Source: a virus. From it: DNA of 64,000 nucleotides. The notes beneath the pieces are model-generated. The model saw only the letters and a list, made by a program, of their open reading frames with translations, was not told where the DNA came from and made no database searches. The DNA is taken from positions 160,001 through 224,000 of the IMG/VR virus record IMGVR_UViG_3300045988_155520; one strand, given 5' to 3'. Shown here in pieces: positions 1-64,000 of the stretch. Numbering within the stretch: position 1 is the stretch's first letter; each line of letters opens with the position of its first letter. Made by a program: the position numbers and the translations under genes.

Positions 1-741
1 ACGACTATTGCTAATCTTCTCATAAAGTCTGGCAACTTTGAGTTTTTGGTTTTCAAACCCTCGGCTGCCTTTCTTCTTGCGAGAAAGATGCTGCTGCGCC
101 TTAGCAAGTCTGCGTTCATATTTCTTCGTGTATCGGTTATTTTTAAAAGTTTCTCCTTCAGAAGTGATAAGCAAGTCCTTCAAACCCAAATCAACACCTA
201 CAGACTTGCCCGATTTTTCAATTGGTGTAATGTATTCCTCTTCCATGAATACGGAAACGAAATACTTGTCGCTTGGTGTCTTGGAAATAGTTACCTTCCC
301 TATTTTACCTTTTATCTCACGGTGAATACGGCACTTAATACCCTCCTTGAACTTGGGTATGAAAATCCTGTTTTCTGCGATAGAAGCGAATTGTGGTACG
401 GTAAAACTATCCTTGGAATGCTTAGATTTGAATTTGGGAAACTTTGCACGCTTCTTAAAGAAGTTTTTATAGGCTGTATCAAGTGAACGAAGAGCAAACT
501 GCAAGGATTGGGAATTTACTTCATTCAGCCATGCAGTTTCTTCCTGTTTCTTCATTTCAGTAAGACGCTTTGCTTGTTCGTAGTAATTATCACTCTTACC
601 AGTTAGTCTATATTGTTCTTTACGCTCATTGAGAAAGGTGTTGTAAACATAGCGAGTACATCCGAAGTGCTTTGTCAGCAATTCGATTTGCCCCTTATTC
701 GGTAGCAGTTTAAACCTATATGTCCTATTAATCTTTCTCAT
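1..741 (-). CDS. tnpB: TnpB (IS200/IS605-family OrfB, RNA-guided nuclease), N-terminal 247 codons; gene continues beyond the left window edge
   Basis: Not in the ORF track because it is open at the edge. My translation from ATG at 741: MRKINRTYRFKLLPNKGQIELLTKHFGCTRYVYNTFLNERKEQYRLTGKSDNYYEQAKRLTEMKKQEETAWLNEVNSQSLQFALRSLDTAYKNFFKKRAKFPKFKSKHSKDSFTV...SVGVDLGLKDLLITSEGE... This is a classic OrfB N-terminus with a RuvC-I Asp motif (GVDLG). No stop down to nt 1. Track ORFs 38..486(+) are antisense shadows. Confidence 0.85.
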   Translation of the reverse strand, partial: MRKINRTYRFKLLPNKGQIELLTKHFGCTRYVYNTFLNERKEQYRLTGKSDNYYEQAKRLTEMKKQEETAWLNEVNSQSLQFALRSLDTAYKNFFKKRAKFPKFKSKHSKDSFTVPQFASIAENRIFIPKFKEGIKCRIHREIKGKIGKVTISKTPSDKYFVSVFMEEEYITPIEKSGKSVGVDLGLKDLLITSEGETFKNNRYTKKYERRLAKAQQHLSRKKKGSRGFENQKLKVARLYEKISNSR

Positions 742-850
742 TTCACTTATAAATACAATAATAAATATTGTAAAATACAAAAAAAATTACAATAAATATA
801 ATGTCTTACATTCCATAAACTTAAGAATTATGGATTTTAAGGTACATTAA
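1..850 (-). mobile_element. Left-end portion of a putative IS200/IS605-family (tnpB-only?) element; boundaries not determinable here
   Basis: tnpB ORF, plus an imperfect hairpin TCCATAA-N9-TTATGGA at 812..834 upstream of its ATG. The right end and omega-RNA region would lie outside the window. Confidence 0.35.
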
Positions 851-905
851 ATAAATTAAGAGATTAATATAATATTTATTATTATATTATTAAATAATGT
901 AAATT

Positions 906-1622
906 ATGAATAAGAAGACAGAATTAGTTGAAATTAAAAAAGACAAAACAGGAACAGGTCTATTGATAGAACAAGATGGTTTTGTACAATTAAATAAAAA
1001 AGATTTCACAAAAACAGTTAATGAAAGTAAAGACGGAAATGAATGGCATTGTCCTTATCCTTTCATTGTAGATGCTGTATTTCAAAAATATGACATCAAG
1101 AATGCTAATGGAAGAATTTATCCAGAAAAGGTGCTAAAGAAACAAGTGGAAATCTACCAGAAAAAAATAGAAGAACATCGTGCATATGGAGAATGTAATC
1201 ACCCTACTGAAAGTACTATCGACCTTGGTCGTATATCTCATAATATTATAGAACTACATTGGGAAGGTCATACTCTTGTAGGAAAGATGGAGTTAAATAT
1301 AACTGAGGGTTTCCGTAGACATGGTATGTGTACATCTTTTGGTGATACTATAGCAAATATGTTACTTAATGGTTATAAACTTGGCGTATCATCAAGAGGT
1401 GTTGGTTCTGTTGAGGAAAAACTTGGTCAATACATTGTTGGAGATGATTTTGAATTGATTTGTTGGGATGTTGTTTCAGACCCTTCAACACCTATGGCAT
1501 ATATTTCTACAGACGGTCCTGAAGGATTAGAGACTTATATTGAAAGTAAAAATAATAATCCTCTCAATAAAAAGATTGTTTCAGAAAAGATTAATAGAAT
1601 TAATAAAATTTTATCAGAGTAA
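906..1622 (+). CDS. Prohead core protease, T4 gp21-like
   Basis: Motifs NANGRIYPEKVLKKQV, YGECNHP, LGVSSRGVGSV and DVVSDPSTP line up with T4 gp21 NRNKRLYPKRILEKAV, LGELNHP, PGVSSRGLGSL and DAVWGPSAP (recalled from memory). Confidence 0.88.
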   Translation: MNKKTELVEIKKDKTGTGLLIEQDGFVQLNKKDFTKTVNESKDGNEWHCPYPFIVDAVFQKYDIKNANGRIYPEKVLKKQVEIYQKKIEEHRAYGECNHPTESTIDLGRISHNIIELHWEGHTLVGKMELNITEGFRRHGMCTSFGDTIANMLLNGYKLGVSSRGVGSVEEKLGQYIVGDDFELICWDVVSDPSTPMAYISTDGPEGLETYIESKNNNPLNKKIVSEKINRINKILSE

Positions 1623-1625
1623 TTT

Positions 1626-2306
1626 ATGAAAAAAATTGTTTTAACTGAAAATCAATTATCTAATCTTTCTAAACATATTTTGCAAGAAAGAACTTTCGAA
1701 GATATGTATTACGATTATACCGAAAATTTTGACGTAGAAAATGTATTTCAGAATTTCTTAGATAATCCTAATGGAGTACAGTCATGGACACCGCTGATTG
1801 ATGCAAATTCTTACAAACAAGCATTGCAAGAATTTACTAAATATGGACAATTTATTAACTTCCCAACAAAACTTCTTTATCAGTGGGTAGGAATTTTGTT
1901 AAGAAATACAATGCAGTTAGATTATAATACAATTTTAGCTGGTCATACACAATCTAATCCATATGTATATCTTTCTGAAGAATTTGATTATATGGTTGAA
2001 GAATTAGGTAAAACAGAATGTAATGGTGTTGATATTACAGATATCGGTGAACATAATATATATGATAAACTTGAGGAAATGGGTTTGTATGACTGGTTGA
2101 AGCTTCCCGATGGTTCTGATGCATGGAGTGATTTTGGTCTAAAACCTATTTACAATCATTTGAAAGAATATGATTCGTCAATGCCACCAGAGAAAGTTAT
2201 AGTTTTAATTAACAAAGTGCTGGATGTTTATCATCAAAGAGGTGACTTAGCTTCGGCATTTATTGAAGGTGGAAGAAGTACTTTAACACAAATTTCCAAC
2301 ACATAA
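1626..2306 (+). CDS. Hypothetical protein (226 aa) starting MKKIVLTE
   Basis: ORF track. Lies 3 nt after the protease gene and carries the shared N-terminal LTE motif. Confidence 0.7.
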   Translation: MKKIVLTENQLSNLSKHILQERTFEDMYYDYTENFDVENVFQNFLDNPNGVQSWTPLIDANSYKQALQEFTKYGQFINFPTKLLYQWVGILLRNTMQLDYNTILAGHTQSNPYVYLSEEFDYMVEELGKTECNGVDITDIGEHNIYDKLEEMGLYDWLKLPDGSDAWSDFGLKPIYNHLKEYDSSMPPEKVIVLINKVLDVYHQRGDLASAFIEGGRSTLTQISNT

Positions 2307-2314
2307 CATAAAAA

Positions 2315-2340
2315 ATAGCGAGATTTAATTGTCTCGCTAT
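2315..2340. terminator. Bidirectional hairpin terminator between convergent genes
   Basis: ATAGCGAGA-N8-TCTCGCTAT, flanked by an A-run upstream and a T-run downstream. Confidence 0.7.
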
Positions 2341-2345
2341 TTTTA

Positions 2346-2495
2346 TTATACTTCATTATCATCATCATCTCCAAATGGCTCGTAGTTATTTAAAACATCA
2401 TCAAAATTCTCATCATTTTCAATAACTTCTTTAACTACATTCTTAACCAAACTTTGTAAATCATCTTCGGTTAATTTAACTATTCTTTTTGTCAT
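2346..2495 (-). CDS. Small acidic protein (49 aa) starting MTKRIVKLTE
   Basis: Below the ORF-track size cutoff. My translation: MTKRIVKLTEDDLQSLVKNVVKEVIENDENFDDVLNNYEPFGDDDDNEV. Lies 3 nt downstream of ORF 2499..2927. Confidence 0.5.
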   Translation of the reverse strand: MTKRIVKLTEDDLQSLVKNVVKEVIENDENFDDVLNNYEPFGDDDDNEV

Positions 2496-2498
2496 AAT

Positions 2499-2927
2499 CT
2501 ATTTTACTTTTGAAACAGAAAAATCATTATTTTCTAAACATTCTACAAGATTATCAGATACGTTACCAATACATTCAGAAAGTTCGTCATTTAATTCTTT
2601 TAAATTAACACAATCTGTCTGCTTAGCAAAAATATCGAATGAAAGAAACTTCTTATGTCCATACTTCATAGCACTTGGATTTATATCAAACTCAAAAATC
2701 ATTCCTCTTTCAAATCTTCCTGTTGATATAAGTCGATTTTTAAATTCTTTTTTATATTTGTTAAGAATAAAAGACATAGCATCATCATAATTCCCCTCAT
2801 ACATAGGAGTAATCCATGTTCTTCCATTAATATATACAACTTTCGGATTTTCCCTATTCATTGTGCCGTATTTCAATGTAACCTTGTCAGAAACATTTAA
2901 TTTAATTTCTTTGACCATCTTTTTCAT
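2499..2927 (-). CDS. Hypothetical protein (142 aa)
   Basis: ORF track; sits in the head-module operon. Confidence 0.7.
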   Translation of the reverse strand: MKKMVKEIKLNVSDKVTLKYGTMNRENPKVVYINGRTWITPMYEGNYDDAMSFILNKYKKEFKNRLISTGRFERGMIFEFDINPSAMKYGHKKFLSFDIFAKQTDCVNLKELNDELSECIGNVSDNLVECLENNDFSVSKVK

Positions 2928-2983
2928 AAACTATATCCCTTTATTAAAAGGTAAAGTAAAAAATAAGAAAGTCAAATTAGAAA

Positions 2984-3913
2984 TTAATCTTTGTCTTTTA
3001 AAACATCACAAATTTCTATCAGTTTAGCCAAATCACGGACTATTGTTTCAGAAGAATACTGCATACCCTGTATTTGTTCCTCTAAACGTTTTAAGTTATC
3101 TAATTCTTCAGAATCCTCTGTAACTGATAACAATTTACCAATCTCCGTTAAACTTTCATTCTTAAACTTATCTAACAACTTTTCACGCTTGGTATCAGCA
3201 TTCTTATTACGTATATTAGTTATATCCATAACAAGGCTTCTTTCGTCTTCATTAAGTTTATCTTTAAAAGTATTGTTGAAGTTATTAAACATTTCATCCA
3301 AATCAATCTTATCTGGATTAGTCGCACGATGTTCGTTAATGTAGTTACTAACAGTCATTAAACTATCAGATAATTTATTAATATTGGATAAGTTTTCACG
3401 TTTGGTTAACAAAGTATTACAACTCTCAAAGAAACGTCTTTTTTCATAAGATAATTTATCAGAAGGATATATTTCATTATCTTTCAAAAGTTTCGCTAAT
3501 TTAGCATTTGACTCTTTAATTGTCTTTTTATCCAGTTTACCTTCCGTGAGATTTAATGCCGTTCTTACAAAAGATGTACTGTCTGTAACACCATTATAAC
3601 CACGCAAAGCATTATAAAATTGGAATTGAGAAAGCAGATTCTTATCTTCTTTAATGGTACGCATAACACGTCCAACCAGTTTTCTATCTTTCTTAAATAA
3701 TTCTGGAAGTTCACTTTCAAAAATATGATTTAAAATACCAAAATTATTACCTTTATACTCATTTTCCATTTCCTGCTGTTTCAAAGCTACAGATACAGTA
3801 TCTTCAAATAATTCCACAGCATGATTATAAGTTTCAAAATCCTTTTTATCTAAAGATTCCTTTATAATTTTTATAAAATTATCTACCTTTTTATTGTATT
3901 CTGATTTTTTCAT
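2984..3913 (-). CDS. Hypothetical K/E-rich helical protein (309 aa); possible scaffolding protein
   Basis: ORF track. Charged, heptad-like composition, located directly downstream of the portal gene. The function is inferred only. Confidence 0.6.
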   Translation of the reverse strand: MKKSEYNKKVDNFIKIIKESLDKKDFETYNHAVELFEDTVSVALKQQEMENEYKGNNFGILNHIFESELPELFKKDRKLVGRVMRTIKEDKNLLSQFQFYNALRGYNGVTDSTSFVRTALNLTEGKLDKKTIKESNAKLAKLLKDNEIYPSDKLSYEKRRFFESCNTLLTKRENLSNINKLSDSLMTVSNYINEHRATNPDKIDLDEMFNNFNNTFKDKLNEDERSLVMDITNIRNKNADTKREKLLDKFKNESLTEIGKLLSVTEDSEELDNLKRLEEQIQGMQYSSETIVRDLAKLIEICDVLKDKD

Positions 3914-3956
3914 TTGTATAACATGTTTTACCTAAATAAATAGTATAAATAAACAA

Positions 3957-3985
3957 AAAGATGATGCTATAAAAACATCATCTTT
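3957..3985 (-). terminator. Hairpin after the portal gene
   Basis: AAAGATGATG-N9-CATCATCTTT, followed by a T-rich run on the minus strand. Confidence 0.55.
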
Positions 3986-3992
3986 TTAAAAT

Positions 3993-6650
3993 TTATTCAT
4001 TATCGTTCACTAAATTATCCAAAGAAGATATCATCTTATCAAATTCTTCATTAATCAATAAAGATTTATCATAGATATTTGCTCTTTCATAAGAAATTTC
4101 TTCAGCCTTCTTTTCCTTTCTATCAATACAATTAAGATATTCTTCAAATAGTGTATCTAATTTTTTATCACTATTTTTCTTCATCGCCTTTAATGTATTT
4201 TCAGTAATAAGAGGTTTTTTCTTATTTACAGATTCCATTGGAGTGCCTCCTGATTCTGGACCGCTACTTCCTGGTGCTTCGCCTCCTGGAGGTGCACCAG
4301 CATCACCACCCATGTCTCCTGTAGGCATTGAACCTTCTTCTCCTCCAATATCACCCATATCATCAGACCCAGGTGCACCGAGTGAATCAAGACCTCCACC
4401 GAAGTCTCCTCCGCCACCCATAGAGCCACCTCCCATGCCACTATCAGGACCTCCTTGTTGTGGTTGGTCATCCATGTATTCTGCTCCTGGTTCTCCATAT
4501 ATTCTATCGACTGTATCAAATAAACCAGTACGCTTGATGATTTGAGTTGTCTTTTCAAGTTCTGCGGAAATACCTTTCTCAAGACGTATCTCTTCAAGAT
4601 TTTCTTTAATCTCTTTGTCAGACCACTTCATAATAGTCTTTAATGCCTTTGCTTGAGACATAACAGGAATACCACCACCAGGGTCTGAAACGGCATCTCT
4701 AACAGCAGTAATCTTCTTCTCTATATTATCAATCTCAAGTGACTCTGCTTGAGTTGATGGGTTATTCATTGTAAGTGAGAAATTAGTTAATTCATCACTA
4801 AAACCAAGTAAGAATAAGTGAATGGATGCAACCTTAGTTAACTCCATTAAGAACGCCTGCTGAACTCTATTAACTGTTCTTGTGAAACGTATATCCATTA
4901 AAGCAAGATTCTTTCCGTCACCAGCAGTCTCTTCAAAATTAAGGAATGTTTTAGGTATTCTCAATGCCGTCAAAACCTTATTCTGAACAAACTTGATATC
5001 ATCCATCGCTGTCAAATTCTGCGCTGCTGACAAGGTATCAATAGGTGTTGGCGCATTCTGGTCTCTTACAGGGATAAAGATATCTTGGTCTACACAGTTG
5101 CTAACAAAACATCCATTTTCACACCAAGTTTTATCGGAATTGATTGAACGTATAGCAAAGTTGTGTCTATCTTCTTCACTATTAGGACCTTGTACGGTCA
5201 TACAATACACATCGTCTCCACCTATGATATCAACTTTTCTTATAAAGCGTAATTTCATAACTTCTACAGGGTCTGATTCGTTTTTACTTGAATCATTAAG
5301 AGTTACTTTTCTATATGATTTAGAAGAAATATCTAATACTCTATCGTAATCAGTATCATCTCTGTAGAAAGGCATTACACTTTCACCCACACTAACTTCA
5401 TCTGCTCTCTTCTTAGAACCATCACGCATTATGAGTTCGTGTTCACCAGCTAAATCTAAATATGTATCATCATCTAATGTTATACGATATAATTTATCTG
5501 CAGTGTAGTTTTTACCACACCAAACAACTTTTCCTGGTACAATTTTATGAGTATCATCTTGTACAGAATATACAAAATTTTCTTCACCATTTTCATACTC
5601 TTTTGCAAGATTCTCTATTGTTATAGTGCGTCCATCCAGCAAAGGAATTGGCGTATCTTTATGAACTGGGAGAATATTCTTTCTCAAATCCACTTGACCT
5701 GTCATTGGGTCAATAATAGGCGTTCTCTTAAAGTTATTAGCAATTTCTTCAACGTAAGCTGGTACATCAGCATCGTCAATAGCACCTACAAATATCTTAT
5801 ATACACGTCTTTCAATAGAACGTTCCAGACGATAGATAAGCATCATATCTTCCATTAAACTAAGCATACGCCAATGTCTACGAGCTGAATTTAAATAAGA
5901 AACGCCATAAGGAAGATACATAGAATTTGTTAACAGTCTAAAATGTGCAATCTGCCAATCTCTAAATGGAACTTGCGACTGGCTATCATCTAACCAGACA
6001 AATTTAGTAGACATATCAGAATTGGTATCTGTATTATTAGCTGCAACAGTGGAATATCCTGTTGAATATGGATTAGTAATACCGTTTTCTATACGTTCAA
6101 CATTAAATACAGGTAAACGTTTCCATCCTTTAACACCTAACTTATGGTCTATATCCAGCATCATATAATCATTTCCATATTTACACATGCCACGTATAAC
6201 CATTTGTGCTGTTAATTGTAAATTTAAACGATTAGTAAATAAATCTTCAAGAATACTTTTAACTCTATCTGATTTAGAATATACATTTACTATATTTCCT
6301 GTATCTGAAGGTAAACAGCTTTCTTCTGAAACAATATCAAGTGCAGCGCCTATTTCTGGAAATGAATCCATCAAATCGGCATCACGATACATCAACTTAA
6401 CATTATTAAGTCCTGAATAGGCACTTACATTTAAATCAACGTTAGCTTTAACCCATCTATTTTCAAGATATTTATTTTGTTGTAATTCTAATTTTACTTT
6501 TTCATAATTATCTTTATCGTTGGTTTGGTATATAACACCATTACCAGACATATCATAGTTATTGATATGTCTTGCCATTGTGTCCTGTGTATTCCAGTTA
6601 CCAGTTATAGCTTTATCTAATTGTTGAAAAACAGTTAATTTATTGGCCAT
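3993..6650 (-). CDS. Portal protein (T4 gp20-type) with an inserted Hint/intein domain and a Gly/Asp-rich C-terminal extension
   Basis: 885 aa and adjacent to TerL. Carries the conserved portal core ...DQDIFIPVRD..PIDTLSAAQNLTAMDDIKFVQNKVLTALRIPKTFL. Intein blocks lie at aa 328/333-518. Confidence 0.8.
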   Translation of the reverse strand: MANKLTVFQQLDKAITGNWNTQDTMARHINNYDMSGNGVIYQTNDKDNYEKVKLELQQNKYLENRWVKANVDLNVSAYSGLNNVKLMYRDADLMDSFPEIGAALDIVSEESCLPSDTGNIVNVYSKSDRVKSILEDLFTNRLNLQLTAQMVIRGMCKYGNDYMMLDIDHKLGVKGWKRLPVFNVERIENGITNPYSTGYSTVAANNTDTNSDMSTKFVWLDDSQSQVPFRDWQIAHFRLLTNSMYLPYGVSYLNSARRHWRMLSLMEDMMLIYRLERSIERRVYKIFVGAIDDADVPAYVEEIANNFKRTPIIDPMTGQVDLRKNILPVHKDTPIPLLDGRTITIENLAKEYENGEENFVYSVQDDTHKIVPGKVVWCGKNYTADKLYRITLDDDTYLDLAGEHELIMRDGSKKRADEVSVGESVMPFYRDDTDYDRVLDISSKSYRKVTLNDSSKNESDPVEVMKLRFIRKVDIIGGDDVYCMTVQGPNSEEDRHNFAIRSINSDKTWCENGCFVSNCVDQDIFIPVRDQNAPTPIDTLSAAQNLTAMDDIKFVQNKVLTALRIPKTFLNFEETAGDGKNLALMDIRFTRTVNRVQQAFLMELTKVASIHLFLLGFSDELTNFSLTMNNPSTQAESLEIDNIEKKITAVRDAVSDPGGGIPVMSQAKALKTIMKWSDKEIKENLEEIRLEKGISAELEKTTQIIKRTGLFDTVDRIYGEPGAEYMDDQPQQGGPDSGMGGGSMGGGGDFGGGLDSLGAPGSDDMGDIGGEEGSMPTGDMGGDAGAPPGGEAPGSSGPESGGTPMESVNKKKPLITENTLKAMKKNSDKKLDTLFEEYLNCIDRKEKKAEEISYERANIYDKSLLINEEFDKMISSLDNLVNDNE
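5097..5669 (-). mobile_element. Mini-intein (Hint domain, about 186-191 aa, no homing-endonuclease domain) inside the portal gene
   Basis: Block A-like DTPIPLLDGRTITIENL, block B LAGEHELIMRDG, block F DDVYCMTVQG..HNFAI, block G NGCFVSN followed by Cys+1. The exteins rejoin as a portal motif. Confidence 0.7.
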
Positions 6651-6702
6651 ATATATTTTTATTAAAAAATAACATTTTTAGTTGATTTCTAAATAGTTTC
6701 AA

Positions 6703-8583
6703 TTATTTCATACCGCTAAATAACCACATATAAGTTCCGCCTATATGTTTATTCGGCTTTGATGATAAAGAATTACTATTCATCATAGGAAGACCAGATT
6801 TAGGTGTCACAGGTTGACTGTATCTTATAGCTGGTCTTCTATAGTTACTACCATTTGTCATTCTGTAAGAACTTAATATTGCTTCATCTTTACGTTTGGC
6901 AGCTTCTATTTTACTAAGAGAATACTGCATCACAAAGAGAGCCATTGCAAGACATGTAATTGTGTCATCATGTGCACCTTCCATGTGGTCCATACGTCCA
7001 GTTTCGCCTTTAAAAATCCATGTATCAAGTTCATTAATAACACGTGCAGAACGTATTTTAAATTCGTTGTTTCTAACAAGTCCTGCAAAGTTAGCAAGTA
7101 CAGGGTATCTATTTCCTTGGAAGTGAAAACCAGGCAATCTATTCATATAATTACCATCTGACATAGATTGATTTTGCATTGTGTATGTCTTCTGAGAAGA
7201 GTCATCATAATGTAGGTTAGTATAACCAAGGTTCAACATTGTTAAAATAGCAGCATCTCCTTGACCACCAGTACAATCTACTACAACATAAGCATTATTA
7301 TATTGCTTGGCATAATAAACCGCCATAGAACCAATATCGTCGCCTAACTTCTTTCCGACATATTCCATTACTTGTTCTATGATTGGTTGACCGTTTTCAT
7401 CACGTCCATCCATATCTATAACCTCTATAGCAGTTCTATCGGCAGACACACCTCGTGATGGGTCAATTCCTAATATATATCTATGACCAGGAATAGGTGC
7501 TTTCCAATACCAAGTATCATCAACCATTGGGTCTTTTAAATCTGGCAGTGGGTCTCTAACATTAATTCTATTCTGTAGTTCTACAAATTCACTTGCAACA
7601 ACGTTGTTAGCTGAACCAAGGAACGACACATCAAGCTCTTGGGCTATTTTCATAGAATCATTATTGAAAGATTGACACATTGTTTCATACCAAGGAGAAG
7701 TCGGCATCCATCCCTCTTGTTCCAATTTGCGCCATCTTTCTTCGTTATATTCTATTCTTCCTGTATCATCTAATATTTCCTCTACAATCCACTTTTTCTC
7801 TCCAGTTTCAGCATCTTTCTTATACCACTTCAAATGTCTGTTATAACGCAAATCTTGATACCATTTAAATTCAACTGCGTTATAGTTATTTTCATGGCTT
7901 AATGCTTGACGATAAGTATTGTAATATAATTCATCTTTACCATTAGGTGTTGAAACCATTATTATCTTTGATTTATCACCATAAGATGATGTGGCAGCAA
8001 CCGCTGAAGAATAAACGGCTGGACCATTCTCAATAAAGGCTGCCTCGTCAAAAATCAATATCGAAACAGCTGAGATACCACGTGCAGCATTTTCTCCAGA
8101 AGACCTTGCGTATACAGAACATCCATTGAATAATTGTAATTCTGATTTACTATTTTTGGTGAAAATATCTTTCTTATTTTTCTCTGATTTTGGGTCTGGA
8201 GAATAATATTCGTCACCCCAATACCATCGTGGAACTTGCATCAAAAACTCTCTAATTTTTGTAACCAATTGGTTTGCAAGGTCAAGTTTGTTACCAATAC
8301 ACAAAATAGTTTCTGGCTTATCAGAATCAGCAAGTGCAATTTGTGCACATATCCATGCCGAAGAAACTGTAGTAATACCTGCCTGACGGTGTTTAATGGC
8401 TATGGAAGCCTTATGGTCAGCAAGACTCTGTAAAAATGCTTTCTGTCTTGGGAATAATAGGAATTGTGATTTTTTACCAACATTAGCATTAAACGTTGAT
8501 AGGTATTTTTCTATAAAATAAATTCTCGATTTATCAGCATAACTTCTTGCGTATTCTTCAGCAATCGTTTGTATATCTATCAT
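6703..8583 (-). CDS. Terminase large subunit (T4 gp17-like)
   Basis: RQAGITT (Walker A-like), ILIFDEAAF (Walker B) and IIMVSTPNG (coupling motif) resemble gp17 RQLGKTT, IYIDECAF and TTTPNG as I recall them. 626 aa. Confidence 0.88.
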   Translation of the reverse strand: MIDIQTIAEEYARSYADKSRIYFIEKYLSTFNANVGKKSQFLLFPRQKAFLQSLADHKASIAIKHRQAGITTVSSAWICAQIALADSDKPETILCIGNKLDLANQLVTKIREFLMQVPRWYWGDEYYSPDPKSEKNKKDIFTKNSKSELQLFNGCSVYARSSGENAARGISAVSILIFDEAAFIENGPAVYSSAVAATSSYGDKSKIIMVSTPNGKDELYYNTYRQALSHENNYNAVEFKWYQDLRYNRHLKWYKKDAETGEKKWIVEEILDDTGRIEYNEERWRKLEQEGWMPTSPWYETMCQSFNNDSMKIAQELDVSFLGSANNVVASEFVELQNRINVRDPLPDLKDPMVDDTWYWKAPIPGHRYILGIDPSRGVSADRTAIEVIDMDGRDENGQPIIEQVMEYVGKKLGDDIGSMAVYYAKQYNNAYVVVDCTGGQGDAAILTMLNLGYTNLHYDDSSQKTYTMQNQSMSDGNYMNRLPGFHFQGNRYPVLANFAGLVRNNEFKIRSARVINELDTWIFKGETGRMDHMEGAHDDTITCLAMALFVMQYSLSKIEAAKRKDEAILSSYRMTNGSNYRRPAIRYSQPVTPKSGLPMMNSNSLSSKPNKHIGGTYMWLFSGMK

Positions 8584-8588
8584 AATAA

Positions 8589-9830
8589 TTATATTTCTTT
8601 ATCATCTTCTATAACACCGCTTTCATTTTCCTCACTATCAATATTAAATGTATCAAGTTCAGCAGGTGAAAAATAACTATCATTTATAACATAAATATCA
8701 GATTGCTTGGTATCTATATCTTTTTTAAATCTTTGATAATCAATATTATGCAATACAGAATCTGTTAAACTATTAATATATCTTCTACCAAGTTTAGTCG
8801 GTGTAAGAATTTCTTTCATAATTTTATTAAACTCTTCAGGCGTATTTTCACATAATTTCATGAAAATGAAAGGAACTACGTCAGTATCATATCCATTCAT
8901 TAATGAATATAATTTATCCCATAAACCAACACCAAGTCGCATGTCCCATGGTTCAGCTTTGATAAAATCAGCTTTGCGTAAAATATAATTTGCTTTCTTT
9001 CTATCTTTTGGCAAACCATGTGAAGATACGAGTTCAAAAATTCCACGTATAGTTTCACGTAAAAGTAAAGGGAAATTAAGTGCTTGAACTGTTATAATAG
9101 GTCTTTCTGACTTTCCGCCTAATTTAACAGAAACATAAGAACCTTGATTTGTATTACCGTCTATTATTTTATCGTTTTTAACAAATGCCAGATAATCACC
9201 TAAATCCATTAATTCTTTATATAGAGTAATTAACTCTTCATCAATATTATCAAAATAATCATCTGATATAAAACTTAAATTAGATAACCTAATACTTGCA
9301 CCTTGAATTAATGAATCAATAACTCTTCTTTTAGATATTTCATTATCTATTTTATCTTTTTCTAATACATCCTCAAACTCATATTTATTATCCTCATCAT
9401 CCTCTTCAGGGGTTAATCTTGCATTTTCTGAATCAACCTTATCAACTATATTTAACGAAAAATTAATAGAGTTTTTAGGAATAGAGAATAAATCACAAAC
9501 AATATTATGACATACTTTTTCTAAATGATTACGTAAAGGTTCTTCTAAATCTCTAATTTTCAATAAACATTTAATAGCTCTATCTGATAACACATCAATA
9601 TCATTAATATTATAACCATATTTTTGAAGTGTATCAGAAACATCATTAAAACGTTTTTTAGCTATAATATAATCAAATGGATATATATCATCAGAAGGAA
9701 ATACAGCATTATTACCTAAAGATGTCTTATGTGAAGAAAGTGCTTTATATAAAAAAGATGGTAATTTACTTATAACCCTTTTCTTAATAACATTAATTTT
9801 ATCTTCTGTTAAATATATTCGTTTTATCAT
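8589..9830 (-). CDS. Hypothetical protein (413 aa) starting MIKRIYLTE
   Basis: ORF track; shared N-terminal LTE motif. Confidence 0.75.
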   Translation of the reverse strand: MIKRIYLTEDKINVIKKRVISKLPSFLYKALSSHKTSLGNNAVFPSDDIYPFDYIIAKKRFNDVSDTLQKYGYNINDIDVLSDRAIKCLLKIRDLEEPLRNHLEKVCHNIVCDLFSIPKNSINFSLNIVDKVDSENARLTPEEDDEDNKYEFEDVLEKDKIDNEISKRRVIDSLIQGASIRLSNLSFISDDYFDNIDEELITLYKELMDLGDYLAFVKNDKIIDGNTNQGSYVSVKLGGKSERPIITVQALNFPLLLRETIRGIFELVSSHGLPKDRKKANYILRKADFIKAEPWDMRLGVGLWDKLYSLMNGYDTDVVPFIFMKLCENTPEEFNKIMKEILTPTKLGRRYINSLTDSVLHNIDYQRFKKDIDTKQSDIYVINDSYFSPAELDTFNIDSEENESGVIEDDKEI

Positions 9831-10342
9831 AACAATTTTAAAAATTCATCCAAATCCTTTTTATTAAAAGGCACAGAATTATTTCTCATTTCTACTAATT
9901 TCCCATTTCTTTTATAGGAAGAATTTTCCATACTACCATTAGGCGTTGAACCTTTTGGAGTAACAACAGTATTTAACTGTGATGTTTTACTATTGTAAGC
10001 AACTATCTTAGCATCTTTCTTAGATGGGTCTTTAGCAGCATCTGTAACCTGTTTAACTGCTTCTGCTTTGTTTGACACATCAACATTAATCTGTTGACCC
10101 TCTCCTGAATTTGTATTCTGTTGTCCGTCAACTTGATTAGGTTGAAACGATACATTATTTACATTATGATTCTGATTAAGAGTACTTGCTGCGTTATTGA
10201 CCGCATCGGTTGGTGTCTTTGCAGAATTACTAATAGAAGCTGATACACCACCTGTATTAGTTACTTCTTTAATCTGAATATTTTTCTTAGAGAATGCGAT
10301 ACCCTCGTGCAATATTCCATTTATTTTAGTATAAACTCTCAT
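9827..10342 (-). CDS. Hypothetical N/S/T/Q-rich protein (171 aa)
   Basis: ORF track; 4-nt overlap with the downstream gene. Confidence 0.7.
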   Translation of the reverse strand: MRVYTKINGILHEGIAFSKKNIQIKEVTNTGGVSASISNSAKTPTDAVNNAASTLNQNHNVNNVSFQPNQVDGQQNTNSGEGQQINVDVSNKAEAVKQVTDAAKDPSKKDAKIVAYNSKTSQLNTVVTPKGSTPNGSMENSSYKRNGKLVEMRNNSVPFNKKDLDEFLKLL

Positions 10343-10354
10343 AATAGACTTAAA

Positions 10355-10370
10355 CTTTAATTATAAATAT
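10355..10370 (-). promoter_or_regulatory. Copy of the conserved 15-mer (sense ATATTTATAATTAAAG)
   Basis: Lies 12 nt upstream of ATG 10342. One of 7 copies of ATATTTATA(T/A)T(A/T)AAA. Confidence 0.45.
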
Positions 10371-10390
10371 ATAATTAGTGATATAAAAAA

Positions 10391-10414
10391 AAGAGGAAGT
10401 GCGAACTTCCTCTT
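10391..10414 (-). terminator. Rho-independent terminator
   Basis: AAGAGGAAGT-GCGA-ACTTCCTCTT, followed by a T-run on the minus strand. Confidence 0.7.
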
Positions 10415-10443
10415 TAGACCAGTTAACAAAGTACCATTTTTTT

Positions 10444-11013
10444 TTAAAAAGGTGACGAAAAAGGATTTTCATCATCAATATACGTCTTATCTAATTTCTT
10501 CTCTTGACGTGTATATTTTCTTTCGTCATTAACGTTGAAATATTCTTGTAGTGTTTCGGCAATGAGATTATCTATATAATTTCTTGATTCCATTGTCATA
10601 TCATCATTATCACCCTCTGGTGTTTCCTCATTATCATTATTTTCATCTTCATCAGACTTTTTATCATCACCACTTTTCATCTTCTCAGACCACTTATCAA
10701 CGTCATCGTCACCAACATTTTCATTCTTACCTACCGCTGGGGCTAACATACCCATGACATAATCCACAGTTTCCTCTGAAGCATCTGGCAAAATATAGCT
10801 TAACTCACCAGCAGCCTTTTGCGCTTTATTATCAACACCATTAGAGTCTGGTGCATTTGCTTCATCATTATCATCTGTTGGATTATCACCTCCGTTTACG
10901 TCATCAGACATAGGGTCACTACCCATATCAAACCCACTTGGCTCATTCATCTGTGGCGGAATAGGCGATGGTGCTGGCTGCGGATTTAGGTCAGCAGCCA
11001 TACGACCAGGCAA
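10444..11013 (-). CDS. Very acidic hypothetical protein (189 aa; the true start may be ATG at 11001)
   Basis: ORF track (TTG start). D/E/N-rich low complexity. Confidence 0.65.
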   Translation of the reverse strand: MPGRMAADLNPQPAPSPIPPQMNEPSGFDMGSDPMSDDVNGGDNPTDDNDEANAPDSNGVDNKAQKAAGELSYILPDASEETVDYVMGMLAPAVGKNENVGDDDVDKWSEKMKSGDDKKSDEDENNDNEETPEGDNDDMTMESRNYIDNLIAETLQEYFNVNDERKYTRQEKKLDKTYIDDENPFSSPF

Positions 11014-11029
11014 CTTTAGTTTAGTTGGT

Positions 11030-12736
11030 CTACTTTCGTTTAGATTTTTTTTTTAAATTGCGTAGATTTCTACGAATTGATTCAGCGATTGAATTTTCAA
11101 CTGTTTTTACATCTAAATCAAATGGTGCGCCACTACCGATATTAGTTGCATATGGTGTGTCATTTTTAGCAGACTCATCATTCATGTCATAATATCCATC
11201 AAACTCTTGATGATTTTTATTTGGCGTAGTCATAGGCTGCTTTCTGAAGCATGGATGCTTACCAAATTCATCAAGTGCATTCATATTACCATTAGGTACA
11301 CGATTAGCATTAGAGAAAGGTTTCATACCGCCTTCATTCATACGACGTTTCGCTTTCTTAAATGCTCTTGATTCAAAAATCTGATAACCTTTACGATTTC
11401 TTGATTCCATAGGCATTTCATCTTCCTCTTTCTCGTCATCTTCAATACCGTCGCCAAACTCATCCTCAGATTCATCATCATCTGAATATAAGTCATCATC
11501 GTCTTCAAACTCTTCAGTATCAAAGTCATTAGTGTCAATACCTAATTTCTGTGCGATTTGTTCAAGAGTATCTTCCATTGCTTCTACACGTGCAGACAAG
11601 TCATCTTCATCAAACTCATCTTCGTCATCCCCGAAGTCATCATCATCCTCGAAGTCGTCTTCGTCATTCTCGGCATCAATAGCCTCGTCACCAAGTGTAT
11701 CGTCTTCTATACCTTCATCACCCATAGTGTCATCAGCATCGTCCATGACATCATCAGTATTTTCTAAATCAGTATCAACTTCATTATCTTCAACATCCTC
11801 AGAATTTTCAGGATTTTCATCAGGAATTTCATCAAGTCCCTCATTTACATTGGTTTCCTTGTCAAAAGGAGCTGAATCACCAACTTTATTAACACCTACG
11901 TTAGGTGTATTCTGATTCTCAGCATCATGCATAGCAACTCCCTCTTCAACTGTTTCCTCATCAAAAGGTGCTGAACTACCAACCTCGGTACCATGAGATT
12001 TATCCATATATGTATCAGCCATGTTGCCCTTTGCATCCTGACCTTCCTGATGCCAAGCTAAAGGTTCAGCAGACTCTTTAACTGCCTTGTAATCATTTGC
12101 ATCTTTAGCCTTACCTGTCTGGTGCTTAGATTTACGGAAACTATTCTTTGGATTAGCATCCTTTAAGTTCTCATAACCCTCAACATCAGCTGATTTTGAA
12201 GCATCTTCACCCTTGCACTCTTTTGAACCACAAACACCACATGAGTTATCACTCTCCATAGTCATTGACTGAGGTTTAGATTCATTAATACAAGCAGCAT
12301 TATACATAATCTGACGTTCACGAAGAATCTCCTTACGCATTTTCTCAGTTGATTCAAGAGTAAGGTTTTCTTTCTTGTCAGGATTCCAAGACTCAATCAT
12401 GATATTCTTACCATTTGCATATGCCTCACGAATTGACATCATTTTAAGTTCAAAATTCTTCTGTGCAGCAGCAAAACTTGAATATTCGTTATCTTTTCTG
12501 TTTTTAAAACCACCAATATAGTTGAAGTCCTCTTTTACTAAAGTCTTCTTGTTAGGTGCTGTTTCAATGTAATACTTAGAACCTTCTCTAATAATTCCAT
12601 ATACATTTCCATCTGCACCAAGTTTCTGATACTCAATAGAAGAGTATGTATTATTCTTAGATTCTGTCTGAAGACCATAATTCATCAAACCTTTCATTCG
12701 AGAAAGCTGGTCATTGACATTTACCTTTTTATTCAT
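11030..12736 (-). CDS. Very acidic hypothetical protein (568 aa) with three G-x-x-APFD repeats and a long D/E tract
   Basis: ORF track. Repeats GSSAPFDEET, GDSAPFDKET and GSGAPFDLDV. The Ser-rich plus-strand ORF 11532..11915 is its antisense shadow. Confidence 0.75.
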   Translation of the reverse strand: MNKKVNVNDQLSRMKGLMNYGLQTESKNNTYSSIEYQKLGADGNVYGIIREGSKYYIETAPNKKTLVKEDFNYIGGFKNRKDNEYSSFAAAQKNFELKMMSIREAYANGKNIMIESWNPDKKENLTLESTEKMRKEILRERQIMYNAACINESKPQSMTMESDNSCGVCGSKECKGEDASKSADVEGYENLKDANPKNSFRKSKHQTGKAKDANDYKAVKESAEPLAWHQEGQDAKGNMADTYMDKSHGTEVGSSAPFDEETVEEGVAMHDAENQNTPNVGVNKVGDSAPFDKETNVNEGLDEIPDENPENSEDVEDNEVDTDLENTDDVMDDADDTMGDEGIEDDTLGDEAIDAENDEDDFEDDDDFGDDEDEFDEDDLSARVEAMEDTLEQIAQKLGIDTNDFDTEEFEDDDDLYSDDDESEDEFGDGIEDDEKEEDEMPMESRNRKGYQIFESRAFKKAKRRMNEGGMKPFSNANRVPNGNMNALDEFGKHPCFRKQPMTTPNKNHQEFDGYYDMNDESAKNDTPYATNIGSGAPFDLDVKTVENSIAESIRRNLRNLKKKSKRK

Positions 12737-12762
12737 AATTGATATAATAATTGATTGATTAT

Positions 12763-12777
12763 TTTAATATAAATATC
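12763..12777 (-). promoter_or_regulatory. Copy of the conserved 15-mer (sense ATATTTATATTAAAA)
   Basis: Lies 26 nt upstream of ATG 12736. The exact 15-mer also occurs at 20666 and 32261. Confidence 0.45.
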
Positions 12778-12811
12778 TTTATCAAATAAAAAATAATTGA
12801 TAATAAAGATA

Positions 12812-14050
12812 TTATCTAACATCATCGGCTGTTCCACCTTTGTTATCTCTACCTCTGGTATCAAACTGTACTTGGAATAAACGTCGTGTAAACTTATCTA
12901 ACGCTCTTATGTAAACGGTTGAACCCTCTTCCATTGTATAAGGGTCAAACTCAAGACATATAGCATAATTATAACCTATTAGATTAGATAATTGAGGAAT
13001 ATTGTAAACTTTATAAGTTTTACCATTTTCCTTACTTGTCATAAGGATGCCGTTATTTAAGATAAAATTCTTAAGAGTGTCACGTTCATGTCTCCAACGT
13101 TCTGCAAATGGATTATGGTCGGCATTTCCGTCAGCAACCACCTCTTCATTCAAAGAGTTAACATCGTCATATAAGGAAGCAATTAAATCCCACAATTTAT
13201 CCAGATAACCTGCTCTACGTAAAACTTTATACACAATGTTACCAACACCCATTTCACCGTCTTCAAGACCTTCCTTTCTTGTTTCCTGAATTGTTGATAA
13301 CAAATCTTCCGCTTCTTCTGAAATCTTCTCTAAGACATGTTTATCATCGGTAGATTTTGCACTGTCTATTAAATCATCTATCTGAGTCATGAAATCAGCT
13401 GCTATAGACTTGATTTCATATTTCTCTAAACCTATTTCTTCTATATCATCTGGATTTGGCTTTTTTAACCATTCATTACCTTCCAAATCATATATACCGC
13501 CTGATTCAGTTTCAGCATCAATATCTTCAACGTAAAGTTCTACTTTATATCCGTAAATCTCGAGTGAATCATGTTCGTTATTCCATGCATTCTTCTTAGC
13601 TTTAAAATATTCTTCAACAAACTCTACACGTTTATCAACTTTTTCAAAATCTACTACAATATGTAAATCAATATCAGAATATTCAGACCAATTAAAATTA
13701 CATATGGAACCAGTTAAAATATAACCTTCAGGTTTTACCCATGTAACACCCATAGTGTCCCAAAAATCATCAGCTATATCTAATAGACGTAAACGTACTT
13801 TAGAATCAAGTTTATCATCCTTCCATATTTCTGGTACAAGGGTCTTTTCTTTTTTAAAAGAACTTAAACTAATTTCCTCTGCATCAACTTCTGGAATAAC
13901 ATTTTCCCCCAAACTATCTTGCACAACATGACCATACTCAAGACTAGTACCAGTATTTAACTTATAGTTATCTTGAGAAACGAAATCATTATTATTTTCT
14001 TTTAATAATGATAATTTACTATTTGGAATGAAAACCTTTTTACTCATCAT
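12812..14050 (-). CDS. Pol-beta-superfamily nucleotidyltransferase-domain protein (412 aa)
   Basis: Signature LTGSICNFNWSEYSDIDLHIVVD (G-S-x10-D-x-D), plus a downstream acidic strand VELYVED. Confidence 0.6.
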   Translation of the reverse strand: MMSKKVFIPNSKLSLLKENNNDFVSQDNYKLNTGTSLEYGHVVQDSLGENVIPEVDAEEISLSSFKKEKTLVPEIWKDDKLDSKVRLRLLDIADDFWDTMGVTWVKPEGYILTGSICNFNWSEYSDIDLHIVVDFEKVDKRVEFVEEYFKAKKNAWNNEHDSLEIYGYKVELYVEDIDAETESGGIYDLEGNEWLKKPNPDDIEEIGLEKYEIKSIAADFMTQIDDLIDSAKSTDDKHVLEKISEEAEDLLSTIQETRKEGLEDGEMGVGNIVYKVLRRAGYLDKLWDLIASLYDDVNSLNEEVVADGNADHNPFAERWRHERDTLKNFILNNGILMTSKENGKTYKVYNIPQLSNLIGYNYAICLEFDPYTMEEGSTVYIRALDKFTRRLFQVQFDTRGRDNKGGTADDVR

Positions 14051-14292
14051 TATAAATGATTAGATGGCGGAAAATTCTTACCTTCTCCCTTAAAATCAAT
14101 TTTATGTTTCTCTACTTTAGATACAAGCAAATCACTTGGTACAGCATCTTCCTGACCCAACATCAAACCATCCTTATCTGGTCCGACTTTAATATCCTTG
14201 TCAGGTTCATACTCTACACGAGTTTGCATTGCCATAGTCTCAAATCTTTCTGGTTCGTTAAAACCATAACCATCATATTCTTGTTCTAACAT
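14050..14292 (-). CDS. Hypothetical protein (80 aa from ATG 14292; the track ORF extends to 14337)
   Basis: ORF track. The first ATG gives MLEQEYDGYGF... Confidence 0.5.
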   Translation of the reverse strand: MLEQEYDGYGFNEPERFETMAMQTRVEYEPDKDIKVGPDKDGLMLGQEDAVPSDLLVSKVEKHKIDFKGEGKNFPPSNHL

Positions 14293-14339
14293 GTTTAATA
14301 CTTTTTTTAATAAATAGGTTATAAAATAAAAAAGCACTG

Positions 14340-14924
14340 CTATTTAGCGGTGCTTTTATTAAATGTAACTACTTCATTAGTAACAAAGTTTATATAGAAG
14401 TGAGATATATCTTCTAAATCTTTCATATAAGCTTTAAAAGCAATATCTTTCCGTCCCCATTTAGCTCGTTGATAAGGTACATAGCATTCTTGAGGTGTAT
14501 CGTAAACAATATTTTTCCCACTACTAATATATTCTTTATATTTGGTTTCAGCGAAATACGTTAATTGTTCTCGTTTTACAAAAAGAAGTTTATTATCTGT
14601 TTTAAAAACAATATAATCTTCTTCCCCATAAATCCATCCTGGCTTTCCACTGACATTCTGTATCTCTAACCAAGTTATACTATAATCTTTATTAGAGTCA
14701 GTTCTTTTATTCTTACGTGAATCTTTAACATCTACTCCATATCTTTTTCCATTAGGTGCATCCCACCAAAAATCAACATGCTTCTTTGTATCTTCTGTTA
14801 TTGTTGATTGATAGCATTTACCGCCTAATAATGTTTCAATCTTATCACGTGTAAATAAGTCAGCTTTCATACCCTCATCGAAACATCGTTTAGTTTCTTT
14901 TTTTACAACATAAGATACACTCAT
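14340..14924 (-). CDS. Hypothetical protein (194 aa); weak PD-(D/E)xK-like pattern
   Basis: ORF track. Pattern HVDFWWD...YGVDVKDSRK. 4-nt overlap with thyA. The nuclease idea is speculative. Confidence 0.65.
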   Translation of the reverse strand: MSVSYVVKKETKRCFDEGMKADLFTRDKIETLLGGKCYQSTITEDTKKHVDFWWDAPNGKRYGVDVKDSRKNKRTDSNKDYSITWLEIQNVSGKPGWIYGEEDYIVFKTDNKLLFVKREQLTYFAETKYKEYISSGKNIVYDTPQECYVPYQRAKWGRKDIAFKAYMKDLEDISHFYINFVTNEVVTFNKSTAK

Positions 14925-16000
14925 CCGACACTTAAAGGAAACTTAATTGAAGCATCTGGATGATAATTATAAATTAAGAAACTATCATATTTAAAATCAT
15001 CCATACTTCTTATTTCGCCTTGTATTCTGAGCTGTGGTAGAGTATTACTACCAGTACGTTTTAATTGCTCCTGTACGCCATTTAATTGGTTCTCATAGAT
15101 ATGACAATCACCGCCAATATAAACCAACTCATCTACGGTCATATTACAAACATGCGCAAACATGTGCGTTAACAAAGCTGCTGAACAAATATTATAAGGA
15201 CAACCCAAAGGTAAATCATTACTTCTAATATTCAACATGCAACTTAATTTATACTTTGGAATATCAATATAATTTAGAAATGTTTCCGTAACATCACATT
15301 GTTCACCTTCATTTAAACTTTCTTTATACAAATCTATACGTTCACCCAATGTAAGTTCTTTTGTATAGAATTGATACATTATATGACAAGGATATAACGC
15401 AGCTTCATCTACAGTATCTGGGTCATAACAAGTTAAAATAATACGTCTTGATGTAGGGTCATTCCTTAGTAGATTGACAAGTTCCCTAATTTGGTCTTTA
15501 CCAGAAGAACCAAAATGCCTCCAGTTCTTACCATACATAGCACCAAGGTCTCCATACTTATACTCTTTTTCTATCTTTTCATCATCAACACAACGTACAA
15601 CCCTAACTTTCTCTCCTGCTTTAACTTTCTCTAAAAACTCTTCTTTAGATATTCCAGATAAAATATGATAGCCCATTTTTACCATACGTTCGTTCATACA
15701 TTGGTCATTCTTAACAGCGATGTCGTTAAAATAACGAAACGCATCATCATTCCAAATATTAACACCATTATCTACAAGATATTTAATATTCGTAGAACCT
15801 GAAATAAACCAAAGTAACTCATGAATTATTCCTTTTGTGCTTACTTTTTTGGTTGTAAGTAAAGGTAGTCCATCTTTTAAATTAAAACGCATCATACGTC
15901 CAAAAACAGACTTTACAAGTCCACTACGTGTCTTACGTTCACTACCATTTTCTAAAACATCTCGAAGTAAATCAAGATATTGTTTATCAACATTATTCAT
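14921..16000 (-). CDS. thyA: Thymidylate synthase (ThyA family) with two large insertions
   Basis: Motifs IIHELLWF, SRRIIL, LYPCH (catalytic Cys-His), IRSND, PYNICS (Asn retained) and GGDCHIY. 359 aa versus about 264 in E. coli. Confidence 0.85.
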   Translation of the reverse strand: MNNVDKQYLDLLRDVLENGSERKTRSGLVKSVFGRMMRFNLKDGLPLLTTKKVSTKGIIHELLWFISGSTNIKYLVDNGVNIWNDDAFRYFNDIAVKNDQCMNERMVKMGYHILSGISKEEFLEKVKAGEKVRVVRCVDDEKIEKEYKYGDLGAMYGKNWRHFGSSGKDQIRELVNLLRNDPTSRRIILTCYDPDTVDEAALYPCHIMYQFYTKELTLGERIDLYKESLNEGEQCDVTETFLNYIDIPKYKLSCMLNIRSNDLPLGCPYNICSAALLTHMFAHVCNMTVDELVYIGGDCHIYENQLNGVQEQLKRTGSNTLPQLRIQGEIRSMDDFKYDSFLIYNYHPDASIKFPLSVG

Positions 16001-16211
16001 TATCTCTATTTTTATTTAATATTACATCTGCAAACTTAGAAGGGTATAATTGAGGATGAATGATTTTTTGATAATATTTAAACTCTTTCTTAATATCATC
16101 AAATCCTGTAACGTAAGTAATTTTATCAGCAGGTATCCGCCTACTAACCCCGTTTCCTAAATCGACGTATAATAATACATCTTCGCTATTTTCATTTGTC
16201 TTGTGGCTCAT
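15993..16211 (-). CDS. Hypothetical protein (72 aa)
   Basis: ORF track; overlaps both neighbours in the operon. Confidence 0.55.
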   Translation of the reverse strand: MSHKTNENSEDVLLYVDLGNGVSRRIPADKITYVTGFDDIKKEFKYYQKIIHPQLYPSKFADVILNKNRDNE

Positions 16212-16926
16212 GTTTAATTCTTTTTTCCAACCATGTTTTAATTTTATTCAATGTTTCAAACGTATCTTTGTCAATTAAAATACCAACAGAATCTGGTTTA
16301 AACTTTTCAAATTTTTCATTACACTCATTAACGATATAAGACAAATTTTGTAAATCGTTAGGAGTAAACAAAAAATTCGTTAATTGTATTTCTTCTTCTC
16401 TAATCTGTATTCCTGATTCTGCAGCATCAATATAATCTGATTTTAGTTCTGCTGTTATAACACCTTTATTACCATTCAATAAATTATAAACATACGCATT
16501 CATCATTGAAAAATTACCGATGAATTGTCCTTTACTTAAACTATGTTTAAAGCAATGTTCCAAAGTACGTTCTTCAATCAAATCAATCCACTCCGTCCAC
16601 TTATTATCTATTTCTTGAATCTGTTTTGCTGGTTTGTGTGCCATTACAAAATTTTCGACAAATTCATTTCTACGAGAACGTTCTGGATAAAATAGATTAA
16701 AATCAACGCCACGTGAGTTTAATTCTTCACATATTGCAGGATGAGAAGAAATCAAAACAATATCAGTTTTATCTACAATTGATAAAACATAATCTACATA
16801 ATTGTCTGGAAACCCATCTGAATCATAATCAGAAACTTTAACGTTTTCAACTGTTATTCCATCACGACAATTCGTTTTCAAATATCGTCTTCCACAACCA
16901 GGAAAACCACTAACAATAACCCCCAT
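16192..16926 (-). CDS. P-loop-like protein (244 aa), possible kinase
   Basis: N-terminal VIVSGFPGCGRRY resembles a Walker A motif with Arg in place of Lys. Confidence 0.45.
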   Translation of the reverse strand: MGVIVSGFPGCGRRYLKTNCRDGITVENVKVSDYDSDGFPDNYVDYVLSIVDKTDIVLISSHPAICEELNSRGVDFNLFYPERSRRNEFVENFVMAHKPAKQIQEIDNKWTEWIDLIEERTLEHCFKHSLSKGQFIGNFSMMNAYVYNLLNGNKGVITAELKSDYIDAAESGIQIREEEIQLTNFLFTPNDLQNLSYIVNECNEKFEKFKPDSVGILIDKDTFETLNKIKTWLEKRIKHEPQDK

Positions 16927-16929
16927 ATA

Positions 16930-17379
16930 CTACAACTTTTTAATTTTAACTCCTACTGATAATAAAATGTCATTAATCATCTCGTATGTATCAGTGTCTA
17001 AAGTTTTATCCAACTCATACAAAATTATACCTGCATGGTCCTTAATTGTAAACTTATCATTATTATCCATGTACATACCATTATTTGAACGGTAGATATA
17101 TTCTTCGTTAATAACATCTACGTTAACATCCTCTAAACGGTTACATGTATATTTTTTAATATACGAATTAAGTGCCTTACCTTGCGAATCACCATCTCTA
17201 AAGAACAAGTAATCTCTTACATCAACATCATTATATTGATACTGTCTACCATTTGAGAAAACGACCTTTAAAGTCTTAGGTTTATTGTCATTATCAATAC
17301 ACTCAGAATATAATATATTAGAACTCTTATACCATGTTCTATCTATATTATCACTATAAACATTAAGTAATTTACTCAT
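16930..17379 (-). CDS. Hypothetical protein (149 aa)
   Basis: ORF track; -7 box at 17411..17418. Confidence 0.7.
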   Translation of the reverse strand: MSKLLNVYSDNIDRTWYKSSNILYSECIDNDNKPKTLKVVFSNGRQYQYNDVDVRDYLFFRDGDSQGKALNSYIKKYTCNRLEDVNVDVINEEYIYRSNNGMYMDNNDKFTIKDHAGIILYELDKTLDTDTYEMINDILLSVGVKIKKL

Positions 17380-17410
17380 ATTATCTATGTTTTAAAAATT
17401 AAACTTACTG

Positions 17411-17418
17411 CAAAGATA
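17411..17418 (-). promoter_or_regulatory. Bacteroidota-type -7 box
   Basis: Sense TATCTTTG (TAnnTTTG), about 32 nt upstream of ATG 17379. Confidence 0.6.
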
Positions 17419-17453
17419 CAATATTTTTAGAAAACAACAAAACGAAATAAAAA

Positions 17454-17480
17454 AAGCTAACAAAAAAAAATTGTTAGCTT
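17454..17480 (-). terminator. Rho-independent terminator
   Basis: AAGCTAACA-N9-TGTTAGCTT, followed by a T-run on the minus strand. Confidence 0.7.
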
Positions 17481-17500
17481 TAAATCTGATTGACTTTACC

Positions 17501-17872
17501 TTACTTAAATTTCTTGTACTGACGTTTCATACCACGACCCAAAGTATCAGCAGCGTCACGATAGTATTCACCATCATTCTCTCTATCACGGTAATACTGG
17601 TAATCCTCTTGGTCTTCCATACCCTGCTTGAAAGCGTGTCGTCTAAATAACTTATCGGCTACTTTCTTATCATCAGCTGCTGGGTCCTCTGGACGGTGAT
17701 TTTTAGCTGCCATAAAAGTATCCTTATCCTTATTTGCTTTAGCACGACCAGCTACACGACCAAGCATGTATTGACCCTTTTGTGTATCACCAATCTCAGT
17801 CAATGCTCTGCGTACGGAATTTTCTACAAGTCTATGAAGGTCACTTTCTGTAAGTCTTACAATTTTTTTCAT
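17501..17872 (-). CDS. Hypothetical basic protein (123 aa) starting MKKIVRLTE
   Basis: ORF track; shared N-terminal LTE motif. Confidence 0.7.
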   Translation of the reverse strand: MKKIVRLTESDLHRLVENSVRRALTEIGDTQKGQYMLGRVAGRAKANKDKDTFMAAKNHRPEDPAADDKKVADKLFRRHAFKQGMEDQEDYQYYRDRENDGEYYRDAADTLGRGMKRQYKKFK

Positions 17873-17900
17873 TTTTTATATAATATTATTTTTTATTAAA

Positions 17901-17915
17901 CTTTAATATAAATAT
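17901..17915 (-). promoter_or_regulatory. Copy of the conserved 15-mer (sense ATATTTATATTAAAG)
   Basis: Lies 28 nt upstream of ATG 17872, in a divergent intergenic region. Confidence 0.4.
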
Positions 17916-18007
17916 CCAAATAATTCAAATGTTATCTTTTTCTATTTAAACGCCACACTTGACAAGCGTATAAAATACATTATCTTTTAAAAAAGACAAT
18001 TTTATTA

Positions 18008-20488
18008 ATGGACGAAATAAGATTAATGTATAGCAAAGAATTGGATGAAGTTGTATTATATATGGAAACATCTATTCTTAATGAAATACCCTCCAAAGAG
18101 TTAACACCAGAACACTTCGTTCTTGCAATGTTAGATACAAAAAACTGTCATGCACACATGATTCTTGAAAGTTATTTAATGAACAACAACATAGTAAGTT
18201 TAAGAGAGTTGTTTGCTAACGCATTAACGGCATGTAATAACGAGATAAGTGGACTAACAAATAATATAATTGAAATTCCTTTCAGTAAAGAAATGAATAA
18301 ATTAATGGAAGATGCTGAGAATGAAAAAGAAATTACGAAAAGTAAAATTTTAGGTACTGAACATTTCCTTTTAGCATTACTAAATCCAGAATTGAATTTA
18401 AATAGCGGAAAAATTCTTAAAAGTGCTGGTATTGATTATAACAATATTTTGAGTAAATGTCAAAGCGAAACAAAAAATAGACATACTAAAAAACCGAAGA
18501 CTAAAAATAATAACATGAATATTCCTTCAAAAAGTGAAATTAATATTAAATCAGTTTCACCAAAAGATAATTTTATAAAGCAATATACTATCAATTTAAA
18601 TCAAATTATAAAAGATGGTAAAGTTGATAAAACAATCGGACGAGAAAAAGAACTTAAAATTATCATGCAGGTACTTTCAAGACGTAGAAAGAATAATGTA
18701 GTACTTGTAGGTAAAGGAGGTGTCGGAAAGACTTCAATTGTTTACGGTCTTGCAAAGTTAATTAACGAACATAAAGTACCAAGTGTATTAGACGGCAAAG
18801 AATTACTTCTACTCAATATTATGAGTATGGTATCGGGAACGAGTTTAAGAGGTATGTTTGAAGAACGAGTTAAAGGACTATTTGACGAATTGGAAAACAA
18901 TGACAAATATATCCTTGTTATTGACGATATGCAGATGGTACTTAAGAATGGTAATAAAGATAGAGATACAGACATTTCTGATAAAATTGGTAAGATTTTG
19001 GAAGACGGTAATGTTAGAGTCATAGGTACATTACCTTTTAAGGAATATCGTAATTGTGTTGAAAATAATACACAACTATCTCGTAAATTACAGAAAATTG
19101 TTATTGAACCAAACAATGCTTCTGAAACAATACAAATTATAAAAGAAAATAAAAAGTTTTACGAGGATTATCATAACACAATTTATAGTGATGAAATAAT
19201 CAAAAAAGCGGTTGAACTTTCTGAAAAGTATATAAACGACAGATGTTTGCCTGATTCTGCAATAGATGTGATTGACCTTGCTGGTGCTGGATTATGTCTA
19301 ACCAAAACGGAACCAGAAATGATTACTTCTACAAGAAGCCGTCTGCATGAGATTGCAAATGAAAAAAAGAAGTACATGAATAATGGTGAATGGGAACTTG
19401 TTGAAGTCTTAAATAAAGAAGAGAAGGCACTTAATCGTAAATTAACTGATTATAAGAGAGAACAAAAGAAAGATAATAAACATATAGTACCTATTACTGA
19501 AAATGATATTGCAAAAGTAATATCAGATATAACTGGAGTACCAGTAACCAAATTGTCAAGTAATGAGAAAACTAAAATCGCTCATATTGATAATATATTA
19601 AAGGAAAGTATTATAGGTCAAGATGAAGCCGTAGAAGCAATCTGTAAGGTTATTAAAAGAAATAAAGTAGGGCTTGGTGATAAAACAAAGACAATGTCAA
19701 ATATTCTTATGATGGGCCCTTCAGGTTGTGGTAAAACGTTGATTGCTAAGAAGTTAGCAGAAGAAATATTCGGTGATGAAAAATCATTAATACGCATTGA
19801 TATGTCTGAATATTCTGAGAAAAATTCAATTTCAAAACTTACAGGTGCATCTCCTGGTTATGTAGGATATGAAAATGGTGGACAATTAACCGAGGCAATT
19901 AAAAATAAGCAACACTGTGTCTTACTTTTAGATGAAATTGAAAAAGCTGACCAAGAAGTTTATAATCTGTTTTTACAATTATTCGATGATGGTAGATTAA
20001 CAGACTCATCTGGGCAACTTGTTAATTTTAAGAACGTTATTGTTTTAATGACATCAAATATCGGTGCTAAGCAAGCATCTGAGTTTGGAAAAAGCATTGG
20101 CTTTTCTACAAATGTTGGTAATAATAAGAAAGCCATCATTGAAAAAGAAATGAAAAGTAAATTTACACCAGAATTTCTTAATAGAATTGACCAAATTGTT
20201 TACTTTAATAGTTTAACAGATGATAACCTCAAAGGTATTACTGAATTAGAAATAAAGAAGTTCTCCAATAGAGTTAAACAAGCTGGTTATAATATAACAT
20301 ATACACCAAAGGTTGTTGATTTCATCTATCAAAAAGCAGTAAAACAGAAAGAGTATGGCGCTCGCCCAATTATTCGATTTGTACAAAACGAACTTGAAGA
20401 TAAGTTGACAGATGTAATCTTACTTGGGGATTATGAAAATGAGCATACATTTAATTTTGATTTCGAAAACGAATTAATCATTTCGTAA
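18008..20488 (+). CDS. ClpA/ClpC-like two-ring AAA+ unfoldase
   Basis: Clp_N repeats (EHFVLAMLD, TEHFLLALLN). D1 has GKGGVGKTS and LVIDDMQ. D2 has GPSGCGKT, LLLDEIEKA and GARPIIR. The KSIGFS loop at 20096..20104 aligns with the ClpA KSIGLI ClpP-docking loop. Confidence 0.85.
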   Translation: MDEIRLMYSKELDEVVLYMETSILNEIPSKELTPEHFVLAMLDTKNCHAHMILESYLMNNNIVSLRELFANALTACNNEISGLTNNIIEIPFSKEMNKLMEDAENEKEITKSKILGTEHFLLALLNPELNLNSGKILKSAGIDYNNILSKCQSETKNRHTKKPKTKNNNMNIPSKSEINIKSVSPKDNFIKQYTINLNQIIKDGKVDKTIGREKELKIIMQVLSRRRKNNVVLVGKGGVGKTSIVYGLAKLINEHKVPSVLDGKELLLLNIMSMVSGTSLRGMFEERVKGLFDELENNDKYILVIDDMQMVLKNGNKDRDTDISDKIGKILEDGNVRVIGTLPFKEYRNCVENNTQLSRKLQKIVIEPNNASETIQIIKENKKFYEDYHNTIYSDEIIKKAVELSEKYINDRCLPDSAIDVIDLAGAGLCLTKTEPEMITSTRSRLHEIANEKKKYMNNGEWELVEVLNKEEKALNRKLTDYKREQKKDNKHIVPITENDIAKVISDITGVPVTKLSSNEKTKIAHIDNILKESIIGQDEAVEAICKVIKRNKVGLGDKTKTMSNILMMGPSGCGKTLIAKKLAEEIFGDEKSLIRIDMSEYSEKNSISKLTGASPGYVGYENGGQLTEAIKNKQHCVLLLDEIEKADQEVYNLFLQLFDDGRLTDSSGQLVNFKNVIVLMTSNIGAKQASEFGKSIGFSTNVGNNKKAIIEKEMKSKFTPEFLNRIDQIVYFNSLTDDNLKGITELEIKKFSNRVKQAGYNITYTPKVVDFIYQKAVKQKEYGARPIIRFVQNELEDKLTDVILLGDYENEHTFNFDFENELIIS

Positions 20489-20495
20489 AACAAAA

Positions 20496-20521
20496 TGAAC
20501 GGGGCAATCAAACCCCGTTCA
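20496..20521. terminator. Hairpin between convergent genes
   Basis: TGAACGGGG-N8-CCCCGTTCA. Confidence 0.6.
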
Positions 20522-20529
20522 TAAAAATC

Positions 20530-20655
20530 TTAATACTCACATCCTACAAGTGCCACAACTATAAAGAAGAATATAATCAGGCATGTCTGGATAAAGAAAT
20601 AAGTTTTACAATACTTTTTGAAAAAAGATGCTACTTTTGAAAATAATTTCTTCAT
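20530..20655 (-). CDS. Small membrane peptide (41 aa)
   Basis: Below the track cutoff. My translation: MKKLFSKVASFFKKYCKTYFFIQTCLIIFFFIVVALVGCEY. Confidence 0.4.
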   Translation of the reverse strand: MKKLFSKVASFFKKYCKTYFFIQTCLIIFFFIVVALVGCEY

Positions 20656-20665
20656 GATATTTAAG

Positions 20666-20680
20666 TTTTAATATAAATAT
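20666..20680 (-). promoter_or_regulatory. Copy of the conserved 15-mer (sense ATATTTATATTAAAA)
   Basis: Lies 10 nt upstream of ATG 20655. Confidence 0.4.
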
Positions 20681-20776
20681 TGTATTTCAGACAAATATAC
20701 TAAATTACTCACCAAAATTATTGATTAAATTTATGTTAAAATATTTAATTGATTTGGGCGTTAAAAATATTTTTCA

Positions 20777-20784
20777 TATCTTTG
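20777..20784 (+). promoter_or_regulatory. Bacteroidota-type -7 box
   Basis: TATCTTTG, about 52 nt upstream of ATG 20837. Confidence 0.55.
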
Positions 20785-20836
20785 CAACCGTGTTAAAAAT
20801 TAATAGAAAACAGTTTTATAAACTATTTATCTTTAT

Positions 20837-21220
20837 ATGCATGACACAAAAATGAAGTTAAAACAATATAATAAACAACTTAACGAAGAATTTAGAAAAG
20901 AAGTATTAAGAGAGAGTTACTCTGATAAAGTGTCAGTAATTCAAAGTTTCTTAGATAAAAATTTTATTCGTGCAAAATATACAGGAGAAGATGATAATGG
21001 CATCCTTGTTAATATACCAATAGTCATACAAATGGACGAAAATGGACAACCATCCAAAAAGTCATTAACTGACCAACAATTATTCTATCTCCTACAAAAT
21101 AAATTTAAAACGATACTACCAAAAGAACATGGTAGAGATAAATTTATTATACAAGTATTAAAAGATTGGTACAGTCAGAAGATTACCAAATATGGTACTC
21201 TAACTAAATACGGCTTTTAA
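20837..21220 (+). CDS. Hypothetical protein (127 aa)
   Basis: ORF track. Confidence 0.65.
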   Translation: MHDTKMKLKQYNKQLNEEFRKEVLRESYSDKVSVIQSFLDKNFIRAKYTGEDDNGILVNIPIVIQMDENGQPSKKSLTDQQLFYLLQNKFKTILPKEHGRDKFIIQVLKDWYSQKITKYGTLTKYGF

Positions 21221-21318
21221 TTAATAAGAGGTCAAAACAGCACAGAACGGAGTCTCACACAGTGCTAAATTGTAAAACATAACTTAGGTTTTGATTTACA
21301 CCTCACTTAAAAATAAAA

Positions 21319-21756
21319 ATGATGAGAAATTACAAAAAATTATTTCTAATGGTTCTTTTTGCGATTCTGTCCACAACTACAGTAAACGCACAAAGTTGTT
21401 CACATGGATTTGATTGGTCACGTCTGATTGCTGCAATGATTCACATTGAAAGCAAAGGTCAAAACAATGCAAGAAATGGAAAATCATTAGGGGTACTTCA
21501 AATTACGCCATCAGCCGTAGCTGAATGTAACAACATTCTGAAAAAGAAGAAAATTAAGAAACGTTACACTCTTGAAGATAGAAGAGACCCTCAGAAGTCT
21601 AAGGAAATCTTTATTCACCTTCAAGAACATTTTAACCCAGAACATAGCTTTGAAAAAGCTACAAAATGCTGGAATCATGGTTTTTATGTAAAGAATATCA
21701 AAAGTTTACCTAATACATATTACCATAAAGTTATGAAACAAATGTCAAAAATGTAA
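21319..21756 (+). CDS. Secreted lytic transglycosylase (SLT-like) domain protein; possible endolysin
   Basis: Signal-peptide-like N-terminus MMRNYKKLFLMVLFAILSTTTVNA, and the motif IHIESKG...SLGVLQITP (E-S ... G-L-M-Q type). Confidence 0.6.
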   Translation: MMRNYKKLFLMVLFAILSTTTVNAQSCSHGFDWSRLIAAMIHIESKGQNNARNGKSLGVLQITPSAVAECNNILKKKKIKKRYTLEDRRDPQKSKEIFIHLQEHFNPEHSFEKATKCWNHGFYVKNIKSLPNTYYHKVMKQMSKM

Positions 21757-21763
21757 ATAACAG

Positions 21764-21793
21764 AAAAGATGATAGTTTTTTCTATCATCTTTT
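21764..21793. terminator. Bidirectional hairpin terminator
   Basis: AAAAGATGATA-N8-TATCATCTTTT. Confidence 0.65.
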
Positions 21794-21799
21794 TTTATT

Positions 21800-22522
21800 T
21801 TAATAACCAACAATCTTATCACCAACATTCTCTTTCCAACCTGGAATATCAATATTTTTATATGTTTCAACAGCTGCCATTGGAACTTCTATTCTATCAA
21901 TTCTTTCAAAAGTATCCAACTCAAATTCTGGTGGAATCAGACTTTGGAAACGTACAGAACCATTTTTACCGTTGTCAAGTGAATAAAAATTATAACCTAT
22001 TTTTTTTACTGAATGAGGAATTACTATTTTTTCAATATTTGTACGACCAAAAGAATAATTACCTATTTCTAAAACACCTTCAGGTATAGTAATTTCTTTC
22101 AAAGATTTACAGTTATCAAGTAATGAATCTGAAATTGTTTTGATGTTTTTAGGTAGTATAATATTTGTTAGTAGGGTATCAGATGTAAAACATGAAACTC
22201 CAATGTCTTCTATCGTATCAGGTAATATAATTTCTTTAAAACCTGCATAGGAGAACATACCCATATATAATTTTCTTCCATTGAATTTAGAAAAATCTAC
22301 TTGTGTAATCTTCTGATTTTTTTCCACATCTCCCCAATTACCTATGAAGAACCCATCTTTCAATTCACCATTCATGTCTAAAGTATTCCATCCAGGATGT
22401 AAAAATAATAAATTAGGTGATGAAAAATCAATAATATCTAAATTTCCTTTTAAAATAGGTACATCATCACTCCCCTCAACAAACAATCTAATTATATTCT
22501 CAACGACACGGTTATACCTCAC
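21800..22522 (-). CDS. BspA-type leucine-rich-repeat protein, main body (240 aa), out of frame with its own N-terminal exon
   Basis: LRR_5-like repeats (IILPDTIEDIGVSCF, IILPKNIKTISDSLLDNCKSLKEITIPEGVLEIGNYSF). The track start is a GTG inside the G-tract region. Confidence 0.75.
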   Translation of the reverse strand: MRYNRVVENIIRLFVEGSDDVPILKGNLDIIDFSSPNLLFLHPGWNTLDMNGELKDGFFIGNWGDVEKNQKITQVDFSKFNGRKLYMGMFSYAGFKEIILPDTIEDIGVSCFTSDTLLTNIILPKNIKTISDSLLDNCKSLKEITIPEGVLEIGNYSFGRTNIEKIVIPHSVKKIGYNFYSLDNGKNGSVRFQSLIPPEFELDTFERIDRIEVPMAAVETYKNIDIPGWKENVGDKIVGY

Positions 22523-22629
22523 ACCCCCCCCCCTTGAGCATCAGTACCTACAAATGGTTCCAAATATTCAGTTCCATCTACATAGGTCTGCAATTCATTT
22601 GCATTACCAAATAATTTTAAATGTTTCAT
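22519..22629 (-). CDS. N-terminal fragment (36 codons) of the same LRR gene
   Basis: My translation: MKHLKLFGNANELQTYVDGTEYLEPFVGTDAQGGGV*. Colinear with the N-terminus of paralog 34017..34727. Confidence 0.6.
   Translation of the reverse strand: MKHLKLFGNANELQTYVDGTEYLEPFVGTDAQGGGV
22524..22533 (-). repeat. G10 (C10 on the plus strand) homopolymer inside the LRR gene
   Basis: Counted directly. One extra G would fuse the two ORFs. Confidence 0.95.
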
Positions 22630-22636
22630 ATACTAC

Positions 22637-22653
22637 TTTTTAATTATAAATAT
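22637..22653 (-). promoter_or_regulatory. Copy of the conserved motif (sense ATATTTATAATTAAAAA)
   Basis: Lies 7 nt upstream of ATG 22629. Confidence 0.4.
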
Positions 22654-22702
22654 TTAACACATTTTTATAATATAATAATTTGTAATTACCATAATTTATT
22701 TG

Positions 22703-22710
22703 TATCTTTG
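22703..22710 (+). promoter_or_regulatory. Bacteroidota-type -7 box
   Basis: TATCTTTG, 22 nt upstream of ATG 22733. Confidence 0.6.
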
Positions 22711-22732
22711 CAAAAATAATAATATAAAGGTT

Positions 22733-23605
22733 ATGGAAGAAGAAAAACAAATTGGTTATCTCGTAGCACCTAATTTTAAGTAATATAAGACTGAATATAA
22801 AGAAGGTAAAGAACATAATTGTTTAGACAGCAATTTTTACAGATATGGTTATGCAGTTTATCGTAATTTGTTCGATTTGATAGCTGTAACAGATATTTCC
22901 ATTCATACATATTTCATGGTAGAATGCAGTGAAATAGATAAAGTACATAGCGACCCATTACATATAACTTGTAAGCACATTAAAGTTATAAAAGAAATTG
23001 CTATTGAAGATATCGCAGAAGACACTTCTGAATACCAAAAAGAATATGTTGAGAAGTTGGTAATAACATCTGATAAAGTAGCTCACGGTCAGATAACAAA
23101 TTCTGTAGATAGATGTATAATGACTATGCATAATGAATTAGGTTCGGTAAATAATAGTGGTTTATTTTGTGTGGTTAACCTTGATGGTTCAAGGTGTACT
23201 TGTAATCTTACCCGTAATAACAATATAGTTACTTCTAATGGTAAATCAAATAAAATTATTGCATCTGATACAGGTAATACATTCATTGTACGTGAAGAAG
23301 ATAATACTTTATCCATAACTGGTGGGTTTAATAATATTATTTCAACTGGTAAAAATAATAATATCTCATGTATTAGTGATACAAATAGAATAATATGTAA
23401 CGGAGAAAATAATATTGTTTATCTGCATGGAAATAATAATAAAATAAAAGCTACAGTAGGAACAACTATCATATATTCCGAACGTAATAACGAAAATGAG
23501 AAAGAACCTGCGACAGTAAAAACAATCTATGTTGATGGAGCTAATGTTAAACCAGATACGTGGTATATCATTGAAAATGGAGAAATCAAAGAATGTGATA
23601 AATGA
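22733..23605 (+). pseudogene. Paralog of 29425..30294, interrupted by an in-frame TAA at 22781..22783
   Basis: MEEEKQIGYLVAPNFK*YKTEYKEGKEHN... aligns with MVEKQTAYLVGSKDKDSSFYYEVGKEYKG... across the stop. The track ORF 22868..23605 is the downstream part. Confidence 0.55.
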
Positions 23606-23721
23606 ACAGATTCAAAAACTTGTTGTACAGCAACAATGTCAATACTTAAGAAATAAAATTGAAACTGAATTAGAACGTAAGAAAATTTTCAAAAAGTTAT
23701 AAACATTAAAAAATAAAAGTT

Positions 23722-24024
23722 ATGAATGAAAAATTATTGTCAGCAGAAGAACTAAAAGAAAAAGTAGTTAACGAAGTATCAAATCTAAAAAACGGAATTT
23801 ATAATTATTGTGAAAATATAATATCAAATTTAGAAAAAGAACTTATATTAGGAAAGTGTTGTGTTAAAATCAAATATAATCAAGATAAGATAAATTTTGT
23901 TAAACTAACATATATTATCCGTAAACTTAGAGAATTGGGTTATACAGTAGATTACTGTCAAGATAGTGAAAGAACAAGTGTAGATGAAGATACATATTTT
24001 TATGTTTTAACTGTAAGAGTATAA
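23722..24024 (+). CDS. Hypothetical protein (100 aa)
   Basis: ORF track. Confidence 0.6.
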   Translation: MNEKLLSAEELKEKVVNEVSNLKNGIYNYCENIISNLEKELILGKCCVKIKYNQDKINFVKLTYIIRKLRELGYTVDYCQDSERTSVDEDTYFYVLTVRV

Positions 24025-24026
24025 AA

Positions 24027-25346
24027 ATGGAAACATTTGAAAATATTAGAAAAGAGAGTAGATTATTATTTGAATACGTTAGAGGTAGTCATCTTTATGG
24101 ATTGAATAATGAAGACTCAGATTTAGATACTGGTGGATTGTTTATCTGTAATCCATCAGATTTAACAGGACTTGGACTTAATTATTCTCCACAGGTTGCA
24201 GATAGTAGAAATGACACAACGTGGTATGAATTAGGCAAGTATTTTCAAATGCTTCTTAAATCAAATGCAACTGTGCTTGAAACTCTGTTTATACCAGAGG
24301 ATAAAATGATTTTAAAGCCATCCCCTGTTCTTGATGAGTTATTTGCAAATAAAGATAAATTCATTACCAAGCAGTGTTTTAAACCTTTCGTTGCTTATTC
24401 TTTAGAACAAATTAGAAAAGCACGTGGACTTAATAAGAAGATTGTTAATCCAGTTACCAAGCGTTTAAAGCCAATGGATTTCTGTTATACATTCAAAGAC
24501 CAAGGTAGTACTAAAATGGAATATTGGCTGGAATATAGAGGTATGAAACAGGAATATTGTGGTCTTGTTAAAATACCTAATATGGAGGGTATCTATGGCG
24601 TTTATTACGACTGGGGACAACACTTTCAAAGGGAAGGAGTTGAAGACAAAAATTTCGAGGGTTGTTATATACGTCTATTTAACACAAAAGATATTATTAC
24701 ACGTTTAAAGGAAGCACAAGCTAATAATAATCAAGCAGGTATAGAAATAGAAACCCGTCTTCTTAAACGCTCTTATATGCAAAATATGGCTCAGTTTATC
24801 ATGAACTATACCAATATTGACGATTGGGATGATTTCCTGTGGTGGTTTCGTGTAAATCAAACACCTAAAGGATATAAAGGCATTGTGCGAGAAAATTCAA
24901 ATGAAATGGTCCTATCACCAGTAGCTAAGGGAGAGAAACCAATATGCTACATGTCTTTCAATTCTAACGGATATTCAGCTCATTGTGCAGACTATAAACA
25001 TTATAAAGATTGGGAAGAAAAGCGTAACGAGAAGAGATATCAATCCAATCTTACAAAGAACTATGATTCTAAAAATATGATGCATAGTTTCCGTTTAATT
25101 CAAATGGGTCTTGAAATTGCAAGTGGAGAAGGGGTAAATCTTGACAGAAATAAGATTGGAGATAGAGATTTGCTTATGAATATTAGAAATCATAAATATG
25201 AGTATGATGAACTTATGGATATGATTGATAAAAAGAAAGCAGAAATGGACAAAGCAATGAAAAATTCTACTCTTCCAGAAACTATAGATGTACAAATGGT
25301 CGAAGATATTCTGCAAAATATCAGAAAGAAACAAATGATTGTATAG
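24027..25346 (+). CDS. Pol-beta-type nucleotidyltransferase of the RlaP-like (PF10127-like) kind
   Basis: The N-terminal LFEYVRGSHLYGLNNEDSDLDTGGLF matches the GSxxYG...DSDxD signature as I recall it. Confidence 0.55.
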   Translation: METFENIRKESRLLFEYVRGSHLYGLNNEDSDLDTGGLFICNPSDLTGLGLNYSPQVADSRNDTTWYELGKYFQMLLKSNATVLETLFIPEDKMILKPSPVLDELFANKDKFITKQCFKPFVAYSLEQIRKARGLNKKIVNPVTKRLKPMDFCYTFKDQGSTKMEYWLEYRGMKQEYCGLVKIPNMEGIYGVYYDWGQHFQREGVEDKNFEGCYIRLFNTKDIITRLKEAQANNNQAGIEIETRLLKRSYMQNMAQFIMNYTNIDDWDDFLWWFRVNQTPKGYKGIVRENSNEMVLSPVAKGEKPICYMSFNSNGYSAHCADYKHYKDWEEKRNEKRYQSNLTKNYDSKNMMHSFRLIQMGLEIASGEGVNLDRNKIGDRDLLMNIRNHKYEYDELMDMIDKKKAEMDKAMKNSTLPETIDVQMVEDILQNIRKKQMIV

Positions 25347-25407
25347 TTGGAATTTAATATTTTAGAATTATTAACTATTAATTCTTCAGGATTACTAATT
25401 TAATCAG

Positions 25408-25415
25408 TATCTTTG
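25408..25415 (+). promoter_or_regulatory. Bacteroidota-type -7 box
   Basis: TATCTTTG, 27 nt upstream of ATG 25443. Confidence 0.6.
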
Positions 25416-25442
25416 CATTGTAATTTTAATAAATAAGAAAAT

Positions 25443-25751
25443 ATGAAATACGAAAGATTTAGAGAAGTAATTAATGTCATTGTTAAGGAAATGAATGAAG
25501 ATGCAATGACAAAGTTTGAAAATAGTGCTGCAGAGCTAAATATGACAGATAAGGAATATGCTAAGCATATCGGTTTGTCTGATGATGAATTTAAGGCACT
25601 TGTCAGTGGGAATTGCTCCATTTCCACATTTGCGACTGTTATGTCAAATGCTGGATATGTTTTGGATGTCAAGACATTTAGCGAGGCTGGATTCCCAGAA
25701 GATGAATACTATGTGATTGACAAGCCAACGACTAATGATGTAACAGAGTAA
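25443..25751 (+). CDS. Possible XRE-like HTH protein (102 aa)
   Basis: MTDKEYAKHIGLSDDEFKALVSGNCSISTFATVMSNAGY resembles an HTH_XRE layout. Confidence 0.4.
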   Translation: MKYERFREVINVIVKEMNEDAMTKFENSAAELNMTDKEYAKHIGLSDDEFKALVSGNCSISTFATVMSNAGYVLDVKTFSEAGFPEDEYYVIDKPTTNDVTE

Positions 25752-25801
25752 ATAATTAAAAGAAGTTGGGCAAGTTGCTCAGCTTCTTATCTTTATAATA
25801 T

Positions 25802-27619
25802 ATGAGAAGAAAGAAAAAAGAAGAAATTAAAGTATATAAGCCAAGCAAATATCAATTAGCTATATATGACTTTGTTGAACACGGTCTCGGTAATGCGGTT
25901 ATTTCAGCATCTGCAGGGTCTGGCAAAACATATACTATTATTAAATCTTTAGACTATATACCAGAAGATAAAAAAGTTCTTATTGTTGCTTTTAATAGAG
26001 ATATACGTCAAGAAATAAAAAAGAAAGTAGCACTTGCAGGTCATAAAAACGTTCAAGTTGAAACATTTCATAGCTTAGGATATAAGATATTAAATGCTAA
26101 TTTTAATAGACGCTTTATGAATACTGAACCAAATGAGTATAAGTATTCATCGTATATTAATAATAATATATCCAAACTTGCAACAATAAATACATTCCGT
26201 CTCGGTAAACAATTCTCTCAATATCTATCTAACATTCAAAGTCTTGTAAACTTTGGTAGATGTTACCTTTCAGAAACTGTGGAAGATTTAGAAAAAGTTT
26301 GTAGTAGATATGGTATTGTATGTGTAGGTGATGAGAAAGAAGTAGCTGTTAAAGTGTTAGAATGGGGCAAAACATATCTGGATGAAATTGATTATGGCGA
26401 TATGGTTTGGTTGCCTAATATTCTTCACCTTGATAGTAAGTTTTATAAGTATGATTGGATAATCGTAGATGAATGTCAAGACCTAAATATGGTAGAAAAA
26501 GACATGTTGTTTACTTGTCGAAGGATGGGCACACGAATGATGTTCTTTGGTGACAAAGCGCAAGCTATTTATTCTTTCTCTGGTGCAGATTCTGAAGCGT
26601 TCGACAAACTAAAAGAGTTGGAAGATACTATTCAGTTACCCCTTTCTATTAGTTATCGCTGTCCTAAGAATATTGTTGAGTATGTACACTATCTTGTACC
26701 AACCATGGAGTATGATAAAAAGAATAAAGTAAAAGGTGAAATCATACAAAATGCAAATCTATCAGATGTTAAAGACGGTGATATGATTTTATGCCGTAAC
26801 AATGCCCCTCTTGCACAAGTTTATATTGAACTATTAAAGAATGGTATAAAGGCTAAAATACTTGGTAAAGATTATTCTAACAACTTATCAAAAACGATAA
26901 GAAATACAAAAGAACAAATATTGAATGTAAATCTTGATAAACAAGGCGTTTTCTCAAAATTATATGATGTATTCTATGATTTCCTTGAAACAACAATGCG
27001 TAAGCAGAATATATCAAAGGAGGAAGCGTTAACAAGTGCATCTATCGTATCAAAACTTGACGAAATTAAAGTATTGGAGATTCTATCAGATGGCTTAACG
27101 ACCGCTAAGGAATTACAAGACCGTATCAAAGATATTTTTACTAATAATAAAGATAGCGGTATTATACTGTCAACAATTCACAAATCAAAAGGATTAGAGT
27201 CTCCAAATGTATATATAGCTTGCAAATCTCTCATGCCGTCTAAGACAGCAAAACAACCATGGGAGATAGAACAAGAAAATAATCTTATTTACGTTGCATA
27301 TACACGTACTAAGAACATATTGGGTTTTCTTGATGAAAGTGAGTTCAAACAGTTTGATGCATATAACCCAGAAACTATTCGTTCTCTTAAATCAAAACAG
27401 ATTGTTATTGATAAGTTATATAATAAGAAGAGAAACGAAGTGACAACAATAGACCAAGCAAGACATATTATAGAAACTGCAACAACAATTAGTGAAACAG
27501 CAGATACTAAAAATGAATTTGTTATAGAGTCTAAAAATAAACCTAAAAATGCTATTGAAGCATTTGGAAATTTAATGAAAAGTAAAAAAACAAGAATAAT
27601 AAGGAGAATTAAAAAATGA
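25802..27619 (+). CDS. UvrD/PcrA-like SF1 DNA helicase
   Basis: Motifs ASAGSGKTYT (Walker A), IIVDECQDLN, QAIYSFSGAD, SYRCPKNIV, TIHKSKGLE and VAYTRTKN. Confidence 0.85.
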   Translation: MRRKKKEEIKVYKPSKYQLAIYDFVEHGLGNAVISASAGSGKTYTIIKSLDYIPEDKKVLIVAFNRDIRQEIKKKVALAGHKNVQVETFHSLGYKILNANFNRRFMNTEPNEYKYSSYINNNISKLATINTFRLGKQFSQYLSNIQSLVNFGRCYLSETVEDLEKVCSRYGIVCVGDEKEVAVKVLEWGKTYLDEIDYGDMVWLPNILHLDSKFYKYDWIIVDECQDLNMVEKDMLFTCRRMGTRMMFFGDKAQAIYSFSGADSEAFDKLKELEDTIQLPLSISYRCPKNIVEYVHYLVPTMEYDKKNKVKGEIIQNANLSDVKDGDMILCRNNAPLAQVYIELLKNGIKAKILGKDYSNNLSKTIRNTKEQILNVNLDKQGVFSKLYDVFYDFLETTMRKQNISKEEALTSASIVSKLDEIKVLEILSDGLTTAKELQDRIKDIFTNNKDSGIILSTIHKSKGLESPNVYIACKSLMPSKTAKQPWEIEQENNLIYVAYTRTKNILGFLDESEFKQFDAYNPETIRSLKSKQIVIDKLYNKKRNEVTTIDQARHIIETATTISETADTKNEFVIESKNKPKNAIEAFGNLMKSKKTRIIRRIKK

Positions 27620-27903
27620 GTAAAGTTAAGAAGATTGTTAAATTATCAGCAGTATGGTGCGCACCATGTAAGGCTTATGCAAGTGTTTTTGAAGAGGTAT
27701 CTAAGAAAGACGAAAACAAAGATATTAAGTTTGTGTCTTATGATGTAGAAGACGATGATGAAGGCAATGAGTTAGCCGAGAAGTATCATGTAAGAAATAT
27801 TCCTACCTCGTTATTCTTTGATGAGAATGATGAACTCATTTACAAGTTAAGTGGTAGTGTTAATAGTAATATTCTACAAGATTTAATTAATAAACACAAT
27901 TAA
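27616..27903 (+). CDS. Thioredoxin
   Basis: WCAPCK active site; 95 aa; 4-nt overlap with the helicase gene. Confidence 0.85.
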   Translation: MSKVKKIVKLSAVWCAPCKAYASVFEEVSKKDENKDIKFVSYDVEDDDEGNELAEKYHVRNIPTSLFFDENDELIYKLSGSVNSNILQDLINKHN

Positions 27904-27904
27904 T

Positions 27905-28795
27905 ATGATTATAGGATTAAGTGGAAGAATGATGTCTGGTAAGTCTGAACTTACCAAACTTCTCATTGAGAAAGGTTATAAAAGCATTTATTTTGCACAG
28001 CCTCTTAAGAAAATGTGTATGGAATGGTTAAACGTTGCAAATATAGACGTTTTTAACGAAATGAAAAACACTAATGAGGAATTGAACATTCTCTTTGATA
28101 AAGATGCGTGTGAATACTTTGCTAAACGTATTGAAGTACCGACTGATGTTATCTGGAATATTGTTCAGAAAGAAAATATAAATGGTGTAATGATTAAAAA
28201 TGTACGTCATTTGCTTCAGTTCTTAGGTACAAATATCATACGATATATTAATCCTGATTGGCATATGGAGAAAATCAGGGAATATATCCAATTACATCCT
28301 GCCGATTACGTTATAGAAGATGTACGTTTTCCAAACGAAAAAAGAATGATTGAAGAAATGGGCGGTGATACTTGGTATATAGTAAGACCTGATATTTCTA
28401 ATGTATCAAATCACCTCTCAGAAATATCTCTTAATTGGCAACTGTTCGGAAATAACGTACTGTTCAATGATGGTACACTTGATGAATTATTGAATAAGTG
28501 GTCTAATTTCATTGATGATTATCAACATAATAAAGAATTAAGAGATGAAACAATGGAGTTATTAAAGAAAGAAAAAACATCAGACGCATTTAACTTATGT
28601 GATAAATTGATGATTTCTCCAGAGTTCTTTAATTACAGACCTTTTGGATATGACCCTGATATTAAGAATGAAGCAACAATAGAACCTGTTATTGAAGACG
28701 GAAAATATAAAGTTGCAATTCTATGGAATGACGGTCGTAAACCAGATGTAATATCTAATCCTCTTAATATAGAAGATTTTAAAAATCTGTTGTAA
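27905..28795 (+). CDS. dNMP kinase (T4 gp1-like) with a C-terminal extension
   Basis: IGLSGRMMSGKSE, FAQPLKKM, LLQFLGTNIIR, VIEDVRFPNE, WYIVRP and NDGTLDEL parallel T4 gp1 motifs as recalled. Confidence 0.7.
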   Translation: MIIGLSGRMMSGKSELTKLLIEKGYKSIYFAQPLKKMCMEWLNVANIDVFNEMKNTNEELNILFDKDACEYFAKRIEVPTDVIWNIVQKENINGVMIKNVRHLLQFLGTNIIRYINPDWHMEKIREYIQLHPADYVIEDVRFPNEKRMIEEMGGDTWYIVRPDISNVSNHLSEISLNWQLFGNNVLFNDGTLDELLNKWSNFIDDYQHNKELRDETMELLKKEKTSDAFNLCDKLMISPEFFNYRPFGYDPDIKNEATIEPVIEDGKYKVAILWNDGRKPDVISNPLNIEDFKNLL

Positions 28796-28797
28796 AT

Positions 28798-29418
28798 ATG
28801 AAGACCTATGATATGAAATTTAATGATGGTGAAAAAATTTATTTCACATCTGATACACATTTCAATCACGAAAATATAATCAAATTCTGCAATCGACCAT
28901 ATAAATCGGTTGCAGAAATGAATAATGATATGATTGAGAAGTGGAATAATAAAGTTCCAAAAGATGCCTTAGTATTCCATCTCGGAGATTTTGCCTATGG
29001 TAAATTCGTTGAAACAAAAGAAATAAGAGATAAACTGAATGGTAAAATAATTCTCATCAAAGGTAATCACGATTGGAAAAATAACGCATCATCACCTACT
29101 CAAGAAAAGATATTATTTGAAAACGTTTATAATCAACTATTGATTAAAATTGATAAACGATATGTTTATTTAAATCATTATCCGTTCTTATGTTACGCTG
29201 GTACGTATTCGGATGTTGAGGACCAATATTATCAATTATTCGGACACGTCCATTCGAGAAATAAAATGCAATCTACAGGGAAAGATGATGAACGACTTAA
29301 ATATCTATTTCCAACACAATATGATGTCGGTGTAGACAATAATGATTTTACACCATTATCATGGAAAGATGTAGATAATATAATTTCTTATCAAGTTAAT
29401 TCATATTATAAAAAGTAA
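28798..29418 (+). CDS. Calcineurin-like metallophosphoesterase
   Basis: Motifs SDTHFNH, HLGDF, KGNHD and GHVH. Confidence 0.75.
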   Translation: MKTYDMKFNDGEKIYFTSDTHFNHENIIKFCNRPYKSVAEMNNDMIEKWNNKVPKDALVFHLGDFAYGKFVETKEIRDKLNGKIILIKGNHDWKNNASSPTQEKILFENVYNQLLIKIDKRYVYLNHYPFLCYAGTYSDVEDQYYQLFGHVHSRNKMQSTGKDDERLKYLFPTQYDVGVDNNDFTPLSWKDVDNIISYQVNSYYKK

Positions 29419-29424
29419 AAAAAT

Positions 29425-30294
29425 ATGGTAGAAAAACAAACAGCATATCTCGTTGGTAGCAAAGATAAAGATAGCTCATTTTACTACGAAGTTGGTAAAG
29501 AATATAAAGGACATTTTACCACAGGTGGTTATCATGTATACGATACAATATTAGATGCATTAAAATATTGTTTTATATATAGTAGTGATGTATTCGAATG
29601 TATATGTTATGATGTTGAAAAAAATAATTTATTAACTTTAACATGTAAAAGAATGAAAGTTCTTCACAAACTTACATTAGAAGATATTTTGACAGAAGTA
29701 AAAAGACATTACGAAACCATTTCAAATATTGCATATAGAAAAACTGATAAACTCTTTATTTCTCATAAAGATTCCTATGAATATACAAAATGTTATGACG
29801 AAGTGAAAGCTACATTCCTATTACGTAGTGCATGTGGTAGATTTGACAATTGTAGTCAATTTAATGATTCATTGTTAATTGAAGATGAAATAAAATGTAA
29901 TTTGACTTCTCATCATAATACAGCTGTATCATTCGGAGATTTCAATAAGATAAATTCAAATGGTGATTTTAATACAATTATTACTTATGGAGATGATAAT
30001 AATATAAATGTTAATAGCAGTAATAATAAAATTATATCATTAGGTGGAAACACTATTATTATGTGCAATGGTGAAAATAATAGTATTGTATGTAATAGCT
30101 GTCATAACACTATTTTCCTATATGGTAGACATAACCATGTACAAGCTGAATGTGGAACTAAAATAGTTTTCTCAGATTATTGTAACACTGATTCTAAAGA
30201 TTATACTACTGTGTGTGTTTTCACTATTGATAGAAAAGAATTTCATCCAAATGTGTGGTATACAATGGAAAATGGAAAGATAACTGAATGTTGA
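29425..30294 (+). CDS. Hypothetical protein (289 aa) with a C-terminal N/G-rich beta-solenoid-like repeat; intact paralog of 22733..23605
   Basis: ORF track. Shared ends ...VKPDTWYIIENGEIKEC / ...HPNVWYTMENGKITEC. Confidence 0.7.
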   Translation: MVEKQTAYLVGSKDKDSSFYYEVGKEYKGHFTTGGYHVYDTILDALKYCFIYSSDVFECICYDVEKNNLLTLTCKRMKVLHKLTLEDILTEVKRHYETISNIAYRKTDKLFISHKDSYEYTKCYDEVKATFLLRSACGRFDNCSQFNDSLLIEDEIKCNLTSHHNTAVSFGDFNKINSNGDFNTIITYGDDNNINVNSSNNKIISLGGNTIIMCNGENNSIVCNSCHNTIFLYGRHNHVQAECGTKIVFSDYCNTDSKDYTTVCVFTIDRKEFHPNVWYTMENGKITEC

Positions 30295-30309
30295 TACCAA
30301 TAATACAAA

Positions 30310-30334
30310 AAGCGGTCGATTTTTTCGACCGCTT
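30310..30334. terminator. Bidirectional hairpin terminator
   Basis: AAGCGGTCGA-TTTTT-TCGACCGCTT. Confidence 0.75.
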
Positions 30335-30654
30335 TACTTTTCTTCCTCTGTTTCTTCATTAACGTCTAAACTACGTTTATTCTGCCTTCTATCAACTAAT
30401 GCTTTAGTTAAACCAGAACCTGCCATGTAACCACCAGTGCATAAAATAAAGAACCCAGCATCCCATAGACTTGTCTTGATATAACCATTTGCAGTTACAT
30501 CATATACAAGCACAAAACAAATAGTTAAGTTTACAAGAGCACTTATTATCGCTGATAACATTAAGACAAAGTTCTTTGTACTATTTGATGAATGTGTATC
30601 AAGTAATGACTTAAAATACTCAGTAGTTTTCATAGTTCTTTGTGTTTTTCCCAT
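30334..30654 (-). CDS. Two-TM membrane protein (106 aa); possible holin
   Basis: Hydrophobic segments FVLMLSAIISALVNLTICFVLVY and AGFFILCTGGYMAGSGL. The function is inferred. Confidence 0.55.
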   Translation of the reverse strand: MGKTQRTMKTTEYFKSLLDTHSSNSTKNFVLMLSAIISALVNLTICFVLVYDVTANGYIKTSLWDAGFFILCTGGYMAGSGLTKALVDRRQNKRSLDVNEETEEEK

Positions 30655-30677
30655 ATAATATTATTGTTGTTTACTAA

Positions 30678-30869
30678 TTAAAGGATAAGACCAGTACGTT
30701 TGAACATTTCCATTACGTTTTTCTTCTGTGTTTCAATCGTCTCTTCTAATTCTTTTTCTTTTGCTTTAGATGATTTATATGCATCAACAGCATCTCCACC
30801 AAGCATATTAGCTATGTCAGAACCAGTTAAATTAATTGTTTCTCTAATCATTCTTTTCTTCTTTATCAT
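30678..30869 (-). CDS. Hypothetical protein (63 aa)
   Basis: ORF track. Confidence 0.5.
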   Translation of the reverse strand: MIKKKRMIRETINLTGSDIANMLGGDAVDAYKSSKAKEKELEETIETQKKNVMEMFKRTGLIL

Positions 30870-32247
30870 TTTCTTTAAAGTAATCTAAAATATTATTTGT
30901 TATATATGTGGCAGCACCTGCAATTGAATCAAATACAACACCAGCATTTTTCCTATTGCCTCCCCATCCTGCTATATAATTCAAAGATGTATCATCTTCT
31001 ATATCTAATTCTTTTAATACAACCAATGCTGTTAATTCCGCCTGTTGTTCAACAAGTGCACGACCAGCTGATGTACCAACGAAATAGTCTTTCACTTCAG
31101 GATTCTTAGACTTAAGATAAGTAAAATGTAATAACTGATGAGCCGTTTCATGTATGACTGTATTTAACATTCCGACATTTCTTGGCGCATTCTGAATTAA
31201 ATTAATAACACCAGTAGACGTTGCGTTTCCTTTAGCACCTCCTAACTCTTCTTCTGATTTATATTGTATATTAACACCAGCTTTCTGTGCTACAGCGATA
31301 GCTGCATCAATTAAATCAGACATATATTCATTTTCTTCGGCATCATAACTATTCCAAGGAAGATTGTTTATAGCACTTGGGTCGCCATAAATGTCTTCTT
31401 TATATTCTATCTGTTTTGTAAAACGTACATCACACCAATTAGGGCTAAAAGAGAACCCACGACTTGCATCATTTGTATTTAAAAGCACTCTAAGGCGTTC
31501 TTTTTCTCCAGGTGTTAAATCATCCACGGACTCTTTTTCAACGCTCTCTAAGAACTTTAAAGTGGTTCTTTCACGTTCTTCTTTTGTTCTATATAACTTA
31601 GAACCATTCGGTCTAAACATACATATTCTCAAAGCATCATGATTGACACTCCTATTAAGTTCTCCCCAGTTAGTATCAGACCTAACATCAGTAGCTTTTG
31701 CATCCTGAATATAAATCAACAAAGTATTACGTATAGAATAAGCATAACCGCAAGATGCACGTAATTTAAGTATAGGTGCTATTTTATCAATGAAATCTTT
31801 AGAAGACATTGTTGAAATAATATCTTCTTTTATTTGTGTTAACTTGTCTGTTACTTCATTTTTAGACATACATTTAACACTACCTTGATTAACAATATCT
31901 GTGTCTTCGGAAGCATTCTTCATATCGTTAATTAGTTGGTCAATAACATCAACAAATTCTCTTTTCTGACCATTTTCCTCAGAAGGTTGTTCAACGGATG
32001 TTAAAAACTCTATCGCTGGTTTTACTTGTGTTTCGATACGTGGGTCATTAGGGCTTTTAAGCCACCATACCCAAGCACCTCTTCTTCCAATTCCACTCAT
32101 AAAAGAAGCACCAAACTCATTCTTCAATTTATCTTTATATTGAAAGGTATTCTCACTACTTGAAGAATCTATATAAGCCATTAGCTTTTTCTTACCTTTG
32201 TTGGTGGTGTAATATCCAGTCCTGTAATCAAAAATCTCGTTAATCAT
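30844..32247 (-). CDS. HExxH zinc-metallopeptidase-motif protein with an ArdC-like N-terminal region (467 aa)
   Basis: Carries VIHETAHQLLH. The segment YSIRNTLLIYIQDAKATDVRSDTNWGELNRSV resembles the ArdC ssDNA-binding domain pattern (from memory). Confidence 0.45.
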   Translation of the reverse strand: MINEIFDYRTGYYTTNKGKKKLMAYIDSSSSENTFQYKDKLKNEFGASFMSGIGRRGAWVWWLKSPNDPRIETQVKPAIEFLTSVEQPSEENGQKREFVDVIDQLINDMKNASEDTDIVNQGSVKCMSKNEVTDKLTQIKEDIISTMSSKDFIDKIAPILKLRASCGYAYSIRNTLLIYIQDAKATDVRSDTNWGELNRSVNHDALRICMFRPNGSKLYRTKEERERTTLKFLESVEKESVDDLTPGEKERLRVLLNTNDASRGFSFSPNWCDVRFTKQIEYKEDIYGDPSAINNLPWNSYDAEENEYMSDLIDAAIAVAQKAGVNIQYKSEEELGGAKGNATSTGVINLIQNAPRNVGMLNTVIHETAHQLLHFTYLKSKNPEVKDYFVGTSAGRALVEQQAELTALVVLKELDIEDDTSLNYIAGWGGNRKNAGVVFDSIAGAATYITNNILDYFKENDKEEKND

Positions 32248-32260
32248 TCTTTTTAAGTAA

Positions 32261-32275
32261 TTTTAATATAAATAT
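32261..32275 (-). promoter_or_regulatory. Copy of the conserved 15-mer (sense ATATTTATATTAAAA)
   Basis: Lies 13 nt upstream of ATG 32247, in a divergent region. Confidence 0.4.
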
Positions 32276-32381
32276 TTTGCATTATTAATTATGTATATAA
32301 TTAAAGTTATACATATATTTATACATATAAAAAGATAATGTAAATACGAGTGAAATAATATGAGAAAATTAATTAAAGTAT

Positions 32382-33616
32382 ATGGAAACAATAGCTGAAT
32401 TATTAATAAAAATATCAACCATAAAAAATGAATTAAAAGAAACCATTAATTGTTTGGGTGGATTTGCTGATAATGATTTTACAAAATATAAGGAATATTT
32501 AATTAAATTTTATATTGAGGGAGGAGGGGCTAATGGAAATTATATTGAAAAGTTAGAAATACCATCTTATGTAACTAATATTAGTAATTATAGGTTTAAG
32601 TTGTCAAAATTTAAAGAAGTGGTAGTACCCAGTAGTGTTCAAGTTATTAATGATGGGGCGTTTTGTTATAACTCAAATCTTAAAAAAGTTACATTGAATG
32701 AAGGTGTTATGAGTATTGGGAGTGAGGTATTTAGTCAATGTACGAATTTGGAGGAAATTAATCTCCCTGATAGTTTAAGTTATATGAACAATAAATGTTT
32801 TGATAATTGTCAAAAATTGAAATCAATAACTTTACCAAGTAATTTACAAGGTCTTGGACAGAGTTGCTTTAATCAATGTAAATCATTAACAGAGGTTACT
32901 TTTCCTAAGAAAATTAAAAATACAGGAAGTTACAGTTTTGGATGGTGTAGTGGATTAACTACAGTAACAATTCCAAAAACAGTAGGAAGTATTAGTAATA
33001 GTACATTTACAAACTGCACATCTCTAAAAAAAGTTATATTTGTTGAGGGGGAAAAAGAACAAAATCCATTCTTTCCACCATTTATGATGCGAGGTGGAAT
33101 AATTGAAGATAGCGCTTTTGAAAATTGTAAATCGTTAACTGAAATTACAATACCTGATGATTTTGAGAACTTGAGTAGAAGAGTTTTTTATAATGCAGTA
33201 ATTTAACAGGTGTGACACTTTCAAATAAAGTGATAAATATTGGTGATGAGGCATTTGGGAATTGTTTAAAACTAACGGAAGTAACGATTCCTGATAGTGT
33301 AAAATATATTGGTAAATTTTGTTTTTTTGGTTGCACTTCATTAACGGCACTTACAATACCGAGTGGTGTAATCGAAATAAATACAAGGATGTTTGGAAAC
33401 TGCACATCGTTAACAACACTTAATTTGTCTAAAAATATTAAGTCTATACATGATGGTATATTCTTTGGTTGTACACAGCCAATAAGAATTAATTATAATG
33501 GTACACGTAACGAATGGATAAGTATAAAAAGAGAAGAAACAGATATACCAAGTGGTAGTAAATTAGTATGTACTGATGGTGAATATACGCTTGACAGAAC
33601 ATTAACACCGTCATAA
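32382..33616 (+). pseudogene. BspA-type LRR protein split by a 1-nt frame offset near 33194..33203 (track ORFs 32382..33206 and 33212..33616)
   Basis: The repeat register continues across the break: ...RRVFYN / CSNLTGVTLSNKVINIGDEAFGNC in the -1 frame. Confidence 0.65.
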
Positions 33617-33746
33617 ATAAATGCAATTTATATAATGTGTGGAGAATTTTGTGGTTATCCAATTTTTAATTGATATTTATTAATAGCGAGCTATCCATTA
33701 GCTAAAGACTCATAGGTAGATTGCAGCATAGTAACGAATATTAAAT

Positions 33747-34013
33747 ATGGTTAATATAAAGAAGATAATAAATGAAGAGTTAAACAACATTGCTCAAGAA
33801 AAAGATGGTGGGCAAGTATATAATGGTATCATTAAAAGCCTTGACCATGTTGATATGGTTTTTGATTCAATTGAAGACGGTCTGAATATAGTCAGACAAG
33901 AAAATGGTTACACAAAACGAAAATTTTATAGACTTGCAAAAGATGCTCAACGCATACGAAAATCTATACAAAACCTAAGAGATATTATGAAAAAAACATA
34001 TTATAATATATAA
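33747..34013 (+). CDS. Hypothetical protein (88 aa)
   Basis: ORF track. Confidence 0.6.
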   Translation: MVNIKKIINEELNNIAQEKDGGQVYNGIIKSLDHVDMVFDSIEDGLNIVRQENGYTKRKFYRLAKDAQRIRKSIQNLRDIMKKTYYNI

Positions 34014-34016
34014 ATT

Positions 34017-34727
34017 ATGAAAAACGTTAAATTATTTACAACAAAACAACTAAGAAGTGATTATGAAGACTCAAGTAACTACACAGAACCATACGTAAGT
34101 CTGGAAGAAGAGGGTAATGAAGTAAAATATAATAATATATCAATTATTAGAATTACAGTAAAAGATGGAGGAAATGCTACATTACAAGGAGGTATTACTC
34201 TTAAACCTGGAGAACATGTTATAAATATGAAACAGAATTATTCGTTACCACTTGGAATTACTAATGGAAAGGAGTACATTGAAGAAGTAGATTTATTTGA
34301 TTATAATGAGACATCTGTAGGACGTTCACTTTTTGAAGGTTTTACTAACTTAAGAAAAGTTTACCTATCTAATAAAATAACTGCTATAGAAGATTGGGCT
34401 TTCAACCGTTGTACTAACTTGGAAGAAGTTATAAATACTGAAAATATTTCCAGCATAGGACTTAACAGCTTCTCTGATTGTAGTAGTTTAGAAAAAATCA
34501 CATTCTCAGATAAAATTAACACTATTTCTCCTTATTCTTTTAAGAATAGTACCAGTTTAAAAAATATAATATTCAATTCGGATACTCCAAAAGATACATT
34601 TCTAAATATATTACAACAAATACCTACTATTCAAAGTATCTATGTTCCACAAGATGCGGTACGAACATATAAGACAGCTTCTGGATGGTCAAGTTATACT
34701 TCTATGATTAAACCAATAGAGCAATAG
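34017..34727 (+). CDS. BspA-type LRR protein (236 aa), intact
   Basis: Repeats such as FEGFTNLRKVYLSNKITAIEDWAFNRCTNLEEV. Confidence 0.75.
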   Translation: MKNVKLFTTKQLRSDYEDSSNYTEPYVSLEEEGNEVKYNNISIIRITVKDGGNATLQGGITLKPGEHVINMKQNYSLPLGITNGKEYIEEVDLFDYNETSVGRSLFEGFTNLRKVYLSNKITAIEDWAFNRCTNLEEVINTENISSIGLNSFSDCSSLEKITFSDKINTISPYSFKNSTSLKNIIFNSDTPKDTFLNILQQIPTIQSIYVPQDAVRTYKTASGWSSYTSMIKPIEQ

Positions 34728-34748
34728 ATTGTAATTATACAATTTATA

Positions 34749-34786
34749 AATCGGTATTACTGCAGATTTTAGCAATAATACCGATT
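34749..34786. terminator. Bidirectional hairpin terminator
   Basis: AATCGGTATTA-N16-TAATACCGATT (11 bp). Confidence 0.7.
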
Positions 34787-34814
34787 ATTATTTTATTAAT
34801 GAATAAATACAAAA

Positions 34815-35174
34815 TTAAACAGCTACAGCAGCCATTTCCACACCTCCAGCAGCGCCTTCAATACCACCAGCAAGACCTTCAGCACCTCCTGCCATTCCTT
34901 CCATTCCACCAGCAGAACCTTCTGAACTTCCACCTAAAGCATTTCCAGATAAGTTAGTGGAAGGAAGGTTGGAATTATTTGAAATATTTCCACCATTATT
35001 ATTCATTTTACCATCAACAGCATCTGAACCATTAGAATATCCATCTTTGAAATCTTTTATAGGATTCCATGACTTTATTTCATCTGGAACAAGTGAAGAT
35101 ACGCTACCATTTTCTTCAGTGTCTTCTTTTAAAAATCTTTTTATCTCTTCATTAACGATTTTTCTAATATTCAT
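34815..35174 (-). CDS. Hypothetical protein (119 aa) with a Gly/Ala-rich C-terminus
   Basis: ORF track. Repeat AGGMEGMAGGAEGLAGGIEGAAGG. Confidence 0.6.
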   Translation of the reverse strand: MNIRKIVNEEIKRFLKEDTEENGSVSSLVPDEIKSWNPIKDFKDGYSNGSDAVDGKMNNNGGNISNNSNLPSTNLSGNALGGSSEGSAGGMEGMAGGAEGLAGGIEGAAGGVEMAAVAV

Positions 35175-35177
35175 AAA

Positions 35178-35456
35178 CTATTTTTTTTCTTTATAAATAG
35201 TTTCATTTTCAAGATGGTCTATAAATTTATTAAGTTCACTTCTTAATAACTTCATTTTTTCTAAAAAATCGTATACGCTATCATCCTTACTCTTATGTAA
35301 TCTAATAGAGCCGTGGCAATCATTAACTTCGAGAAACAAATTGCGATACATATTATCTTGTGATTCAAATTCTCCATCATAACATACAACAGAACCTGTA
35401 GATGGAGAATCTTCTCTATTTAGCCACTTTCGAGTGGAATAAAATGTTTTAAACAT
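35178..35456 (-). CDS. Hypothetical protein (92 aa)
   Basis: ORF track. Confidence 0.6.
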   Translation of the reverse strand: MFKTFYSTRKWLNREDSPSTGSVVCYDGEFESQDNMYRNLFLEVNDCHGSIRLHKSKDDSVYDFLEKMKLLRSELNKFIDHLENETIYKEKK

Positions 35457-35748
35457 ATTTTTCTAATTCTTTAACAAATTCAGCAGCATTTGGGCCGACA
35501 TGTTCCCATTCCTTCAAATCTTCCCAATTTCTTTTCAATTCTTCTTCGGAAGCATTATTTAAAAACTCATTCAGTTCTTTAAGTAATGAAGAGATAGACT
35601 CTTTATATTGTTCATGAATTTCATTCTCATCTGTAATAACATATGGACCTATTTCATTCAAATAGTCAAATTCTTCCATATCTTTATCTAAAATATCTTT
35701 TGGTGTATTATTGAAATATTCTTCAAGTTGTTCCACTAATTTTCCCAT
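35449..35748 (-). CDS. Hypothetical acidic protein (99 aa)
   Basis: ORF track. Confidence 0.6.
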   Translation of the reverse strand: MGKLVEQLEEYFNNTPKDILDKDMEEFDYLNEIGPYVITDENEIHEQYKESISSLLKELNEFLNNASEEELKRNWEDLKEWEHVGPNAAEFVKELEKYV

Positions 35749-35974
35749 AATTATTAATATAATTCTTTAATTTCTTAATTTCATCTTTATTCCAATAATC
35801 GAAAACTAAAGATATAGCATATTCACCATTCTCTTCTTGTTTTATTCTCGGAGTTGACATACTTGAGTCTTTTAACAGAAAGTTCCCTAATAAAATTTTT
35901 TTTCCTATATTTTCTCTCTCTTTCTTAGCCTGCTCACACCAGTCATTATACATTTTTTCTACGTTCATTTCCAT
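35723..35974 (-). CDS. Hypothetical protein (83 aa)
   Basis: ORF track; -7 box at 35992..35999. Confidence 0.6.
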   Translation of the reverse strand: MEMNVEKMYNDWCEQAKKERENIGKKILLGNFLLKDSSMSTPRIKQEENGEYAISLVFDYWNKDEIKKLKNYINNYGKISGTT

Positions 35975-35991
35975 ATCTTATATTTTTTCAG

Positions 35992-35999
35992 CAAAAGTA
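35992..35999 (-). promoter_or_regulatory. Bacteroidota-type -7 box
   Basis: Sense TACTTTTG, 18 nt upstream of ATG 35974. Confidence 0.5.
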
Positions 36000-36074
36000 C
36001 ACATAAAAAATTATATTACCAAATATTTTAAATAAATTTATATATTATTATTTGGTATTATGAAAAATAAACTA

Positions 36075-36082
36075 TATCTTTG
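36075..36082 (+). promoter_or_regulatory. Bacteroidota-type -7 box
   Basis: TATCTTTG, about 70 nt upstream of ATG 36152. Confidence 0.5.
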
Positions 36083-36151
36083 CAATAATAAAAATTCTGC
36101 TTCATTTTAATATACTATTAAAACGATGCAAAAATATTAAAATATATTCAC

Positions 36152-36310
36152 ATGACAGCAAAAGAAGAATTAATAGAAAAAATACTTGCATACGATAAAG
36201 CATTTAACGAGAAAACTAAGAACTATAAACAATTTGTTATATGCACAAATGCTGAAATAGCAAAACTGTTTAGAGAAAAATTAGAAGAAAATAATAATTC
36301 ACTAAAATAA
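36152..36310 (+). CDS. Small hypothetical protein (52 aa)
   Basis: Below the track cutoff. My translation: MTAKEELIEKILAYDKAFNEKTKNYKQFVICTNAEIAKLFREKLEENNNSLK. Confidence 0.4.
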   Translation: MTAKEELIEKILAYDKAFNEKTKNYKQFVICTNAEIAKLFREKLEENNNSLK

Positions 36311-36328
36311 CAAATGCTGATTAACATT

Positions 36329-36340
36329 ATATTTATATTA
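36329..36340 (+). promoter_or_regulatory. Copy of the conserved motif (ATATTTATATTA)
   Basis: Lies 21 nt upstream of ATG 36362. Confidence 0.4.
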
Positions 36341-36361
36341 TATAAAAAAAATATTAATATA

Positions 36362-36740
36362 ATGTCAAAAAAAAATTATTAGATTAACCGAATCAGATAT
36401 ACATCGCATGGTAGAGAATGCCACATATAGAATTATAAAAGAAATGTCCGAAAGCGGTGTGGATAAGGAAGGAAATAATTACTTCGCAGTTAATAAAAGA
36501 ACTGGTTTAATAGTTTATGGTTGGGATTACAGAGATTACGAACCATCTGAATTGAAAAGTTTTAAAAATGATTATTTCTTTCAAGATTTAAAAGACAACG
36601 ATTTGAATCCAAAAGATTACAAAATTGTAACTGGTAAATATCTACAAAGAAATGGCGTAGACATTAACGACCAAATGAATTGTTGGTCAAATAATGGAGA
36701 ATTGTCATGCGCAGAAGAACGTCAGCAAAATACGATTTAA
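36362..36740 (+). CDS. Hypothetical protein whose start codon (36362) is out of frame with the body (track ORF 36408..36740) because of an A9 tract
   Basis: The body frame reads ..KKIIRLTESDIHRMVENATY.. with no in-frame ATG before 36408. With A8 it would read MSKKIIRLTESDIHRMVEN. Confidence 0.55.
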
Positions 36741-36760
36741 ACGCAATTTATTCATATGAA

Positions 36761-36799
36761 AAGTCACACTTCCTACTATAAAAATAGGTTGTGTGACTT
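36761..36799 (+). terminator. Rho-independent terminator
   Basis: AAGTCACAC-N21-GTGTGACTT, followed by CTTTTTT. Confidence 0.65.
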
Positions 36800-36806
36800 C
36801 TTTTTT

Positions 36807-37586
36807 CTATTCTTCTTTATTCATATCACAATACTCGTCATAAGTAAACAAACTTAAATCATCCATTAATATACAAGCTGTAAAACAATCTATACAAGCA
36901 AAATCTTTATACATAACTGGAACTTCACCGACATTCGTGTGACCGAAGATTTGCATCTTGCAATCCCCAATTCTCTTGTCATCATAGAACTCTCTTAAGT
37001 CACACCATAAACAAGAACCAGTTTTATCATATCCACCACGCATTTCACCAATCTGACCAAGCAATCTTACAAATTTATCTCTTTTGTTTGCCTTATCAGA
37101 TACCTTGGTAGTGAATAAAACATCCCATTCGTCTTTGTCATACTTATTCTTAAGTTCTTTATACCAAGAATGACTAATTCCAGCATGAGAGAAGTACACA
37201 ATTTCTCCACCAATTTCTTCTCTACAAGCAAAACGCATATCAAGAGGTTTCATTACATCATTGAAAATTCCTTTAATTGTATTTTCAAATTTATCACTGT
37301 AACGTGTACTTACTGCAATATCATAAAAATAATCACTAATATAATGAAAATCATGATTACCTACAAGGAATCTATATAGATTAGGACTTAAATTCTTTGT
37401 AACGGTATCATATAAATCTAAGAAGTTTTTAATAGCATCCGTTTCAGTTATTCCCTCAGATGGATAAGGGTCAAAATAATCACCAATAAAGATAATTCTC
37501 TCTACATCCAACTTTCCATCAATCACATCTTGTATCGGCTTCTTCCAAAAATCCCGACCGTGTATATCTCCAATTAATAAAATCAT
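36807..37586 (-). CDS. Ser/Thr-phosphatase-like / ApaH-like metallophosphoesterase
   Basis: Motifs LLIGDIHGR, FIGDYFD, VGNHD, FSHAG and IFGHT. Confidence 0.75.
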   Translation of the reverse strand: MILLIGDIHGRDFWKKPIQDVIDGKLDVERIIFIGDYFDPYPSEGITETDAIKNFLDLYDTVTKNLSPNLYRFLVGNHDFHYISDYFYDIAVSTRYSDKFENTIKGIFNDVMKPLDMRFACREEIGGEIVYFSHAGISHSWYKELKNKYDKDEWDVLFTTKVSDKANKRDKFVRLLGQIGEMRGGYDKTGSCLWCDLREFYDDKRIGDCKMQIFGHTNVGEVPVMYKDFACIDCFTACILMDDLSLFTYDEYCDMNKEE

Positions 37587-37611
37587 ATCATTTATTTTTT
37601 AAATTACTTTG

Positions 37612-37619
37612 CAAAGATA
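37612..37619 (-). promoter_or_regulatory. Bacteroidota-type -7 box
   Basis: Sense TATCTTTG, 26 nt upstream of ATG 37586. Confidence 0.6.
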
Positions 37620-37704
37620 CAATTTTTAATTTGAATAATAAGAAAAAGTTCGTTAAAAATATATAAATAACTGATTTATATTTGCCTATATAAAGTATTA
37701 TGAC

Positions 37705-37712
37705 TATCTTTG
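37705..37712 (+). promoter_or_regulatory. Bacteroidota-type -7 box
   Basis: TATCTTTG, 41 nt upstream of ATG 37754. Confidence 0.6.
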
Positions 37713-37753
37713 TATCATATTAAAAAAATAGTAGTACATTAAAAATAAAATTT

Positions 37754-38527
37754 ATGGTATTTCAAATTGATAACAAGGATTTTGATTCTTCAATTTTTAC
37801 AAGATTCTCTAGTAATTCTAAATTTGTAAGATTATGTAATGAACTATACAATAGAATTGAGTGGGACTTAATGTTTACAAATGACAATGATGATAAAGAA
37901 TTTACATTTGAATACAAGCAAAACATTGTTGAATTTATTGATACAATAACACTTAGGGTTGTTATTATTCAAAACCGTATGTATAAACGTTTGCCTATTA
38001 TTCAATTTGATAATGATGAGGTAGTTAGTGGTACTAATCAGTTGAGTAATCCAACCGTCACTTTATTTTTGAATAGTATTGATAAAAAGGAATTTGTAGA
38101 GAATTTTGGTATGACAATAGATTTTCTAAATATTCTATGGAATACGATATACAAAAAGTACCACAATATTCAATGGGGTGAAATTCAATCTTTTGACCCA
38201 TTATCATGTGATATGACAATTCTTATTGAAATTTATAAATTATTTCCTCATTGGTCCCATGCAGGTATTACAATGCTTCATTTCACTGACCATGAAATGC
38301 TATTTCAAAAGATAATGAAAACTCAAGATGAAGTCTATTTCTTACAAAGATGGTTTTATACTATTGATGTTATTAATAAGGACGATAATGATTTTAAAAA
38401 TCATTTCACAAAAGCATTCAATGTAGATATTTCTGAATTTGAAAAATTAAGACAAAGGTTAATATTCATGTATTTGCTTTACTTGAGATATTACTCATTT
38501 ATTTCTAAAATGTTTTATAAAAAATAA
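37754..38527 (+). CDS. Hypothetical protein (257 aa), paralog A
   Basis: ORF track. Similar to 38558..39352 along the whole length (e.g. FTRFSSNSKFVRLCNELY / FTSFSHDSKIVELCNELY). Confidence 0.7.
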   Translation: MVFQIDNKDFDSSIFTRFSSNSKFVRLCNELYNRIEWDLMFTNDNDDKEFTFEYKQNIVEFIDTITLRVVIIQNRMYKRLPIIQFDNDEVVSGTNQLSNPTVTLFLNSIDKKEFVENFGMTIDFLNILWNTIYKKYHNIQWGEIQSFDPLSCDMTILIEIYKLFPHWSHAGITMLHFTDHEMLFQKIMKTQDEVYFLQRWFYTIDVINKDDNDFKNHFTKAFNVDISEFEKLRQRLIFMYLLYLRYYSFISKMFYKK

Positions 38528-38557
38528 ATTGCATGTCAAACTAAAATAAAAACGAAT

Positions 38558-39352
38558 ATGAACGTACAAAGTTATAATAATAATTTTAATCTTTCAGAAT
38601 TTACAAGTTTCTCTCATGATTCTAAGATTGTGGAATTATGTAATGAATTATATGAAGAGGCAAAAAAGAATGTATATAAATGTAGTGAACATCTATCAGT
38701 AACATCGGTAAATAAATATACACCTATTGTAGATATTGAAATTTGTAATAGTTTATCAATGAGTATATCTATTTCACCAGATAACAATGTTAATATACCA
38801 TATTATATATTTAGTGATATGTTTCAGATGGTTAGTGATACTAACCAGTTCAATAATCTTACTATAGTTTTATATCTTACTAATTTTGAGAAAGAAAATT
38901 TTATAGAGTGTGCTGGACAAAGTATAGACCAAATTCTAAGAATTTATAATACAATCAATAAGAAAATAGATTATGATAAGTGGAATGATATAACTTCCAT
39001 TGATTCAACGAAAGAAAATATAACATATCTTTCAAGACAAATACTTAGCTTTTTGGAAGAAAATGCACGTATCGTTTATTGTATTAATAATCGTCCTGAA
39101 ACTTTAAACTCACAAGAACTGGACAAGATAAAAGAATATATAGATTTATTTAAGTGTTGGTTGTATACAATAGATGTCACGAAAAAAGATGATAAAGAAT
39201 TTGAAAAGTTATTTACTGAAACATTTTTTTCCTCTTATAATAGTAAACTCTCTGATTTTAATAACTTAAGAAATACTTTAATATTTGCATTATTCGAAAG
39301 TTTAAAACTTTACTCTATACTTCTAAAATATTTTAACAATGGAACAATATAA
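38558..39352 (+). CDS. Hypothetical protein (264 aa), paralog B
   Basis: ORF track. Overlaps the methyltransferase gene by 14 nt. Confidence 0.7.
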   Translation: MNVQSYNNNFNLSEFTSFSHDSKIVELCNELYEEAKKNVYKCSEHLSVTSVNKYTPIVDIEICNSLSMSISISPDNNVNIPYYIFSDMFQMVSDTNQFNNLTIVLYLTNFEKENFIECAGQSIDQILRIYNTINKKIDYDKWNDITSIDSTKENITYLSRQILSFLEENARIVYCINNRPETLNSQELDKIKEYIDLFKCWLYTIDVTKKDDKEFEKLFTETFFSSYNSKLSDFNNLRNTLIFALFESLKLYSILLKYFNNGTI

Positions 39353-40595
39353 GAGAACATATAATACAGAATGGGACTTTAACAATGTCAACACAAAAGA
39401 ATACACTCATTGCTATCACAAATATCCAGCAATGATGATTCCACAGGTGGCAAGAAAACTTATTGAAGAATATAGACCAGATGGTCAAATTAAAACCATT
39501 CTTGACCCATATATGGGAAGTGGTACAACTCTCGTAGAATCACTTCTTGCTAACATTAATGCTATCGGTACAGATATTAATCCGCTTGCAAGATTTATTA
39601 GTGAAATTAAGACAACCACATACGATATTAATGCGATTATTAACGATTATAAATTAATAGATAAAGAAATATTATCTTACGATATTAATAAAGCTGTAAA
39701 ACAAGATTATTCTCGTTTGATAAACTATCTGTACTGGTATAAAGAAGATGTCTTATTAAAACTTTCATACATAGAACAAACTATAAAAGTATGTGCATCA
39801 AGACCTAAATTCTTTTTGCTAATTTTAGCCGAACTTGTCAGAGAAGTATCTTACACAAGAAAAAGTGAATTTAAACGTTATAAAATGACTGATAAACAAA
39901 TCGCTAATTTTAATCCAGATGTGTTTGGTTTATTCTATAAAATAGTCGCACGGAATATTAAGGGGCTGAAAGAATTTAATGGAAAAATCTCACATGATAG
40001 ATGTATGAGTTCTGCACAGATATGTAACTTCAATAGTGTATACGAAATACCAAATGATATTATAGAAGATGAAACTATTGATATGGTTGTAACTTCACCG
40101 CCTTATGGGGATAGTAAAACAACTGTAGCTTATGGACAATTTTCAAGTTGGGCAAACCAATGGTTTAATTTCAATGACACAAAAAATATTGATAGACTAT
40201 TGATGGGAGGGGTAAAACAAACGGAAGAAACATTTACCACAACATCAATTAGAGAAGAATTAGACCAAATAAAAAATATAGACTATAATAGATATAAAGA
40301 TGTAATAGCATTCCTTAATGACTATAGTAACTCTATTAGAAATGTTGCAAAGAAAGTTAGAACAAAAGGAAAAATATGTTATGTGGTTGGATGTAGAACC
40401 GTGAAAGGTATACAGATTCCTCTTGACTATTTTACAGCCGAGATGTTTGAACAGAATAATTGCAAACATATAGAAACTATAGTTAGGAATATTCCAAGTA
40501 AAAGAATGCCATCTAAAAATAGTCCAACAAATAAAGTCGGAGAAACAGTAACAACAATGAATCACGAATATATCGTGATAATGGAAAAGATGTAA
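39339..40595 (+). CDS. DNA amino-methyltransferase (N6-A or N4-C); motif I precedes motif IV
   Basis: HKYPAMMIPQ, DPYMGSGTT (aa 56-64) and VTSPPYGDS (aa 251-259), with about 190 aa between motifs I and IV. Confidence 0.78.
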   Translation: MEQYKRTYNTEWDFNNVNTKEYTHCYHKYPAMMIPQVARKLIEEYRPDGQIKTILDPYMGSGTTLVESLLANINAIGTDINPLARFISEIKTTTYDINAIINDYKLIDKEILSYDINKAVKQDYSRLINYLYWYKEDVLLKLSYIEQTIKVCASRPKFFLLILAELVREVSYTRKSEFKRYKMTDKQIANFNPDVFGLFYKIVARNIKGLKEFNGKISHDRCMSSAQICNFNSVYEIPNDIIEDETIDMVVTSPPYGDSKTTVAYGQFSSWANQWFNFNDTKNIDRLLMGGVKQTEETFTTTSIREELDQIKNIDYNRYKDVIAFLNDYSNSIRNVAKKVRTKGKICYVVGCRTVKGIQIPLDYFTAEMFEQNNCKHIETIVRNIPSKRMPSKNSPTNKVGETVTTMNHEYIVIMEKM

Positions 40596-40675
40596 AACAA
40601 ATTGTTCAAAATAAATAATATGTTCAATAATAATGAACAAGTTAAAAATGTTGAACACAAATAAATTATAAAATA

Positions 40676-41374
40676 ATGAATAAAGAAATAAAAAACATAG
40701 ATGGTATACTTTATCAAGTAATAGACACTAAACTCTATTATAAAGGGACTTTATATATAATAAATCAATCAATAGATAAATTACCTGATAATTTAGTTGT
40801 AGATGGAGACCTTATTATTCATAATTGTTGTTTTTTAAAAAGAATACCTCATAAATTGAATGTTAATGGCTCATTGTATATCAATGAATGTAATATAAAA
40901 TCATTACCATGTAGTCTGAAAGTGAAAAATAATATAACACTTATCGGCTGTAGACAATTTACAACACTACCAAATAATTTAAATATTAATGGTCATCTTA
41001 CAATTGTAAATTCACCGATATTATCAATACCAGATAATATACATGTAGGACAGTCAATCACATTACGTTCAACCTCTATACAAAAACTCCCAAACAACTT
41101 AACAGTTAAAAGAGAACTTACTCTTAGTCATTGTTATGATTTAACTGTTTTACCAGAAAATTTAAAAGTAGAATATAATCTTATTCTGGATAGTTGCATT
41201 AACTTGAATACAATTTCAAAAAATACAATAGTCGGAAGTTATATGACTTTGAAAGATTGTTTTAAACTTACAGAACTACCAGAAGATTTAAAAGTAGGAA
41301 ATTTTATATTCTTAAAAACCTCATACTTAAATAATATACCAAATCACTTAAAAGAAAAGGTGATGGTTTCATAA
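40676..41374 (+). CDS. LPxNL(T/I)V-type leucine-rich-repeat protein (232 aa), paralog 1
   Basis: Repeats of about 22-23 aa such as LPNNLNINGHLTIVNSPILSIPDNIHVGQSITL. Confidence 0.72.
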   Translation: MNKEIKNIDGILYQVIDTKLYYKGTLYIINQSIDKLPDNLVVDGDLIIHNCCFLKRIPHKLNVNGSLYINECNIKSLPCSLKVKNNITLIGCRQFTTLPNNLNINGHLTIVNSPILSIPDNIHVGQSITLRSTSIQKLPNNLTVKRELTLSHCYDLTVLPENLKVEYNLILDSCINLNTISKNTIVGSYMTLKDCFKLTELPEDLKVGNFIFLKTSYLNNIPNHLKEKVMVS

Positions 41375-41392
41375 ATTAAATGTTACGACAGA

Positions 41393-43456
41393 ATGAAACA
41401 AGAAAATAAAATATATAAAGAAATAGACGGTGTTAAATATGAAGTAAGAGATAATAAATACTTTTACGATGGTGACTTGAATATAGATAAAACAAATAAT
41501 GGTTATCTACCAGATAATTTAACTATATCAGGACATTTATATGCAGATAATTATGACAAAAATTTAGAACTCCCTAAAAACTTGACAGTTGGAGAAGATT
41601 TAAACTTGTATAATACACCAATAAAAACTTTACCGTCAGGTTTAATTGTAGGTGGAGATTTAGATGCAGACAATTGTACAATGCTGAAAGTTATACCTGA
41701 TTCATTAATTGTTGGAGGTAATTTAACTCTAAGCAATTGTACCAATCTCGTAGAACTATTAATTACTAAAGTTGGGGGGATATTAGATGTTGAAAACACA
41801 AAAATTAAAAAACTGCCAGATAATCTTATCGTTGGAGATTCCCTTTGGCTTGGATATACAAATATAACCGCATTACCAAATAAAATAACAGTAGGACGCT
41901 CCATTGATTTAAACGAAACCCCAATTGAATATATACCAAATGATATCGTTATTGGAGAAAATCTTATATTAAACAAATGTAAAAATATTTACACATTACC
42001 TGATAATATTACAATAGGTAATGACCTGTTTATTGAACGTTCAAATATTAAGACCTTACCACAAAATTTAACGGTGATAGGTGATTTGTTCTTATACTAT
42101 TACCAGAATATAAAAACTTTACCAGATAATATAATCGTACACGGAAATGTTTTTGCGGATGATTCAAGTATTAATAATACCTATGTTAATAAAATTATAC
42201 CCGAGAATGTAATCCATAAATTAAATGATTTACATAATATGGTGATTATATGGGAAAGAAATAATATAACATATATAAAAATAGGAAAACTCTTTACTGT
42301 AATTGATTCAAAATACCAAAACGTTTATCATGCACACGTACTCGGTGATGATACAAAACTATATATCTTAACTGACGGAGAAAATCATTGGGCATACGGA
42401 AAAACTAAAGAAGAAGCATGGATAAAACTTATGTACTCTATCAAAAGAGACCATATCATATACTATCATGATATGAGAATGAACACCAAAATTACAATAG
42501 AAGATGCTTCAAGTATGTTTAAAATAATAACAAATATATTTCATCAAGATATGAATAAAATTGATAACCCATTTAGATTTATACAACAAAAATATATTAC
42601 ATTAAATGATTTATATACACTGCTGAAACTACAATTCGGAAATGATGTGGTGGATAAATATATTAATGCCATAAATTCAACAGAACAATGCGATTGTACA
42701 GCGAAATATAACGATAATATTAAAACACTAACTGCATTTAAACCAATCATCATTACTCTTAATGGTGTGGGATTCTATAAAAAATTAAATCAAAAAATAC
42801 AAAAGCCATTCGATTCTAAGTTTAATAAACTTATGAATGAAACGCTTATATATCTTCTCGAAAATCTACCATATACAAAAGTTGGATATACATGGAGATA
42901 TGAAATGAATATCATTATTAATATTCCAACATATTTTAATACAAATGCACTGTGGAAAAGAGATGTATCAAAAATACAAAGTATTGTAGCATCAATGGCA
43001 AGCACATTCTTTACAAGAGAATATCATGAACTTTTCCAAACAGAAAATAATACAATACTCTTTGAATTTGATTGCCAAACATGGAATACACCAACAGTAG
43101 AAGATGCATATAATTGGTTAGTGTATAGACAAGAAGAATGTATTGATAATAGCATAAAACGTTTCGCAAGATTCTTCTTAACAATTGGAGAAATGAAAGG
43201 GAAGACATCAGAAGAACTTATCAAATATCTCATAGAACATTATAATACAAATTGGAATCATGAGAAAGCAGATAATAAGTTCGGAAGAATATTCATAAAA
43301 GAAAAAGTGATTCAATTCGATATAGATGAAAAAACAAATGAACAAAAAGTATATGGAAAAGAAGAATGGGAAAGATTATCAGTATTCTTCTTCACATTAA
43401 AAGATGAGAAAATAAAAGAGATTATTATCAACGAAATGAATAAAACAGATGAATAA
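41393..43456 (+). CDS. LPxNL-repeat protein fused to a shared middle module and a C-terminal Thg1/TLP-like domain (687 aa), paralog 2
   Basis: Repeats at aa 38-250. Middle module IWERNNITYIKIG...LTDGENHWAYG. The C-terminal PIIITLNGVGFYKK..KPFDSKFNKLMNET..GYTWRYEMNIII..SKIQSIVASMAS..FDCQTWN..NWLVYRQEECIDNSI follows the Thg1-like family pattern. Confidence 0.7.
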   Translation: MKQENKIYKEIDGVKYEVRDNKYFYDGDLNIDKTNNGYLPDNLTISGHLYADNYDKNLELPKNLTVGEDLNLYNTPIKTLPSGLIVGGDLDADNCTMLKVIPDSLIVGGNLTLSNCTNLVELLITKVGGILDVENTKIKKLPDNLIVGDSLWLGYTNITALPNKITVGRSIDLNETPIEYIPNDIVIGENLILNKCKNIYTLPDNITIGNDLFIERSNIKTLPQNLTVIGDLFLYYYQNIKTLPDNIIVHGNVFADDSSINNTYVNKIIPENVIHKLNDLHNMVIIWERNNITYIKIGKLFTVIDSKYQNVYHAHVLGDDTKLYILTDGENHWAYGKTKEEAWIKLMYSIKRDHIIYYHDMRMNTKITIEDASSMFKIITNIFHQDMNKIDNPFRFIQQKYITLNDLYTLLKLQFGNDVVDKYINAINSTEQCDCTAKYNDNIKTLTAFKPIIITLNGVGFYKKLNQKIQKPFDSKFNKLMNETLIYLLENLPYTKVGYTWRYEMNIIINIPTYFNTNALWKRDVSKIQSIVASMASTFFTREYHELFQTENNTILFEFDCQTWNTPTVEDAYNWLVYRQEECIDNSIKRFARFFLTIGEMKGKTSEELIKYLIEHYNTNWNHEKADNKFGRIFIKEKVIQFDIDEKTNEQKVYGKEEWERLSVFFFTLKDEKIKEIIINEMNKTDE

Positions 43457-44648
43457 TGTAATAAAACAATTTGTTAAAGAAACTGGTTACAATTTAGAAA
43501 TAAGGAATGGAAAACCATATTATATTGGCGATTTGGATTTACGTGATATCACTATCTCATCTATTCCAAATGACCTAACTGTAGATGGAAATTTATTTCT
43601 AAAAGGCGATAACGCTAAATTGATGCCAGATAATTTAACAGTATTAGATAAATTATCAATATGGTGTGCTAATATTAAATCCTTACCTAATAATCTGATA
43701 GTAAGATATGGATTAGATTTTATAGACTCCACAATAGAAAATATCCCTAACAATACTGTTATTGGAGGATGGCTTAATTTAAGTGGTACAGCAATTACAG
43801 AGTTACCTGATAACCTAACCATTGGAGGAACTCTTTACCTACTTAATAGTAAAATCACTTCATTACCAAATAACTTAACTGTAGGAGGCGGAATTGATTT
43901 ATCTAATAGTTCAATTAAAACGATACCTCAAAACTTAACAGTACATACTTTTTTAGATTTAGGTGATACAAATATCACATCACTTCCAGATAATTTAACT
44001 GTAGGAGGTTATCTTGATTTGGAATATTCAAATATTATTAAAATTCCTAATAATTTAACTGTATATGGCTATCTTTGTTTGGAAGGCACAAAAATTGAAG
44101 AAGTACCAAATGATTCATTAATATATGGCTGTATATACTATAATGATAATCGTATGGTTCACCCATCACTCCCTTTAGAGGATTATGACAAACGTCAAAA
44201 ATTCCGAAATGAACCTATCTTCTGGGAATCTAATGGGGTGAGGTATATTAAAGTGGATGATATTCTTAGTATCATTGATTCTCAACATGGCAATGTTTAT
44301 CGCACTCATCAGGTCGGTTATGATAAAGAATTATATATTGTTACCGATGGAGAAAATAATTGGGCACATGGTGAAACCCTTAAAGAAGCAAAACTTGACC
44401 TAATTTATAAAATTTCAGACAGAGATACATCCGCTTACAAAAACATGTCACTTGATGATGTCTTGACGTTTGAAGAAGCTATTATAGCATATCGTACCAT
44501 TACTGGTGCATGTTCAGCTGGTACAAGAGATTTTATAGAACACCGACTACCAGAACCACGCAAGAAAACATATACAATAGGAGAAATTATTGAATTGACC
44601 GATAATGAATATGGTAGTGATAAATTTAAAGAGTTTTTTGGAAAATGA
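43449..44648 (+). CDS. LPxNL-repeat protein with the shared middle module (399 aa), paralog 3
   Basis: Repeats, then FWESNGVRYIKVD...VTDGENNWAHG. 8-nt overlap with the upstream gene. Confidence 0.72.
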   Translation: MNNVIKQFVKETGYNLEIRNGKPYYIGDLDLRDITISSIPNDLTVDGNLFLKGDNAKLMPDNLTVLDKLSIWCANIKSLPNNLIVRYGLDFIDSTIENIPNNTVIGGWLNLSGTAITELPDNLTIGGTLYLLNSKITSLPNNLTVGGGIDLSNSSIKTIPQNLTVHTFLDLGDTNITSLPDNLTVGGYLDLEYSNIIKIPNNLTVYGYLCLEGTKIEEVPNDSLIYGCIYYNDNRMVHPSLPLEDYDKRQKFRNEPIFWESNGVRYIKVDDILSIIDSQHGNVYRTHQVGYDKELYIVTDGENNWAHGETLKEAKLDLIYKISDRDTSAYKNMSLDDVLTFEEAIIAYRTITGACSAGTRDFIEHRLPEPRKKTYTIGEIIELTDNEYGSDKFKEFFGK

Positions 44649-44672
44649 TTATTAACAAGTTATTTAAAATAG

Positions 44673-44966
44673 ATGAAGAAAAATTTAAAATTAGAAAACT
44701 TACTTAGAGAATTTTTAAATATTATGGTAAAACGATATACTTGGCTTACTATAAAATTTGAATATAACGAAAATAAACAACAATATCTTGTATCATATTC
44801 ACCTAAAGATAGAATACAAAGTGATAATGAATTTATGACAGATAGTATGATGTTGGAAGATATGTTTAATGATTTTTTTGGAGAATATGCACCACTGTTC
44901 TGTGATGAAGAAGAATATTTCAAACTATCTCCTAATGCAGAAGTAATAAAATATGAAAGCAAATAG
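44673..44966 (+). CDS. Hypothetical protein (97 aa)
   Basis: ORF track. Preferred over the antisense low-complexity ORF 44660..45016. Confidence 0.55.
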   Translation: MKKNLKLENLLREFLNIMVKRYTWLTIKFEYNENKQQYLVSYSPKDRIQSDNEFMTDSMMLEDMFNDFFGEYAPLFCDEEEYFKLSPNAEVIKYESK

Positions 44967-45010
44967 ATAAATAATAAAACTATAAAGTAATTTATATAGT
45001 ATACGAATAT

Positions 45011-45039
45011 AAGCATTGCGAAAATTAATCGTAGTGCTT
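45011..45039 (+). terminator. Rho-independent terminator ending the rightward arm
   Basis: AAGCATTGCG-N9-CGTAGTGCTT (with G-U pairs), followed by ATTTTAGTTTT. Confidence 0.6.
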
Positions 45040-45426
45040 ATTTTAGTTTTAATAAATCTATAGTAAAAAAAAAATGAAATATTAATATAGATACATAAAA
45101 AATGATGACCCTTCTGGAAAATATAAGAAAAAATTTTTTGGAAAATTTTTTTTGAAAGGGTATGGGTAAGAAAAAAGGCCCCATCATGGAAAACGGTGAA
45201 TTTTTTTGGAAAATTTTGGACGGAGAACCGTGGGCGTTCTCAAACACCCCCTTTTATGGCGGTGGGTAGGTGGGTTAAATAGGTGTCCCCCCCATAGGGT
45301 CTACCAATACTATATATTCAGTGAACAAATTAAAATTAAAGCATATTCTTTTTAATTCTAACCGCTTAATAAAATAAAATGATATAAGTTATCATATAAA
45401 TTATTTAAAGTCCTTACAGACGAAAT

Positions 45427-45463
45427 AAAAGGGGTACAGACAAATCAAACAAGTACCCCTTTT
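45427..45463 (-). terminator. Rho-independent terminator ending the leftward arm
   Basis: AAAAGGGGTAC-N15-GTACCCCTTTT. Confidence 0.75.
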
Positions 45464-45473
45464 CTCTATCATG

Positions 45474-45815
45474 CTACAATTTTTTATTTCTAATAACCCA
45501 GTCCGTTTTAATCCACTTTTTTAATGTATTAACCAACATCTTTCTTAATTGTGAAAGATTTTTACACCTCAAATATTTTGGTTCACACTCAATAACCTCA
45601 AATTTATCAAACGCCCTGCATAAACCTTTTTCAAGTAGTTTATTATGAAAGGTTGTTAATTCTTTTTTTTCCTCAACTGATAATATTTCAGACAGCATAA
45701 TAAAACCGACCCCCGAAAACAAATCTATATTATAGATTTTTAAAGTAAAGTTCTCATCAAATTCTAATTTGAGAACACATTTAAAAGTATATTCGCCTAC
45801 TTGTTTAATTTCCAT
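45474..45815 (-). CDS. Hypothetical protein (113 aa)
   Basis: ORF track; last gene of the leftward array. Confidence 0.6.
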   Translation of the reverse strand: MEIKQVGEYTFKCVLKLEFDENFTLKIYNIDLFSGVGFIMLSEILSVEEKKELTTFHNKLLEKGLCRAFDKFEVIECEPKYLRCKNLSQLRKMLVNTLKKWIKTDWVIRNKKL

Positions 45816-45835
45816 AGTCCAATATATTTAGTTAG

Positions 45836-46078
45836 TTACTTTACTTCAATTCCATATACGTAATACATATCGTATTCGCCCGAATTAATGTTTTCAAATA
45901 CTACTTTATAGTCGGTGGTTGTAACTTTAATATCCTTAGTAATTTTATCTTTGTGCTTTTGCACACACTCGTTCCAATATTTTTTAGCGTCCTCCTCCTT
46001 TTGGAAAAGTTCTAAAATCTTATCATACTCGCAATAATTGTTATGAGTAGTAAACCAAACACCATATACTTTATTCAT
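45836..46078 (-). CDS. Hypothetical protein (80 aa)
   Basis: ORF track; class III leader and -7 box upstream. Confidence 0.6.
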   Translation of the reverse strand: MNKVYGVWFTTHNNYCEYDKILELFQKEEDAKKYWNECVQKHKDKITKDIKVTTTDYKVVFENINSGEYDMYYVYGIEVK

Positions 46079-46090
46079 AATTCAATGATT

Positions 46091-46134
46091 TAATTTAACC
46101 GATACTTGAAATAGGGTGGTCGGTTGTTAACCCC
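46091..46134 (-). promoter_or_regulatory. Class III conserved leader, copy 1
   Basis: Plus strand TAATTTAACCGATACTTGAAATAGGGTGGTCGGTTGTTAACCCC, containing AACCGA/TCGGTT arms. Confidence 0.5.
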
Positions 46135-46154
46135 TTTATTATTGATTGACGATG

Positions 46155-46162
46155 CAAAGATA
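46155..46162 (-). promoter_or_regulatory. -7 box
   Basis: Sense TATCTTTG, about 77 nt upstream of ATG 46078. Confidence 0.6.
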
Positions 46163-46239
46163 AGCAATTAATTTTAAACTACCAAATGTTTTATTAAAAA
46201 TATTCATAGCGTTAACTTTTATTAACAATTAAGTATTAT

Positions 46240-46270
46240 TCCTTCGTGTGTGCGTATATATAATATTATA
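46240..46270 (-). repeat. Alternating purine-pyrimidine element, copy E (inverted orientation)
   Basis: TCCTTCGTGTGTGCGTATATATAATATTATA. 18 nt of perfect R/Y alternation at 46245..46262. Confidence 0.8.
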
Positions 46271-46398
46271 ACAATAAAGTAAATTACGCTATTAGTTCAT
46301 TTATTTGCGTTCTAATACGTTTAATTAAAGAAATACTGTAATTATAGGTTTGTTTGAATAAAACCGCTTAAAAGTGAAATAAACCATATATAAACAAT

Positions 46399-46429
46399 AA
46401 AGGTAGTACCCTAAATTGATACTACCTTT
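46399..46429 (-). terminator. Rho-independent terminator
   Basis: AAAGGTAGTA-N11-TACTACCTTT. Confidence 0.75.
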
Positions 46430-46436
46430 CAAGTAT

Positions 46437-47015
46437 TTACTTTGTCAACATATCCCACAACATTTTTAGGTCGTGCGTTTTACCTATTTGCACAATGTTC
46501 TGTAGTTTATATGTAACAACCTTCGTTTGCTCCTCCATTTCAAGTCCTGCCTCCGTTTGTTTTGCATTGTCTTTTTTAGGTGCGGTATAAATCCAACTTT
46601 CAATGTCCGCACGTGTTGTGTCGTCTGTGACCACTTTGCCGTCTAATACAAAGACGTTTTCAAAAGTGGTTTTGTCTGAAGGGCGGTAATTCATTGTTAA
46701 ATAAAATTGTTCACTATCTTTGTCAGACTGAAGAATATAAGGGTACATACCTTCTACAAATTTCATTCCTTTTCGGGGTGCTGCTTTGTAGTCAGTATCA
46801 AGTCCCTTCTTTTCCAAAGTAGCGTTTACACTATTTACATAACTACCAAAACGGCAATTTGTTATTAGTGTCATTTTCTCTACCCTTCCCACGAAAGGAC
46901 AACTTTTACCTCCTCTAAATTTTGGTTCCGACTTTACAACCATTGCAGCACCAAACTTTGTGCTAATAGTCTTAACTAAATTGTAAACGCTTTCGATGTT
47001 TGTTGTATTATTCAT
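46437..47015 (-). CDS. Hypothetical protein (192 aa)
   Basis: ORF track. Confidence 0.7.
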   Translation of the reverse strand: MNNTTNIESVYNLVKTISTKFGAAMVVKSEPKFRGGKSCPFVGRVEKMTLITNCRFGSYVNSVNATLEKKGLDTDYKAAPRKGMKFVEGMYPYILQSDKDSEQFYLTMNYRPSDKTTFENVFVLDGKVVTDDTTRADIESWIYTAPKKDNAKQTEAGLEMEEQTKVVTYKLQNIVQIGKTHDLKMLWDMLTK

Positions 47016-47030
47016 AATTCAATGATAATT

Positions 47031-47071
47031 AATTTAACGGACATTTTATTTAGGTAGTCTGTTGTTATACC
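47031..47071 (-). promoter_or_regulatory. Class III conserved leader, copy 2
   Basis: AATTTAACGGACATTTTATTTAGGTAGTCTGTTGTTATACC. Confidence 0.45.
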
Positions 47072-47092
47072 TTTTGTTATTGATTGACATTG

Positions 47093-47100
47093 CAAAGATA
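47093..47100 (-). promoter_or_regulatory. -7 box
   Basis: Sense TATCTTTG, about 78 nt upstream of ATG 47015. Confidence 0.6.
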
Positions 47101-47173
47101 GGCAATTAATTTGAGTTATGCAAATAAAATAAAGTATTTAACATTATTTTAACAATAAAAACTACTCTTTGTT

Positions 47174-47395
47174 TTAATATCTATTGTGTCCATAATTCTT
47201 TTCCACGTAATGTTCACCGATTTTATTATAGATGTCTTCAATGTGGATAAGTATTAGACACACGAAATAGACACCTAAAAGAATAAACCACGCTGAAATA
47301 TTTTGACAGCCACTAAGAAGTAAGTAAGCGTTTACAATATACATTAATATTGTTGACAAACATACCAAGCCATATTGTATAAAAATTTTATTCAT
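47174..47395 (-). CDS. Small membrane protein (73 aa)
   Basis: ORF track; two hydrophobic spans. Confidence 0.6.
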   Translation of the reverse strand: MNKIFIQYGLVCLSTILMYIVNAYLLLSGCQNISAWFILLGVYFVCLILIHIEDIYNKIGEHYVEKNYGHNRY

Positions 47396-47410
47396 AATTC
47401 AATATCTTTA

Positions 47411-47453
47411 AATTTAACCAACTCTTTAATTAGGGTGGTCGGTTGTTTAACCC
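47411..47453 (-). promoter_or_regulatory. Class III conserved leader, copy 3 (no -7 box of its own)
   Basis: AATTTAACCAACTCTTTAATTAGGGTGGTCGGTTGTTTAACCC. Confidence 0.45.
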
Positions 47454-47457
47454 TTTG

Positions 47458-47601
47458 TTATTTATTTATCAAATAGACACCTAAAAACATAAAGCAATAT
47501 GAAATCATTTTCCAATCACTCAAAGTTGAGTAAGTGTGTGCAACATGAAGTAATATTATTAACAATAATATTAAACCAATCAGTATTATATTTCTTTTCA
47601 T
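47458..47601 (-). CDS. Small membrane peptide (47 aa), partial paralog of 47174..47395
   Basis: Below the track cutoff. My translation: MKRNIILIGLILLLIILLHVAHTYSTLSDWKMISYCFMFLGVYLINK. Shares the DNA block AAATAGACACCTAAAA with the neighbouring gene. Confidence 0.45.
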   Translation of the reverse strand: MKRNIILIGLILLLIILLHVAHTYSTLSDWKMISYCFMFLGVYLINK

Positions 47602-47627
47602 AATTCAATGTTTTTAAAAAATTTTGT

Positions 47628-47639
47628 GGGACTATTCTT
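47628..47639 (-). promoter_or_regulatory. Class II leader element (degenerate)
   Basis: GGGACTATTCTT within TTGTGGGACTATTCTTATTTG. Confidence 0.4.
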
Positions 47640-47654
47640 ATTTGATTGATGTTG

Positions 47655-47662
47655 CAAAGTTA
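47655..47662 (-). promoter_or_regulatory. -7 box
   Basis: Sense TAACTTTG, about 54 nt upstream of ATG 47601. Confidence 0.55.
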
Positions 47663-47768
47663 AGCAATTTATTTCATTCCACAAAATTATTATAGTTAAT
47701 TAAAGTTAACGCACGTATTTTACTTGTACTTATATAAGTCAGTGTTTGGATATTGATTTGGTTTATAT

Positions 47769-47800
47769 GTCTTATACGTGTGTATATATAATATATATAT
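47769..47800 (-). repeat. Alternating purine-pyrimidine element, copy F (degenerate, inverted orientation)
   Basis: GTCTTATACGTGTGTATATATAATATATATAT. R/Y alternation at 47773..47790. Confidence 0.6.
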
Positions 47801-47811
47801 AATATAATAAC

Positions 47812-47843
47812 AAAGGGACAGCAATATAAATTACTATCCCTTT
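47812..47843 (-). terminator. Rho-independent terminator
   Basis: AAAGGGA-N18-TCCCTTT. Confidence 0.6.
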
Positions 47844-47870
47844 TATACAAGTTATCTATGTGTTTGTTTA

Positions 47871-48182
47871 TTAATACTCTTGTTCCTCAAAGTAGTCAAT
47901 AATCTCATCAATATTATCATTAATGGTTAACATAACATCGCCTGCTGTACCGCTAATTACATTTCCGTTTCTGTCATATTTAAAGAAACTATCGTATGGG
48001 TTAAACTTTCCGCTTGCGAGTTTGCGTGCAATTTCAAATGGTGGGTAGTCTGCAAAATGATTATCAAAGTCGCTCATTGCATACCATTTGTTTGGTGACT
48101 CTACAGCATCCCAATACTCTTCGGCATATTGAAATTTCTCTACTGGTGATAAAGTTTCCCACTTTTCATATAAATTTTCCAT
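47871..48182 (-). CDS. Hypothetical protein (103 aa), paralog pair with 48296..48604
   Basis: MENLYEKWETLSPVEKFQYAEEYW versus MERLYRIWKTLSPIDKFFYAQEYW. Confidence 0.7.
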   Translation of the reverse strand: MENLYEKWETLSPVEKFQYAEEYWDAVESPNKWYAMSDFDNHFADYPPFEIARKLASGKFNPYDSFFKYDRNGNVISGTAGDVMLTINDNIDEIIDYFEEQEY

Positions 48183-48295
48183 ATCTATATTTTACTTTTT
48201 ATTATGTATTTATTTGCTTTAAAAGTTGATTTAATCTTATATAATTATCATACACAATCTATTTGTACTTAATTAAGTATAGATGTAATAATAAT

Positions 48296-48604
48296 TTATA
48301 ATTCGTTTGCGTTATATTCTATAATGTTATCAATATCGGAATTAATATCCTTCATGACATCTTCTGCGTTTCCGCTAACTAAAAGATGATGTTCATTGTA
48401 TCTAAAGAAACTATCTCTTATATCAAACTCTCTTGGTTGTATTATGCTTAAAACATCAATAGGTTTGTAACCTTTTAACTTTGTATCTATTTCATTCATT
48501 CCATACCACATTTTTGGTGAGTTAACACTCTTCCAATACTCTTGTGCGTAAAAGAATTTATCTATAGGTGATAATGTCTTCCAAATTCTATATAAACGTT
48601 CCAT
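48296..48604 (-). CDS. Hypothetical protein (102 aa), paralog of 47871..48182
   Basis: ORF track plus paralogy. Confidence 0.7.
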   Translation of the reverse strand: MERLYRIWKTLSPIDKFFYAQEYWKSVNSPKMWYGMNEIDTKLKGYKPIDVLSIIQPREFDIRDSFFRYNEHHLLVSGNAEDVMKDINSDIDNIIEYNANEL

Positions 48605-48675
48605 ATATTATTAATTGTATATTTTATCTATTCTATTTAATAAATATGTTTATTTAGAATAAAAATAACTCCCTA

Positions 48676-48939
48676 TTAATAGAGAGTTATCTTCTTTATT
48701 TCAATTTTACTATACTCATCGCTATCTATTACATTAATATAAATTGCGTGTTCATTCTCATCTACAAAAATGTCGTCTATAGGAAACTCGTTTTCAAAGT
48801 AAGACATATCTTCTTTGATAAGTTCCTTCATTTTCTTTTTAGCGTCTTCCTCGTTGCTATACGCTGCAATAGTAGCATAGTATGTTTCTCCACACATTTG
48901 TGTTTCCTGTGTAACGATAAAAATATTCTTTCCTTCCAT
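48676..48939 (-). CDS. Hypothetical protein (87 aa)
   Basis: ORF track. Weak similarity to 48978..49256 and 45836..46078 (..EEDAKKKMKE.. pattern). Confidence 0.6.
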   Translation of the reverse strand: MEGKNIFIVTQETQMCGETYYATIAAYSNEEDAKKKMKELIKEDMSYFENEFPIDDIFVDENEHAIYINVIDSDEYSKIEIKKITLY

Positions 48940-48977
48940 AATTATTCTTTGTTTTTATTTGTTAATAAATTTATCTG

Positions 48978-49256
48978 TTACTTTTCCCACTTATCAAGTA
49001 TTGTTTCGGTAATTCTCAATGTTGTGTGAACACTATTCTGAACTTCTGAAATGTGCATTATATCATCACTCTTTGTAATTATATAATCATTTTTATTCAT
49101 TTTGGAATATTCACTCTCGTAAATAGTTTCAAATGTTTCCTTCATTGCTTGTTTAGCACTTCTTTCACTACTAAATGTGCCAAGTACTAATACATCATTA
49201 GTAAACTTAACTTTTTCCTCCAACGTTAAAACGTACACTTTCTTAATTTGTTTCAT
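48978..49256 (-). CDS. Hypothetical protein (92 aa)
   Basis: ORF track. Confidence 0.6.
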   Translation of the reverse strand: MKQIKKVYVLTLEEKVKFTNDVLVLGTFSSERSAKQAMKETFETIYESEYSKMNKNDYIITKSDDIMHISEVQNSVHTTLRITETILDKWEK

Positions 49257-49286
49257 AATTCTTATTTGTTTTCTGATTTACATTTG

Positions 49287-49294
49287 CAAAGTTA
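49287..49294 (-). promoter_or_regulatory. -7 box
   Basis: Sense TAACTTTG, about 31 nt upstream of ATG 49256. Confidence 0.55.
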
Positions 49295-49364
49295 AGGATA
49301 ATAATTGATATTACCAAATTATATTTGACTGAATATGTATTATTCTTTTTCATAACCCTATATA

Positions 49365-49949
49365 TTAACTGAAATAAAGTAAATCAAAGAAGAATGTAAT
49401 CAAATCTTCCTTCTTCATATCTTTAATCTCAATCTTTATTTTATCATCTTCTTTCTCTCCCAATCGGACAAAATATAATTCTGTAGGTTTATTTACCAAA
49501 CTGAAATAACGTCCGCTTAATACACTTATATCGTCCGTGTGTTTAATTAATTCTTTTGTAAACTTGAAGATAATACGTTTAACATCGTCCTCCGTGTACT
49601 TATCATATCCTATAAAGAAAGATAAACTACACATGATACTATTTTTGGTTTTCTCGTCCAATTCGTGTGTAATCTCTTTAATTGCAATATTATTCCTAAA
49701 GGACCAACCATATAACCGAGCAAATACATACTCATTGTAATTCTCTCTTGCAATGACACGATTGTATTTATAATCATAATCAAAGCATATAGCAATCATA
49801 TTCCTATCTTTATCTGAAACATAAAAGCGTTTCATATTGTAGGCAAGTTTAATTACATTTACTTTGTAATTAACGTTCTCCAAAAATCCTTCAAAGTTAT
49901 TGTCTTTAATAACTTTATCCAAGATAGAATTTAAATTAGGACTTGTCAT
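49365..49949 (-). CDS. Hypothetical protein (194 aa)
   Basis: ORF track. Confidence 0.7.
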   Translation of the reverse strand: MTSPNLNSILDKVIKDNNFEGFLENVNYKVNVIKLAYNMKRFYVSDKDRNMIAICFDYDYKYNRVIARENYNEYVFARLYGWSFRNNIAIKEITHELDEKTKNSIMCSLSFFIGYDKYTEDDVKRIIFKFTKELIKHTDDISVLSGRYFSLVNKPTELYFVRLGEKEDDKIKIEIKDMKKEDLITFFFDLLYFS

Positions 49950-49974
49950 AATTACTTGTTTTTATTTGTTCTGT

Positions 49975-49986
49975 AGGACTATTCCT
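49975..49986 (-). promoter_or_regulatory. Class II leader element (degenerate)
   Basis: AGGACTATTCCT within CTGTAGGACTATTCCTTTATTGTTT. Confidence 0.4.
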
Positions 49987-50002
49987 TTATTGTTTACGTA
50001 TG

Positions 50003-50010
50003 CAAAGGTA
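50003..50010 (-). promoter_or_regulatory. -7 box
   Basis: Sense TACCTTTG, about 54 nt upstream of ATG 49949. Confidence 0.55.
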
Positions 50011-50058
50011 AGTAATTTATTTCAATTAACCAAATTATTTATGTTAATAAAAACAAAA

Positions 50059-50091
50059 AACCATAACTACTTATCTCAAGCGGTTATGGTT
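50059..50091 (-). terminator. Rho-independent terminator
   Basis: AACCATAAC-N15-GTTATGGTT. Confidence 0.7.
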
Positions 50092-50143
50092 TGACTAAAC
50101 AATTTAATAACTAAATTAATATTAACTACAAAACTTATCTATA

Positions 50144-50398
50144 CTAATCTATATTTGAGATTGAATGCCAGCCATTTTCTGTTTGTTTCCACGCAACTTC
50201 GAACTTTTCCTTCTTATCTCCAAAAGCAAGTTTAAGCACTGATACATCATTTCCAACGTCCGTTAGTGTTATCTCTGTTGCAAGTCCTCCTAACGTTTCA
50301 TTCACTCGTTCAGAAAGGATTTCTCGCTTTCTGAACTTTGCAGGTTTCCAATTCTTTAATAAGTTGGACTTTATTACATCTCTAAATGTATTACTCAT
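50144..50398 (-). CDS. Hypothetical protein (84 aa)
   Basis: ORF track. Confidence 0.6.
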   Translation of the reverse strand: MSNTFRDVIKSNLLKNWKPAKFRKREILSERVNETLGGLATEITLTDVGNDVSVLKLAFGDKKEKFEVAWKQTENGWHSISNID

Positions 50399-50409
50399 AA
50401 CCTTATATC

Positions 50410-50955
50410 TTACAAGTGAAAATTTGGTTTAATACGCTTATATGTATTCTCGTTTGGACACTTGTTACTTGATACAACAACGTCCGTTGCCCATGAGCTG
50501 ATAAATTTCAGTTCCCCTTCGTTAGGGTTGTAATCGTGGCACTTATCATAACTCAACTTGGTAAGGATAGGTAGTGGGTGCACAATCATATCCTTAACAT
50601 TTGGACAATCTTCAATGTCGACAAATTCCTTCTTTGTCTTATTGATAAAGTAACGGTACTCATTTGCTTTCAAGTCCTTTACATTCTCGTCAGTATTATT
50701 GATACGTGCAATATCCCAATGGTTATATTTTCCGTCTACCTCGTCCGCATAGTCACCTGCCCATACCATAGGATAACCTTTATACTTTCCGTCCTCATCA
50801 TTAATAAGAGTAGCAAAGGTATTAACAAATATATTACCCACGTAAGAATGTTCCATTAACTTGGAACCGCAGTTTAAGTCATGTGAGTGCAATGATGCAA
50901 TTACTTTTTTACTATCTTTTTTGTCAATAATGATAGGTTTAAAATATTGTCCCAT
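50410..50955 (-). CDS. Hypothetical protein (181 aa)
   Basis: ORF track. Confidence 0.7.
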   Translation of the reverse strand: MGQYFKPIIIDKKDSKKVIASLHSHDLNCGSKLMEHSYVGNIFVNTFATLINDEDGKYKGYPMVWAGDYADEVDGKYNHWDIARINNTDENVKDLKANEYRYFINKTKKEFVDIEDCPNVKDMIVHPLPILTKLSYDKCHDYNPNEGELKFISSWATDVVVSSNKCPNENTYKRIKPNFHL

Positions 50956-50992
50956 AATTCTTAAATGTTTTGTTTGTTTTTAAATGATAGTG

Positions 50993-51000
50993 CAAAGATA
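50993..51000 (-). promoter_or_regulatory. -7 box
   Basis: Sense TATCTTTG, about 38 nt upstream of ATG 50955. Confidence 0.6.
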
Positions 51001-51037
51001 AGCAATTATCATTACACTACCAAATAATTTTGTCTGT

Positions 51038-51376
51038 TTAACTTTTATTTAACATATTGCGGTACTTTGGATTTCCATAAAACAAAGCAATATGATAATA
51101 ATCAACCACACCACACATCCCTTCAATTCCCTTAATATCTTTTTCGGAAAGGTCTATTTTACGTGGATATTCCAAGATAATACTATCTTTGTCCGTCTTA
51201 GTTTCGGGAACTCCATTTACAATATTTACCTCCTCTGCAATTCCGTCTTTAAACAACATTTTGAACTCGTGTTCAGTACGTGGGTTTTTGTCATTAAAGA
51301 AAGGACCATATCCCATATTGATAAGAGTTTCGTCACAAATATAGATAGTGTCCCAATAACTTTCTAATACTTCCAT
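51038..51376 (-). CDS. Hypothetical protein (112 aa)
   Basis: ORF track. Confidence 0.65.
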   Translation of the reverse strand: MEVLESYWDTIYICDETLINMGYGPFFNDKNPRTEHEFKMLFKDGIAEEVNIVNGVPETKTDKDSIILEYPRKIDLSEKDIKGIEGMCGVVDYYHIALFYGNPKYRNMLNKS

Positions 51377-51391
51377 AATGCTTATTATTTA

Positions 51392-51688
51392 TTATAAAGA
51401 TGTTTCAAGTATAGCATTATAAACATTCATTTGACTAATACTATCGCATTTTTCGATAGATGTTTGTTCCCATTCATTCATACTATCATCTGTCATTAAG
51501 TCAACACAAATGTCATTACCAACAACAAAGGCTCTTATAACGGGATAATATTCTTTATCGCTTTCAATATAAGCCATAGCAGGAATATTCTCAACAAGTG
51601 CATATCCGTCTTCGTCAATAAAGCGCACTTCTTGTAAATCGTTATTTTTAAAAAAACGTATTACTCTTTGTTTAATTTCATTGTTCAT
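51392..51688 (-). CDS. Hypothetical protein (98 aa), paralog of 56061..56375
   Basis: RVIRFFKNNDLQEVRFIDEDGYALVENIP versus HAISLMKANDIKELTFISNEGEWLIEDVP. Confidence 0.65.
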   Translation of the reverse strand: MNNEIKQRVIRFFKNNDLQEVRFIDEDGYALVENIPAMAYIESDKEYYPVIRAFVVGNDICVDLMTDDSMNEWEQTSIEKCDSISQMNVYNAILETSL

Positions 51689-51731
51689 AATTCTTAATGT
51701 TTTTAATTTGTTTGTTATTGAAATACATCTG

Positions 51732-51739
51732 CAAATTTA
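51732..51739 (-). promoter_or_regulatory. -7 box abutting a stem-loop
   Basis: Sense TAAATTTG, about 44 nt upstream of ATG 51688. Confidence 0.5.
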
Positions 51740-51774
51740 ACAAGGAAAATTTATATATTTGGATTTTCCTTGTT
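51739..51774 (-). terminator. 12-bp stem-loop immediately upstream of the -7 box
   Basis: AACAAGGAAAAT-N12-ATTTTCCTTGTT. Confidence 0.7.
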
Positions 51775-51788
51775 AAATTATGTTTAGT

Positions 51789-52502
51789 TTAAGAATATAA
51801 TTTTTCTACAAATTCTATTACGTTTTTATAGAAGTTATAATATTTCTCACCACGTAATTTTGCAAAATCTAAAATTTCGTCCTTTGTTCCGTTGATAAAG
51901 AGCGTGGACCATTGATTATTAGAACGTGTATAAACAAAAGTGTGACCACCTTCCCAATTTTCATGACCTACATAGTAGTCAGCAGGTGACATTATTTTTG
52001 CATCACTAATAAAGCGTACAAAATCGTATATATAAGCGTCACCACAAACAATTGCATTATCTCTCACCAAGCAAGTACCTATTAAATTTGCATTGTCACA
52101 AACTTGTGCATTATCTAATAGAAGGGAATTACCATACACTTGTGCGTTATCCTTAACAATAGAACAACCTTCCATACGTGCGTTATTAAACACACGTGCG
52201 TTATCTTTAACTTTAGAATGTCCTCTTACTTGTGCATTACCAAATACCACTGCATTGCCACAAACTTGTGCAAAGCCGTCTATTATACCATTACCAAATA
52301 CCTTTGCATTGTCGTAAACTTTTCCGTCCAAGAATATCCAACAATTGCCTTCTTGTGAAAGATTATCTTCTTTCTCAATAAAACCACCTATACTACCCTT
52401 CTTGACATTTCCAAAGTCTTTAAGAGCCTCAACTCGATAAAGTTTGTGTCCGTCAAATGTATAACTTAAATCTTTTCTGATTTTATATTTCTTTGTTTCC
52501 AT
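51789..52502 (-). CDS. Left-handed-beta-helix-like repeat protein (237 aa), paralog of 61385..62119
   Basis: Hexapeptide-like repeats VFGNAQVRGHSKVKDNARVFNNARMEG... Confidence 0.7.
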   Translation of the reverse strand: METKKYKIRKDLSYTFDGHKLYRVEALKDFGNVKKGSIGGFIEKEDNLSQEGNCWIFLDGKVYDNAKVFGNGIIDGFAQVCGNAVVFGNAQVRGHSKVKDNARVFNNARMEGCSIVKDNAQVYGNSLLLDNAQVCDNANLIGTCLVRDNAIVCGDAYIYDFVRFISDAKIMSPADYYVGHENWEGGHTFVYTRSNNQWSTLFINGTKDEILDFAKLRGEKYYNFYKNVIEFVEKLYS

Positions 52503-52532
52503 AATTCTAATTTGTTTATTAATTTATGATTG

Positions 52533-52540
52533 CAAAGTTA
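52533..52540 (-). promoter_or_regulatory. -7 box
   Basis: Sense TAACTTTG, about 31 nt upstream of ATG 52502. Confidence 0.55.
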
Positions 52541-52613
52541 AATAATTAATTTCAATCTACCAAAGAAAATTACTAATTTAACATATAATTAACATTAAGT
52601 GCCTTTTGTGTAT

Positions 52614-52646
52614 TATATATAATATATTACGCATACACATGAAGGA
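52614..52646 (+). repeat. Alternating purine-pyrimidine element, copy A
   Basis: TATATATAATATATTACGCATACACATGAAGGA. Confidence 0.8.
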
Positions 52647-52761
52647 AAAAATAAACTTATTCTAAAGCGTTCTAACCGCTTATTTTAGTGTTTATCTTAT
52701 AAGTTATCAAGTTTATATATCCAAGTCGTCAGAAACGAAATAAAGTGACAATAAATAGAAA

Positions 52762-52792
52762 AGTGGTACTACTTATCCCAAGCAATACCACT
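52762..52792 (-). terminator. Rho-independent terminator
   Basis: AGTGGTA-N17-TACCACT, followed by a T-rich run on the minus strand. Confidence 0.6.
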
Positions 52793-52825
52793 ATTAGCAT
52801 AAAAACAATTTATATTTAATAAGAT

Positions 52826-53347
52826 TTATTTCTTGTCATCAATTCCATAAACCTTCTTTACAAAAGGACGGATACTCTTTGTAGCCTTCTTAAATTGCTT
52901 TAGGTTCATTCCTCCGCACGCAATTTTGTTCATAATGTCATAGGCTCTCTTTTCAGTGTCCACGTATCTATACAATACGTTGTTTGTTCCGTCATGATGT
53001 ACACCCCTAAATCGTACATTCCACTCGTCCAAGTACCACTCGCACTCATCACATGATGTGTTCTGTAGAATGTCTGAAATGTCGTTGTACACCTTTGATG
53101 CAACACGTACACCATTCCATAGTCCAAGTTCTGCAAACGCTACTACATACCCCTTAAAATTAGTATATTTTTCAGAAAGATTATCTCTTTCGTCATCAAT
53201 GTACATATTATTTGTTTCGTCAATAACTCTCATTACGTTATTGTCTGAAAGGTCATTGAAGTTTTGTTCACGCATATATTCACGTGTTTCCTTCATTGTT
53301 TCCTCATCATAGAGGTCAATGTTTGTCCAAATTAAGCAACGTTTCAT
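52826..53347 (-). CDS. Hypothetical protein (173 aa)
   Basis: ORF track. Confidence 0.7.
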   Translation of the reverse strand: MKRCLIWTNIDLYDEETMKETREYMREQNFNDLSDNNVMRVIDETNNMYIDDERDNLSEKYTNFKGYVVAFAELGLWNGVRVASKVYNDISDILQNTSCDECEWYLDEWNVRFRGVHHDGTNNVLYRYVDTEKRAYDIMNKIACGGMNLKQFKKATKSIRPFVKKVYGIDDKK

Positions 53348-53374
53348 AATTCTAATTGTTTTAATTAAATTGTG

Positions 53375-53390
53375 TCAGCAATATCACTGA
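53375..53390. promoter_or_regulatory. Class I leader near-palindrome
   Basis: TCAGCAATATCACTGA, between the -7 box and the ATG. Confidence 0.5.
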
Positions 53391-53400
53391 TTTACATTTG

Positions 53401-53408
53401 CAAAAGTA
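53401..53408 (-). promoter_or_regulatory. -7 box
   Basis: Sense TACTTTTG, about 54 nt upstream of ATG 53347. Confidence 0.55.
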
Positions 53409-53463
53409 CGTATTTATTTTGACTTGTGCAAATTTTTAATATTTATAAATGTTAATCGAATTA

Positions 53464-53808
53464 TTATTTGTATATACTTAAGATGTTGAGAGTTTTAATA
53501 AACTCGTTCTGTAGTGTTTCTGATGCGTCTATACTTCGAACACTCCATGCAATAGGCTCGTTATCATCACACTCTCCACTCTTCCAATCGTGCAACTCAA
53601 ATAACTTCTCATTAACACTAATAACCCACGTGTAATGTATCTCTTTATCTTTACTTAATTTGTCCTTTGTCGGTTCTCCAAATACACTTTCTAAAACACT
53701 CTTCGCAATAGGTTTTGTTTGCGTAATAAATGTTGTACAAGTGTCGGGAATGTTATCCTCCTTCTGATATACTTCAATTTGAAGGTTATTAATATTTACT
53801 TGTTTCAT
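53464..53808 (-). CDS. Hypothetical protein (114 aa); distant member of the 60722/62301/63264 family
   Basis: ORF track. G-x-P ... W-[YV]-[LI] pattern. Confidence 0.6.
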   Translation of the reverse strand: MKQVNINNLQIEVYQKEDNIPDTCTTFITQTKPIAKSVLESVFGEPTKDKLSKDKEIHYTWVISVNEKLFELHDWKSGECDDNEPIAWSVRSIDASETLQNEFIKTLNILSIYK

Positions 53809-53812
53809 AATC

Positions 53813-54103
53813 TTAAACTAATATGTTAGTAAAAACTTTTTCGCACATATCATCTGATAATACACTATCTTCTGATGATGTAACCATTTCTCCATTAAGT
53901 AAATTAGTGGACGTAAAATAGAATTTATCTGTCTTCTTGTTATAAGAAACTCTTTTTACAGCACACATATAAACATCTTGATGATTAATTGATAATACTT
54001 CAATGTATGGACGTTCATTCAATTTCCTATCACTAAAATCTACAATGAACGTACGATTCTTTTTCATACGTGCGATAGCTTTCTTTCTATTATCTTGATA
54101 CAT
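53813..54103 (-). CDS. Hypothetical protein (96 aa), paralog of 57765..58097
   Basis: RKKAIARMKKNRTFIVDF versus RKDAINRMEKFNTFEVDF. Confidence 0.65.
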   Translation of the reverse strand: MYQDNRKKAIARMKKNRTFIVDFSDRKLNERPYIEVLSINHQDVYMCAVKRVSYNKKTDKFYFTSTNLLNGEMVTSSEDSVLSDDMCEKVFTNILV

Positions 54104-54137
54104 AATTCTATTTGTTTAATTTTTTGTAAAGTGTGTA

Positions 54138-54362
54138 TTACTTTCTGTTTCGCTTTTGTAAACAAGTTGTAACATAATCAAATAGTTTATCTTCATTTAT
54201 GTTACCTTCCTTGTCTTCAAAGTCCGACAACGTTTTACCTTCAAACTGATATACACTATCTTTATCAGTGTTAATACCGAAATCTAAAGTAACTTTTATT
54301 CCTTTTATATTTGCACATGAATAATTCTTTATTGCACACGCACCAATTCTAACTTCTTTCAT
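54138..54362 (-). CDS. Hypothetical protein (74 aa)
   Basis: ORF track. Confidence 0.6.
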   Translation of the reverse strand: MKEVRIGACAIKNYSCANIKGIKVTLDFGINTDKDSVYQFEGKTLSDFEDKEGNINEDKLFDYVTTCLQKRNRK

Positions 54363-54390
54363 AATTCTATTTGTTATTGATTTATATTTG

Positions 54391-54398
54391 CAAAGTTA
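54391..54398 (-). promoter_or_regulatory. -7 box
   Basis: Sense TAACTTTG, about 29 nt upstream of ATG 54362. Confidence 0.55.
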
Positions 54399-54454
54399 AT
54401 GATATAAATCGAATATACAAAATTATTATAGTTAAACAAAGTTAATACATAAAA

Positions 54455-54488
54455 ATAACCGACATGACATTTGTTTCGTGTCGGTTAT
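54455..54488 (-). terminator. Rho-independent terminator
   Basis: ATAACCGACA-N14-TGTCGGTTAT. Confidence 0.7.
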
Positions 54489-54500
54489 AAATTATGTCTT

Positions 54501-54854
54501 TTATATAGACATTTTCAAATAATCATTTACGTAATTCATAGTTTCTTTGTCTTCAAATATTTTATCACGATACTTGTTTACTAACTCAAGTGCCTCATTA
54601 TCGGTAACACTTTTAATATTATAATCTTTATCGCACGTATAAAAATTATGTCTAGTATTGAAGTTTATAAAGTTAAGTTGTTTTTTGAAATCTTTTCTAT
54701 TAAAGGAATGTACCCACTGACCATAATCACACATAGGGTGTAAAAATATTTCTTCATTATTATTGTTAGCAAATGTATTGTGTATAAAAATTTTCTCTTC
54801 AAGTTGAAGGGTGTCAAAAATTCTATTGAATCTTTTAAAATCTATATTAATCAT
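54501..54854 (-). CDS. Hypothetical protein (117 aa), related to the C-terminal half of 54891..55532
   Basis: FIHNTFANNNNEEIFLHPM / LIHNEYALFNAVDDYLIPM, and YTCDKDYNIKSVT / FVCDKERNTKSLT. Confidence 0.65.
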   Translation of the reverse strand: MINIDFKRFNRIFDTLQLEEKIFIHNTFANNNNEEIFLHPMCDYGQWVHSFNRKDFKKQLNFINFNTRHNFYTCDKDYNIKSVTDNEALELVNKYRDKIFEDKETMNYVNDYLKMSI

Positions 54855-54890
54855 AACTTTATTTTTAAATGTTACTTAAAAGTGTACTTA

Positions 54891-55532
54891 TTATTTATCT
54901 CCAAACAAGATAGGATATTTTTCATGTAATTTTTTCATAAAGTTAATATCATAATACATTTCAGTTAGATATTTGAAAGTTATATCTGATGCCTCCCTTC
55001 TTGTCAAACTCTTTGTATTCCTTTCTTTGTCACATACAAAGTATTTACTTTTTTTGTTAAACTTATCTTCACAAATTAATGGTTTCTTTCCACACTCAAT
55101 CTCCATATTTTTAAAAATATCGAAATATTCCATAGGGATTAGATAATCATCTACAGCGTTAAATAACGCATATTCATTGTGTATCAAAGTTCTTTCCTTA
55201 ACACTTAAAGTTTTAAATCTTTCCTCAAATTCATAAGGATATACGTTATTAAGAAAGTTTCTCTTAATACAATTGAATACCTCCCATTTAGAGTATGTAT
55301 CAATATCCATATCATTAAGAATATAATTGTTACCGCAATATGTTACGTAATATAGTAATCTATCATAATCGAAACAATCATCTATTATCACTTTATTAAC
55401 GGAAACATTGCAATAGTTTCCGTTAAAATCGGCACAAACTTCGGGTACATCATTTTTAAAGACGAATCCCTTTATATTATTCCTTCTCATAAAAGACATA
55501 AGGAAATATTTAAATTCTTCTCTATTATTCAT
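54891..55532 (-). CDS. Hypothetical protein (213 aa)
   Basis: ORF track. Confidence 0.7.
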   Translation of the reverse strand: MNNREEFKYFLMSFMRRNNIKGFVFKNDVPEVCADFNGNYCNVSVNKVIIDDCFDYDRLLYYVTYCGNNYILNDMDIDTYSKWEVFNCIKRNFLNNVYPYEFEERFKTLSVKERTLIHNEYALFNAVDDYLIPMEYFDIFKNMEIECGKKPLICEDKFNKKSKYFVCDKERNTKSLTRREASDITFKYLTEMYYDINFMKKLHEKYPILFGDK

Positions 55533-55561
55533 AATTCTTATTTGTTATTAATTTATGTATG

Positions 55562-55569
55562 CAAAAATA
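55562..55569 (-). promoter_or_regulatory. -7 box
   Basis: Sense TATTTTTG, about 30 nt upstream of ATG 55532. Confidence 0.5.
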
Positions 55570-55654
55570 ACAATAAACTTTCAAATAAACAAATAAAAAT
55601 CTATATTTAACATATAATTAACTTTATTACTCTTGAGATATTATTTCGATATGC

Positions 55655-55687
55655 TATATATAATATATTACGCATACGCATGAAGGA
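55655..55687 (+). repeat. Alternating purine-pyrimidine element, copy B
   Basis: TATATATAATATATTACGCATACGCATGAAGGA. Confidence 0.8.
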
Positions 55688-55793
55688 TATACAGTTAAAC
55701 CATAATTTGCGTTTTAAGCGTGTTTTATAGTCACTTTCTTATAACTTGTCAAGAATATAATTTAAGTCCGTCAAACACAAAATAAAACCCCAC

Positions 55794-55818
55794 CAACGCA
55801 ATGTATTATATTACGTTG
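55794..55818 (-). terminator. Hairpin terminator
   Basis: CAACGCAAT-N7-ATTACGTTG (1 mismatch). Confidence 0.5.
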
Positions 55819-55846
55819 ATAGGATTAAATTATGAAAGTATTTATT

Positions 55847-56071
55847 TTAATTGTTTTCGTCTTCTATCTTTTCAATTTCATAAGAATAAGCGGTTCTTTC
55901 CTCCCACCCATTTTTAATGTAAATTTCACTATCCCCTGCCACACCATTATCTCTCATTCTGAAAATAACCCATGTCAGTTCATTATCACCTTCACAGAAA
56001 CTTTCACTATCACTATTATAGCGTACCGAATCTCCGCAATAAAGTTCCTTTCCGTTCTTATCAGTTACCAT
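55847..56071 (-). CDS. Hypothetical protein (74 aa), possibly YopX-like
   Basis: DKNGKELYCGDSV resembles the YopX D-x-N-G-K-E-I-Y-E-G-D motif. Confidence 0.5.
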   Translation of the reverse strand: MVTDKNGKELYCGDSVRYNSDSESFCEGDNELTWVIFRMRDNGVAGDSEIYIKNGWEERTAYSYEIEKIEDENN

Positions 56072-56375
56072 TTCCCAATTCCTTGTTTATGTCTTCTATT
56101 ATAGTTGAGTAAACATATTCCATTGTGTTATATAATGGGTCGTACTCGTTTAATCTATAAACATCATCACAATCATTTACAATAATTTGCAATTTATCAT
56201 CATCATTCAAGATGACTTTACTAACTGCCAAATCTAAAATATCTTCTTTTACTTGACAAAGAACATAAGGCACATCTTCGATTAACCATTCGCCTTCATT
56301 ACTGATAAACGTTAATTCTTTAATATCATTTGCTTTCATTAAAGAAATTGCGTGTTTTCTAAATAGTCCGTTCAT
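56061..56375 (-). CDS. Hypothetical protein (104 aa), paralog of 51392..51688
   Basis: ORF track plus paralogy. Confidence 0.65.
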   Translation of the reverse strand: MNGLFRKHAISLMKANDIKELTFISNEGEWLIEDVPYVLCQVKEDILDLAVSKVILNDDDKLQIIVNDCDDVYRLNEYDPLYNTMEYVYSTIIEDINKELGNGN

Positions 56376-56402
56376 AATTCTATTATTTAAATTTGTTTGT
56401 TC

Positions 56403-56765
56403 TTACTTAATTTCGAATAGTGTTGAGAGTTTCTTAAGTTCATTCTTAATCCACATAGTATCTTCCAATACGTCCTTCAATTCATAGGGTGCACCATTCT
56501 TTCCGTGTCCGTCCCAATCAAGCCAAATGTAAGTTTCATATGATACATCATAACTCTCGTCATATTCTTTGAATGTTTTATAAATTTGTTCCTTTGTAGT
56601 GTTGTCCTTAAACTCGTACTCAAAAACAATATCACGTCCTGTAGGCGACCATTTTTCAATCGAAAGTTCAACTTGTTTCTCTTTTTCGTTGATTGTCGTG
56701 CTAACCTTCCACTCTGTATCTTTTAACTTATTCTCAAAATACTTTTCAATATTAACTAAATTCAT
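56403..56765 (-). CDS. Hypothetical protein (120 aa)
   Basis: ORF track. Confidence 0.65.
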   Translation of the reverse strand: MNLVNIEKYFENKLKDTEWKVSTTINEKEKQVELSIEKWSPTGRDIVFEYEFKDNTTKEQIYKTFKEYDESYDVSYETYIWLDWDGHGKNGAPYELKDVLEDTMWIKNELKKLSTLFEIK

Positions 56766-56808
56766 AATTCTTAAATGTTTTAATTGTTAATGTTTTGAAT
56801 AACTGATG

Positions 56809-56816
56809 CAAAGGTA
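56809..56816 (-). promoter_or_regulatory. -7 box
   Basis: Sense TACCTTTG, about 44 nt upstream of ATG 56765. Confidence 0.55.
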
Positions 56817-56893
56817 CAAATAAGTTTTTTATTATGCAAGTAAAATTAAGTATTTAACATTTAATTAACATATCTATAATTTTAGATGTAAAC

Positions 56894-56936
56894 CAAAGAA
56901 GATAAGCAATTATTCTCAAACTACTTACCTTCTTTG
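56894..56936 (-). terminator. Hairpin terminator
   Basis: CAAAGAAGATAAG-N17-CTTACCTTCTTTG (1 mismatch). Confidence 0.6.
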
Positions 56937-56941
56937 TTCAC

Positions 56942-57466
56942 TTATTTTTTACAACACAACTCTTGTATCTTGTCATAAAAGTTTTTCTCAAACTTATCAA
57001 AATTATTCAAAAAGTACTCCATATCATTTATTACGTCTTGAGGATATGGATATTCAAAAATATCTATTTTGTTCCAAAAAGTGCCGTAAAATACACCTTC
57101 CTGAGAAATCATAAGATTTTTTGGATTCTCTGTGCTACCGTTTTCCACACCGATATATTTTATTCTTTCTTTCTCATCATCATCACCTATAATTGCATAA
57201 CAACTAAGAAAACCTAATTTTTCATCCCAACCATTAGCAATTGCACATAAAGTACGTGTTTTATCACTTTCCTTTAATTTACTATGTTTAAGTGTACTAA
57301 CAAGCAAAAATCTATGCTTTATCAAATGATTTGCAGTATCTATCAAATCTATAATTCTATCACCCAAAGAAAGAATTTTATCTCTCAATGAAAACATTTT
57401 CTCCTTCTGTTTGTACTCTTCACTCTGCTTGTAAGCGTTGGCAATTTCGTTTTCAAACTTAATCAT
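56942..57466 (-). CDS. Hypothetical protein (174 aa)
   Basis: ORF track. Confidence 0.7.
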   Translation of the reverse strand: MIKFENEIANAYKQSEEYKQKEKMFSLRDKILSLGDRIIDLIDTANHLIKHRFLLVSTLKHSKLKESDKTRTLCAIANGWDEKLGFLSCYAIIGDDDEKERIKYIGVENGSTENPKNLMISQEGVFYGTFWNKIDIFEYPYPQDVINDMEYFLNNFDKFEKNFYDKIQELCCKK

Positions 57467-57494
57467 AATTCTAAATTGTTTTAAATTGTTTGTT

Positions 57495-57510
57495 TCAGCA
57501 ATATTACTGA
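57495..57510. promoter_or_regulatory. Class I leader near-palindrome
   Basis: TCAGCAATATTACTGA. Confidence 0.5.
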
Positions 57511-57520
57511 TTTATGCTTG

Positions 57521-57528
57521 CAAATGTA
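57521..57528 (-). promoter_or_regulatory. -7 box
   Basis: Sense TACATTTG, about 55 nt upstream of ATG 57466. Confidence 0.55.
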
Positions 57529-57601
57529 AGGATAAAAATTCAAATACGCAAGTAAATTTCTTATTTTAACTTTTAATTAACATTTGAATGATTATAGAAG
57601 A

Positions 57602-57631
57602 TTATATAATATACACATACGCATGAATGAA
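57602..57631 (+). repeat. Alternating purine-pyrimidine element, copy D
   Basis: TTATATAATATACACATACGCATGAATGAA. R/Y alternation at 57609..57625. Confidence 0.75.
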
Positions 57632-57720
57632 TCTAATATATGCGTTTTAAGACGTTTAAATAATAGTAACCTTATATGTACCTATAAAGTTGAATATAAG
57701 CTATTAGATAACAAAAGAAA

Positions 57721-57756
57721 ACCTCATAAAGGTATTTGTATATTCCTTCATGAGGT
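57721..57756 (-). terminator. Rho-independent terminator
   Basis: ACCTCATAAAGG-N12-CCTTCATGAGGT (1 mismatch). Confidence 0.65.
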
Positions 57757-57764
57757 AACTATGT

Positions 57765-58097
57765 TTATATTTTCTTGTACACTGATATATTGATATAATT
57801 CAACACTTCATTAAATACAAAATCGCACATAGAATAAGAAAACTCATCTTCATTTAATCTCTTTTCTATTCGTGTGTTGTATGTTTCGTATTTCAAAGTA
57901 AATACGTCTTTATTTTTATCATATTGTACTTCATTTATTATGATTGTACATACACACCCTTCACCAACAACCCTTATAGAAGGGCGTGAACTTCTTACTA
58001 TGATAGTAAAATCAACTTCAAACGTATTGAATTTTTCCATACGATTTATAGCATCTTTCCTATCTTGTTCTATGTATGTCTTATATATTCCCTCCAT
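57765..58097 (-). CDS. Hypothetical protein (110 aa), paralog of 53813..54103
   Basis: ORF track plus paralogy. Confidence 0.65.
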   Translation of the reverse strand: MEGIYKTYIEQDRKDAINRMEKFNTFEVDFTIIVRSSRPSIRVVGEGCVCTIIINEVQYDKNKDVFTLKYETYNTRIEKRLNEDEFSYSMCDFVFNEVLNYINISVYKKI

Positions 58098-58172
58098 TAT
58101 TGTTTATTTTATTATGTAATACAATCATATTTACTTGTTTTATTCATTTGCAAGTATATTAACTTGTTTTAC

Positions 58173-58397
58173 TTACTTTGCTGTAATTGTTACCTTTGTA
58201 AGTTTCAACCACTGATATCCTAAAGCACTTTTACGCTTTTTATTTGCGCACGCTGCAATATTTCCAATGGTTGCACGATTGTTACTTCCTAAAGCAATTG
58301 CAGCCTCCGTGCATGAATTATAACGTGCAATTACTTTGCCGTCCTTCACTTGTGCAACGGCTACTGATTGATATTTCTTTTTCTTATTTTCTCCCAT
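58173..58397 (-). CDS. Stand-alone NUMOD/IENR-like HTH DNA-binding protein (74 aa)
   Basis: QVKDGKVIARYNSCTEAAIALGSNNRATIGNIAACANKKRKSALGYQW matches the DNA-binding module found at homing-endonuclease C-termini (from memory). Confidence 0.55.
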   Translation of the reverse strand: MGENKKKKYQSVAVAQVKDGKVIARYNSCTEAAIALGSNNRATIGNIAACANKKRKSALGYQWLKLTKVTITAK

Positions 58398-58413
58398 ATT
58401 ATTGTCCTTCCTT

Positions 58414-58608
58414 TTAATCTAACTTAATCGGAGAAATACCACAAGTTTTTAACATTTCATTTACTTTGTCCATGTTTGTTTCTCTTTCAGCACCAACTTC
58501 CTCCAAAAAATCTTGCAACGTTTGCCCGATAAATGATATACCTCCAAAAGGTGTGTTATCATCTTCTAACTTCACATTGAGATATTTGCTTACTGACTTG
58601 TTACTCAT
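58414..58608 (-). CDS. Hypothetical protein (64 aa)
   Basis: ORF track; 16 nt upstream of the HTH gene. Confidence 0.55.
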   Translation of the reverse strand: MSNKSVSKYLNVKLEDDNTPFGGISFIGQTLQDFLEEVGAERETNMDKVNEMLKTCGISPIKLD

Positions 58609-58740
58609 GACTTCTAATTTTATATATTTATTTAATTATATTCTTATATTTAGATATATTAATGTATTTATATCTTTTTATAATTGTTTATTTATTCATA
58701 TCCTCCCTTCACTTGAAAGGAGGTTATGAATATTTTGTTT

Positions 58741-59094
58741 TTAATCGGTTGTTTGAATAAAGTAATTTAAATCATCACCTTTGAAAGTAGAGAGTGCTTT
58801 ATCTCGTGCAACATAATAGAGTTCAGTGTACAATCTTGTAAGTTGCTCATTTCCTCTCTCATGTAATTCCCATGCCTTGATGTTAAGAGCCATAGTAAAC
58901 TCTGTAAAATATTTCACATCGTCCTTCCACTCTTTTACAATACGATTAAAGGTTTCCTCAATTGCCTTCTGTCCTCCCATTAATTCTGCAATTGTTAAAT
59001 CACTTGAAAATGTTGTAAAACGTTCATATCCGCTTTCAGCCATGACATTTTCAAAGTAATTTTCTGACATCATTGCTGCTTGAAATACGTTCAT
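58741..59094 (-). CDS. Hypothetical protein (117 aa)
   Basis: ORF track. Confidence 0.65.
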   Translation of the reverse strand: MNVFQAAMMSENYFENVMAESGYERFTTFSSDLTIAELMGGQKAIEETFNRIVKEWKDDVKYFTEFTMALNIKAWELHERGNEQLTRLYTELYYVARDKALSTFKGDDLNYFIQTTD

Positions 59095-59122
59095 AATTCT
59101 TATTTGTTTTAATTTGTTATAT

Positions 59123-59134
59123 GGGAATATTCCC
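59123..59134. promoter_or_regulatory. Class II leader palindrome (perfect)
   Basis: GGGAATATTCCC within ATATGGGAATATTCCCTTGTTGTTTT. Confidence 0.55.
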
Positions 59135-59155
59135 TTGTTGTTTTGAATTACGATG

Positions 59156-59163
59156 CAAAGATA
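59156..59163 (-). promoter_or_regulatory. -7 box
   Basis: Sense TATCTTTG, about 62 nt upstream of ATG 59094. Confidence 0.6.
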
Positions 59164-59250
59164 GTAATAAAAGTTGGAATGTACAAGTAAATTTTTCTTT
59201 TTAACTTGAGATTAACATTTCTATAAATTTATGTTAATTTATTTAGATAA

Positions 59251-59258
59251 TAACTTTG
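59251..59258 (+). promoter_or_regulatory. Orphan plus-strand TAnnTTTG box pointing into the non-coding region
   Basis: TAACTTTG on the plus strand, with no plus-strand ORF downstream. Confidence 0.3.
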
Positions 59259-59440
59259 CAATTGAAGTATAAATTAATAAATTAGCTATAAGGCTGTTTA
59301 TTTTCGTTATAAGGGACTTTATACTACAAAGTGGTATATTTACTCATAAAACAAAAAATAAAGCGTCAAAACGCAAATATTTAAATTATTTCAGTTGGAA
59401 TGATGATAGTTTTATTATTTTCAAATTTTCTGCAAAAGTT

Positions 59441-59473
59441 TCCTTCGTGCGTGCGCATGCGTATATATTATAT
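59441..59473 (-). repeat. Alternating purine-pyrimidine element, copy G (inverted orientation, longest)
   Basis: TCCTTCGTGCGTGCGCATGCGTATATATTATAT. 23 nt of perfect R/Y alternation at 59446..59468. Confidence 0.8.
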
Positions 59474-59562
59474 CTAGTAATAATAATATAATACTAGTAA
59501 TTAATATATAATTAAAATATAATATCTAGTATATAATAAATTAATTATATATTCTAGTATTA
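59468..59562. repeat. Four AT-rich CTAGTA-containing iteron-like units
   Basis: CTAG at 59474, 59494, 59526 and 59554, each within (A/T)T(A/C)TCTAGTA(A/T)TAAT-like units. Confidence 0.6.
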
Positions 59563-59779
59563 ATTTATAATATTATAAAAAGAAAAAAATATAAAAAAAG
59601 AAAAAGTTAAAACTTTCAGAGTGCAATAGAAAAGTCATTGTTTGGAAAGTTTTTATTTTTAATAAAAATCATATTCCAACTTTAGATTTAAAAATTACCG
59701 TGGCCAGGCCATGAAAAACGGAAAAAATTGAAGGAATTTTCACTTTTCAGAATTTTTTGAGTAGAGTAGAAAAAGAATA

Positions 59780-59818
59780 AACGGCTCAGATTAGCGTTTA
59801 TTTGCTCTCTAAGCCGTT
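59780..59818 (-). terminator. Hairpin terminator
   Basis: AACGGCT-N25-AGCCGTT. Confidence 0.45.
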
Positions 59819-59865
59819 ATAACCACATTTGCAGTATAATTGTACTCTAAATCAAAAACAAGCCG

Positions 59866-60522
59866 TTAGAACGCAACAAATAGGGTTTTATCGTAAATCA
59901 TTTCTGTTGAGTAACATTGTACAGCCAAACGGCACATACGCAGTCCAAAGTTTTCAGGAGAACCAAGTTCACCTTCGTTCCATAGTTCGTTTATCTGCTT
60001 TAAGACAATAATTTTACCATAAGTTTTGTTTAACCTTTCCAAAGTGTTGTACAATCTTCTGCAGGCGTTTTCGTCATAGCAAAGATACCTTCTTTCTCCA
60101 AACTCATTAATATCTTTGTTTTCACGATGCAAACTAACTTCATAATACATTAGCGGTCTTAAATTAGGAATAAACTTGTTTAGTTTATCAAACGAAGGAC
60201 ATGGTTTTTTATATAACCCCACTTTGTAATAAATTTTACCAATTCTTTCCTCTATGCGTTCTACTTTTACCAAACAGCCATAATTTTCCTTATAACTATC
60301 TACTATTTCAAGAACACTGAAACGTCCTACCTTATAGTGGTGAAGTATTGCAGAATTATTATTAAAAGATATTTCGGTAATTTCTAACTTTATCTTTGCT
60401 GTAAAAGTTAAAATAAGTTCTGAAAAATTATTTGTTCTATCTTTCAATAACTTGTCAACCGCAGTAGAAATTGTTTCGTTTAAAAACTCTTTCAAATCAT
60501 CTAAATAGTGAATTTCTTTCAT
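59866..60522 (-). CDS. Hypothetical protein (218 aa)
   Basis: ORF track. Confidence 0.7.
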   Translation of the reverse strand: MKEIHYLDDLKEFLNETISTAVDKLLKDRTNNFSELILTFTAKIKLEITEISFNNNSAILHHYKVGRFSVLEIVDSYKENYGCLVKVERIEERIGKIYYKVGLYKKPCPSFDKLNKFIPNLRPLMYYEVSLHRENKDINEFGERRYLCYDENACRRLYNTLERLNKTYGKIIVLKQINELWNEGELGSPENFGLRMCRLAVQCYSTEMIYDKTLFVAF

Positions 60523-60549
60523 AATTCTATTTGTTTTAAATTGTTTGTT

Positions 60550-60565
60550 TCAGCACTATTACTGA
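60550..60565. promoter_or_regulatory. Class I leader near-palindrome
   Basis: TCAGCACTATTACTGA. Confidence 0.5.
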
Positions 60566-60575
60566 TTTATATTTG

Positions 60576-60583
60576 CAAAGATA
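60576..60583 (-). promoter_or_regulatory. -7 box
   Basis: Sense TATCTTTG, about 54 nt upstream of ATG 60522. Confidence 0.6.
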
Positions 60584-60660
60584 AGCATAAATTTTCAAAC
60601 CACCAAATTTATAACGTTAAATGATGTTAAACAAAAACTTTAATTGAATTAAATAAAAAA

Positions 60661-60695
60661 GTAGTGTGCTAACTATATAAGTAAAAACACACTAC
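60661..60695 (-). terminator. Rho-independent terminator
   Basis: GTAGTGTG-N19-CACACTAC. Confidence 0.6.
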
Positions 60696-60721
60696 CATAA
60701 ACAAATGTATAGAATTATGAA

Positions 60722-61276
60722 TTAATAATCAAGTTCAATATATCCGTCAGAGATAAGTTCATGTAAAGAAACCTCGTCTAAAAGTTTATTAATCAAAAAC
60801 TCTCTCAATACCTTCTTAAAAGATACTTTTGAATCACTATCAGTATCAAAGGCAAAATCATACCAAACATCAGCATTGAAATATGTATCAACAAGTTCCA
60901 ACAACTCACTATTTGTTTTCTTTTCTAACAAGTTTTTATAACCTTTAGAAAGAAACAGAAAATATTTGAGGATAAGTTCCAAATCTTCATTTTTTGTATT
61001 AGTCGTTGAAATCTGAATTTTATTATATGTTCGAGAAATTTTATCTATTGTCAAACTTATAAGAATAATATCATCATTAACATTTAAATACCAACTATCC
61101 GCATTATAATCAATTCTCGTATTTGGTACACCAAGTATGCGAATAATATCATCAATAGGTAAATTAACGGTCCTATTATACTTTTCCTTAAATTTGATAT
61201 CACTATAATCATCAAATTCCTCATCATACAAAGCATTAATAATTGAATTAACCTTTGGAAAATCAATCTGTAGCAT
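60722..61276 (-). CDS. Hypothetical protein (184 aa), paralog of 63264..63815
   Basis: ADSWYLNVNDDIILISLT / SATWYLQIHEGIYTLTFS, plus shared C-terminal halves. Confidence 0.7.
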   Translation of the reverse strand: MLQIDFPKVNSIINALYDEEFDDYSDIKFKEKYNRTVNLPIDDIIRILGVPNTRIDYNADSWYLNVNDDIILISLTIDKISRTYNKIQISTTNTKNEDLELILKYFLFLSKGYKNLLEKKTNSELLELVDTYFNADVWYDFAFDTDSDSKVSFKKVLREFLINKLLDEVSLHELISDGYIELDY

Positions 61277-61305
61277 AACTCTTAAATGTTTTAGTTTGTT
61301 TTTGT

Positions 61306-61317
61306 GGGACTATTCCC
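61306..61317. promoter_or_regulatory. Class II leader element
   Basis: GGGACTATTCCC within TTGTGGGACTATTCCCTTGTTGTTT. Confidence 0.5.
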
Positions 61318-61333
61318 TTGTTGTTTATGTTTG

Positions 61334-61341
61334 CAAAGGTA
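61334..61341 (-). promoter_or_regulatory. -7 box overlapping a stem-loop
   Basis: Sense TACCTTTG, about 58 nt upstream of ATG 61276. Confidence 0.5.
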
Positions 61342-61375
61342 CGGATAAAAAGTCATATAAACAAATTATCCGTAC
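61339..61375 (-). terminator. 9-bp stem-loop overlapping the -7 box
   Basis: GTACGGATA-N19-TATCCGTAC. Confidence 0.65.
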
Positions 61376-61384
61376 TAAATAATG

Positions 61385-62119
61385 TTAACAACCTTTACAA
61401 CTTTCAATGTCGTTGTATGTTTCCTCTACATACTTAACAATTCGTTCATAGTTACGACCGCTTAACTCACTATCTTCATAAGCCTTCTTTATTAGTTCCT
61501 CGCTTGTTCCATAGAAACAACCTACTTTCCACATATTATTAGGACGTGTGTACGTGAAATAACGTCCGCTACTCCATATGTTCTTTCCAACATAATAATC
61601 AGACATTTCCTTAATTTCAACATTACCACATATCACTGCTTTACCTTTGACAGAAGTTTTAATAACTGAATTACCAAAAACAAGTACATTATCGGTAATT
61701 AAAGCATGACTATAAATCATGGCATTCTCATAAACTTGTGCATAATCATGAAGACTTGCATTTTCAAATATTTGGGCATTATCTGATAAAATAACATTAT
61801 CAAAAATCTTTGCATTGCCAAATACTTTTACATTGTCATAAACGGTCACATCATCAAAGATTTTTGCATTGTCATATATTTGTGCATAACCTGTAACAGT
61901 AGCGTTTCCACAAACACGTGCGTCACCATATACCATTGCCTCATGATAAATCCAACAATTACCTTTTTGAGAAAGGTTTTCCTCCTTCTCAACCCAACCG
62001 CCTAAGTCACCCTTATGAAGATTTCTAAAATCTCGTAATAGTTCAATACGATAGAGTTTGTGACCATTATATGACATTGTAAGGTCTTCTCTCAACTTAA
62101 ACTTCTTTTCTGTTTTCAT
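61385..62119 (-). CDS. Left-handed-beta-helix-like repeat protein (244 aa from ATG 62119; track ORF extends to 62167), paralog of 51789..52502
   Basis: MKTEKKFKLREDLTMSYNGHKLYRIELL versus METKKYKIRKDLSYTFDGHKLYRVEAL. ATG 62119 has the conserved GAATTATG context. Confidence 0.7.
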   Translation of the reverse strand: MKTEKKFKLREDLTMSYNGHKLYRIELLRDFRNLHKGDLGGWVEKEENLSQKGNCWIYHEAMVYGDARVCGNATVTGYAQIYDNAKIFDDVTVYDNVKVFGNAKIFDNVILSDNAQIFENASLHDYAQVYENAMIYSHALITDNVLVFGNSVIKTSVKGKAVICGNVEIKEMSDYYVGKNIWSSGRYFTYTRPNNMWKVGCFYGTSEELIKKAYEDSELSGRNYERIVKYVEETYNDIESCKGC

Positions 62120-62164
62120 AATTCTATTTGTTTTAATTGTTTGTTTACTATTGAAATACGATTG

Positions 62165-62172
62165 CAAAATTA
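62165..62172 (-). promoter_or_regulatory. -7 box
   Basis: Sense TAATTTTG, about 46 nt upstream of ATG 62119. Confidence 0.5.
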
Positions 62173-62300
62173 ATCATAATAATTGAAACTACCAAAAATA
62201 TTATATTAATAAAAGTTAACTACATACTAAAAATAAAAGTGACATAACCTTCATATAGGAAAGTTACGCCACTATAAACAAATTATCGAACTATGAACAT

Positions 62301-62654
62301 TTAAATTTCGTCCTCCTTCTCATCAAATTCCTTTTTAAGACTCTCTTCAATAGCATTGATAACTTTATTGTTAATCGGTAATTCCGAAGATAGATACAAT
62401 GTCTTAAACCTTCCATTATCACCATTAACAAACATAGCCTTGAATATTTGTCCGTTATAATTCAAATACCAATCAGTATGTTTACTGAAAGTATGTACGG
62501 GTCTTCCTAATTGATTAACAATATCCCTACGAATTAAGTCCACATCAACAACGGACATATCAATAAGATTTAATTCATAGTCAATCTTATCAAACTCTTC
62601 CTCTGTATATGATTTCAAGTCCTCCAAATGTTTTTTTAAAAACGTCTGTTTCAT
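62301..62654 (-). CDS. Hypothetical protein (117 aa from ATG 62654; track ORF extends to 62696), N-terminal-domain paralog of the 60722/63264 family
   Basis: ATG 62654 has the GAATTATG context. HTDWYLNYNGQIFKAMF. Confidence 0.65.
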   Translation of the reverse strand: MKQTFLKKHLEDLKSYTEEEFDKIDYELNLIDMSVVDVDLIRRDIVNQLGRPVHTFSKHTDWYLNYNGQIFKAMFVNGDNGRFKTLYLSSELPINNKVINAIEESLKKEFDEKEDEI

Positions 62655-62679
62655 AATTCTAAATGTTTTAGTTGTTTTA

Positions 62680-62976
62680 TTAAAAGTTATTGTCAAGATA
62701 TTTTAACAACTCACGAAAAGTATCACCAGTAAAAGAATCTGTACTGATAGGGGCATTATCTTCCTCTAAATCATCATAATAACAAAAATTGTAATATAAT
62801 ATATCATTTTCAATGTAAAGACTTTGTAGTTCAATTTCTACATCATCTTCATTAATATAAAAATCATTTTCTATTGTTATCTTTCCTCCTTTGTTCTCAA
62901 CAAATTCTTTAATAGCATCGACAATAGACTTTTTAATATCATCATATTGCTTGATAAGTTCTTTAATTTTATCCAT
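62680..62976 (-). CDS. Hypothetical acidic protein (98 aa)
   Basis: ORF track. Confidence 0.65.
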   Translation of the reverse strand: MDKIKELIKQYDDIKKSIVDAIKEFVENKGGKITIENDFYINEDDVEIELQSLYIENDILYYNFCYYDDLEEDNAPISTDSFTGDTFRELLKYLDNNF

Positions 62977-63000
62977 AATTTTAATATTGATTTATGACTG

Positions 63001-63008
63001 CAAAGATA
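63001..63008 (-). promoter_or_regulatory. -7 box
   Basis: Sense TATCTTTG, about 25 nt upstream of ATG 62976. Confidence 0.6.
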
Positions 63009-63084
63009 GATAATAAATCTCAAACAGCCAAAAGAAATTAAATGTTTAACATATAATTAACAATTCAAAAACAAACGCTATATT

Positions 63085-63114
63085 GATATAATATATACGC
63101 ATACGAATGAAAGA
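63085..63114 (+). repeat. Alternating purine-pyrimidine element, copy C
   Basis: GATATAATATATACGCATACGAATGAAAGA. Confidence 0.7.
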
Positions 63115-63211
63115 ATTATCAAACATGAAATAAAAGCGTTTTAAGACGTTGAAATACATCTAAGTGAACAATTATACTAAACTATAGTTTAAAACGCTTA
63201 GAACGAAAGAA

Positions 63212-63249
63212 AAGCGGTATATAAGCAATTCTATGCAAATACACCGCTT
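63212..63249 (-). terminator. Hairpin terminator
   Basis: AAGCGGT-N24-ACCGCTT. Confidence 0.5.
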
Positions 63250-63263
63250 AAACATTTATAGAA

Positions 63264-63815
63264 TTATGTTTGCCAAAAGCCGTCTTTTATAAGTTTATCT
63301 ATATCTAAATGAGTTGAAATCAACCTACATAACCAATCTTTTAAAAGTTTGTTATGTGGTTCCGTACTCTCCCCTTCGATTTGTAGAAAATACTCGTACC
63401 AAATTTCTTTACTGAAATAATGGTTTGTTATTTTAATAAGTTCGTCATTTGACAAGTTATGTAGTTTTTCTCTAAAACTAATTTCATACTTTGTGAAATA
63501 GTTTAATAACTTATCGGCAATTTCCAAGCTACATTCCTTTGTACCTTTAATTTTAAGGTAACAATAGTTTGTACTATCTACATCATCTTTTGAAAATGTA
63601 AGAGTATAGATACCTTCGTGAATTTGTAAATACCATGTAGCACTATATGGTTCACTATTTGCAGCCCTTCCCAATTGAAAAAAGAGTTCCATAGTAGGAT
63701 ATTCAATCTTTTTGACACAAAGCATATTAAAATTATTCAACTTGTCTTTTTCTATCTCGTCATGTTGAAGGGATATTGCATAAGTGCCTAAATGTAAACC
63801 GAAAATAGGTAACAT
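63264..63815 (-). CDS. Hypothetical protein (183 aa), paralog of 60722..61276
   Basis: ORF track plus paralogy. Confidence 0.7.
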   Translation of the reverse strand: MLPIFGLHLGTYAISLQHDEIEKDKLNNFNMLCVKKIEYPTMELFFQLGRAANSEPYSATWYLQIHEGIYTLTFSKDDVDSTNYCYLKIKGTKECSLEIADKLLNYFTKYEISFREKLHNLSNDELIKITNHYFSKEIWYEYFLQIEGESTEPHNKLLKDWLCRLISTHLDIDKLIKDGFWQT

Positions 63816-63843
63816 AAATGTATGTTTTGAAAATTAATATTAT

Positions 63844-63880
63844 TATAAGTGCTATCAACATTCAATCAATAGCACTTATA
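63844..63880 (-). terminator. Rho-independent terminator
   Basis: TATAAGTGCTAT-N13-ATAGCACTTATA (12 bp). Confidence 0.75.
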
Positions 63881-63894
63881 TTTTGTTATCTTAC

Positions 63895-64000
63895 TTACTT
63901 CTTTCTTACAAAATACTTTCCGTCGTAAAAGTCGTAAATATCATATGTAGGGTTTTTGCTACAGATATTTTTCAAAGGTTCATATAAGAACTCTGAAATT
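63895..64000 (-). CDS. C-terminal 34 codons of a gene that starts beyond the right window edge
   Basis: My translation: ..ISEFLYEPLKNICSKNPTYDIYDFYDGKYFVRKK*. Open to nt 64000. Confidence 0.5.
   Translation of the reverse strand, partial: ISEFLYEPLKNICSKNPTYDIYDFYDGKYFVRKK

Follow-up and report, generated by a model that had tools for sequence, protein, structure and literature searches.

The portal gene considered here lies in a window of 64,000 nucleotides (positions 160,001 to 224,000 of IMG/VR record IMGVR_UViG_3300045988_155520) and carries an insert of about 190 codons, which raises the question whether this insert is an intein at all and, if so, how it could be spliced out when its first residue is not a nucleophile. 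The original prediction, made from the letters of the DNA alone, had taken it for a mini-intein whose residue set is class-3-like and which either splices by a variant mechanism or is retained as a Hint domain in the virion. Our analysis indicates that this insert within the clip domain of a portal of the T4 type is probably a splicing-competent mini-intein, for which the class 3 route is the most likely one; splicing itself is something that we infer from the comparisons described below. The features of the locus are collected in Table 1.

Table 1. Features of the portal gene and its insert (positions in the window).
Feature	Positions	Strand	Basis and remarks
Portal gene, T4 gp20 type	3993..6650	(-)	ORF; 885-aa precursor, 694 aa if spliced
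N-extein, aa 1-327, end ...GQVDLRKNIL	5670..6650	(-)	Translation; intein-free alleles run on ...DLRYNPL/SVDEDYFIP
Mini-intein of 191 aa (aa 328-518); Hint splicing domain, no homing endonuclease	5097..5669	(-)	Profiles, 27-member alignment, AF2 model, Foldseek
Block A, PVHKDTPIPLLDGRTITIENL; Pro328 (codon 5667-5669) as intein residue 1, no N-terminal nucleophile	5607..5669	(-)	Invariant in 27-sequence alignment
Trp377-Cys378, VVWCG motif	5517..5522	(-)	27-sequence alignment: W377 invariant, C378 >90%
Block B, TYLDLAGEHELIMRDG; B:7 Ala401, B:10 His404 (codon 5439-5441), B:12 Leu406, not Trp	5418..5465	(-)	
Linker, aa 430-470, poorly ordered	5241..5363	(-)	pLDDT 52-57
Block F, DDVYCMTVQGPNSEEDRHNFA; Cys483 = F:4 (codon 5202-5204); His496-Asn497-Phe498 invariant	5154..5216	(-)	
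F-G segment, twelve residues, IRSINSDKTWCE, modelled in beta-hairpin	5118..5153	(-)	AF2 strands at residues 182-188 and 194-202
Block G and +1, NGCFVSN/C; Asn518 = G:7 (codon 5097-5099), Cys519 = +1 (codon 5094-5096)	5094..5117	(-)	Val516 G:5 (not Thr), Ser517 G:6 (not His)
C-extein, aa 519-885, start CVDQDIFIPVR	3993..5096	(-)	T4 gp20 alignment

The portal insert is a real intein with a Hint fold and the blocks A, B, F and G. Translation of 5097-5669 on the minus strand yields exactly aa 328-518, i.e. PVHKDTPIPLLDGRTITIENL...NGCFVSN, and the excised segment scores above the cut-offs in the alignment to intein and Hint profiles that had been proposed as a check, with 36.3 bits for Pfam Intein_splicing (PF14890; gathering cut-off 35.8, E-value 5.9e-9) and 31.7 bits for TIGR01445 intein_Nterm (cut-off 24.5). 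A single-sequence search of the PDB gave only a marginal match, to Pab PolC with an E-value of 0.62, so that a profile search was needed. AlphaFold2 run on a shallow mixed alignment gave an unusable model (pLDDT 49.6) and was repeated with 27 trimmed mini-inteins of the family, which resulted in a pLDDT of 83.5 and a pTM of 0.79. Compared with solved inteins by Foldseek, this second model reached a probability of 1.00 and target-normalised TM scores of 0.80-0.87. The block strings that had been quoted from the sequence (DTPIPLLDGRTITIENL for block A, LAGEHELIM for block B, DDVYCMTVQG and H496NF for block F, and NGCFVSN followed by Cys+1 for block G) are all present. TIGR01443 spreads its 24 positions over 40 protein residues, which implies an insertion between blocks F and G.

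Three observations fix the boundaries. Position 2 of TIGR01445 falls on aa 329, so that its position 1 is Pro328; 36 intein-free portal alleles run uninterrupted across the site as ...RYNPL-[S/T/N/D..]VDEDYFIP; and the PV[HWR]K... element is also found at two further places in portals, at which the Pro cannot be an extein residue. The intein-free alleles and the two other insertion sites together define Pro328 as the first and Asn518 as the final residue of the intein, after which come C519 and VDQDIFIPV, just as the position ahead of DQDIFIPV had been read. The same evidence (profile register, intein-free alleles and the two other sites) places the junction between Leu327 and Pro328 and speaks against Thr333 as residue 1; thus the claim that neither Cys nor Ser stands at residue 1 holds for Pro328, and the alternative of Thr333, which is position 6 of block A, does not. 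Splicing at these boundaries would regenerate the conserved clip-domain sequence ...DLRKNIL/CVDQDIFIPV.

With its 191 aa the insert has, as anticipated, no endonuclease domain. Many relatives do hold one, and in close full-length relatives an HNH motif lies within ~190-340 extra residues at the same internal position, by comparison with which the window copy has lost its HNH homing endonuclease. The linker of aa 430-470 is, on the same alignment, the remnant of the spot where relatives hold the HNH endonuclease and DNA-binding modules; it contains a relic, YDRVLDISSKSY, that resembles YEKVYNPNSGKY, and the deletion is visible against the full-length relatives P0078, P0067 and P0079.

The host protein is a portal. 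Pfam Portal_T4 matches the 885-aa protein with an E-value of 4e-76 in two pieces on either side of the insert, and the spliced sequence aligns to the T4 gp20 structures 3JA7 and 6UZC with an E-value of 1e-21. The gene is carried by a human-oral jumbo phage. In the alignment Leu327 corresponds to Met328 and Cys519 to Ser329 of T4 gp20, which puts the insertion site within the clip domain, and the equivalent of Cys519 is nine residues ahead of Arg338 of the inner clip loop (domain and loop residue numbers of T4 gp20 from PMC4493910). Terminase and neck proteins dock onto the clip domain, whose inner loop lines the DNA channel (PMC4493910). The portal is therefore predicted to be made as a precursor that must splice to work, and the window copy would persist without an endonuclease because only a portal freed of it by splicing is of use. 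Base composition is uninformative (GC 0.335 in the intein versus 0.32 and 0.37 in the exteins).

Related portals contain many inteins: of the 287 N-junctions found in them, 153 start with Pro. The window insert is a member of an extensive metagenomic clade (Pro1 clade) that occupies three sites in portals. As loose pairing of the C-terminal ends produced about ten seemingly non-nucleophilic +1 residues, which are extrapolation artefacts at places where the HMM alignment ended short, statistics on the +1 residue and the terminal Asn were taken from the strictly paired set only. In this set (n=109) the terminal residue is Asn in 107 inteins, Gln in one and Lys in one, and Ser, Thr or Cys stands at +1 in all 109. 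At the site occupied in the window, a +1 nucleophile is found in 67/67 intein-bearing alleles versus 22/36 intein-free ones (Fisher p = 5.5e-8), the latter having S in 19, T in 3, N in 7, D in 3, A in 2, G in 1 and Q in 1.

These figures bear on the possibility that the Hint domain does not splice, being either kept in the mature portal or acting as an autoprotease that leaves two unligated chains in the manner of BIL domains. Such a role would fit the non-canonical residue set and the missing penultimate His, and BIL-domain structures (e.g. 6y75 and 2lwy) do occur among the fold matches. A +1 nucleophile that is strict only where the insert is present and a conserved C-terminal Asn, however, are needed only by ligation chemistry and argue against it, as do the exact boundaries at three portal sites and the varying presence of the insert among related portals, and the HNH-bearing full-length relatives point to a mobile intein instead of a domesticated domain. 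Moreover, retention would leave twelve 191-aa copies beside the inner clip loop, at the interface with terminase, neck and DNA channel. We consider a non-splicing domain quite improbable, and the retained Hint domain that the original prediction had kept as a fallback is now unlikely in view of the +1 pattern, the conserved Asn and block B His, the clip-domain site and the dN/dS values given below. Assignment to the BIL domains proper was rejected for the strict +1 nucleophile, the insertion at conserved sites with presence/absence polymorphism and the HNH-bearing relatives.

One could suspect that the intein is inactive and decaying and that the genome is defective or misassembled, because the homing endonuclease is gone and the sequence is metagenomic, yet the reading frame is intact and all clade-invariant residues are in place. 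The intein is also under purifying selection, with dN/dS of 0.03-0.18 against its IMG/VR relatives, the identical 885-aa protein is found on 12 contigs, the largest on record being 313 kb, and relatives of 94-99% identity are present on several IMG/VR contigs; decay is thus very improbable. The NCBI contig with P0003 (L003) holds fragmented gene calls only and added nothing.

If the insert does splice, the question is by which route. A class 1 intein was rejected, as residue 1 is Pro328, no other register fits and three insertion sites give one and the same boundary. Operationally, class 3 inteins have been defined by a position 1 other than Cys together with Cys at C2:4 (PMC7891396), and their prototype, the 'DnaB' intein of mycobacteriophage Bethlehem, starts with Pro1, has an absolute need for Cys F:4 and splices efficiently (PMC2807308). 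The window intein has a non-nucleophile at position 1 (Pro328), Cys483 at F:4, where an Asp had been expected and a Cys correctly noticed, and His404 at B:10. Two of the three signature residues differ: Leu406 takes the place of Trp at B:12, so that the class 3 Trp of block B is indeed not evident, and Val516 that of Thr at G:5. The penultimate residue is, as had been read, Ser517 and not His, which counts against a class 3 reading. Those canonical class 3 inteins that have been tested splice less well or not at all once Trp B:12 is mutated (PMC2807308, PMC5222942), and among the class 3 inteins in nr 6.1% deviate at B:12 and 4.6% at G:5 (PMC7891396). Trp377 as a relocated class 3 Trp is not supported, since the same Trp is found in Cys1 relatives as xWAG. 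As there is no close homology to canonical class 3 inteins, the mechanism has to be read from positional equivalence within the Hint fold, and the combination of Pro1 and Cys F:4, being the configuration of the prototype, makes class-3-type splicing the best reading.

In this mechanism the thiol of Cys483, aided by His404, would attack the Leu327-Pro328 peptide bond and give a branched thioester on the intein, from which the N-extein would be handed to the side chain of Cys519. Cyclisation of Asn518 would then release the intein, of roughly 22 kDa, and an S-to-N acyl shift would leave a normal Leu327-Cys519 peptide bond, restoring ...DLRKNIL-CVDQDIFIPV... with the predicted ligated junction peptide NILCVDQDIFIPVR.

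The covariation within the Pro1 clade supports the class-3-like set of the original prediction. All Pro1 inteins have Cys at F:4, in 109/109 cases of the strictly and 137/137 of the loosely paired set, and the block B His (B:10) is likewise present in 137/137. In the Cys1 inteins of the same proteins, F:4 is D in 80, T in 20, C in 14 and N in 7, and the His-Asn end is mostly kept. Across 27 diverse mini-inteins P328, H404, C483 and H496-N497-F498 are invariant and N518 is conserved in >90%. The other two signature positions vary within the clade, B:12 being F in 99, Y in 11, V in 10, I in 9, W in 6 and L in 2, and G:5 being V in 80, L in 33, I in 11 and T in 2. A 'WC' motif is found in 128/137 Pro1 inteins versus 7/~121 Cys1 relatives, in most of which 'WA' stands instead.

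On these residues Cys483, and not Cys519, is most likely the first attacker. The contrary assignment, a direct attack of Cys519 on the Leu327-Pro328 bond like that of the KlbA Ala1 inteins of class 2, with Cys483 being supporting or structural, is chemically possible for a copy with Cys+1 and no N-terminal nucleophile; neither the Trp nor the Thr of class 3 is present, and by sequence the clade is closer to class 1/2-type than to canonical class 3 inteins. It has against it that the +1 residue of the clade is mostly Ser, with S, T and C all in use, while the F:4 Cys is fixed, for which a mechanism driven from +1 would make no demand, and we therefore regard it as unlikely.

Although the class 3 route is preferred for the chemistry, the clade does not significantly resemble the canonical class 3 inteins in sequence. 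A Pro1 profile scored -0.9 bits against MP-Be, the class 3 prototype, and 40-150 bits against class-1-type portal inteins, hhalign of the Pro1 clade with MP-Be gave an E-value of 0.056, the profile search found class 1 inteins and none of the class 3 PDB chains at E<10, and class 3 structures ranked only 44-50 in the fold search; this comparison took in one canonical sequence and the PDB set, class 3 being reportedly monophyletic. Shared descent with canonical class 3 inteins was thus not found in this comparison, which suggests that the chemistry may have a separate origin. As a tentative reading, to which we give somewhat less than an even chance, the Pro1/Cys-F:4 inteins would be a monophyletic portal clade, undescribed in the literature and the GenBank phage records searched, that arose from class-1-type portal inteins and in which class 3 splicing chemistry evolved convergently for a second time. 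The path would lead from Cys1/Asp-F4 over Cys1/Cys-F4 to Pro1/Cys-F4, and inteins with Cys1 and Cys F:4 at the same site, with junctions that read RYNPM/C...HN/SVEED, would be surviving intermediates with two nucleophiles.

When GenBank phage records were searched by tblastn with the intein, no clade member came up, only weak matches to Bacillus phage SP-15 and one huge-phage contig. The latter was excluded from the clade, as its portal intein has Cys1 and sits at another site. Neither did literature searches on class 3 inteins in portals or gp20, or with HNH, yield a description of the clade. The splicing chemistry is already known, and it is the intein lineage that appears to be undescribed.

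The clade provides more than 100 diverged natural sequences that combine Pro1 with Cys F:4 and are without the Trp and Thr thought to aid class 3 catalysis. As it adjoins class-1-type relatives, some with both candidate nucleophiles, the origin of class 3, be it by divergence from class 1 or separately, becomes testable by mutagenesis and phylogeny. Being compact (158-191 aa) and having Ser, Thr or Cys as +1 residue, such class 3 inteins are, in addition, candidate tools for protein ligation. Finally, portals with several inteins each show that homing elements heavily target the DNA-channel loops in portals of the T4 type.

Among known systems, class 1 inteins, both those with Cys1 in the same family of T4-type portals and mini-inteins such as Ssp DnaB, Npu DnaE and NrdJ-1, are nearest to the window clade by sequence and fold. 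Identity between the N-terminal halves averages 40-43% and reaches about 55%, the LLDGR and xW[AC]G motifs are shared, and some Cys1 inteins occupy the very insertion site of the window. They differ in their Cys start, their F:4 residue, which is mostly Asp (also Thr, Asn and 14 Cys), and their usual His-Asn end. KlbA inteins (class 2) have the Hint fold and, with Ala1, no residue-1 nucleophile either, but they lack Cys at F:4 and depend on Cys+1. BIL domains, too, have the Hint fold and can be without standard junction residues; they differ in that they mainly cleave instead of splicing and do not occur as mobile elements inserted into conserved sites.

The canonical class 3 inteins (Bethlehem 'DnaB'/gp11, Msm DnaB-1, Mle DnaB, MchDnaB1) have in common with the window intein a Pro or other non-nucleophile as residue 1, Cys F:4, His B:10, a C-terminal Asn, a +1 nucleophile and a phage-borne location in an essential packaging-related protein, and the predicted two successive branched intermediates would be the same. 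Their WCT triplet, however, is LCV in the window intein (Leu406, Cys483 and Val516), the endonuclease of its relatives is of the HNH type whereas 82.5% of class 3 inteins have LAGLIDADG (PMC7891396), and the protein that hosts the window intein is a portal of the T4 type instead of a P-loop helicase, terminase or Cas4. The combination of Cys F:4 and Cys+1 is shared with Bvi IcmO, in 2016 the sole class 3 intein known to have it (PMC5222942), although that intein possesses the full WCT triplet and resides in a bacterial host protein.

The validated atypical class 3 intein AceL NrdHF, which is without the Trp and both His and has been shown to splice fast (PMC7891396), comes from a phage-like metagenomic contig and is like the window intein in its non-nucleophilic residue 1, its Cys F:4, its missing penultimate His and an aliphatic residue in place of Trp B:12 (Met, where the window intein has Leu). 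AceL NrdHF alone has kept Thr G:5, has no His at F:13, occurs naturally in split form and has a GIY-YIG endonuclease associated with it, whereas the window intein is contiguous, has kept His496 (F:13) and shows Val at G:5 and Cys+1. The splicing of AceL NrdHF shows that class 3 chemistry can proceed when the canonical Trp is absent.

The insert that splits the portal protein of the window was excised and scored 36.3 bits against the Pfam Intein_splicing model (curated cut-off 35.8) and 31.7 bits against TIGR01445 intein_Nterm (curated cut-off 24.5). Its AlphaFold2 model, built with 27 family members as input (pLDDT 83.5, pTM 0.79) and poorly ordered only at about aa 430-470, matched solved inteins in Foldseek with a probability of 1.00 and target-normalised TM values of 0.80-0.87. 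The original prediction of an intein-type (Hint) domain was thus confirmed by profile and fold, and each of the motifs it had quoted is present in the translation, namely block A PVHKDTPIPLLDGRTITIENL, block B LAGEH404ELIM, block F DDVYC483MTVQG...H496NF and block G NGCFVS517N518, which is followed by C519 and VDQDIFIPV. Two further cysteines, Cys510 and Cys514, are found near the C-terminal junction.

Features of the window, with residue numbers of the unspliced portal precursor
Feature	Position	Strand	Remarks
Portal ORF	3993..6650	minus	885 aa; Pfam Portal_T4, E 4e-76, in two pieces either side of the insert
Low-complexity stretch of portal	about 4230-4600	minus	aa ~685-805
Intein	5097-5669	minus	portal residues 328-518, by translation
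Trp377-Cys378 of intein	5517-5522	minus	
T4-type large terminase ORF	6703..8583		neighbour of portal ORF
Thymidylate synthase	14921-16000	minus	exceeds the Pfam model by ~90 aa
ClpB-like double AAA+ chaperone	18008-20488	plus	826 aa
RlaP-family nucleotidyltransferase	24027-25346	plus	
Protein with Thg1 (tRNA-His guanylyltransferase) domain	41393-43456	plus	687 aa

The low-complexity stretch close to the portal's C-terminus is long, acidic and rich in Gly/Asp/Met/Pro (GGPDSGMGGGSMGGGGDFGGG...), with a local GC of about 0.5 compared with about 0.33 elsewhere; the ORFs 4226-4597 and 4243-4545, which overlap it on the other strand or in other frames, are probably artefacts of its composition. The thymidylate synthase, ClpB-like, RlaP-family and Thg1 genes are unusual for a phage, and a scan of ten large ORFs of the window gave neither tRNA genes nor a second intein.

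Since position 2 of the TIGR01445 profile falls on aa 329, position 1 of the intein is Pro328. Inserts with the same start, PV[HWR]K..IPLLDGR, occupy two other sites in portals, namely W[VA]RNL/P...N/CKYGD, where the window portal is intein-free (...IRGM-CKYGN...), and PGGQF/P...N/TGDI[ED]D. As the proline is part of the insert in three site contexts, the intein comprises Pro328 to Asn518 (191 aa) and the first C-extein residue (+1) is Cys519. Many intein-free alleles, among metagenomic relatives and the best 150 of 3,480 representatives, run ...DLRYNPL-SVDEDYFIP... through the site, and the predicted spliced junction ...DLRKNIL-CVDQDIFIPV... agrees with their consensus. Profile register, intein-free alleles and the two other sites therefore uphold the reported lack of Cys or Ser at residue 1; the alternative start at Thr333, which is block A position 6, is ruled out by the three-site boundary.

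When 1.84 billion representative proteins, clustered at 50% identity, were searched with the profile, 3,480 matched at E<=1e-3, 293 of them at E<=1e-30; nearly all of the best 150 are long T4-type portals of up to 2,930 aa with several inteins apiece. All junction counts come from our own HMM-based parsing (local HMM) of these best 150, and because loose pairing of termini misplaced about 10 C-termini, the key counts were taken from a strictly paired set. Inteins starting with Pro (Pro1) account for 153 of 287 N-junctions and those starting with Cys (Cys1) for 130. The cysteine noted in block F, Cys483 at position F:4, is common to all 109 strictly paired Pro1 inteins including that of the window (motif DVYCM), and to 137/137 under loose pairing. 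The strict set ends in Asn (107/109; Gln and Lys once each) and its +1 residue is always Ser, Thr or Cys, with the portal sites, three in number, contributing 67 (S 56, T 6, C 5), 8 (all T) and 34 (all C) members. For Cys1 inteins of the same proteins, F:4 is D in 80, T in 20, C in 14 and N in 7, and the penultimate His is mostly kept. An alignment of 27 diverse mini-inteins is invariant at P328, L337, W377, H404, A416, C483 and H496-N497-F498 and more than 90% conserved at C378, D480-V481-Y482, M484, G513 and N518. Cys378 covaries with the Pro1 clade, the 'WC' motif being present in 128/137 Pro1 inteins versus 7 of about 121 Cys1 relatives, which carry 'WA'; it may serve a structural or redox function or assist catalysis.

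Metagenomic T4-type portals such as P0020 (2,818 aa, at least six intein N-junctions), P0022 (2,930 aa) and others contain multiple inteins, and about eight or more separate sites hold a mixture of Pro1 and Cys1 types. The 1,040-aa portal of L002, an 86-kb contig (Logan SRR21686409), is interrupted at the channel-loop site by a Pro1 intein of full length that includes HNH. On the same contig a non-portal phage protein (P0011, 6001-7715) carries a Pro1/Cys-F:4 mini-intein followed by a C-extein of six residues only (SGYGPY) and then by a free-standing GIY-YIG/NUMOD3 endonuclease gene, which may mean that the host gene was disrupted or fractured, or that the C-terminus is processed. Read with the standard code, the portal region of a 484-kb uncultured phage (L001, LR756508.1 144512-149545) lacks any long ORF, so that an alternative genetic code may be used; the portal of this phage has a Cys1 intein at yet another site (...LGYEKELEGK/CLHPDT...), and the upstream ORF terminates in a canonical intein C-terminus, VHN/C.

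The class 1 acyl shift is impossible for proline. The mycobacteriophage Bethlehem 'DnaB' intein, prototype of class 3, also starts with Pro1, absolutely requires Cys F:4 and splices efficiently (PMC2807308). Operationally, class 3 has been defined by the absence of Cys at position 1 together with Cys at motif C2:4 (PMC7891396), and the window intein, which has retained His at B:10 and Asn at its C-terminus, falls under this definition. As had been noted, it lacks the Trp of block B (Leu406 at B:12) and the penultimate His (Ser517); Thr G:5 is also missing (Val516), and the clade as a whole is alike in this. With loose pairing, B:12 is F in 99 inteins, Y in 11, V in 10, I in 9, W in 6 and L in 2; G:5 is V in 80, L in 33, I in 11 and T in 2; and G:6 is K in 56, S in 22 and another residue in the others, with His once only. 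Of 1,701 class 3 examples so defined, 6.1% depart from Trp at B:12 and 4.6% from Thr at G:5, and the AceL NrdHF intein, with Met at B:12 and without both His residues, yet performs class 3 splicing within minutes (PMC7891396). In the window intein, Cys483 would attack the Leu327-Pro328 bond and pass the N-extein to Cys519, after which Asn518 would cyclise and an S-to-N shift would finish the peptide bond. A class 2 route, starting directly from Cys519, is chemically possible for this copy, but we disfavour it because Cys F:4 is invariant across the clade whereas +1 is mostly Ser; Bvi IcmO is an intein of class 3 that has Cys+1 and in which the class 2 route is still unusable (PMC5222942).

Whether this putative class-3-type intein splices or is retained in the portal can be judged from several lines of evidence. 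All 67 intein-bearing alleles at the window site have S/T/C at +1, while the equivalent residue of 36 intein-free alleles is S in 19, T in 3, N in 7, D in 3, A in 2, G in 1 and Q in 1 (Fisher p = 5.5e-8); the +1 nucleophile is thus tied to the presence of the intein, a constraint for which only ligation chemistry accounts. Compared with IMG/VR relatives 70-99% identical, dN/dS is 0.03-0.18 for the intein and 0.005-0.08 for the exteins. Three close relatives (P0078, P0067, P0079) have about 190-340 extra residues including an HNH motif, exactly at the 41-residue disordered linker of the window intein, which retains a short relic YDRVLDISSKSY similar to YEKVYNPNSGKY. Two IMG/VR portals with near-identical exteins carry the mini form (L008) and a full-length HNH intein (L012). 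Between window and L008, dS of the intein (0.21) is far under that of the exteins (0.83), which suggests recent lateral movement between phage lineages, though the window copy lacks an endonuclease. Finally, the spliced portal aligns with T4 gp20 (3JA7, 6UZC; E 1e-21), placing the Leu327/Cys519 junction at Met328/Ser329, so that twelve unspliced 191-aa domains would occupy the terminase, neck and DNA-channel interface. We take the +1 constraint, selection, mobility and portal position, all read from sequence, as evidence for splicing over retention.

In JGI/IMG, Logan and ENA assemblies the exact portal protein carries no annotation beyond 'hypothetical protein'. Identical copies lie on 12 contigs with recorded lengths of up to 313 kb, among them L023 (ENA ERZ27318743) and L024 (ERZ989715; PRJEB6997, human oral metagenome); some of the assemblies are of human oral metagenomes, and the window is therefore assigned to a jumbo phage of the human mouth. 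No member of the Pro1 clade was found in GenBank phage records (INPHARED, August 2025), and the closest isolated relatives by portal, Microcystis phage Mel-JY01 and the Flavobacterium 'immuto' phages, are only about 35% identical. Phage portal inteins, Pro1 class 3 inteins and atypical class 3 triplets are already known separately; a description of class-3-type inteins in T4-type portals was not found in the literature searched, and the interest lies mainly in the value of the clade to intein specialists.

Judged by profile and fold comparisons, the Pro1 portal clade appears not to be close to canonical class 3 inteins, represented here by one sequence, the Bethlehem intein extracted from gp11 (L022 7260-9971), and the PDB set. 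The Pro1 mini-intein profile retrieved class 1 structures from the PDB (NrdJ-1 3e-7, Pab PolC 3.7e-7, also DnaE inteins) and no class 3 chain at E<10, and in the fold search the class 3 structures 6riy, 6rix and 6bs8 took ranks 44-50, after many class 1 mini-inteins. On the Pro1 profile the Bethlehem intein scored -0.9 bits, compared with medians of 91 bits for Cys1/Asp-F4 portal inteins, 126 for Cys1/Cys-F4 and 241 for Pro1 members; hhalign gave E 0.056 only, although the Pro1 residues were paired with each other, as were the two His B:10. A neighbour-joining tree, computed without support values from 282 N-terminal halves, has all 148 Pro1 inteins on one side of a single split, and mean identity of the clade is 40-43% to the nearest Cys1 relatives and 55% within. 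Cys1 inteins with Cys F:4 occur at the window's own insertion site, RYNPM/C...DTGCITV...HN/SVEED (e.g. P0027 aa 1076-1468, P0031 aa 1105-1500, P0058 aa 1186-1574), and may be intermediates with two nucleophiles that bridge class 1 and class 3. In a further group, DEMLS/C...TPDHKWM...DTWCMEV...ISN/S, Cys1 is found together with Trp B:12 and Cys F:4. The profile, fold, tree and shared-site results suggest an origin of class-3-type chemistry inside a class-1-type radiation, which bears on the published claim that a class 1 to class 3 transition is improbable (PMC7664689).

What the first reader, a model, noticed from the sequence alone, without database searches (positions are those of the whole stretch)
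22519..22629. G10 homopolymer splits a BspA-type LRR gene: candidate phase-variable tract
- C10 at 22524..22533 (G10 on the coding strand) stands out in this very AT-rich DNA.
- The ORF from ATG 22629 (MKHLKLFGNANELQTYVDGTEYLEPFVGTDAQGGGV*) stops immediately after the tract.
- The 240-aa LRR ORF (21800..22522) is open in the next frame back to 22540.
- G11 or G8 would give one protein ...TDAQGGGGVRYNRVVENIIRLF... This is colinear with the intact paralog 34017..34727 (MKNVKLFTTKQLRSDYEDSSNYTEPYVSLEEEGNEVKYNNISIIRITV).
- This looks like slipped-strand ON/OFF switching of a putative host-interaction protein, or a homopolymer miscall.
Basis: partly seen in the sequence, partly recalled or inferred. 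Interest (0 to 1): 0.75.

Follow-up and report, generated by a model that had tools for sequence, protein, structure and literature searches.

The report
Phase-variable poly-G switch in phage LRR gene
A run of ten G's near the start of a leucine-rich-repeat gene in an uncultured ~312-kb phage from the human mouth varies in length between closely related phage genomes, so the gene is intact in some and cut short in others; this looks like the slippage-driven on/off switch already described in Campylobacter and T-even phages.

Summary
C10 at 22524..22533 (G10 on the coding minus strand) is the only G/C run longer than 7 in the window. It splits a 275-aa BspA-type LRR gene (21800..22629, minus strand) into a 36-codon N-terminal ORF and a 240-codon LRR ORF.

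Related genomes support a hypermutable contingency tract:
- The run sits at the same codon position in orthologues from about 50 loci fetched from other metagenome assemblies, and in a second paralogue family only 26-28% identical.
- It is always built from the rare Gly codon GGG.
- Its length ranges over G7-G13, with at least G17 at one contig end.
- G10 or G7 gives an intact gene. Other lengths truncate it after 35-44 codons.
- Strains with identical LRR proteins carry different OFF lengths.
- Every OFF allele not cut by a contig end is otherwise undamaged, and the N-terminal segment is under purifying selection (pN/pS about 0.25).

The window's copy is OFF by +2. Its nearest ON relative (99.7% identical) differs by an extra TG just after the run, not by G count. 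An otherwise identical strain has G9.

Switching within one population, and the protein's role, could not be tested. Poly-G switches in phages are already published, so this is a new member of a known kind.

The parts
22524..22533 (-). Poly-G tract (G10 on the coding strand, C10 on the plus strand). It covers codons 33-36 of the gene and encodes the Gly run of a flexible linker.
   Evidence: It is the only G/C run longer than 7 in the window. The homologous run is G7-G13 in relatives.
22520..22523 (-). TGTG immediately 3' of the run. The nearest ON relative has a single TG here, so this extra dinucleotide is what puts the window's G10 allele out of frame (+2).
   Evidence: Alignment A2. The same TGTG allele with G9 occurs in L024. 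The same allele occurs in ERZ989715 and ERZ773050.
22519..22629 (-). N-terminal ORF, 36 codons plus stop: a conserved module, MKHLKLFGNANELQTYVDGTEYLEPFVGTDAQ, followed by the Gly run.
   Evidence: It is identical to P0096. pN/pS is 0.25 across 11 alleles.
21800..22522 (-). LRR ORF, 240 codons from GTG. This is the BspA-type LRR solenoid plus a conserved C-terminal helix pair, in the +2 frame relative to the N-terminal ORF.
   Evidence: It is identical to P0097. The fold model matches 4fd0, 4fs7 and TpLRR.
21800..22629 (-). The whole gene: about 275 aa when the tract is in frame, here in the OFF state.
   Evidence: The full-length 275-aa orthologue P0098 differs by 3 residues and is found on 9 contigs.
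21762..21795 (.). Bidirectional terminator-like hairpin just after the gene's stop codon, shared with the convergent gene at 21319..21756.
   Evidence: This is a consensus scan only.
34017..34727 (+). Tract-free paralogue with the same N-terminal and C-terminal architecture. At the tract position it has CTG GAA GAA GAG GGT AAT.

Best explanation
The G10 run is a hypermutable homopolymer, that is, a contingency locus. It sits 96 nt into a phage gene for a ~275-aa BspA-type leucine-rich-repeat protein.

Proposed mechanism: during phage DNA replication, slipped-strand mispairing adds or removes G's. One length class in three keeps the conserved 32-residue N-terminal module joined to the LRR solenoid through a 2-4-glycine flexible linker (ON). 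The other two classes end translation after 35-44 codons (OFF).

The window's copy is OFF (+2). At least two LRR paralogue families in this phage lineage carry the same switch, so a phage population would be a mix of particles or infections with different LRR repertoires (bet-hedging).

Shown here:
- The tract and its frame effect.
- Length polymorphism between close relatives.
- Conservation of the tract.
- Integrity of the OFF alleles.

Inferred, not shown:
- That the changes arise by replication slippage at high rate and are reversible within a population.
- That the LRR protein mediates binding to a host or environmental ligand.
For: 1. Polymorphism at near-identity.
- L021 (99.66% nt identity to the window over 2 kb) is G10-TGAGG, ON.
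- The window, L022, L053 and L054 are G10-TGTGAGG, OFF.
- L024 is identical to the window over 1.9 kb except that it has G9.
- L025 and L001 are G11.

2. Strains with the same downstream protein carry several OFF lengths.
- P0112: G9 x3, G11 x2, G12 x2.
- P0124: G11 x3, G12 x2.
- P0016: G8 x2, G11 x2.

3. In loci found through the N-terminal peptide, which is present whether the gene is ON or OFF, orthologues are 7 ON and 8 OFF. The second paralogue family is 5 ON and 3 OFF.

4. One 90%-identity protein cluster holds full-length 275-aa members as well as 240-, 245-, 246- and 228-aa truncated members.

5. The run is at the homologous codon position in two paralogue families that are only 26-28% identical.

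6. GGG makes up only 5.3% of Gly codons in the window, yet the tract is always pure G.

7. All OFF alleles not cut by a contig end keep the downstream frame open for 215-278 codons. pN/pS of the N-terminal 32 codons is 0.25, and 0.26 among alleles seen only as OFF.

8. In-frame length variants exist: G7 gives NGGV in L014, and GGGG occurs in P0011. The AlphaFold model puts residues 24-41 in a low-confidence linker with pLDDT below 50, so the glycine count should be tolerated.

9. Published precedent:
- Sorensen et al. 2021, Cell Rep 35:109214, on Campylobacter phage polyG tracts (cited in PMC10877375).
- Gomez, Barrick and Waters 2025 on T2/T4 contingency loci (PMC12633550).
Against: - No reads were available, so heterogeneity within one population and reversibility are not shown.
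- Homopolymers are error-prone in sequencing and assembly. L022 and L023 differ only in the base after G10, and one contig (L010) ends inside a run of at least G17.
- The window's frameshift relative to its nearest ON relative is a TG dinucleotide, not a change in G count. No ON allele in the TGTG context (G8 or G11) was found.
- OFF alleles are in the majority in the cluster contig counts. That would also fit a gene that is dispensable.
- The protein's function is unknown (PHROGs 'unknown function').
Confidence: 0.72

Rival explanations
1. Sequencing or assembly artefact. The real phage genome has an in-frame tract, and the apparent frameshifts in the window and in many relatives are homopolymer miscalls.
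For: - L022 and L023 are identical over 1923 bp except for the base right after G10, T versus C. That is what poor base calling after a long G run would produce.
- Contig L010 breaks inside a run of at least G17.
- Many OFF alleles differ from ON by only +1 (G11 versus G10).
Against: - The window's exact allele recurs in at least three assemblies made with different assemblers: the window's contig, ERZ989715 k127_90752, and ERZ773050 NODE_14.
- Lengths differ by up to 4 nt (G8, G9, G11, G12) between strains with identical LRR proteins. That is more than the consensus error expected for short-read assemblies.
- The G9 and G10 versions of the TGTG allele, and the G10 ON allele on 9 contigs, are each reproducible.
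- An artefact would not explain why a pure G run is conserved against codon bias in two paralogue families.
Confidence: 0.12
2. Leaky decoding. OFF genotypes still yield some full-length protein through ribosomal frameshifting or RNA-polymerase slippage on the G run. The tract would then tune the dose of the protein rather than switch it fully off. This reading complements DNA-level variation and is not exclusive of it.
For: - A G run lets tRNA-Gly re-pair perfectly in any frame.
- GGG is a rare codon here, 5.3% of Gly codons, which could cause ribosome pausing.
- This would explain why OFF-majority alleles stay intact.
Against: - No stimulatory RNA structure lies 3' of the tract (z = +0.66).
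- Different alleles would need shifts in opposite directions: +1 for G11, -1 for G9, G12 and the window. That argues against a programmed event.
- There are no expression data.
Confidence: 0.1
3. Decaying pseudogene. The gene is dispensable, and the homopolymer is simply where it broke first.
For: - OFF alleles outnumber ON in the cluster contig counts.
- Another LRR paralogue in the window (32382..33206 plus 33212..33616) is split by a frameshift that is not at a repeat, and the split is reproduced on 5 contigs.
Against: - None of the 30 or so uncut OFF alleles examined has a second lesion: the downstream frame is open for 215-278 codons.
- The untranslated-when-OFF parts evolve under purifying selection (pN/pS 0.25-0.26).
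- ON and OFF alternate among near-identical strains.
- The tract itself is conserved across 26-28%-identical paralogues.
Confidence: 0.05

Closest known systems
Hypermutable polyG tracts in Campylobacter (Fletchervirus) phages (Sorensen et al. 2021, Cell Rep 35:109214; cited in PMC10877375)
   Same: - An intragenic poly-G run in a phage gene.
- Changes in run length shift the reading frame and create ON and OFF subpopulations.
- Several genes per genome carry such tracts.
   Different: - That paper was not read here. From its title and my own recollection, it describes cultured ~130-kb Campylobacter myoviruses whose tracts sit in receptor-binding-protein genes.
- This phage is an uncultured ~312-kb human oral phage with an unknown host.
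- Here the tract sits in small BspA-type LRR paralogues with no shown virion role.
- Switching has not been measured here.
Contingency loci in T2/T4 and other phages (Gomez, Barrick and Waters 2025, bioRxiv, PMC12633550)
   Same: - Simple-sequence repeats in phage coding regions give reversible frameshifts through polymerase slippage.
- The proposed benefit is bet-hedging.
   Different: - The T-even cases are mostly A/T runs of 6 or more bases scattered over all gene classes. In the abstract and Introduction read here they are documented within single cultured phage populations, not across relatives.
- Here a single long G run stands out in an AT-rich genome. It is conserved in position across orthologues and paralogues, which argues for selection on the tract itself.
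Phase-variable BspA-like surface proteins of Candidatus Mycoplasma girerdii (PMC5476646)
   Same: - A multi-copy BspA-type LRR family.
- Individual copies are switched by length changes in a simple repeat.
- The majority genotype is often OFF in a metagenomic population.
- The habitat is the human oral cavity.
   Different: - That case is bacterial, not phage.
- Its repeats are mostly CA dinucleotides.
- Its proteins are described as surface proteins. The phage proteins show no obvious N-terminal signal peptide (by eye; no predictor was run).
Classical bacterial poly-G/C contingency genes in Campylobacter, Neisseria, Haemophilus and Helicobacter (established knowledge; reviewed for Campylobacter in PMC8355987, listed but not read)
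   Same: - A G/C homopolymer of about 8-13 bases near the 5' end of an ORF.
- ON/OFF switching by slipped-strand mispairing.
- The tract is conserved despite an AT-rich genome.
   Different: - The replicon here is a virus that probably replicates with its own machinery.
- The rate and repair context are unknown.

Membership tests
BspA-type leucine-rich repeat proteins (Pfam PF13306, LRR_5) | Sequence match to the LRR_5 profile above the gathering threshold. | tested here: met
   The fused protein scores 78 bits against a cut-off of 27.7, E = 7.8e-22. All homologues carry PF13306.
BspA-type leucine-rich repeat proteins (Pfam PF13306, LRR_5) | An LRR solenoid fold like TpLRR and the Bacteroides cell-surface LRR structures. 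| tested here: met
   The AlphaFold model of orthologue P0002 has pLDDT 86. Foldseek matches are 4fd0 (E = 9e-8), 4fdw, 4fs7, 6mlx (TpLRR) and 4cp6 (PcpA).
BspA-type leucine-rich repeat proteins (Pfam PF13306, LRR_5) | Cell-surface or secreted location and an adhesin function. | not testable with these tools
   No N-terminal signal peptide is apparent by eye in MKHLKLFGNANELQ..., but no predictor was run. PHROGs gives 'unknown function'.
Simple-sequence-repeat contingency locus (phase variation by slipped-strand mispairing) | A homopolymer or short repeat inside the ORF or promoter whose length sets the reading frame. | tested here: met
   G10 lies at codons 33-36. In the window's context G8 and G11 are in frame and G9 and G10 are out of frame.
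Simple-sequence-repeat contingency locus (phase variation by slipped-strand mispairing) | Tract length is polymorphic among closely related genomes while the flanks stay the same, with both ON and OFF states. | tested here: met
   G8-G12 occur with identical downstream proteins. ON and OFF both occur at 99.7-100% flank identity.
Simple-sequence-repeat contingency locus (phase variation by slipped-strand mispairing) | The tract is maintained by selection, that is, conserved against codon and base composition. | tested here: met
   The run is pure G in two paralogue families of 26-28% identity. GGG is 5.3% of Gly codons.
Simple-sequence-repeat contingency locus (phase variation by slipped-strand mispairing) | OFF alleles are otherwise intact, that is, reversible rather than decaying. 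| tested here: met
   The downstream frame is open for 215-278 codons in all OFF alleles not cut by a contig end. pN/pS is 0.25-0.26.
Simple-sequence-repeat contingency locus (phase variation by slipped-strand mispairing) | High-frequency, reversible switching within a clonal population. | not testable with these tools
   This needs read-level tract-length counts or plaque-lineage experiments. Only consensus assemblies were available.
Programmed ribosomal frameshift site | A slippery sequence plus a 3' stimulatory structure, with one fixed shift direction conserved among relatives. | tested here: not met
   The run is slippery, but the 94 nt downstream fold no better than shuffles (z = +0.66). 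Relatives would need +1 in some alleles and -1 in others.
Pseudogene | Accumulation of several disabling mutations and relaxed constraint. | tested here: not met
   The only lesion is at the tract. pN/pS is about 0.25.

The most novel reading that the evidence does not exclude
A lineage of uncultured ~300-kb phages of the human mouth keeps a conserved poly-G switch at the same linker position in at least two diverged families of small BspA-type LRR proteins. Each genome therefore carries a combinatorial, phase-variable LRR repertoire. This would be a phage counterpart of bacterial contingency-gene sets. The conserved N-terminal module could serve as a common docking peptide, and the LRR as the variable binding surface.

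Examples of independent states on one contig:
- IMGVR_UViG_3300008575_000009 has family A ON (G10, L005) and family B OFF (G9, L018).
- IMGVR_UViG_3300045988_152231 has both ON (L008 and L017).
Probability: 0.45. Interest if true: 0.7.

Novelty: new member of a known kind. Interest (0 to 1): 0.55.

Why it matters
If the switching is real, this shows that homopolymer contingency loci occur in an abundant but uncultured group of very large human oral phages, not only in a few cultured phages. Here they act on a multi-copy family of binding-type (LRR) proteins.

- It gives a concrete locus, already sampled many times, where read-level tract counts in existing oral metagenomes could measure phage phase variation in nature.
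- It warns annotators that the frequent 'split' or 'truncated' LRR genes in these phages (228-246-aa calls plus 35-44-aa stubs) are switch states rather than separate genes.
- It marks the LRR family as a candidate for host or environment recognition in phages whose host is unknown.

Tried and rejected
- Megablast of 20500..24500 against INPHARED phages found no match. A tblastn of the fused protein found only distant LRR hits of 38% identity or less. No cultured relative is available.
- An exact flank pattern with a variable gap found no hits in IMG/VR, because the flanks vary. I replaced it with protein-guided locus searches.
- The scan of GTDB genomes found only one distant Bacteroidota LRR, so it gave no prophage copy or host clue.
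- Programmed frameshifting was considered. There is no 3' structure and the shift direction is inconsistent among alleles, so I did not adopt it as the main mechanism.
- I considered that the window's allele is really G12 with a miscalled 11th base, suggested by T versus C in L022 and L023. I judged this less likely than a real TGTG allele. The same allele recurs in at least three assemblies, and it also occurs with G9 (L024), where the odd base would have to move with the end of the run. It is not excluded.
- A whole-window Rfam scan found nothing. ARAGORN found no tRNAs.
- PHROGs gave no function for the LRR protein or its neighbours.
- The G+C-rich non-coding island at 45100..45310 folds no better than shuffles on either strand.

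Full report
**1. The observation**

On the minus strand the sequence reads ...GGT ACT GAT GCT CAA GGGGGGGGGG TGTGAGGTATAACCGT....
- The run is ten G's at 22533..22524, which is C10 on the plus strand.
- It is the only G or C run longer than 7 in the 64-kb window, which is 29.8% G+C.
- A first-order Markov model of the window expects about 1.3e-3 such runs.
- The ORF from ATG 22629 encodes MKHLKLFGNANELQTYVDGTEYLEPFVGTDAQGGGV and stops at TGA 22521..22519.
- The +2 frame is open from 22540 and encodes 240 residues from GTG 22522 down to 21800.
- The joined protein is a BspA-type LRR protein (Pfam LRR_5, E = 7.8e-22).
- It aligns from residue 1, across the junction, with the intact paralogue at 34017..34727.

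**2. The setting**

The window is phage DNA.
- It encodes a portal protein (3993..6650), a large terminase (6703..8583), a ClpB-like AAA+ protein (18008..20488), a helicase (25802..27619) and an RlaP-type nucleotidyltransferase.
- The terminase is only about 25% identical to terminases of T4-like phages, and no cultured relative exists in INPHARED.
- The two ORFs are exactly P0096 and P0097, recorded on a 312,238-bp contig.
- Relatives sit on contigs of 200-330 kb.
- Several records are labelled as human oral metagenomes or HMP samples.

This is therefore an uncultured jumbo phage of the human mouth, with an unknown host. The gene stands alone. A bidirectional terminator-like hairpin (21762..21795) follows its stop codon.

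**3. Related genomes**

This is the decisive evidence. A protein search found about 50 close homologues.
- Full-length ones (270-280 aa) share the N-terminus MKHLKLFGNANELQTYVDGTEYLEPFVGTD(S/A)QGGG(G)V(K/R)YNRV.
- Many others are truncated calls of 227-247 aa that begin just after the tract.
- Within single 90%-identity clusters, full-length and truncated members coexist.

I fetched DNA for 53 related loci (L001-L050 and L052-L054). I tabulated the tract in every copy that has one.

| Gene family | State | Tract lengths and loci |
|---|---|---|
| Orthologues, context CAA-Gn-T | ON | G10: L002/L032, L004/L005/L026, L008/L028, L021 |
| Orthologues | OFF | G8 (2 loci); G9 (4, one of them L024 in the TGTG context); G10 + TG or CG (the window, L022 and L023; L053 and L054 carry the same 36-aa stub, and L054 is the same contig as L022); G11 (15); G12 (4); G13 (1); G7 in L031 (context CAA-A-G7) |
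| Orthologues | unresolved | G17 or more, where contig L010 ends |
| Second paralogue family, 26-28% identical, context AAT-Gn-TAAG | ON | G10 (4 loci), G7 (1) |
| Second paralogue family | OFF | G11 (2), G9 (1) |

Further points:
- Strains whose downstream LRR protein is identical carry different OFF lengths. P0112 has G9, G11 and G12. P0124 has G11 and G12. P0016 has G8 and G11.
- Loci retrieved through the N-terminal peptide are not biased by switch state. They split 7 ON to 8 OFF for the orthologues and 5 ON to 3 OFF for the second family.
- Other paralogues have no tract at this position. Examples are CAA AAA AGT GTG (QKSVV) in the upstream tandem copy of many relatives, and CTG GAA GAA GAG GGT AAT in the window's 34017..34727. 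All fetched copies of these that are not cut by a contig end are intact.

**4. Is the tract selected, and are OFF alleles alive?**

- GGG is the rarest glycine codon in the window: 46 of 862, or 5.3%.
- Three consecutive GGG codons would be expected with probability about 1.5e-4 given three glycines (my arithmetic). Yet the run is pure G wherever it exists, in two families that have diverged to 26-28% identity.
- Every OFF allele not cut by a contig end keeps the downstream frame open to the normal stop, 215-278 codons.
- The 32 N-terminal codons evolve with pN/pS = 0.25. The value is 0.26 among alleles seen only in the OFF state.
- In-frame variants with 2, 3 or 4 glycines exist (L014; P0011).
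- An AlphaFold model of orthologue P0002 (mean pLDDT 86) places residues 24-41, including the glycines, in a low-confidence linker ahead of a confident LRR solenoid. The solenoid matches Bacteroides cell-surface LRR proteins, TpLRR and PcpA.

The tract therefore sits where changes in length are harmless when in frame. This is typical of contingency loci.

**5. The window's own allele**

- Its nearest ON relative is L021, encoding P0098, at 99.66% nucleotide identity. P0098 is found on 9 contigs. L021 reads CAA-G10-TGAGG.
- The window reads CAA-G10-TGTGAGG. The window is thus OFF by +2 because of an extra TG next to the run, not because of its G count.
- The same TGTG allele recurs in ERZ989715 (run ERR589708, a 250,705-bp contig) and in ERZ773050 (a 131,309-bp contig).
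- L024 is identical to the window over 1.9 kb but has G9. The run therefore also varies within this allele class.
- L023 equals L022 over 1923 bp except that it has C instead of T right after G10.

That last difference is either a real SNP or a sign that base calls just after the run are unreliable. I cannot decide between these without reads.

**6. Mechanism and rivals**

The best-supported reading is a slippage-driven ON/OFF switch (confidence 0.72).

*Shown:* the frame effect, the polymorphism among close relatives, the conservation of the tract, and the integrity of OFF alleles.

*Inferred:* a high, reversible switching rate within a population, and a binding role for the LRR protein.

Rivals:
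- **Artefact (0.12).** Supported by the L022/L023 difference and by the contig break in L010. Weakened by reproducible alleles across assemblers and by length differences of 2-4 nt.
- **Leaky decoding by ribosomal or transcriptional slippage (0.10, complementary).** The run is a perfect slippery site made of a rare codon. But there is no 3' structure (z = +0.66), and the direction needed differs among alleles.
- **Pseudogene (0.05).** Contradicted by the absence of any second lesion and by purifying selection.

**7. Comparison with what is known**

- Poly-G contingency tracts in phage genes were described for Campylobacter phages (Sorensen et al. 2021, Cell Rep 35:109214, cited in PMC10877375).
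- Repeat-driven contingency loci were described for T2, T4 and others (PMC12633550).
- Repeat-switched BspA-like families are known in an oral mycoplasma (PMC5476646).

This case works like these and meets every sequence-level criterion of a contingency locus that I could test. The population-level criterion could not be tested.

What is new:
- the carrier, an uncultured oral jumbo phage lineage;
- the target, a small LRR paralogue family with a conserved docking-like N-terminus;
- the depth of conservation of the tract position across paralogues.

I found no paper describing this. I rate it a new member of a known kind, with interest 0.55.

Noticed in passing
window 32382..33206 and 33212..33616 (+): A second LRR_5 gene is split into 274-aa and 134-aa ORFs. 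Inserting one T after AAT at about 33194 (AATGC to AATTGC) gives a continuous 411-aa BspA-type protein: ...RRVFYNCSNLTGVTLSNKVINIGDEAF... The break is not at a repeat. The same split is recorded on 5 contigs, including ERZ989715, so it is a real fixed frameshift or a real two-ORF arrangement rather than a random error.
   Followed up: partly
window 45100..45310: A G+C-rich non-coding island in AT-rich DNA. It contains three copies of a TTTTTTGGAAAATTTT-like motif, C7 at 45287, and A10 just upstream at 45065. It has no Rfam family and folds no better than shuffles on either strand. It may be a regulatory or origin-like region.
   Followed up: partly
L010 2352..2468 (IMGVR_UViG_2236661024_000003): The contig ends inside the homologous poly-G run, with at least 17 G's. 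The tract can therefore get long enough to break assemblies, or it attracts assembly artefacts.
   Followed up: no
L002, L003, L005, L008, L009, L030, L036, L037 and others: the copy about 850 nt upstream of the poly-G gene: In many relatives the poly-G LRR gene lies directly downstream of a tandem 274-aa paralogue with no tract (QKSVVKYNRV). In the window's lineage that neighbour is absent. P0019 looks like a recombinant, with the N-terminal half of the tract-free paralogue and the C-terminal half of a poly-G orthologue (P0005-like). This suggests cassette exchange between paralogues through their conserved ends.
   Followed up: no
L042 and L046, positions 1..355: In two relatives a 545-aa gene hitting Cas12f1-like_TNB (TnpB-type) lies next to the LRR locus. 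The window has ORF 22868..23605 at that position, and other relatives have a 290-aa gene. A mobile element has inserted beside the switch gene in some genomes.
   Followed up: no
window 37754..39352, 40676..44648, 47871..48604, and 51789..52502 / 61385..62167: Several other paralogue sets have similar N-termini:
- the two ORFs at 37754..38527 and 38558..39352;
- the three ORFs at 40676..41374, 41393..43456 and 43449..44648, of which the 687-aa one hits a PHROG annotated tRNA-His guanylyltransferase;
- the pair at 47871..48182 and 48296..48604;
- the pair at 51789..52502 and 61385..62167.
The genome is rich in multi-copy families, as jumbo phages often are.
   Followed up: no
window 22519..22522 (- strand): In the window's allele, the GTG that opens the LRR frame overlaps the TGA that closes the N-terminal ORF (GTGA). 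This is the classic arrangement for termination-reinitiation coupling. Other OFF alleles lack it (for example G12-TAAAG), so it is probably coincidental. It could still allow a 240-aa product lacking the N-terminal module from this particular allele.
   Followed up: no
window 21319..21756 (+): The convergent neighbour is a small SLT-domain (lytic transglycosylase) protein with a signal-peptide-like N-terminus, MMRNYKKLFLMVLFAILSTTTVNAQSC. Genes in this region lack obvious Shine-Dalgarno sequences; for example, AAAAAGTAGTAT precedes the ATG at 22629. Both features hint at a Bacteroidota-type host, but this was not tested.
   Followed up: no

Follow-up and report, generated by a model that had tools for sequence, protein, structure and literature searches.

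All Thg1/TLP family members characterised in the literature searched are active 3'-5' polymerases. Their metals are coordinated by two aspartates, D29/D76 in hTHG1, D30/D75 in BtTLP and D21/D69 in MaTLP (PMC3701042, PMC4820378); a third carboxylate of the active site is not metal-binding in canonical enzymes, and the BtTLP mutation D75A dramatically decreases activity (PMC3701042). In ScThg1, K44, S75 and N161 serve the activation step (PMC3701042), and R27, R93, K96 and R133 serve nucleotidyl transfer or the GTP triphosphate (PMC3701042, PMC4820378). The MaTLP–tRNA structure shows R136 reading the 5'-terminal base and C72, N137 contacting the 5' alpha-phosphate and R215 contacting the tRNA elbow, with R19, R114 and R83 (equivalent to ScThg1 R93) at the triphosphate of the incoming GTP (PMC4820378). 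Canonical enzymes are obligate tetramers, built as dimers of dimers with inter-subunit active sites (PMC6471195, PMC4820378). Viral TLPs occur sporadically in large-genome phages and have been assigned to tRNA 5'-end repair (PMC7824862).

The LRRs of the bacterial effectors IpaH/SspH/SlrP, YopM and XopL, and of Vibrio FlrP, form a beta-solenoid of 20–21-residue repeats (LPxxLxVxGxLxL), and in NEL ligases the LRR lies N-terminal to a variable C-terminal 'effector' domain. LRRs of this type are protein-recognition scaffolds. Inactive GGDEF domains exemplify degenerate palm receptors, which bind nucleotides and make no c-di-GMP. The Thg1 palm is related to GGDEF, Cas10 and mCpol (Anantharaman et al. 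2010, as cited in PMC11974786).

Thg1-like fold on an LRR scaffold

We analysed a 64-kb stretch of viral DNA (the window; 64,000 nucleotides), in which one + strand ORF (41393..43456; 687 amino acids plus stop) encodes an N-terminal cap, 11 LRRs, a module termed 'mid', a linker and a Thg1-like domain with a putatively inactivated catalytic centre, hereafter Thg1*. The ORF and every motif quoted by the first-pass annotation are present in the 687-residue translation, which automated annotation labels 'tRNA(His) 5'-end guanylyltransferase'. The product, an accessory protein of modular build, belongs to an uncultured ~300 kb phage with T4-like head genes, and an identical protein (P0001) is encoded by 4 metagenomic contigs, the longest of 313,350 bp. 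The phage's TerL protein is only 24–27% identical to those of cultured phages, so there is no close reference genome; megablast of 40600–44700 against 50,697 phage records gave 0 matches. The standard code reads long ORFs everywhere in the window, and a promoter scan returned 71 sites against 69.6 expected.

Thg1* occupies residues 444–687 (42722..43453, +). Residues 443–567 match the Pfam family Thg1 (PF04446; E 2e-16, 60.6 bits, above the curated gathering score of 29.2), and residues 441–649 match PHROG 4717, 'tRNA-His guanylyltransferase' (E 7e-29). In the PDB, phmmer recovered BtTLP (4kgk; E 3e-14) and human Thg1 (E 1.4e-4). In a six-frame scan of the window, a profile of 148 canonical TLPs matched the fusion ORF at 1e-57 and detected no second TLP, canonical or otherwise. 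The AlphaFold2 model of the full-length protein has a mean pLDDT of 82.6, with Thg1* mostly at 75–94, and displays the palm, fingers and C-terminal beta-hairpin of the Thg1 fold. Foldseek aligned the Thg1* model with BtTLP (4kgm, E 5e-12, TM 0.83; range over BtTLP and MaTLP structures 0.80–0.83), MaTLP (5axk, TM 0.83) and human Thg1 (7cv1, TM 0.79). Profile and structure searches thus bear out the family assignment made in the first-pass annotation. It placed the domain at residues ~430–670; the domain reaches ~685 through the beta-hairpin and a terminal helix, and a 160-residue module before it had been overlooked. The hairpin is of the elbow-binding type in the model (E632–661). At the other end, a flexible linker (residues 427–443; 42671..42721, +; pLDDT < 50) stands in place of most of the canonical N-terminal helix; it aligns as a gap to that helix of a Lak TLP, and the R/K of the family at column 442 is Asn. 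According to model and alignment, this dimerisation helix is shortened or disordered.

The LRR solenoid spans residues 39–265 (41507..42187, +) and consists of 11 repeats of 20–21 residues with the pattern LPxNLxVxGxLxLxxxxIxx, the repeat register covering residues 39–262. For residues 69–230, phmmer finds FlrP, an LRR protein of solved structure (8z5u; E 1e-16), and Foldseek returned the same structure (E 4e-5) along with weaker YopM/SspH/IpaH matches. The regular beta pattern of the model (pLDDT 90–97) places the region among bacterial solenoids of the IpaH/YopM/FlrP type. No NEL domain (PF14496) was found in the fusion protein; it is confined to other proteins with this LRR type, which is joined elsewhere to many C-terminal domains, including NEL, PcfJ-like, DnaJ and cytidylyltransferase domains. 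In contrast to the effector LRR proteins, the fusion is phage-encoded and lacks both the NEL E3-ligase domain and a secretion signal, and its C-terminal partner is a polymerase-palm domain, apparently dead, that follows an uncharacterised 'mid' module.

The 'mid' module (residues 266–426, ~160 residues; 42188..42670, +) is modelled as an alpha/beta part (~271–351) followed by a small helical part (~363–426). Modelled alone it reaches a pLDDT of 84.3 and a pTM of 0.79. It matched nothing in Pfam, PHROG, NCBIfam or PADLOC, and its best Foldseek match in the PDB had an E of 0.45.

Active-site substitutions and their conservation

Canonical residues were defined on 148 TLPs from the nearest representative clusters and on a second set of 85 canonical TLPs. 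In Thg1*, the first metal-binding Asp (BtTLP D30) is Asn457 (codon AAT, 42761–42763) and the second (D75) is Tyr503 (codon TAT, 42899–42901), as had been proposed from the sequence at first pass. A phmmer alignment and two MAFFT alignments agree on both assignments, and the 5 positions on either side of residue 457 contain no acidic residue, which argues against intact carboxylates shifted by a few residues. Both columns are otherwise fixed: Asp occupies 146/146 (457) and 147/147 (503) sequences of the first set and 85/85 of the second, and a catalytic Asp is lost in none of the 148 nearest representative clusters. The AAT and TAT codons are each one nucleotide from the Asp codon GAT.

The damage to the active site extends beyond these two residues, to T455, W501, R502, D524, Q562, E582 and D585. 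The canonical R-x-D, which holds the GTP-binding Arg and the first metal Asp, is T455-L456-N457 (42755..42763, +); column 455 is R in 91 and M in 39 of the 148 TLPs, and Arg and Asp at 455 and 457 are found in 85/85 of the second set. At W501-R502-Y503-E504 (42893..42904, +), only Glu is kept of the canonical Q-S-D-E (activation Ser, second metal Asp, third carboxylate), whose columns are nearly invariant in the family (Q 142, S 147, D 147 and E 147 of 148). D524 (42962..42964, +) stands at the position of ScThg1 R93 and MaTLP R83, where the family has R/K in 110/148 and the Thg1* clade has D in 12 members and N in 1. Q562 (43076..43078, +) replaces BtTLP R131, ScThg1 R133 and MaTLP R114, a column that is R/K in 148/148, R in 85/85 of the second set and Q in 13/13 of the clade. 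The canonical D-x-x-R is E582-C-I-D585 (43136..43147, +): column 582 is D in 147/148 of the family and E in 13/13 of the clade, and column 585 is R/K in 144/148 and, in the clade, D in 11 and N in 2. The adjacent N586 is kept.

Sorted by function, the ScThg1 activation-step set survives as K471 and N586, with Arg502 in place of Ser; the nucleotidyl-transfer/GTP-triphosphate set (R27, R93, K96, R133) reads T455, D524, K527 and Q562, of which only K527 is kept; and the MaTLP set for the tRNA 5' end and elbow (R136, N137, R215) reads D585, N586 (kept) and K656, the last being Ile in 4/13 clade members. The structural core is better preserved. Among 23 columns in which at least 85% of the 148 TLPs share one residue, Thg1* keeps 17, changes 2 conservatively and loses 4, these being D457N, Q501W, S502R and D503Y. 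Retained residues comprise G458, F461, K471, P472, D474, Y499, E504, K527, S530, F559-D560, R579, N586-S587 and G631.

Because D75A makes BtTLP dramatically less active and, besides the metal site, five further positions that contact substrate or NTP are altered here, the first-pass description of the domain as catalytically dead very probably holds for canonical two-metal 3'-5' addition. Its companion proposal, a tRNA-5'-end-binding domain, is not supported as worded. The canonical tRNA-contact arginines are charge-reversed, which weakens the idea; R136 corresponds to D585, R83 to D524 and the elbow-binding R215 to Lys or Ile, and the GTP-triphosphate arginines R19 and R114 correspond to T455 and Q562. 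Thg1* is also mildly acidic (pI 6.1, the 17th percentile of canonical TLPs, whose median is 8.0). With the contact arginines lost and the domain mildly acidic, the canonical tRNA-binding mode appears eroded rather than preserved, although this pI may be compatible with RNA binding. Asn is still capable of Mg2+ ligation; since E504, D474, K471, K527 and N586 are also retained, Thg1* may still bind phosphate or nucleotides to some extent, or catalyse a reaction with a single metal.

The substitutions are a property of the clade. N457, W501, R502, Y503, Q562 and E582, and the WRYE motif as a whole, are invariant in 13/13 aligned members, fused and short alike, and at all 8 loci checked the Thg1* frame is intact with WRYE and N457 present. 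Residues 457 and 503 are encoded by AAT and TAT in every locus, with no synonymous variation at either position. Thg1* is under the strongest constraint in the locus, with a dN/dS of 0.20–0.28, against 0.40–0.44 for a neighbouring 399-residue protein, 0.32–0.46 for the LRR and 0.5–0.95 for the helical linker; the Thg1* gene is therefore not decaying. Essential catalytic residues are lost in a domain maintained by purifying selection, which fits the operational definition of a pseudoenzyme, with loss of activity predicted from sequence. The clade is isolated: only 2 of 2,423 representative clusters scored below 1e-30, the next relatives being 32–36% identical, the signature motifs were absent from 185,579 GTDB genomes, and a search of IMG/VR recovered only 2 partial loci.

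Modular variation and gene neighbourhood

The pairing of LRR and Thg1* noted in the first-pass annotation is real, but the LRR is not integral to it, as sister genomes carry the same Thg1* domain without LRR in short proteins of 259–333 residues. Across the clade, proteins of 259–333, 519, 572, 687, 707, 743 and 748 residues are found, and their N-terminal parts are highly variable. The codon of Met363 (42479..42481, +), placed by blastn and DNA alignment, is the start of a 327-residue short form in sister genomes and marks the right edge of a 1.8-kb indel, mapped to 40680–42478 by blastn against one short-form locus (L001), with identical leaders on either side. The short forms apparently arose by deletion of this segment. 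A recoded stop or split gene as their source was rejected: L001 runs from the methyltransferase stop through a 61-nt leader to the ATG, with no LRR-coding sequence upstream. An apparent second Thg1* copy on a 304,095-bp contig (P0407, 261 residues, beside P0415, 740 residues) was likewise dismissed, P0407 being an unrelated upstream ORF without a Thg1 domain that was apparently misclustered.

The immediate neighbours of the Thg1* gene encode a DNA methyltransferase and LRR proteins. Upstream of the fusion, and within the segment missing from short-form genomes, lies an LRR-only gene of 232 codons with the same repeat type (40676..41374, +), for which NCBIfam gave weak XopL/SlrP LRR matches alone. 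Downstream, an LRR-mid gene of 399 codons (43449..44648, +) has a start that overlaps the Thg1* stop by 8 nt. Its product also contains the 'mid' module, and the N-terminal region of the fusion (residues 13–424) is its full paralogue (34% identity, E 2e-66). This gene follows Thg1* with the 8-nt overlap in the window and in L001, L004, L006, L009 and L011/L013, and it is disrupted in L008 and L012. A conserved ORF of 97 codons without family match (44673..44966, +) follows it in L001, L004, L006 and L011 and ends the gene block. Behind it, a terminator-like hairpin with a 13-bp stem and a T-rich tail (45009..45041, +) is a consensus match only, from a scan that found 3 such sites against 2.0 expected.

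Neither tRNA genes nor Rfam RNAs were detected in the window, which covers 64 kb of a ~313-kb genome, or in five related loci, and no RNA ligase, kinase-phosphatase or tRNA gene adjoins Thg1* there as in an RNA-repair cassette. The window does encode an RlaP RNA-repair nucleotidyltransferase at 24027–25346, ~17 kb away and upstream of the + strand block that contains Thg1*. A PADLOC scan gave no match.

Divergence and indels concentrate locally at the Thg1* locus, where the sequence changes and rearranges more quickly than in the flanking DNA, as expected of an arms-race gene.

Function of the remodelled domain

Thg1* shares its fold and motif order with BtTLP of Bacillus thuringiensis (4KGK/4KGM) and the archaeal MaTLP (5AXK–5AXN). 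It differs from both in carrying N457, Y503, R502, T455, Q562, D524 and D585, in its degenerate N-terminal helix, and in what it is attached to, either an LRR-mid module of 426 residues or a remnant of that module 65 residues long. Viral homologues occur in Lak megaphages, Yersinia phage fHe-Yen9-04, Bacillus phage G and Klosneuvirus, and most viral and nearest-cluster TLPs have ~220–300 residues, close to the size of the Thg1* domain alone. The Lak TLPs are the closest phage relatives (~32% identity) and, unlike Thg1*, Lak-C1 TLP has the intact set LDG...QSDEIS...FDCK...RQNDCERNS.

The explanation we favour, and regard as probable, is that Thg1* is a non-catalytic binding module, a pseudoenzyme derived from a Thg1-like polymerase, with LRR-mid as its tether; the data show homology, fold, substitutions, selection and modular variation directly, and loss of activity, binding and tethering are what we infer. 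The domain descends from a Thg1-like 3'-5' RNA polymerase, keeping the fold and most structural core residues. Having lost the two-metal centre (N457, Y503), the activation Ser (R502), the GTP-triphosphate arginines (T455, Q562, D524) and the Arg that reads the tRNA 5' end (D585), it should be incapable of canonical nucleotide addition. Since the substitutions are fixed clade-wide and the domain is the most constrained of the locus, Thg1* appears to be kept for a non-canonical role, in which its altered pocket, made up of W, R, Y, Q, E and D, most likely binds a ligand without polymerising. LRR and 'mid', which together duplicate the entire neighbouring LRR-mid protein and are fused in frame, probably tether Thg1* to a protein target in cis in the fusion. 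In short-form phages, gene overlap and synteny suggest that the downstream LRR-mid gene, whose start overlaps Thg1*, may supply the tether in trans.

The same invariant W-R-Y-E cluster fits a new catalytic site equally well. A neofunctionalised enzyme, whose pocket of W501, R502, Y503, E504, Q562, E582 and D585 catalyses a different reaction, is the less likely reading but the one we weigh most heavily against ours; such a reaction could be a nucleotidyl or phosphoryl transfer that needs one metal or none, the hydrolysis of a cap or triphosphate at an RNA 5' end, or covalent chemistry via Tyr503. The absence of drift at 457, 501–504, 562 and 582 in 13/13 members, the kept phosphate contacts (K471, K527, N586) and third carboxylate (E504), and the strength of constraint on Thg1* all speak for it, but a binding pocket predicts such invariance equally. 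With three or four of the arginines that bind the triphosphate gone, NTP-dependent chemistry is less plausible, and no precedent was found in the Thg1/TLP literature searched. More doubtful is a tRNA decoy or sponge, as put forward in the first-pass annotation, in which the dead domain would bind acceptor ends, shielding them from a tRNA-targeting defence or sequestering damaged tRNAs, with the LRR recruiting a host nuclease. Ancestry among tRNA 5'-end repair enzymes found in jumbo phages (PMC7824862), the modelled elbow-binding hairpin (E632–661), retention of N586, K527 and K471, and RlaP in the same window are consistent with this role. It is opposed by D585, D524, the change of R215 to Lys or Ile, the degenerate N-terminal helix and the mild acidity of the domain, by the lack of tRNA genes and Rfam RNAs both in the window and at the five related loci, and by the ~17-kb distance of RlaP, which lies outside and upstream of the Thg1* block.

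Obligate tetramers with inter-subunit active sites (PMC6471195, PMC4820378), together with the kept structural core residues, would allow a dead paralogue to act as a poison or regulatory subunit that co-assembles with an active host or phage TLP and inhibits or redirects it. We consider this improbable: the N-terminal helix of the intertwined dimer interface is shortened and predicted to be disordered, specific co-assembly is uncertain at 32–36% identity to the nearest canonical TLPs, and the window contains no canonical TLP. Least credible, and largely refuted, is a non-functional remnant (a decaying pseudogene or chance fusion) or an alignment artefact with shifted carboxylates. Single-nucleotide distance of both codons from GAT and the variable N-terminal parts would suit it, but the ORF is intact in all variants with a dN/dS of 0.20–0.28, the phmmer and two MAFFT alignments are concordant without an acidic residue within 5 positions of 457, and the model has residue 457 where beta-1 ends and residues 502–503 in the hairpin turn, as in canonical enzymes.

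Under the pseudoenzyme reading, Thg1* can be compared with degenerate GGDEF domains, in a works-like analogy only: each is a palm without catalytic carboxylates that would be selected as a binding or regulatory module, but Thg1* belongs to a different family and lacks an I-site or other known receptor motif. No inactive Thg1 homologue and no LRR-Thg1 fusion was found in the literature searched, the latter in agreement with the first-pass annotation, and a non-catalytic, binding-based role, the most likely one for Thg1*, would be new for the family within that literature. A bolder and quite tentative version would make Thg1* the first naturally occurring pseudoenzyme among the 3'-5' polymerases (the Thg1/TLP family): phages would have turned a tRNA-repair palm into a metal-free trap, whose ligand might be the 5' end of an RNA, a piece of tRNA or a nucleotide used in immune signalling, and would deploy it as a counter-defence adaptor by means of LRR targeting modules that can be exchanged, whether in cis or in trans.

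The fusion is one case of a wider pattern in which ~300-kb phages shuffle effector-type LRR modules onto diverse C-terminal domains; this shuffling, within a fast-diverging region, suggests host-interaction or counter-defence functions. For annotation, a phage 'Thg1' label is no evidence of tRNA-repair capacity unless the catalytic residues are checked. For the family, the clade provides a natural substitution set for probing the contribution of each active-site residue, and indicates that the Thg1 fold is reusable for something other than reverse polymerisation.

Fold and active site of the Thg1-like domain

The 687-aa ORF 41393..43456 (+) and all motifs quoted in the first-pass annotation were found in the sequence, and its C-terminal domain (residues 444–687; Thg1*, a name also used for sister-genome proteins carrying the same domain) is, as proposed there, a member of the Thg1/TLP superfamily by both homology and fold. 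Residues 443–567 match the Pfam Thg1 profile (E = 2e-16; 60.6 bits, cut-off 29.2) and residues 441–649 match PHROG 4717 (E = 7e-29), while phmmer recovers BtTLP (4kgk; E = 3e-14) and human Thg1 (E = 1.4e-4). The AlphaFold2 model of the full-length fusion (mean pLDDT 82.6) matches the structures of BtTLP, human Thg1 and MaTLP with TM scores of 0.83, 0.79 and 0.83, respectively (E from 5e-12). The canonical N-terminal helix is shortened, with residues 427–443 predicted to be disordered.

In BtTLP, D30 and D75 ligate two Mg2+ ions, D75A dramatically decreases activity, E76 provides a third carboxylate without metal contact, and R28 and R131 bind the incoming GTP at its triphosphate; ScThg1 uses K44, S75 and N161 for activation and R27, K96 and R133 for transfer (PMC3701042). 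In MaTLP, R136 recognizes both C72 and the 5'-terminal base, N137 contacts the 5' alpha-phosphate, R19, R83, K86 and R114 bind the GDPNP triphosphate, and R215 (beta-hairpin) binds the tRNA elbow (PMC4820378). Mapping of these positions was identical in the phmmer alignment and two MAFFT alignments, one built with the 148 representative clusters that ranked nearest in an exhaustive HMMER search and the other with 85 canonical TLPs.

All three alignments agree that both metal-binding aspartates are replaced, D30 by N457 (family: D in 146/146) and D75 by Y503 (D in 147/147). The active-site loss is wider than these two residues: the activation Ser becomes R502 (S in 147/147), a canonical Gln becomes W501 (Q in 142), R28 becomes T455 (R in 91 and M in 39 of 148; R in 85/85), and R131 becomes Q562 (R/K in 148/148). 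Further changes are R83/R93 to D524 (R/K in 110/148), a canonical Asp to E582 (D in 147/148), R136 to D585 (R/K in 144/148) and R215 to K656 (R in 110). E76 is kept as E504 (E in 147/147), and the other retained positions include F461, K471, P472, D474, Y499, K527, S530, F559-D560, R579, N586, S587 and G631. Among the 23 columns with one residue in at least 85% of canonical TLPs, 17 are kept, two change conservatively and four are lost, the last being exactly the metal and activation positions. Catalytic carboxylates shifted by a few residues were not found, there being no acidic residue within five positions of 457; in the model, residue 457 sits at the canonical strand end and 502–503 at the canonical hairpin turn. 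In contrast to Thg1*, the Lak-C1 TLP, its nearest relative among phage proteins (~32% identity), has the complete canonical residue set. Judged by its residues, Thg1* fails every test for an active 3'-5' nucleotidyltransferase.

The altered domain is conserved. Exhaustive searching yielded 2,423 TLP relatives, of which only two representative clusters fall in the Thg1* clade, with the next-best relatives outside it at 32–36% identity; its signature motifs do not occur in 185,579 GTDB genomes. The clade sample comprises six fused clusters (P0001–P0006) and ten short clusters lacking the LRR (P0120–P0129). N457, W501, R502, Y503, E504, Q562 and E582 are invariant across a 13-sequence clade alignment, where position 585 varies between D (11 sequences) and N (two). 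The domain is under purifying selection, with dN/dS of 0.20–0.28 at dS 0.16–0.37 (Nei–Gojobori), compared with 0.40–0.44 in the 399-aa neighbor, 0.32–0.46 in the LRR and a pairwise 0.5–0.95 in the helical subdomain and linker (42479–42721), the last indicating relaxed or diversifying selection. Reading frames are intact in 8/8 loci examined, and decay or artefact is essentially refuted as an explanation of the altered site.

LRR–mid fusion architecture

The reported joining of an LRR to the Thg1-like domain is real, yet the LRR is modular, being absent from the short forms. It consists of 11 repeats of 20–21 aa (residues 39–262) that match Vibrio FlrP (8z5u; E = 1e-16), a beta-solenoid LRR (bioRxiv 10.64898/2025.12.04.692373), and bear weak likeness to the LRRs of YopM, SspH and IpaH. 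A 'mid' module follows (residues 266–426; 42188–42670), confidently modeled (pLDDT 84, pTM 0.79) and without a match in Pfam, PHROG, NCBIfam or PADLOC; the best hit of a PDB fold search was non-significant (E = 0.45). It may constitute a new fold or domain. The module is common to a paralogous LRR family of the phage lineage and also forms residues ~235–399 of the downstream gene (43449–44648). Residues 13–424 of the fusion align with the whole 399-aa product of that gene (34% identity, E = 2e-66), so the fusion represents a complete LRR–mid paralogue plus a Thg1-like domain. In related proteins, C-terminal partners of the same LRR type include NEL E3 ligase, PcfJ-like, DnaJ, cytidylyltransferase and MutS_I domains. 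Three more proteins with BspA-type LRR_5 repeats are encoded at 21800–22522 (-), 32382–33206 (+) and 34017–34727 (+) (E down to 1.5e-49), giving six LRR genes of two kinds in the window.

Variation of the locus and its source phage

In the related locus L001 (313,193-bp contig), the order is methyltransferase, 327-aa Thg1*, 399-aa LRR–mid gene and 97-aa ORF. A 1.8-kb segment of the window (40680–42478) is lacking in L001 (blastn); the leader of the L001 Thg1* gene equals that of the window's 232-aa LRR gene, and its ATG corresponds to Met363 of the fusion. Short forms still carry ~65 residues from the end of the mid module, a remnant suggesting that the fused form is probably ancestral and the short forms deletion derivatives. 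Other Thg1* variants have 519, 572, 707, 743 and 748 aa. In the protein collection, clustering at 90% identity groups the 748-aa fusion (P0005) with 261-aa proteins, apparently an artefact; one of these, P0407, was rejected as Thg1* because locus L011 shows it to be the unrelated upstream ORF, which has no Thg1 domain.

In comparison with L001, the window's 399-aa gene shows 99% identity (dS 0.008), its Thg1* domain a dS of 0.16 and its helical subdomain 34% identity, which marks the Thg1* gene as a local hotspot of divergence with a mosaic structure. Together with the linker, this subdomain shares ~33% identity with its counterparts in L001, L004 and L006, which are ~65% identical among themselves. 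The Thg1* stop overlaps the start of the 399-aa gene by 8 nt in the window, L001, L004, L006, L009 and L011/L013, and a terminator-like hairpin lies downstream of the 97-aa ORF. From ~37.7 kb to 42.5 kb of the window, structure varies between otherwise similar genomes. An N6/N4 DNA methyltransferase gene (39339–40595 (+)) adjoins upstream in the window, L001 and L004 and is missing from L006, L009 and L011. IS605-type OrfB/TnpB (Cas12f-like) genes (L001 997–2043 and 8631–9980; L011 3722–5362; L012 5681–6943) occupy differing sites around the locus in sister genomes, empty in the window at ~36811–36832 and ~45037–45105, and amount to polymorphic transposon insertions on the flanks of the Thg1* block.

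The source is an uncultured phage of ~300 kb; the exact fusion protein was found on metagenomic contigs up to 313,350 bp, and no close relative was found among cultured phages. The AT-rich window (GC 26–37%) encodes T4-like head proteins (S77 prohead protease, portal protein, TerL), thymidylate synthase, a helicase, an 826-aa Lon-like ATP-dependent protease (18008–20488 (+); PHROG 4871, E = 3.5e-197) and a 439-aa RlaP-family RNA-repair Pol-beta nucleotidyltransferase (24027–25346 (+); PF10127, E = 6e-19; PHROG 388). RNA ligase, the normal companion of the RlaP family in jumbo phages, was not identified among the window ORFs scanned. A 309-aa ORF adjoining the portal gene (2984–3913 (-)) could contain an RNase-like domain, its Swt1-like HEPN match being below threshold (PF18731, E = 3e-4; 21.4 bits, cut-off 27.5). 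YdcK beta-solenoid/hexapeptide repeats (PF18836) occur in ORFs 51789–52502 (-) and 61385–62167 (-) (E = 1.9e-8 and 3.9e-10), and a similar gene is present in L011/L013.

Possible function of Thg1*

Thg1* is predicted to be incapable of canonical two-metal 3'-5' addition and probably acts through binding, with its fixed W/R/Y/Q/E/D pocket suggestive of a specific ligand. LRRs are protein-recognition scaffolds, so a plausible task of the N-terminal module is to anchor Thg1* to a protein in cis; elsewhere, tethering could occur in trans via the overlapping 399-aa gene. The ligand initially proposed, the tRNA 5' end, is weakened as a candidate: N586, K527, K471 and the beta-hairpin are still present, but D585 and D524 are charge reversals, the GTP-binding and elbow arginines are gone, the domain has a pI of 6.1, and no tRNA genes were found nearby. 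Rivals to a binding role are new enzymatic chemistry by Thg1* and the poisoning of an active TLP by Thg1* as a subunit.

In a survey of jumbo phages, Thg1 appears solely as a tRNA-repair enzyme of sporadic occurrence (PMC7824862); the terms inactive, pseudo, fusion, phage and virus are all absent from a 2019 review of the Thg1 family (PMC6471195), and our literature search returned no paper pairing Thg1 with 'pseudoenzyme'. One public source annotates the fusion protein as 'tRNA(His) 5'-end guanylyltransferase', a label that is probably wrong as to function. Thg1* is of interest to specialists in Thg1 and in phage–host conflict.
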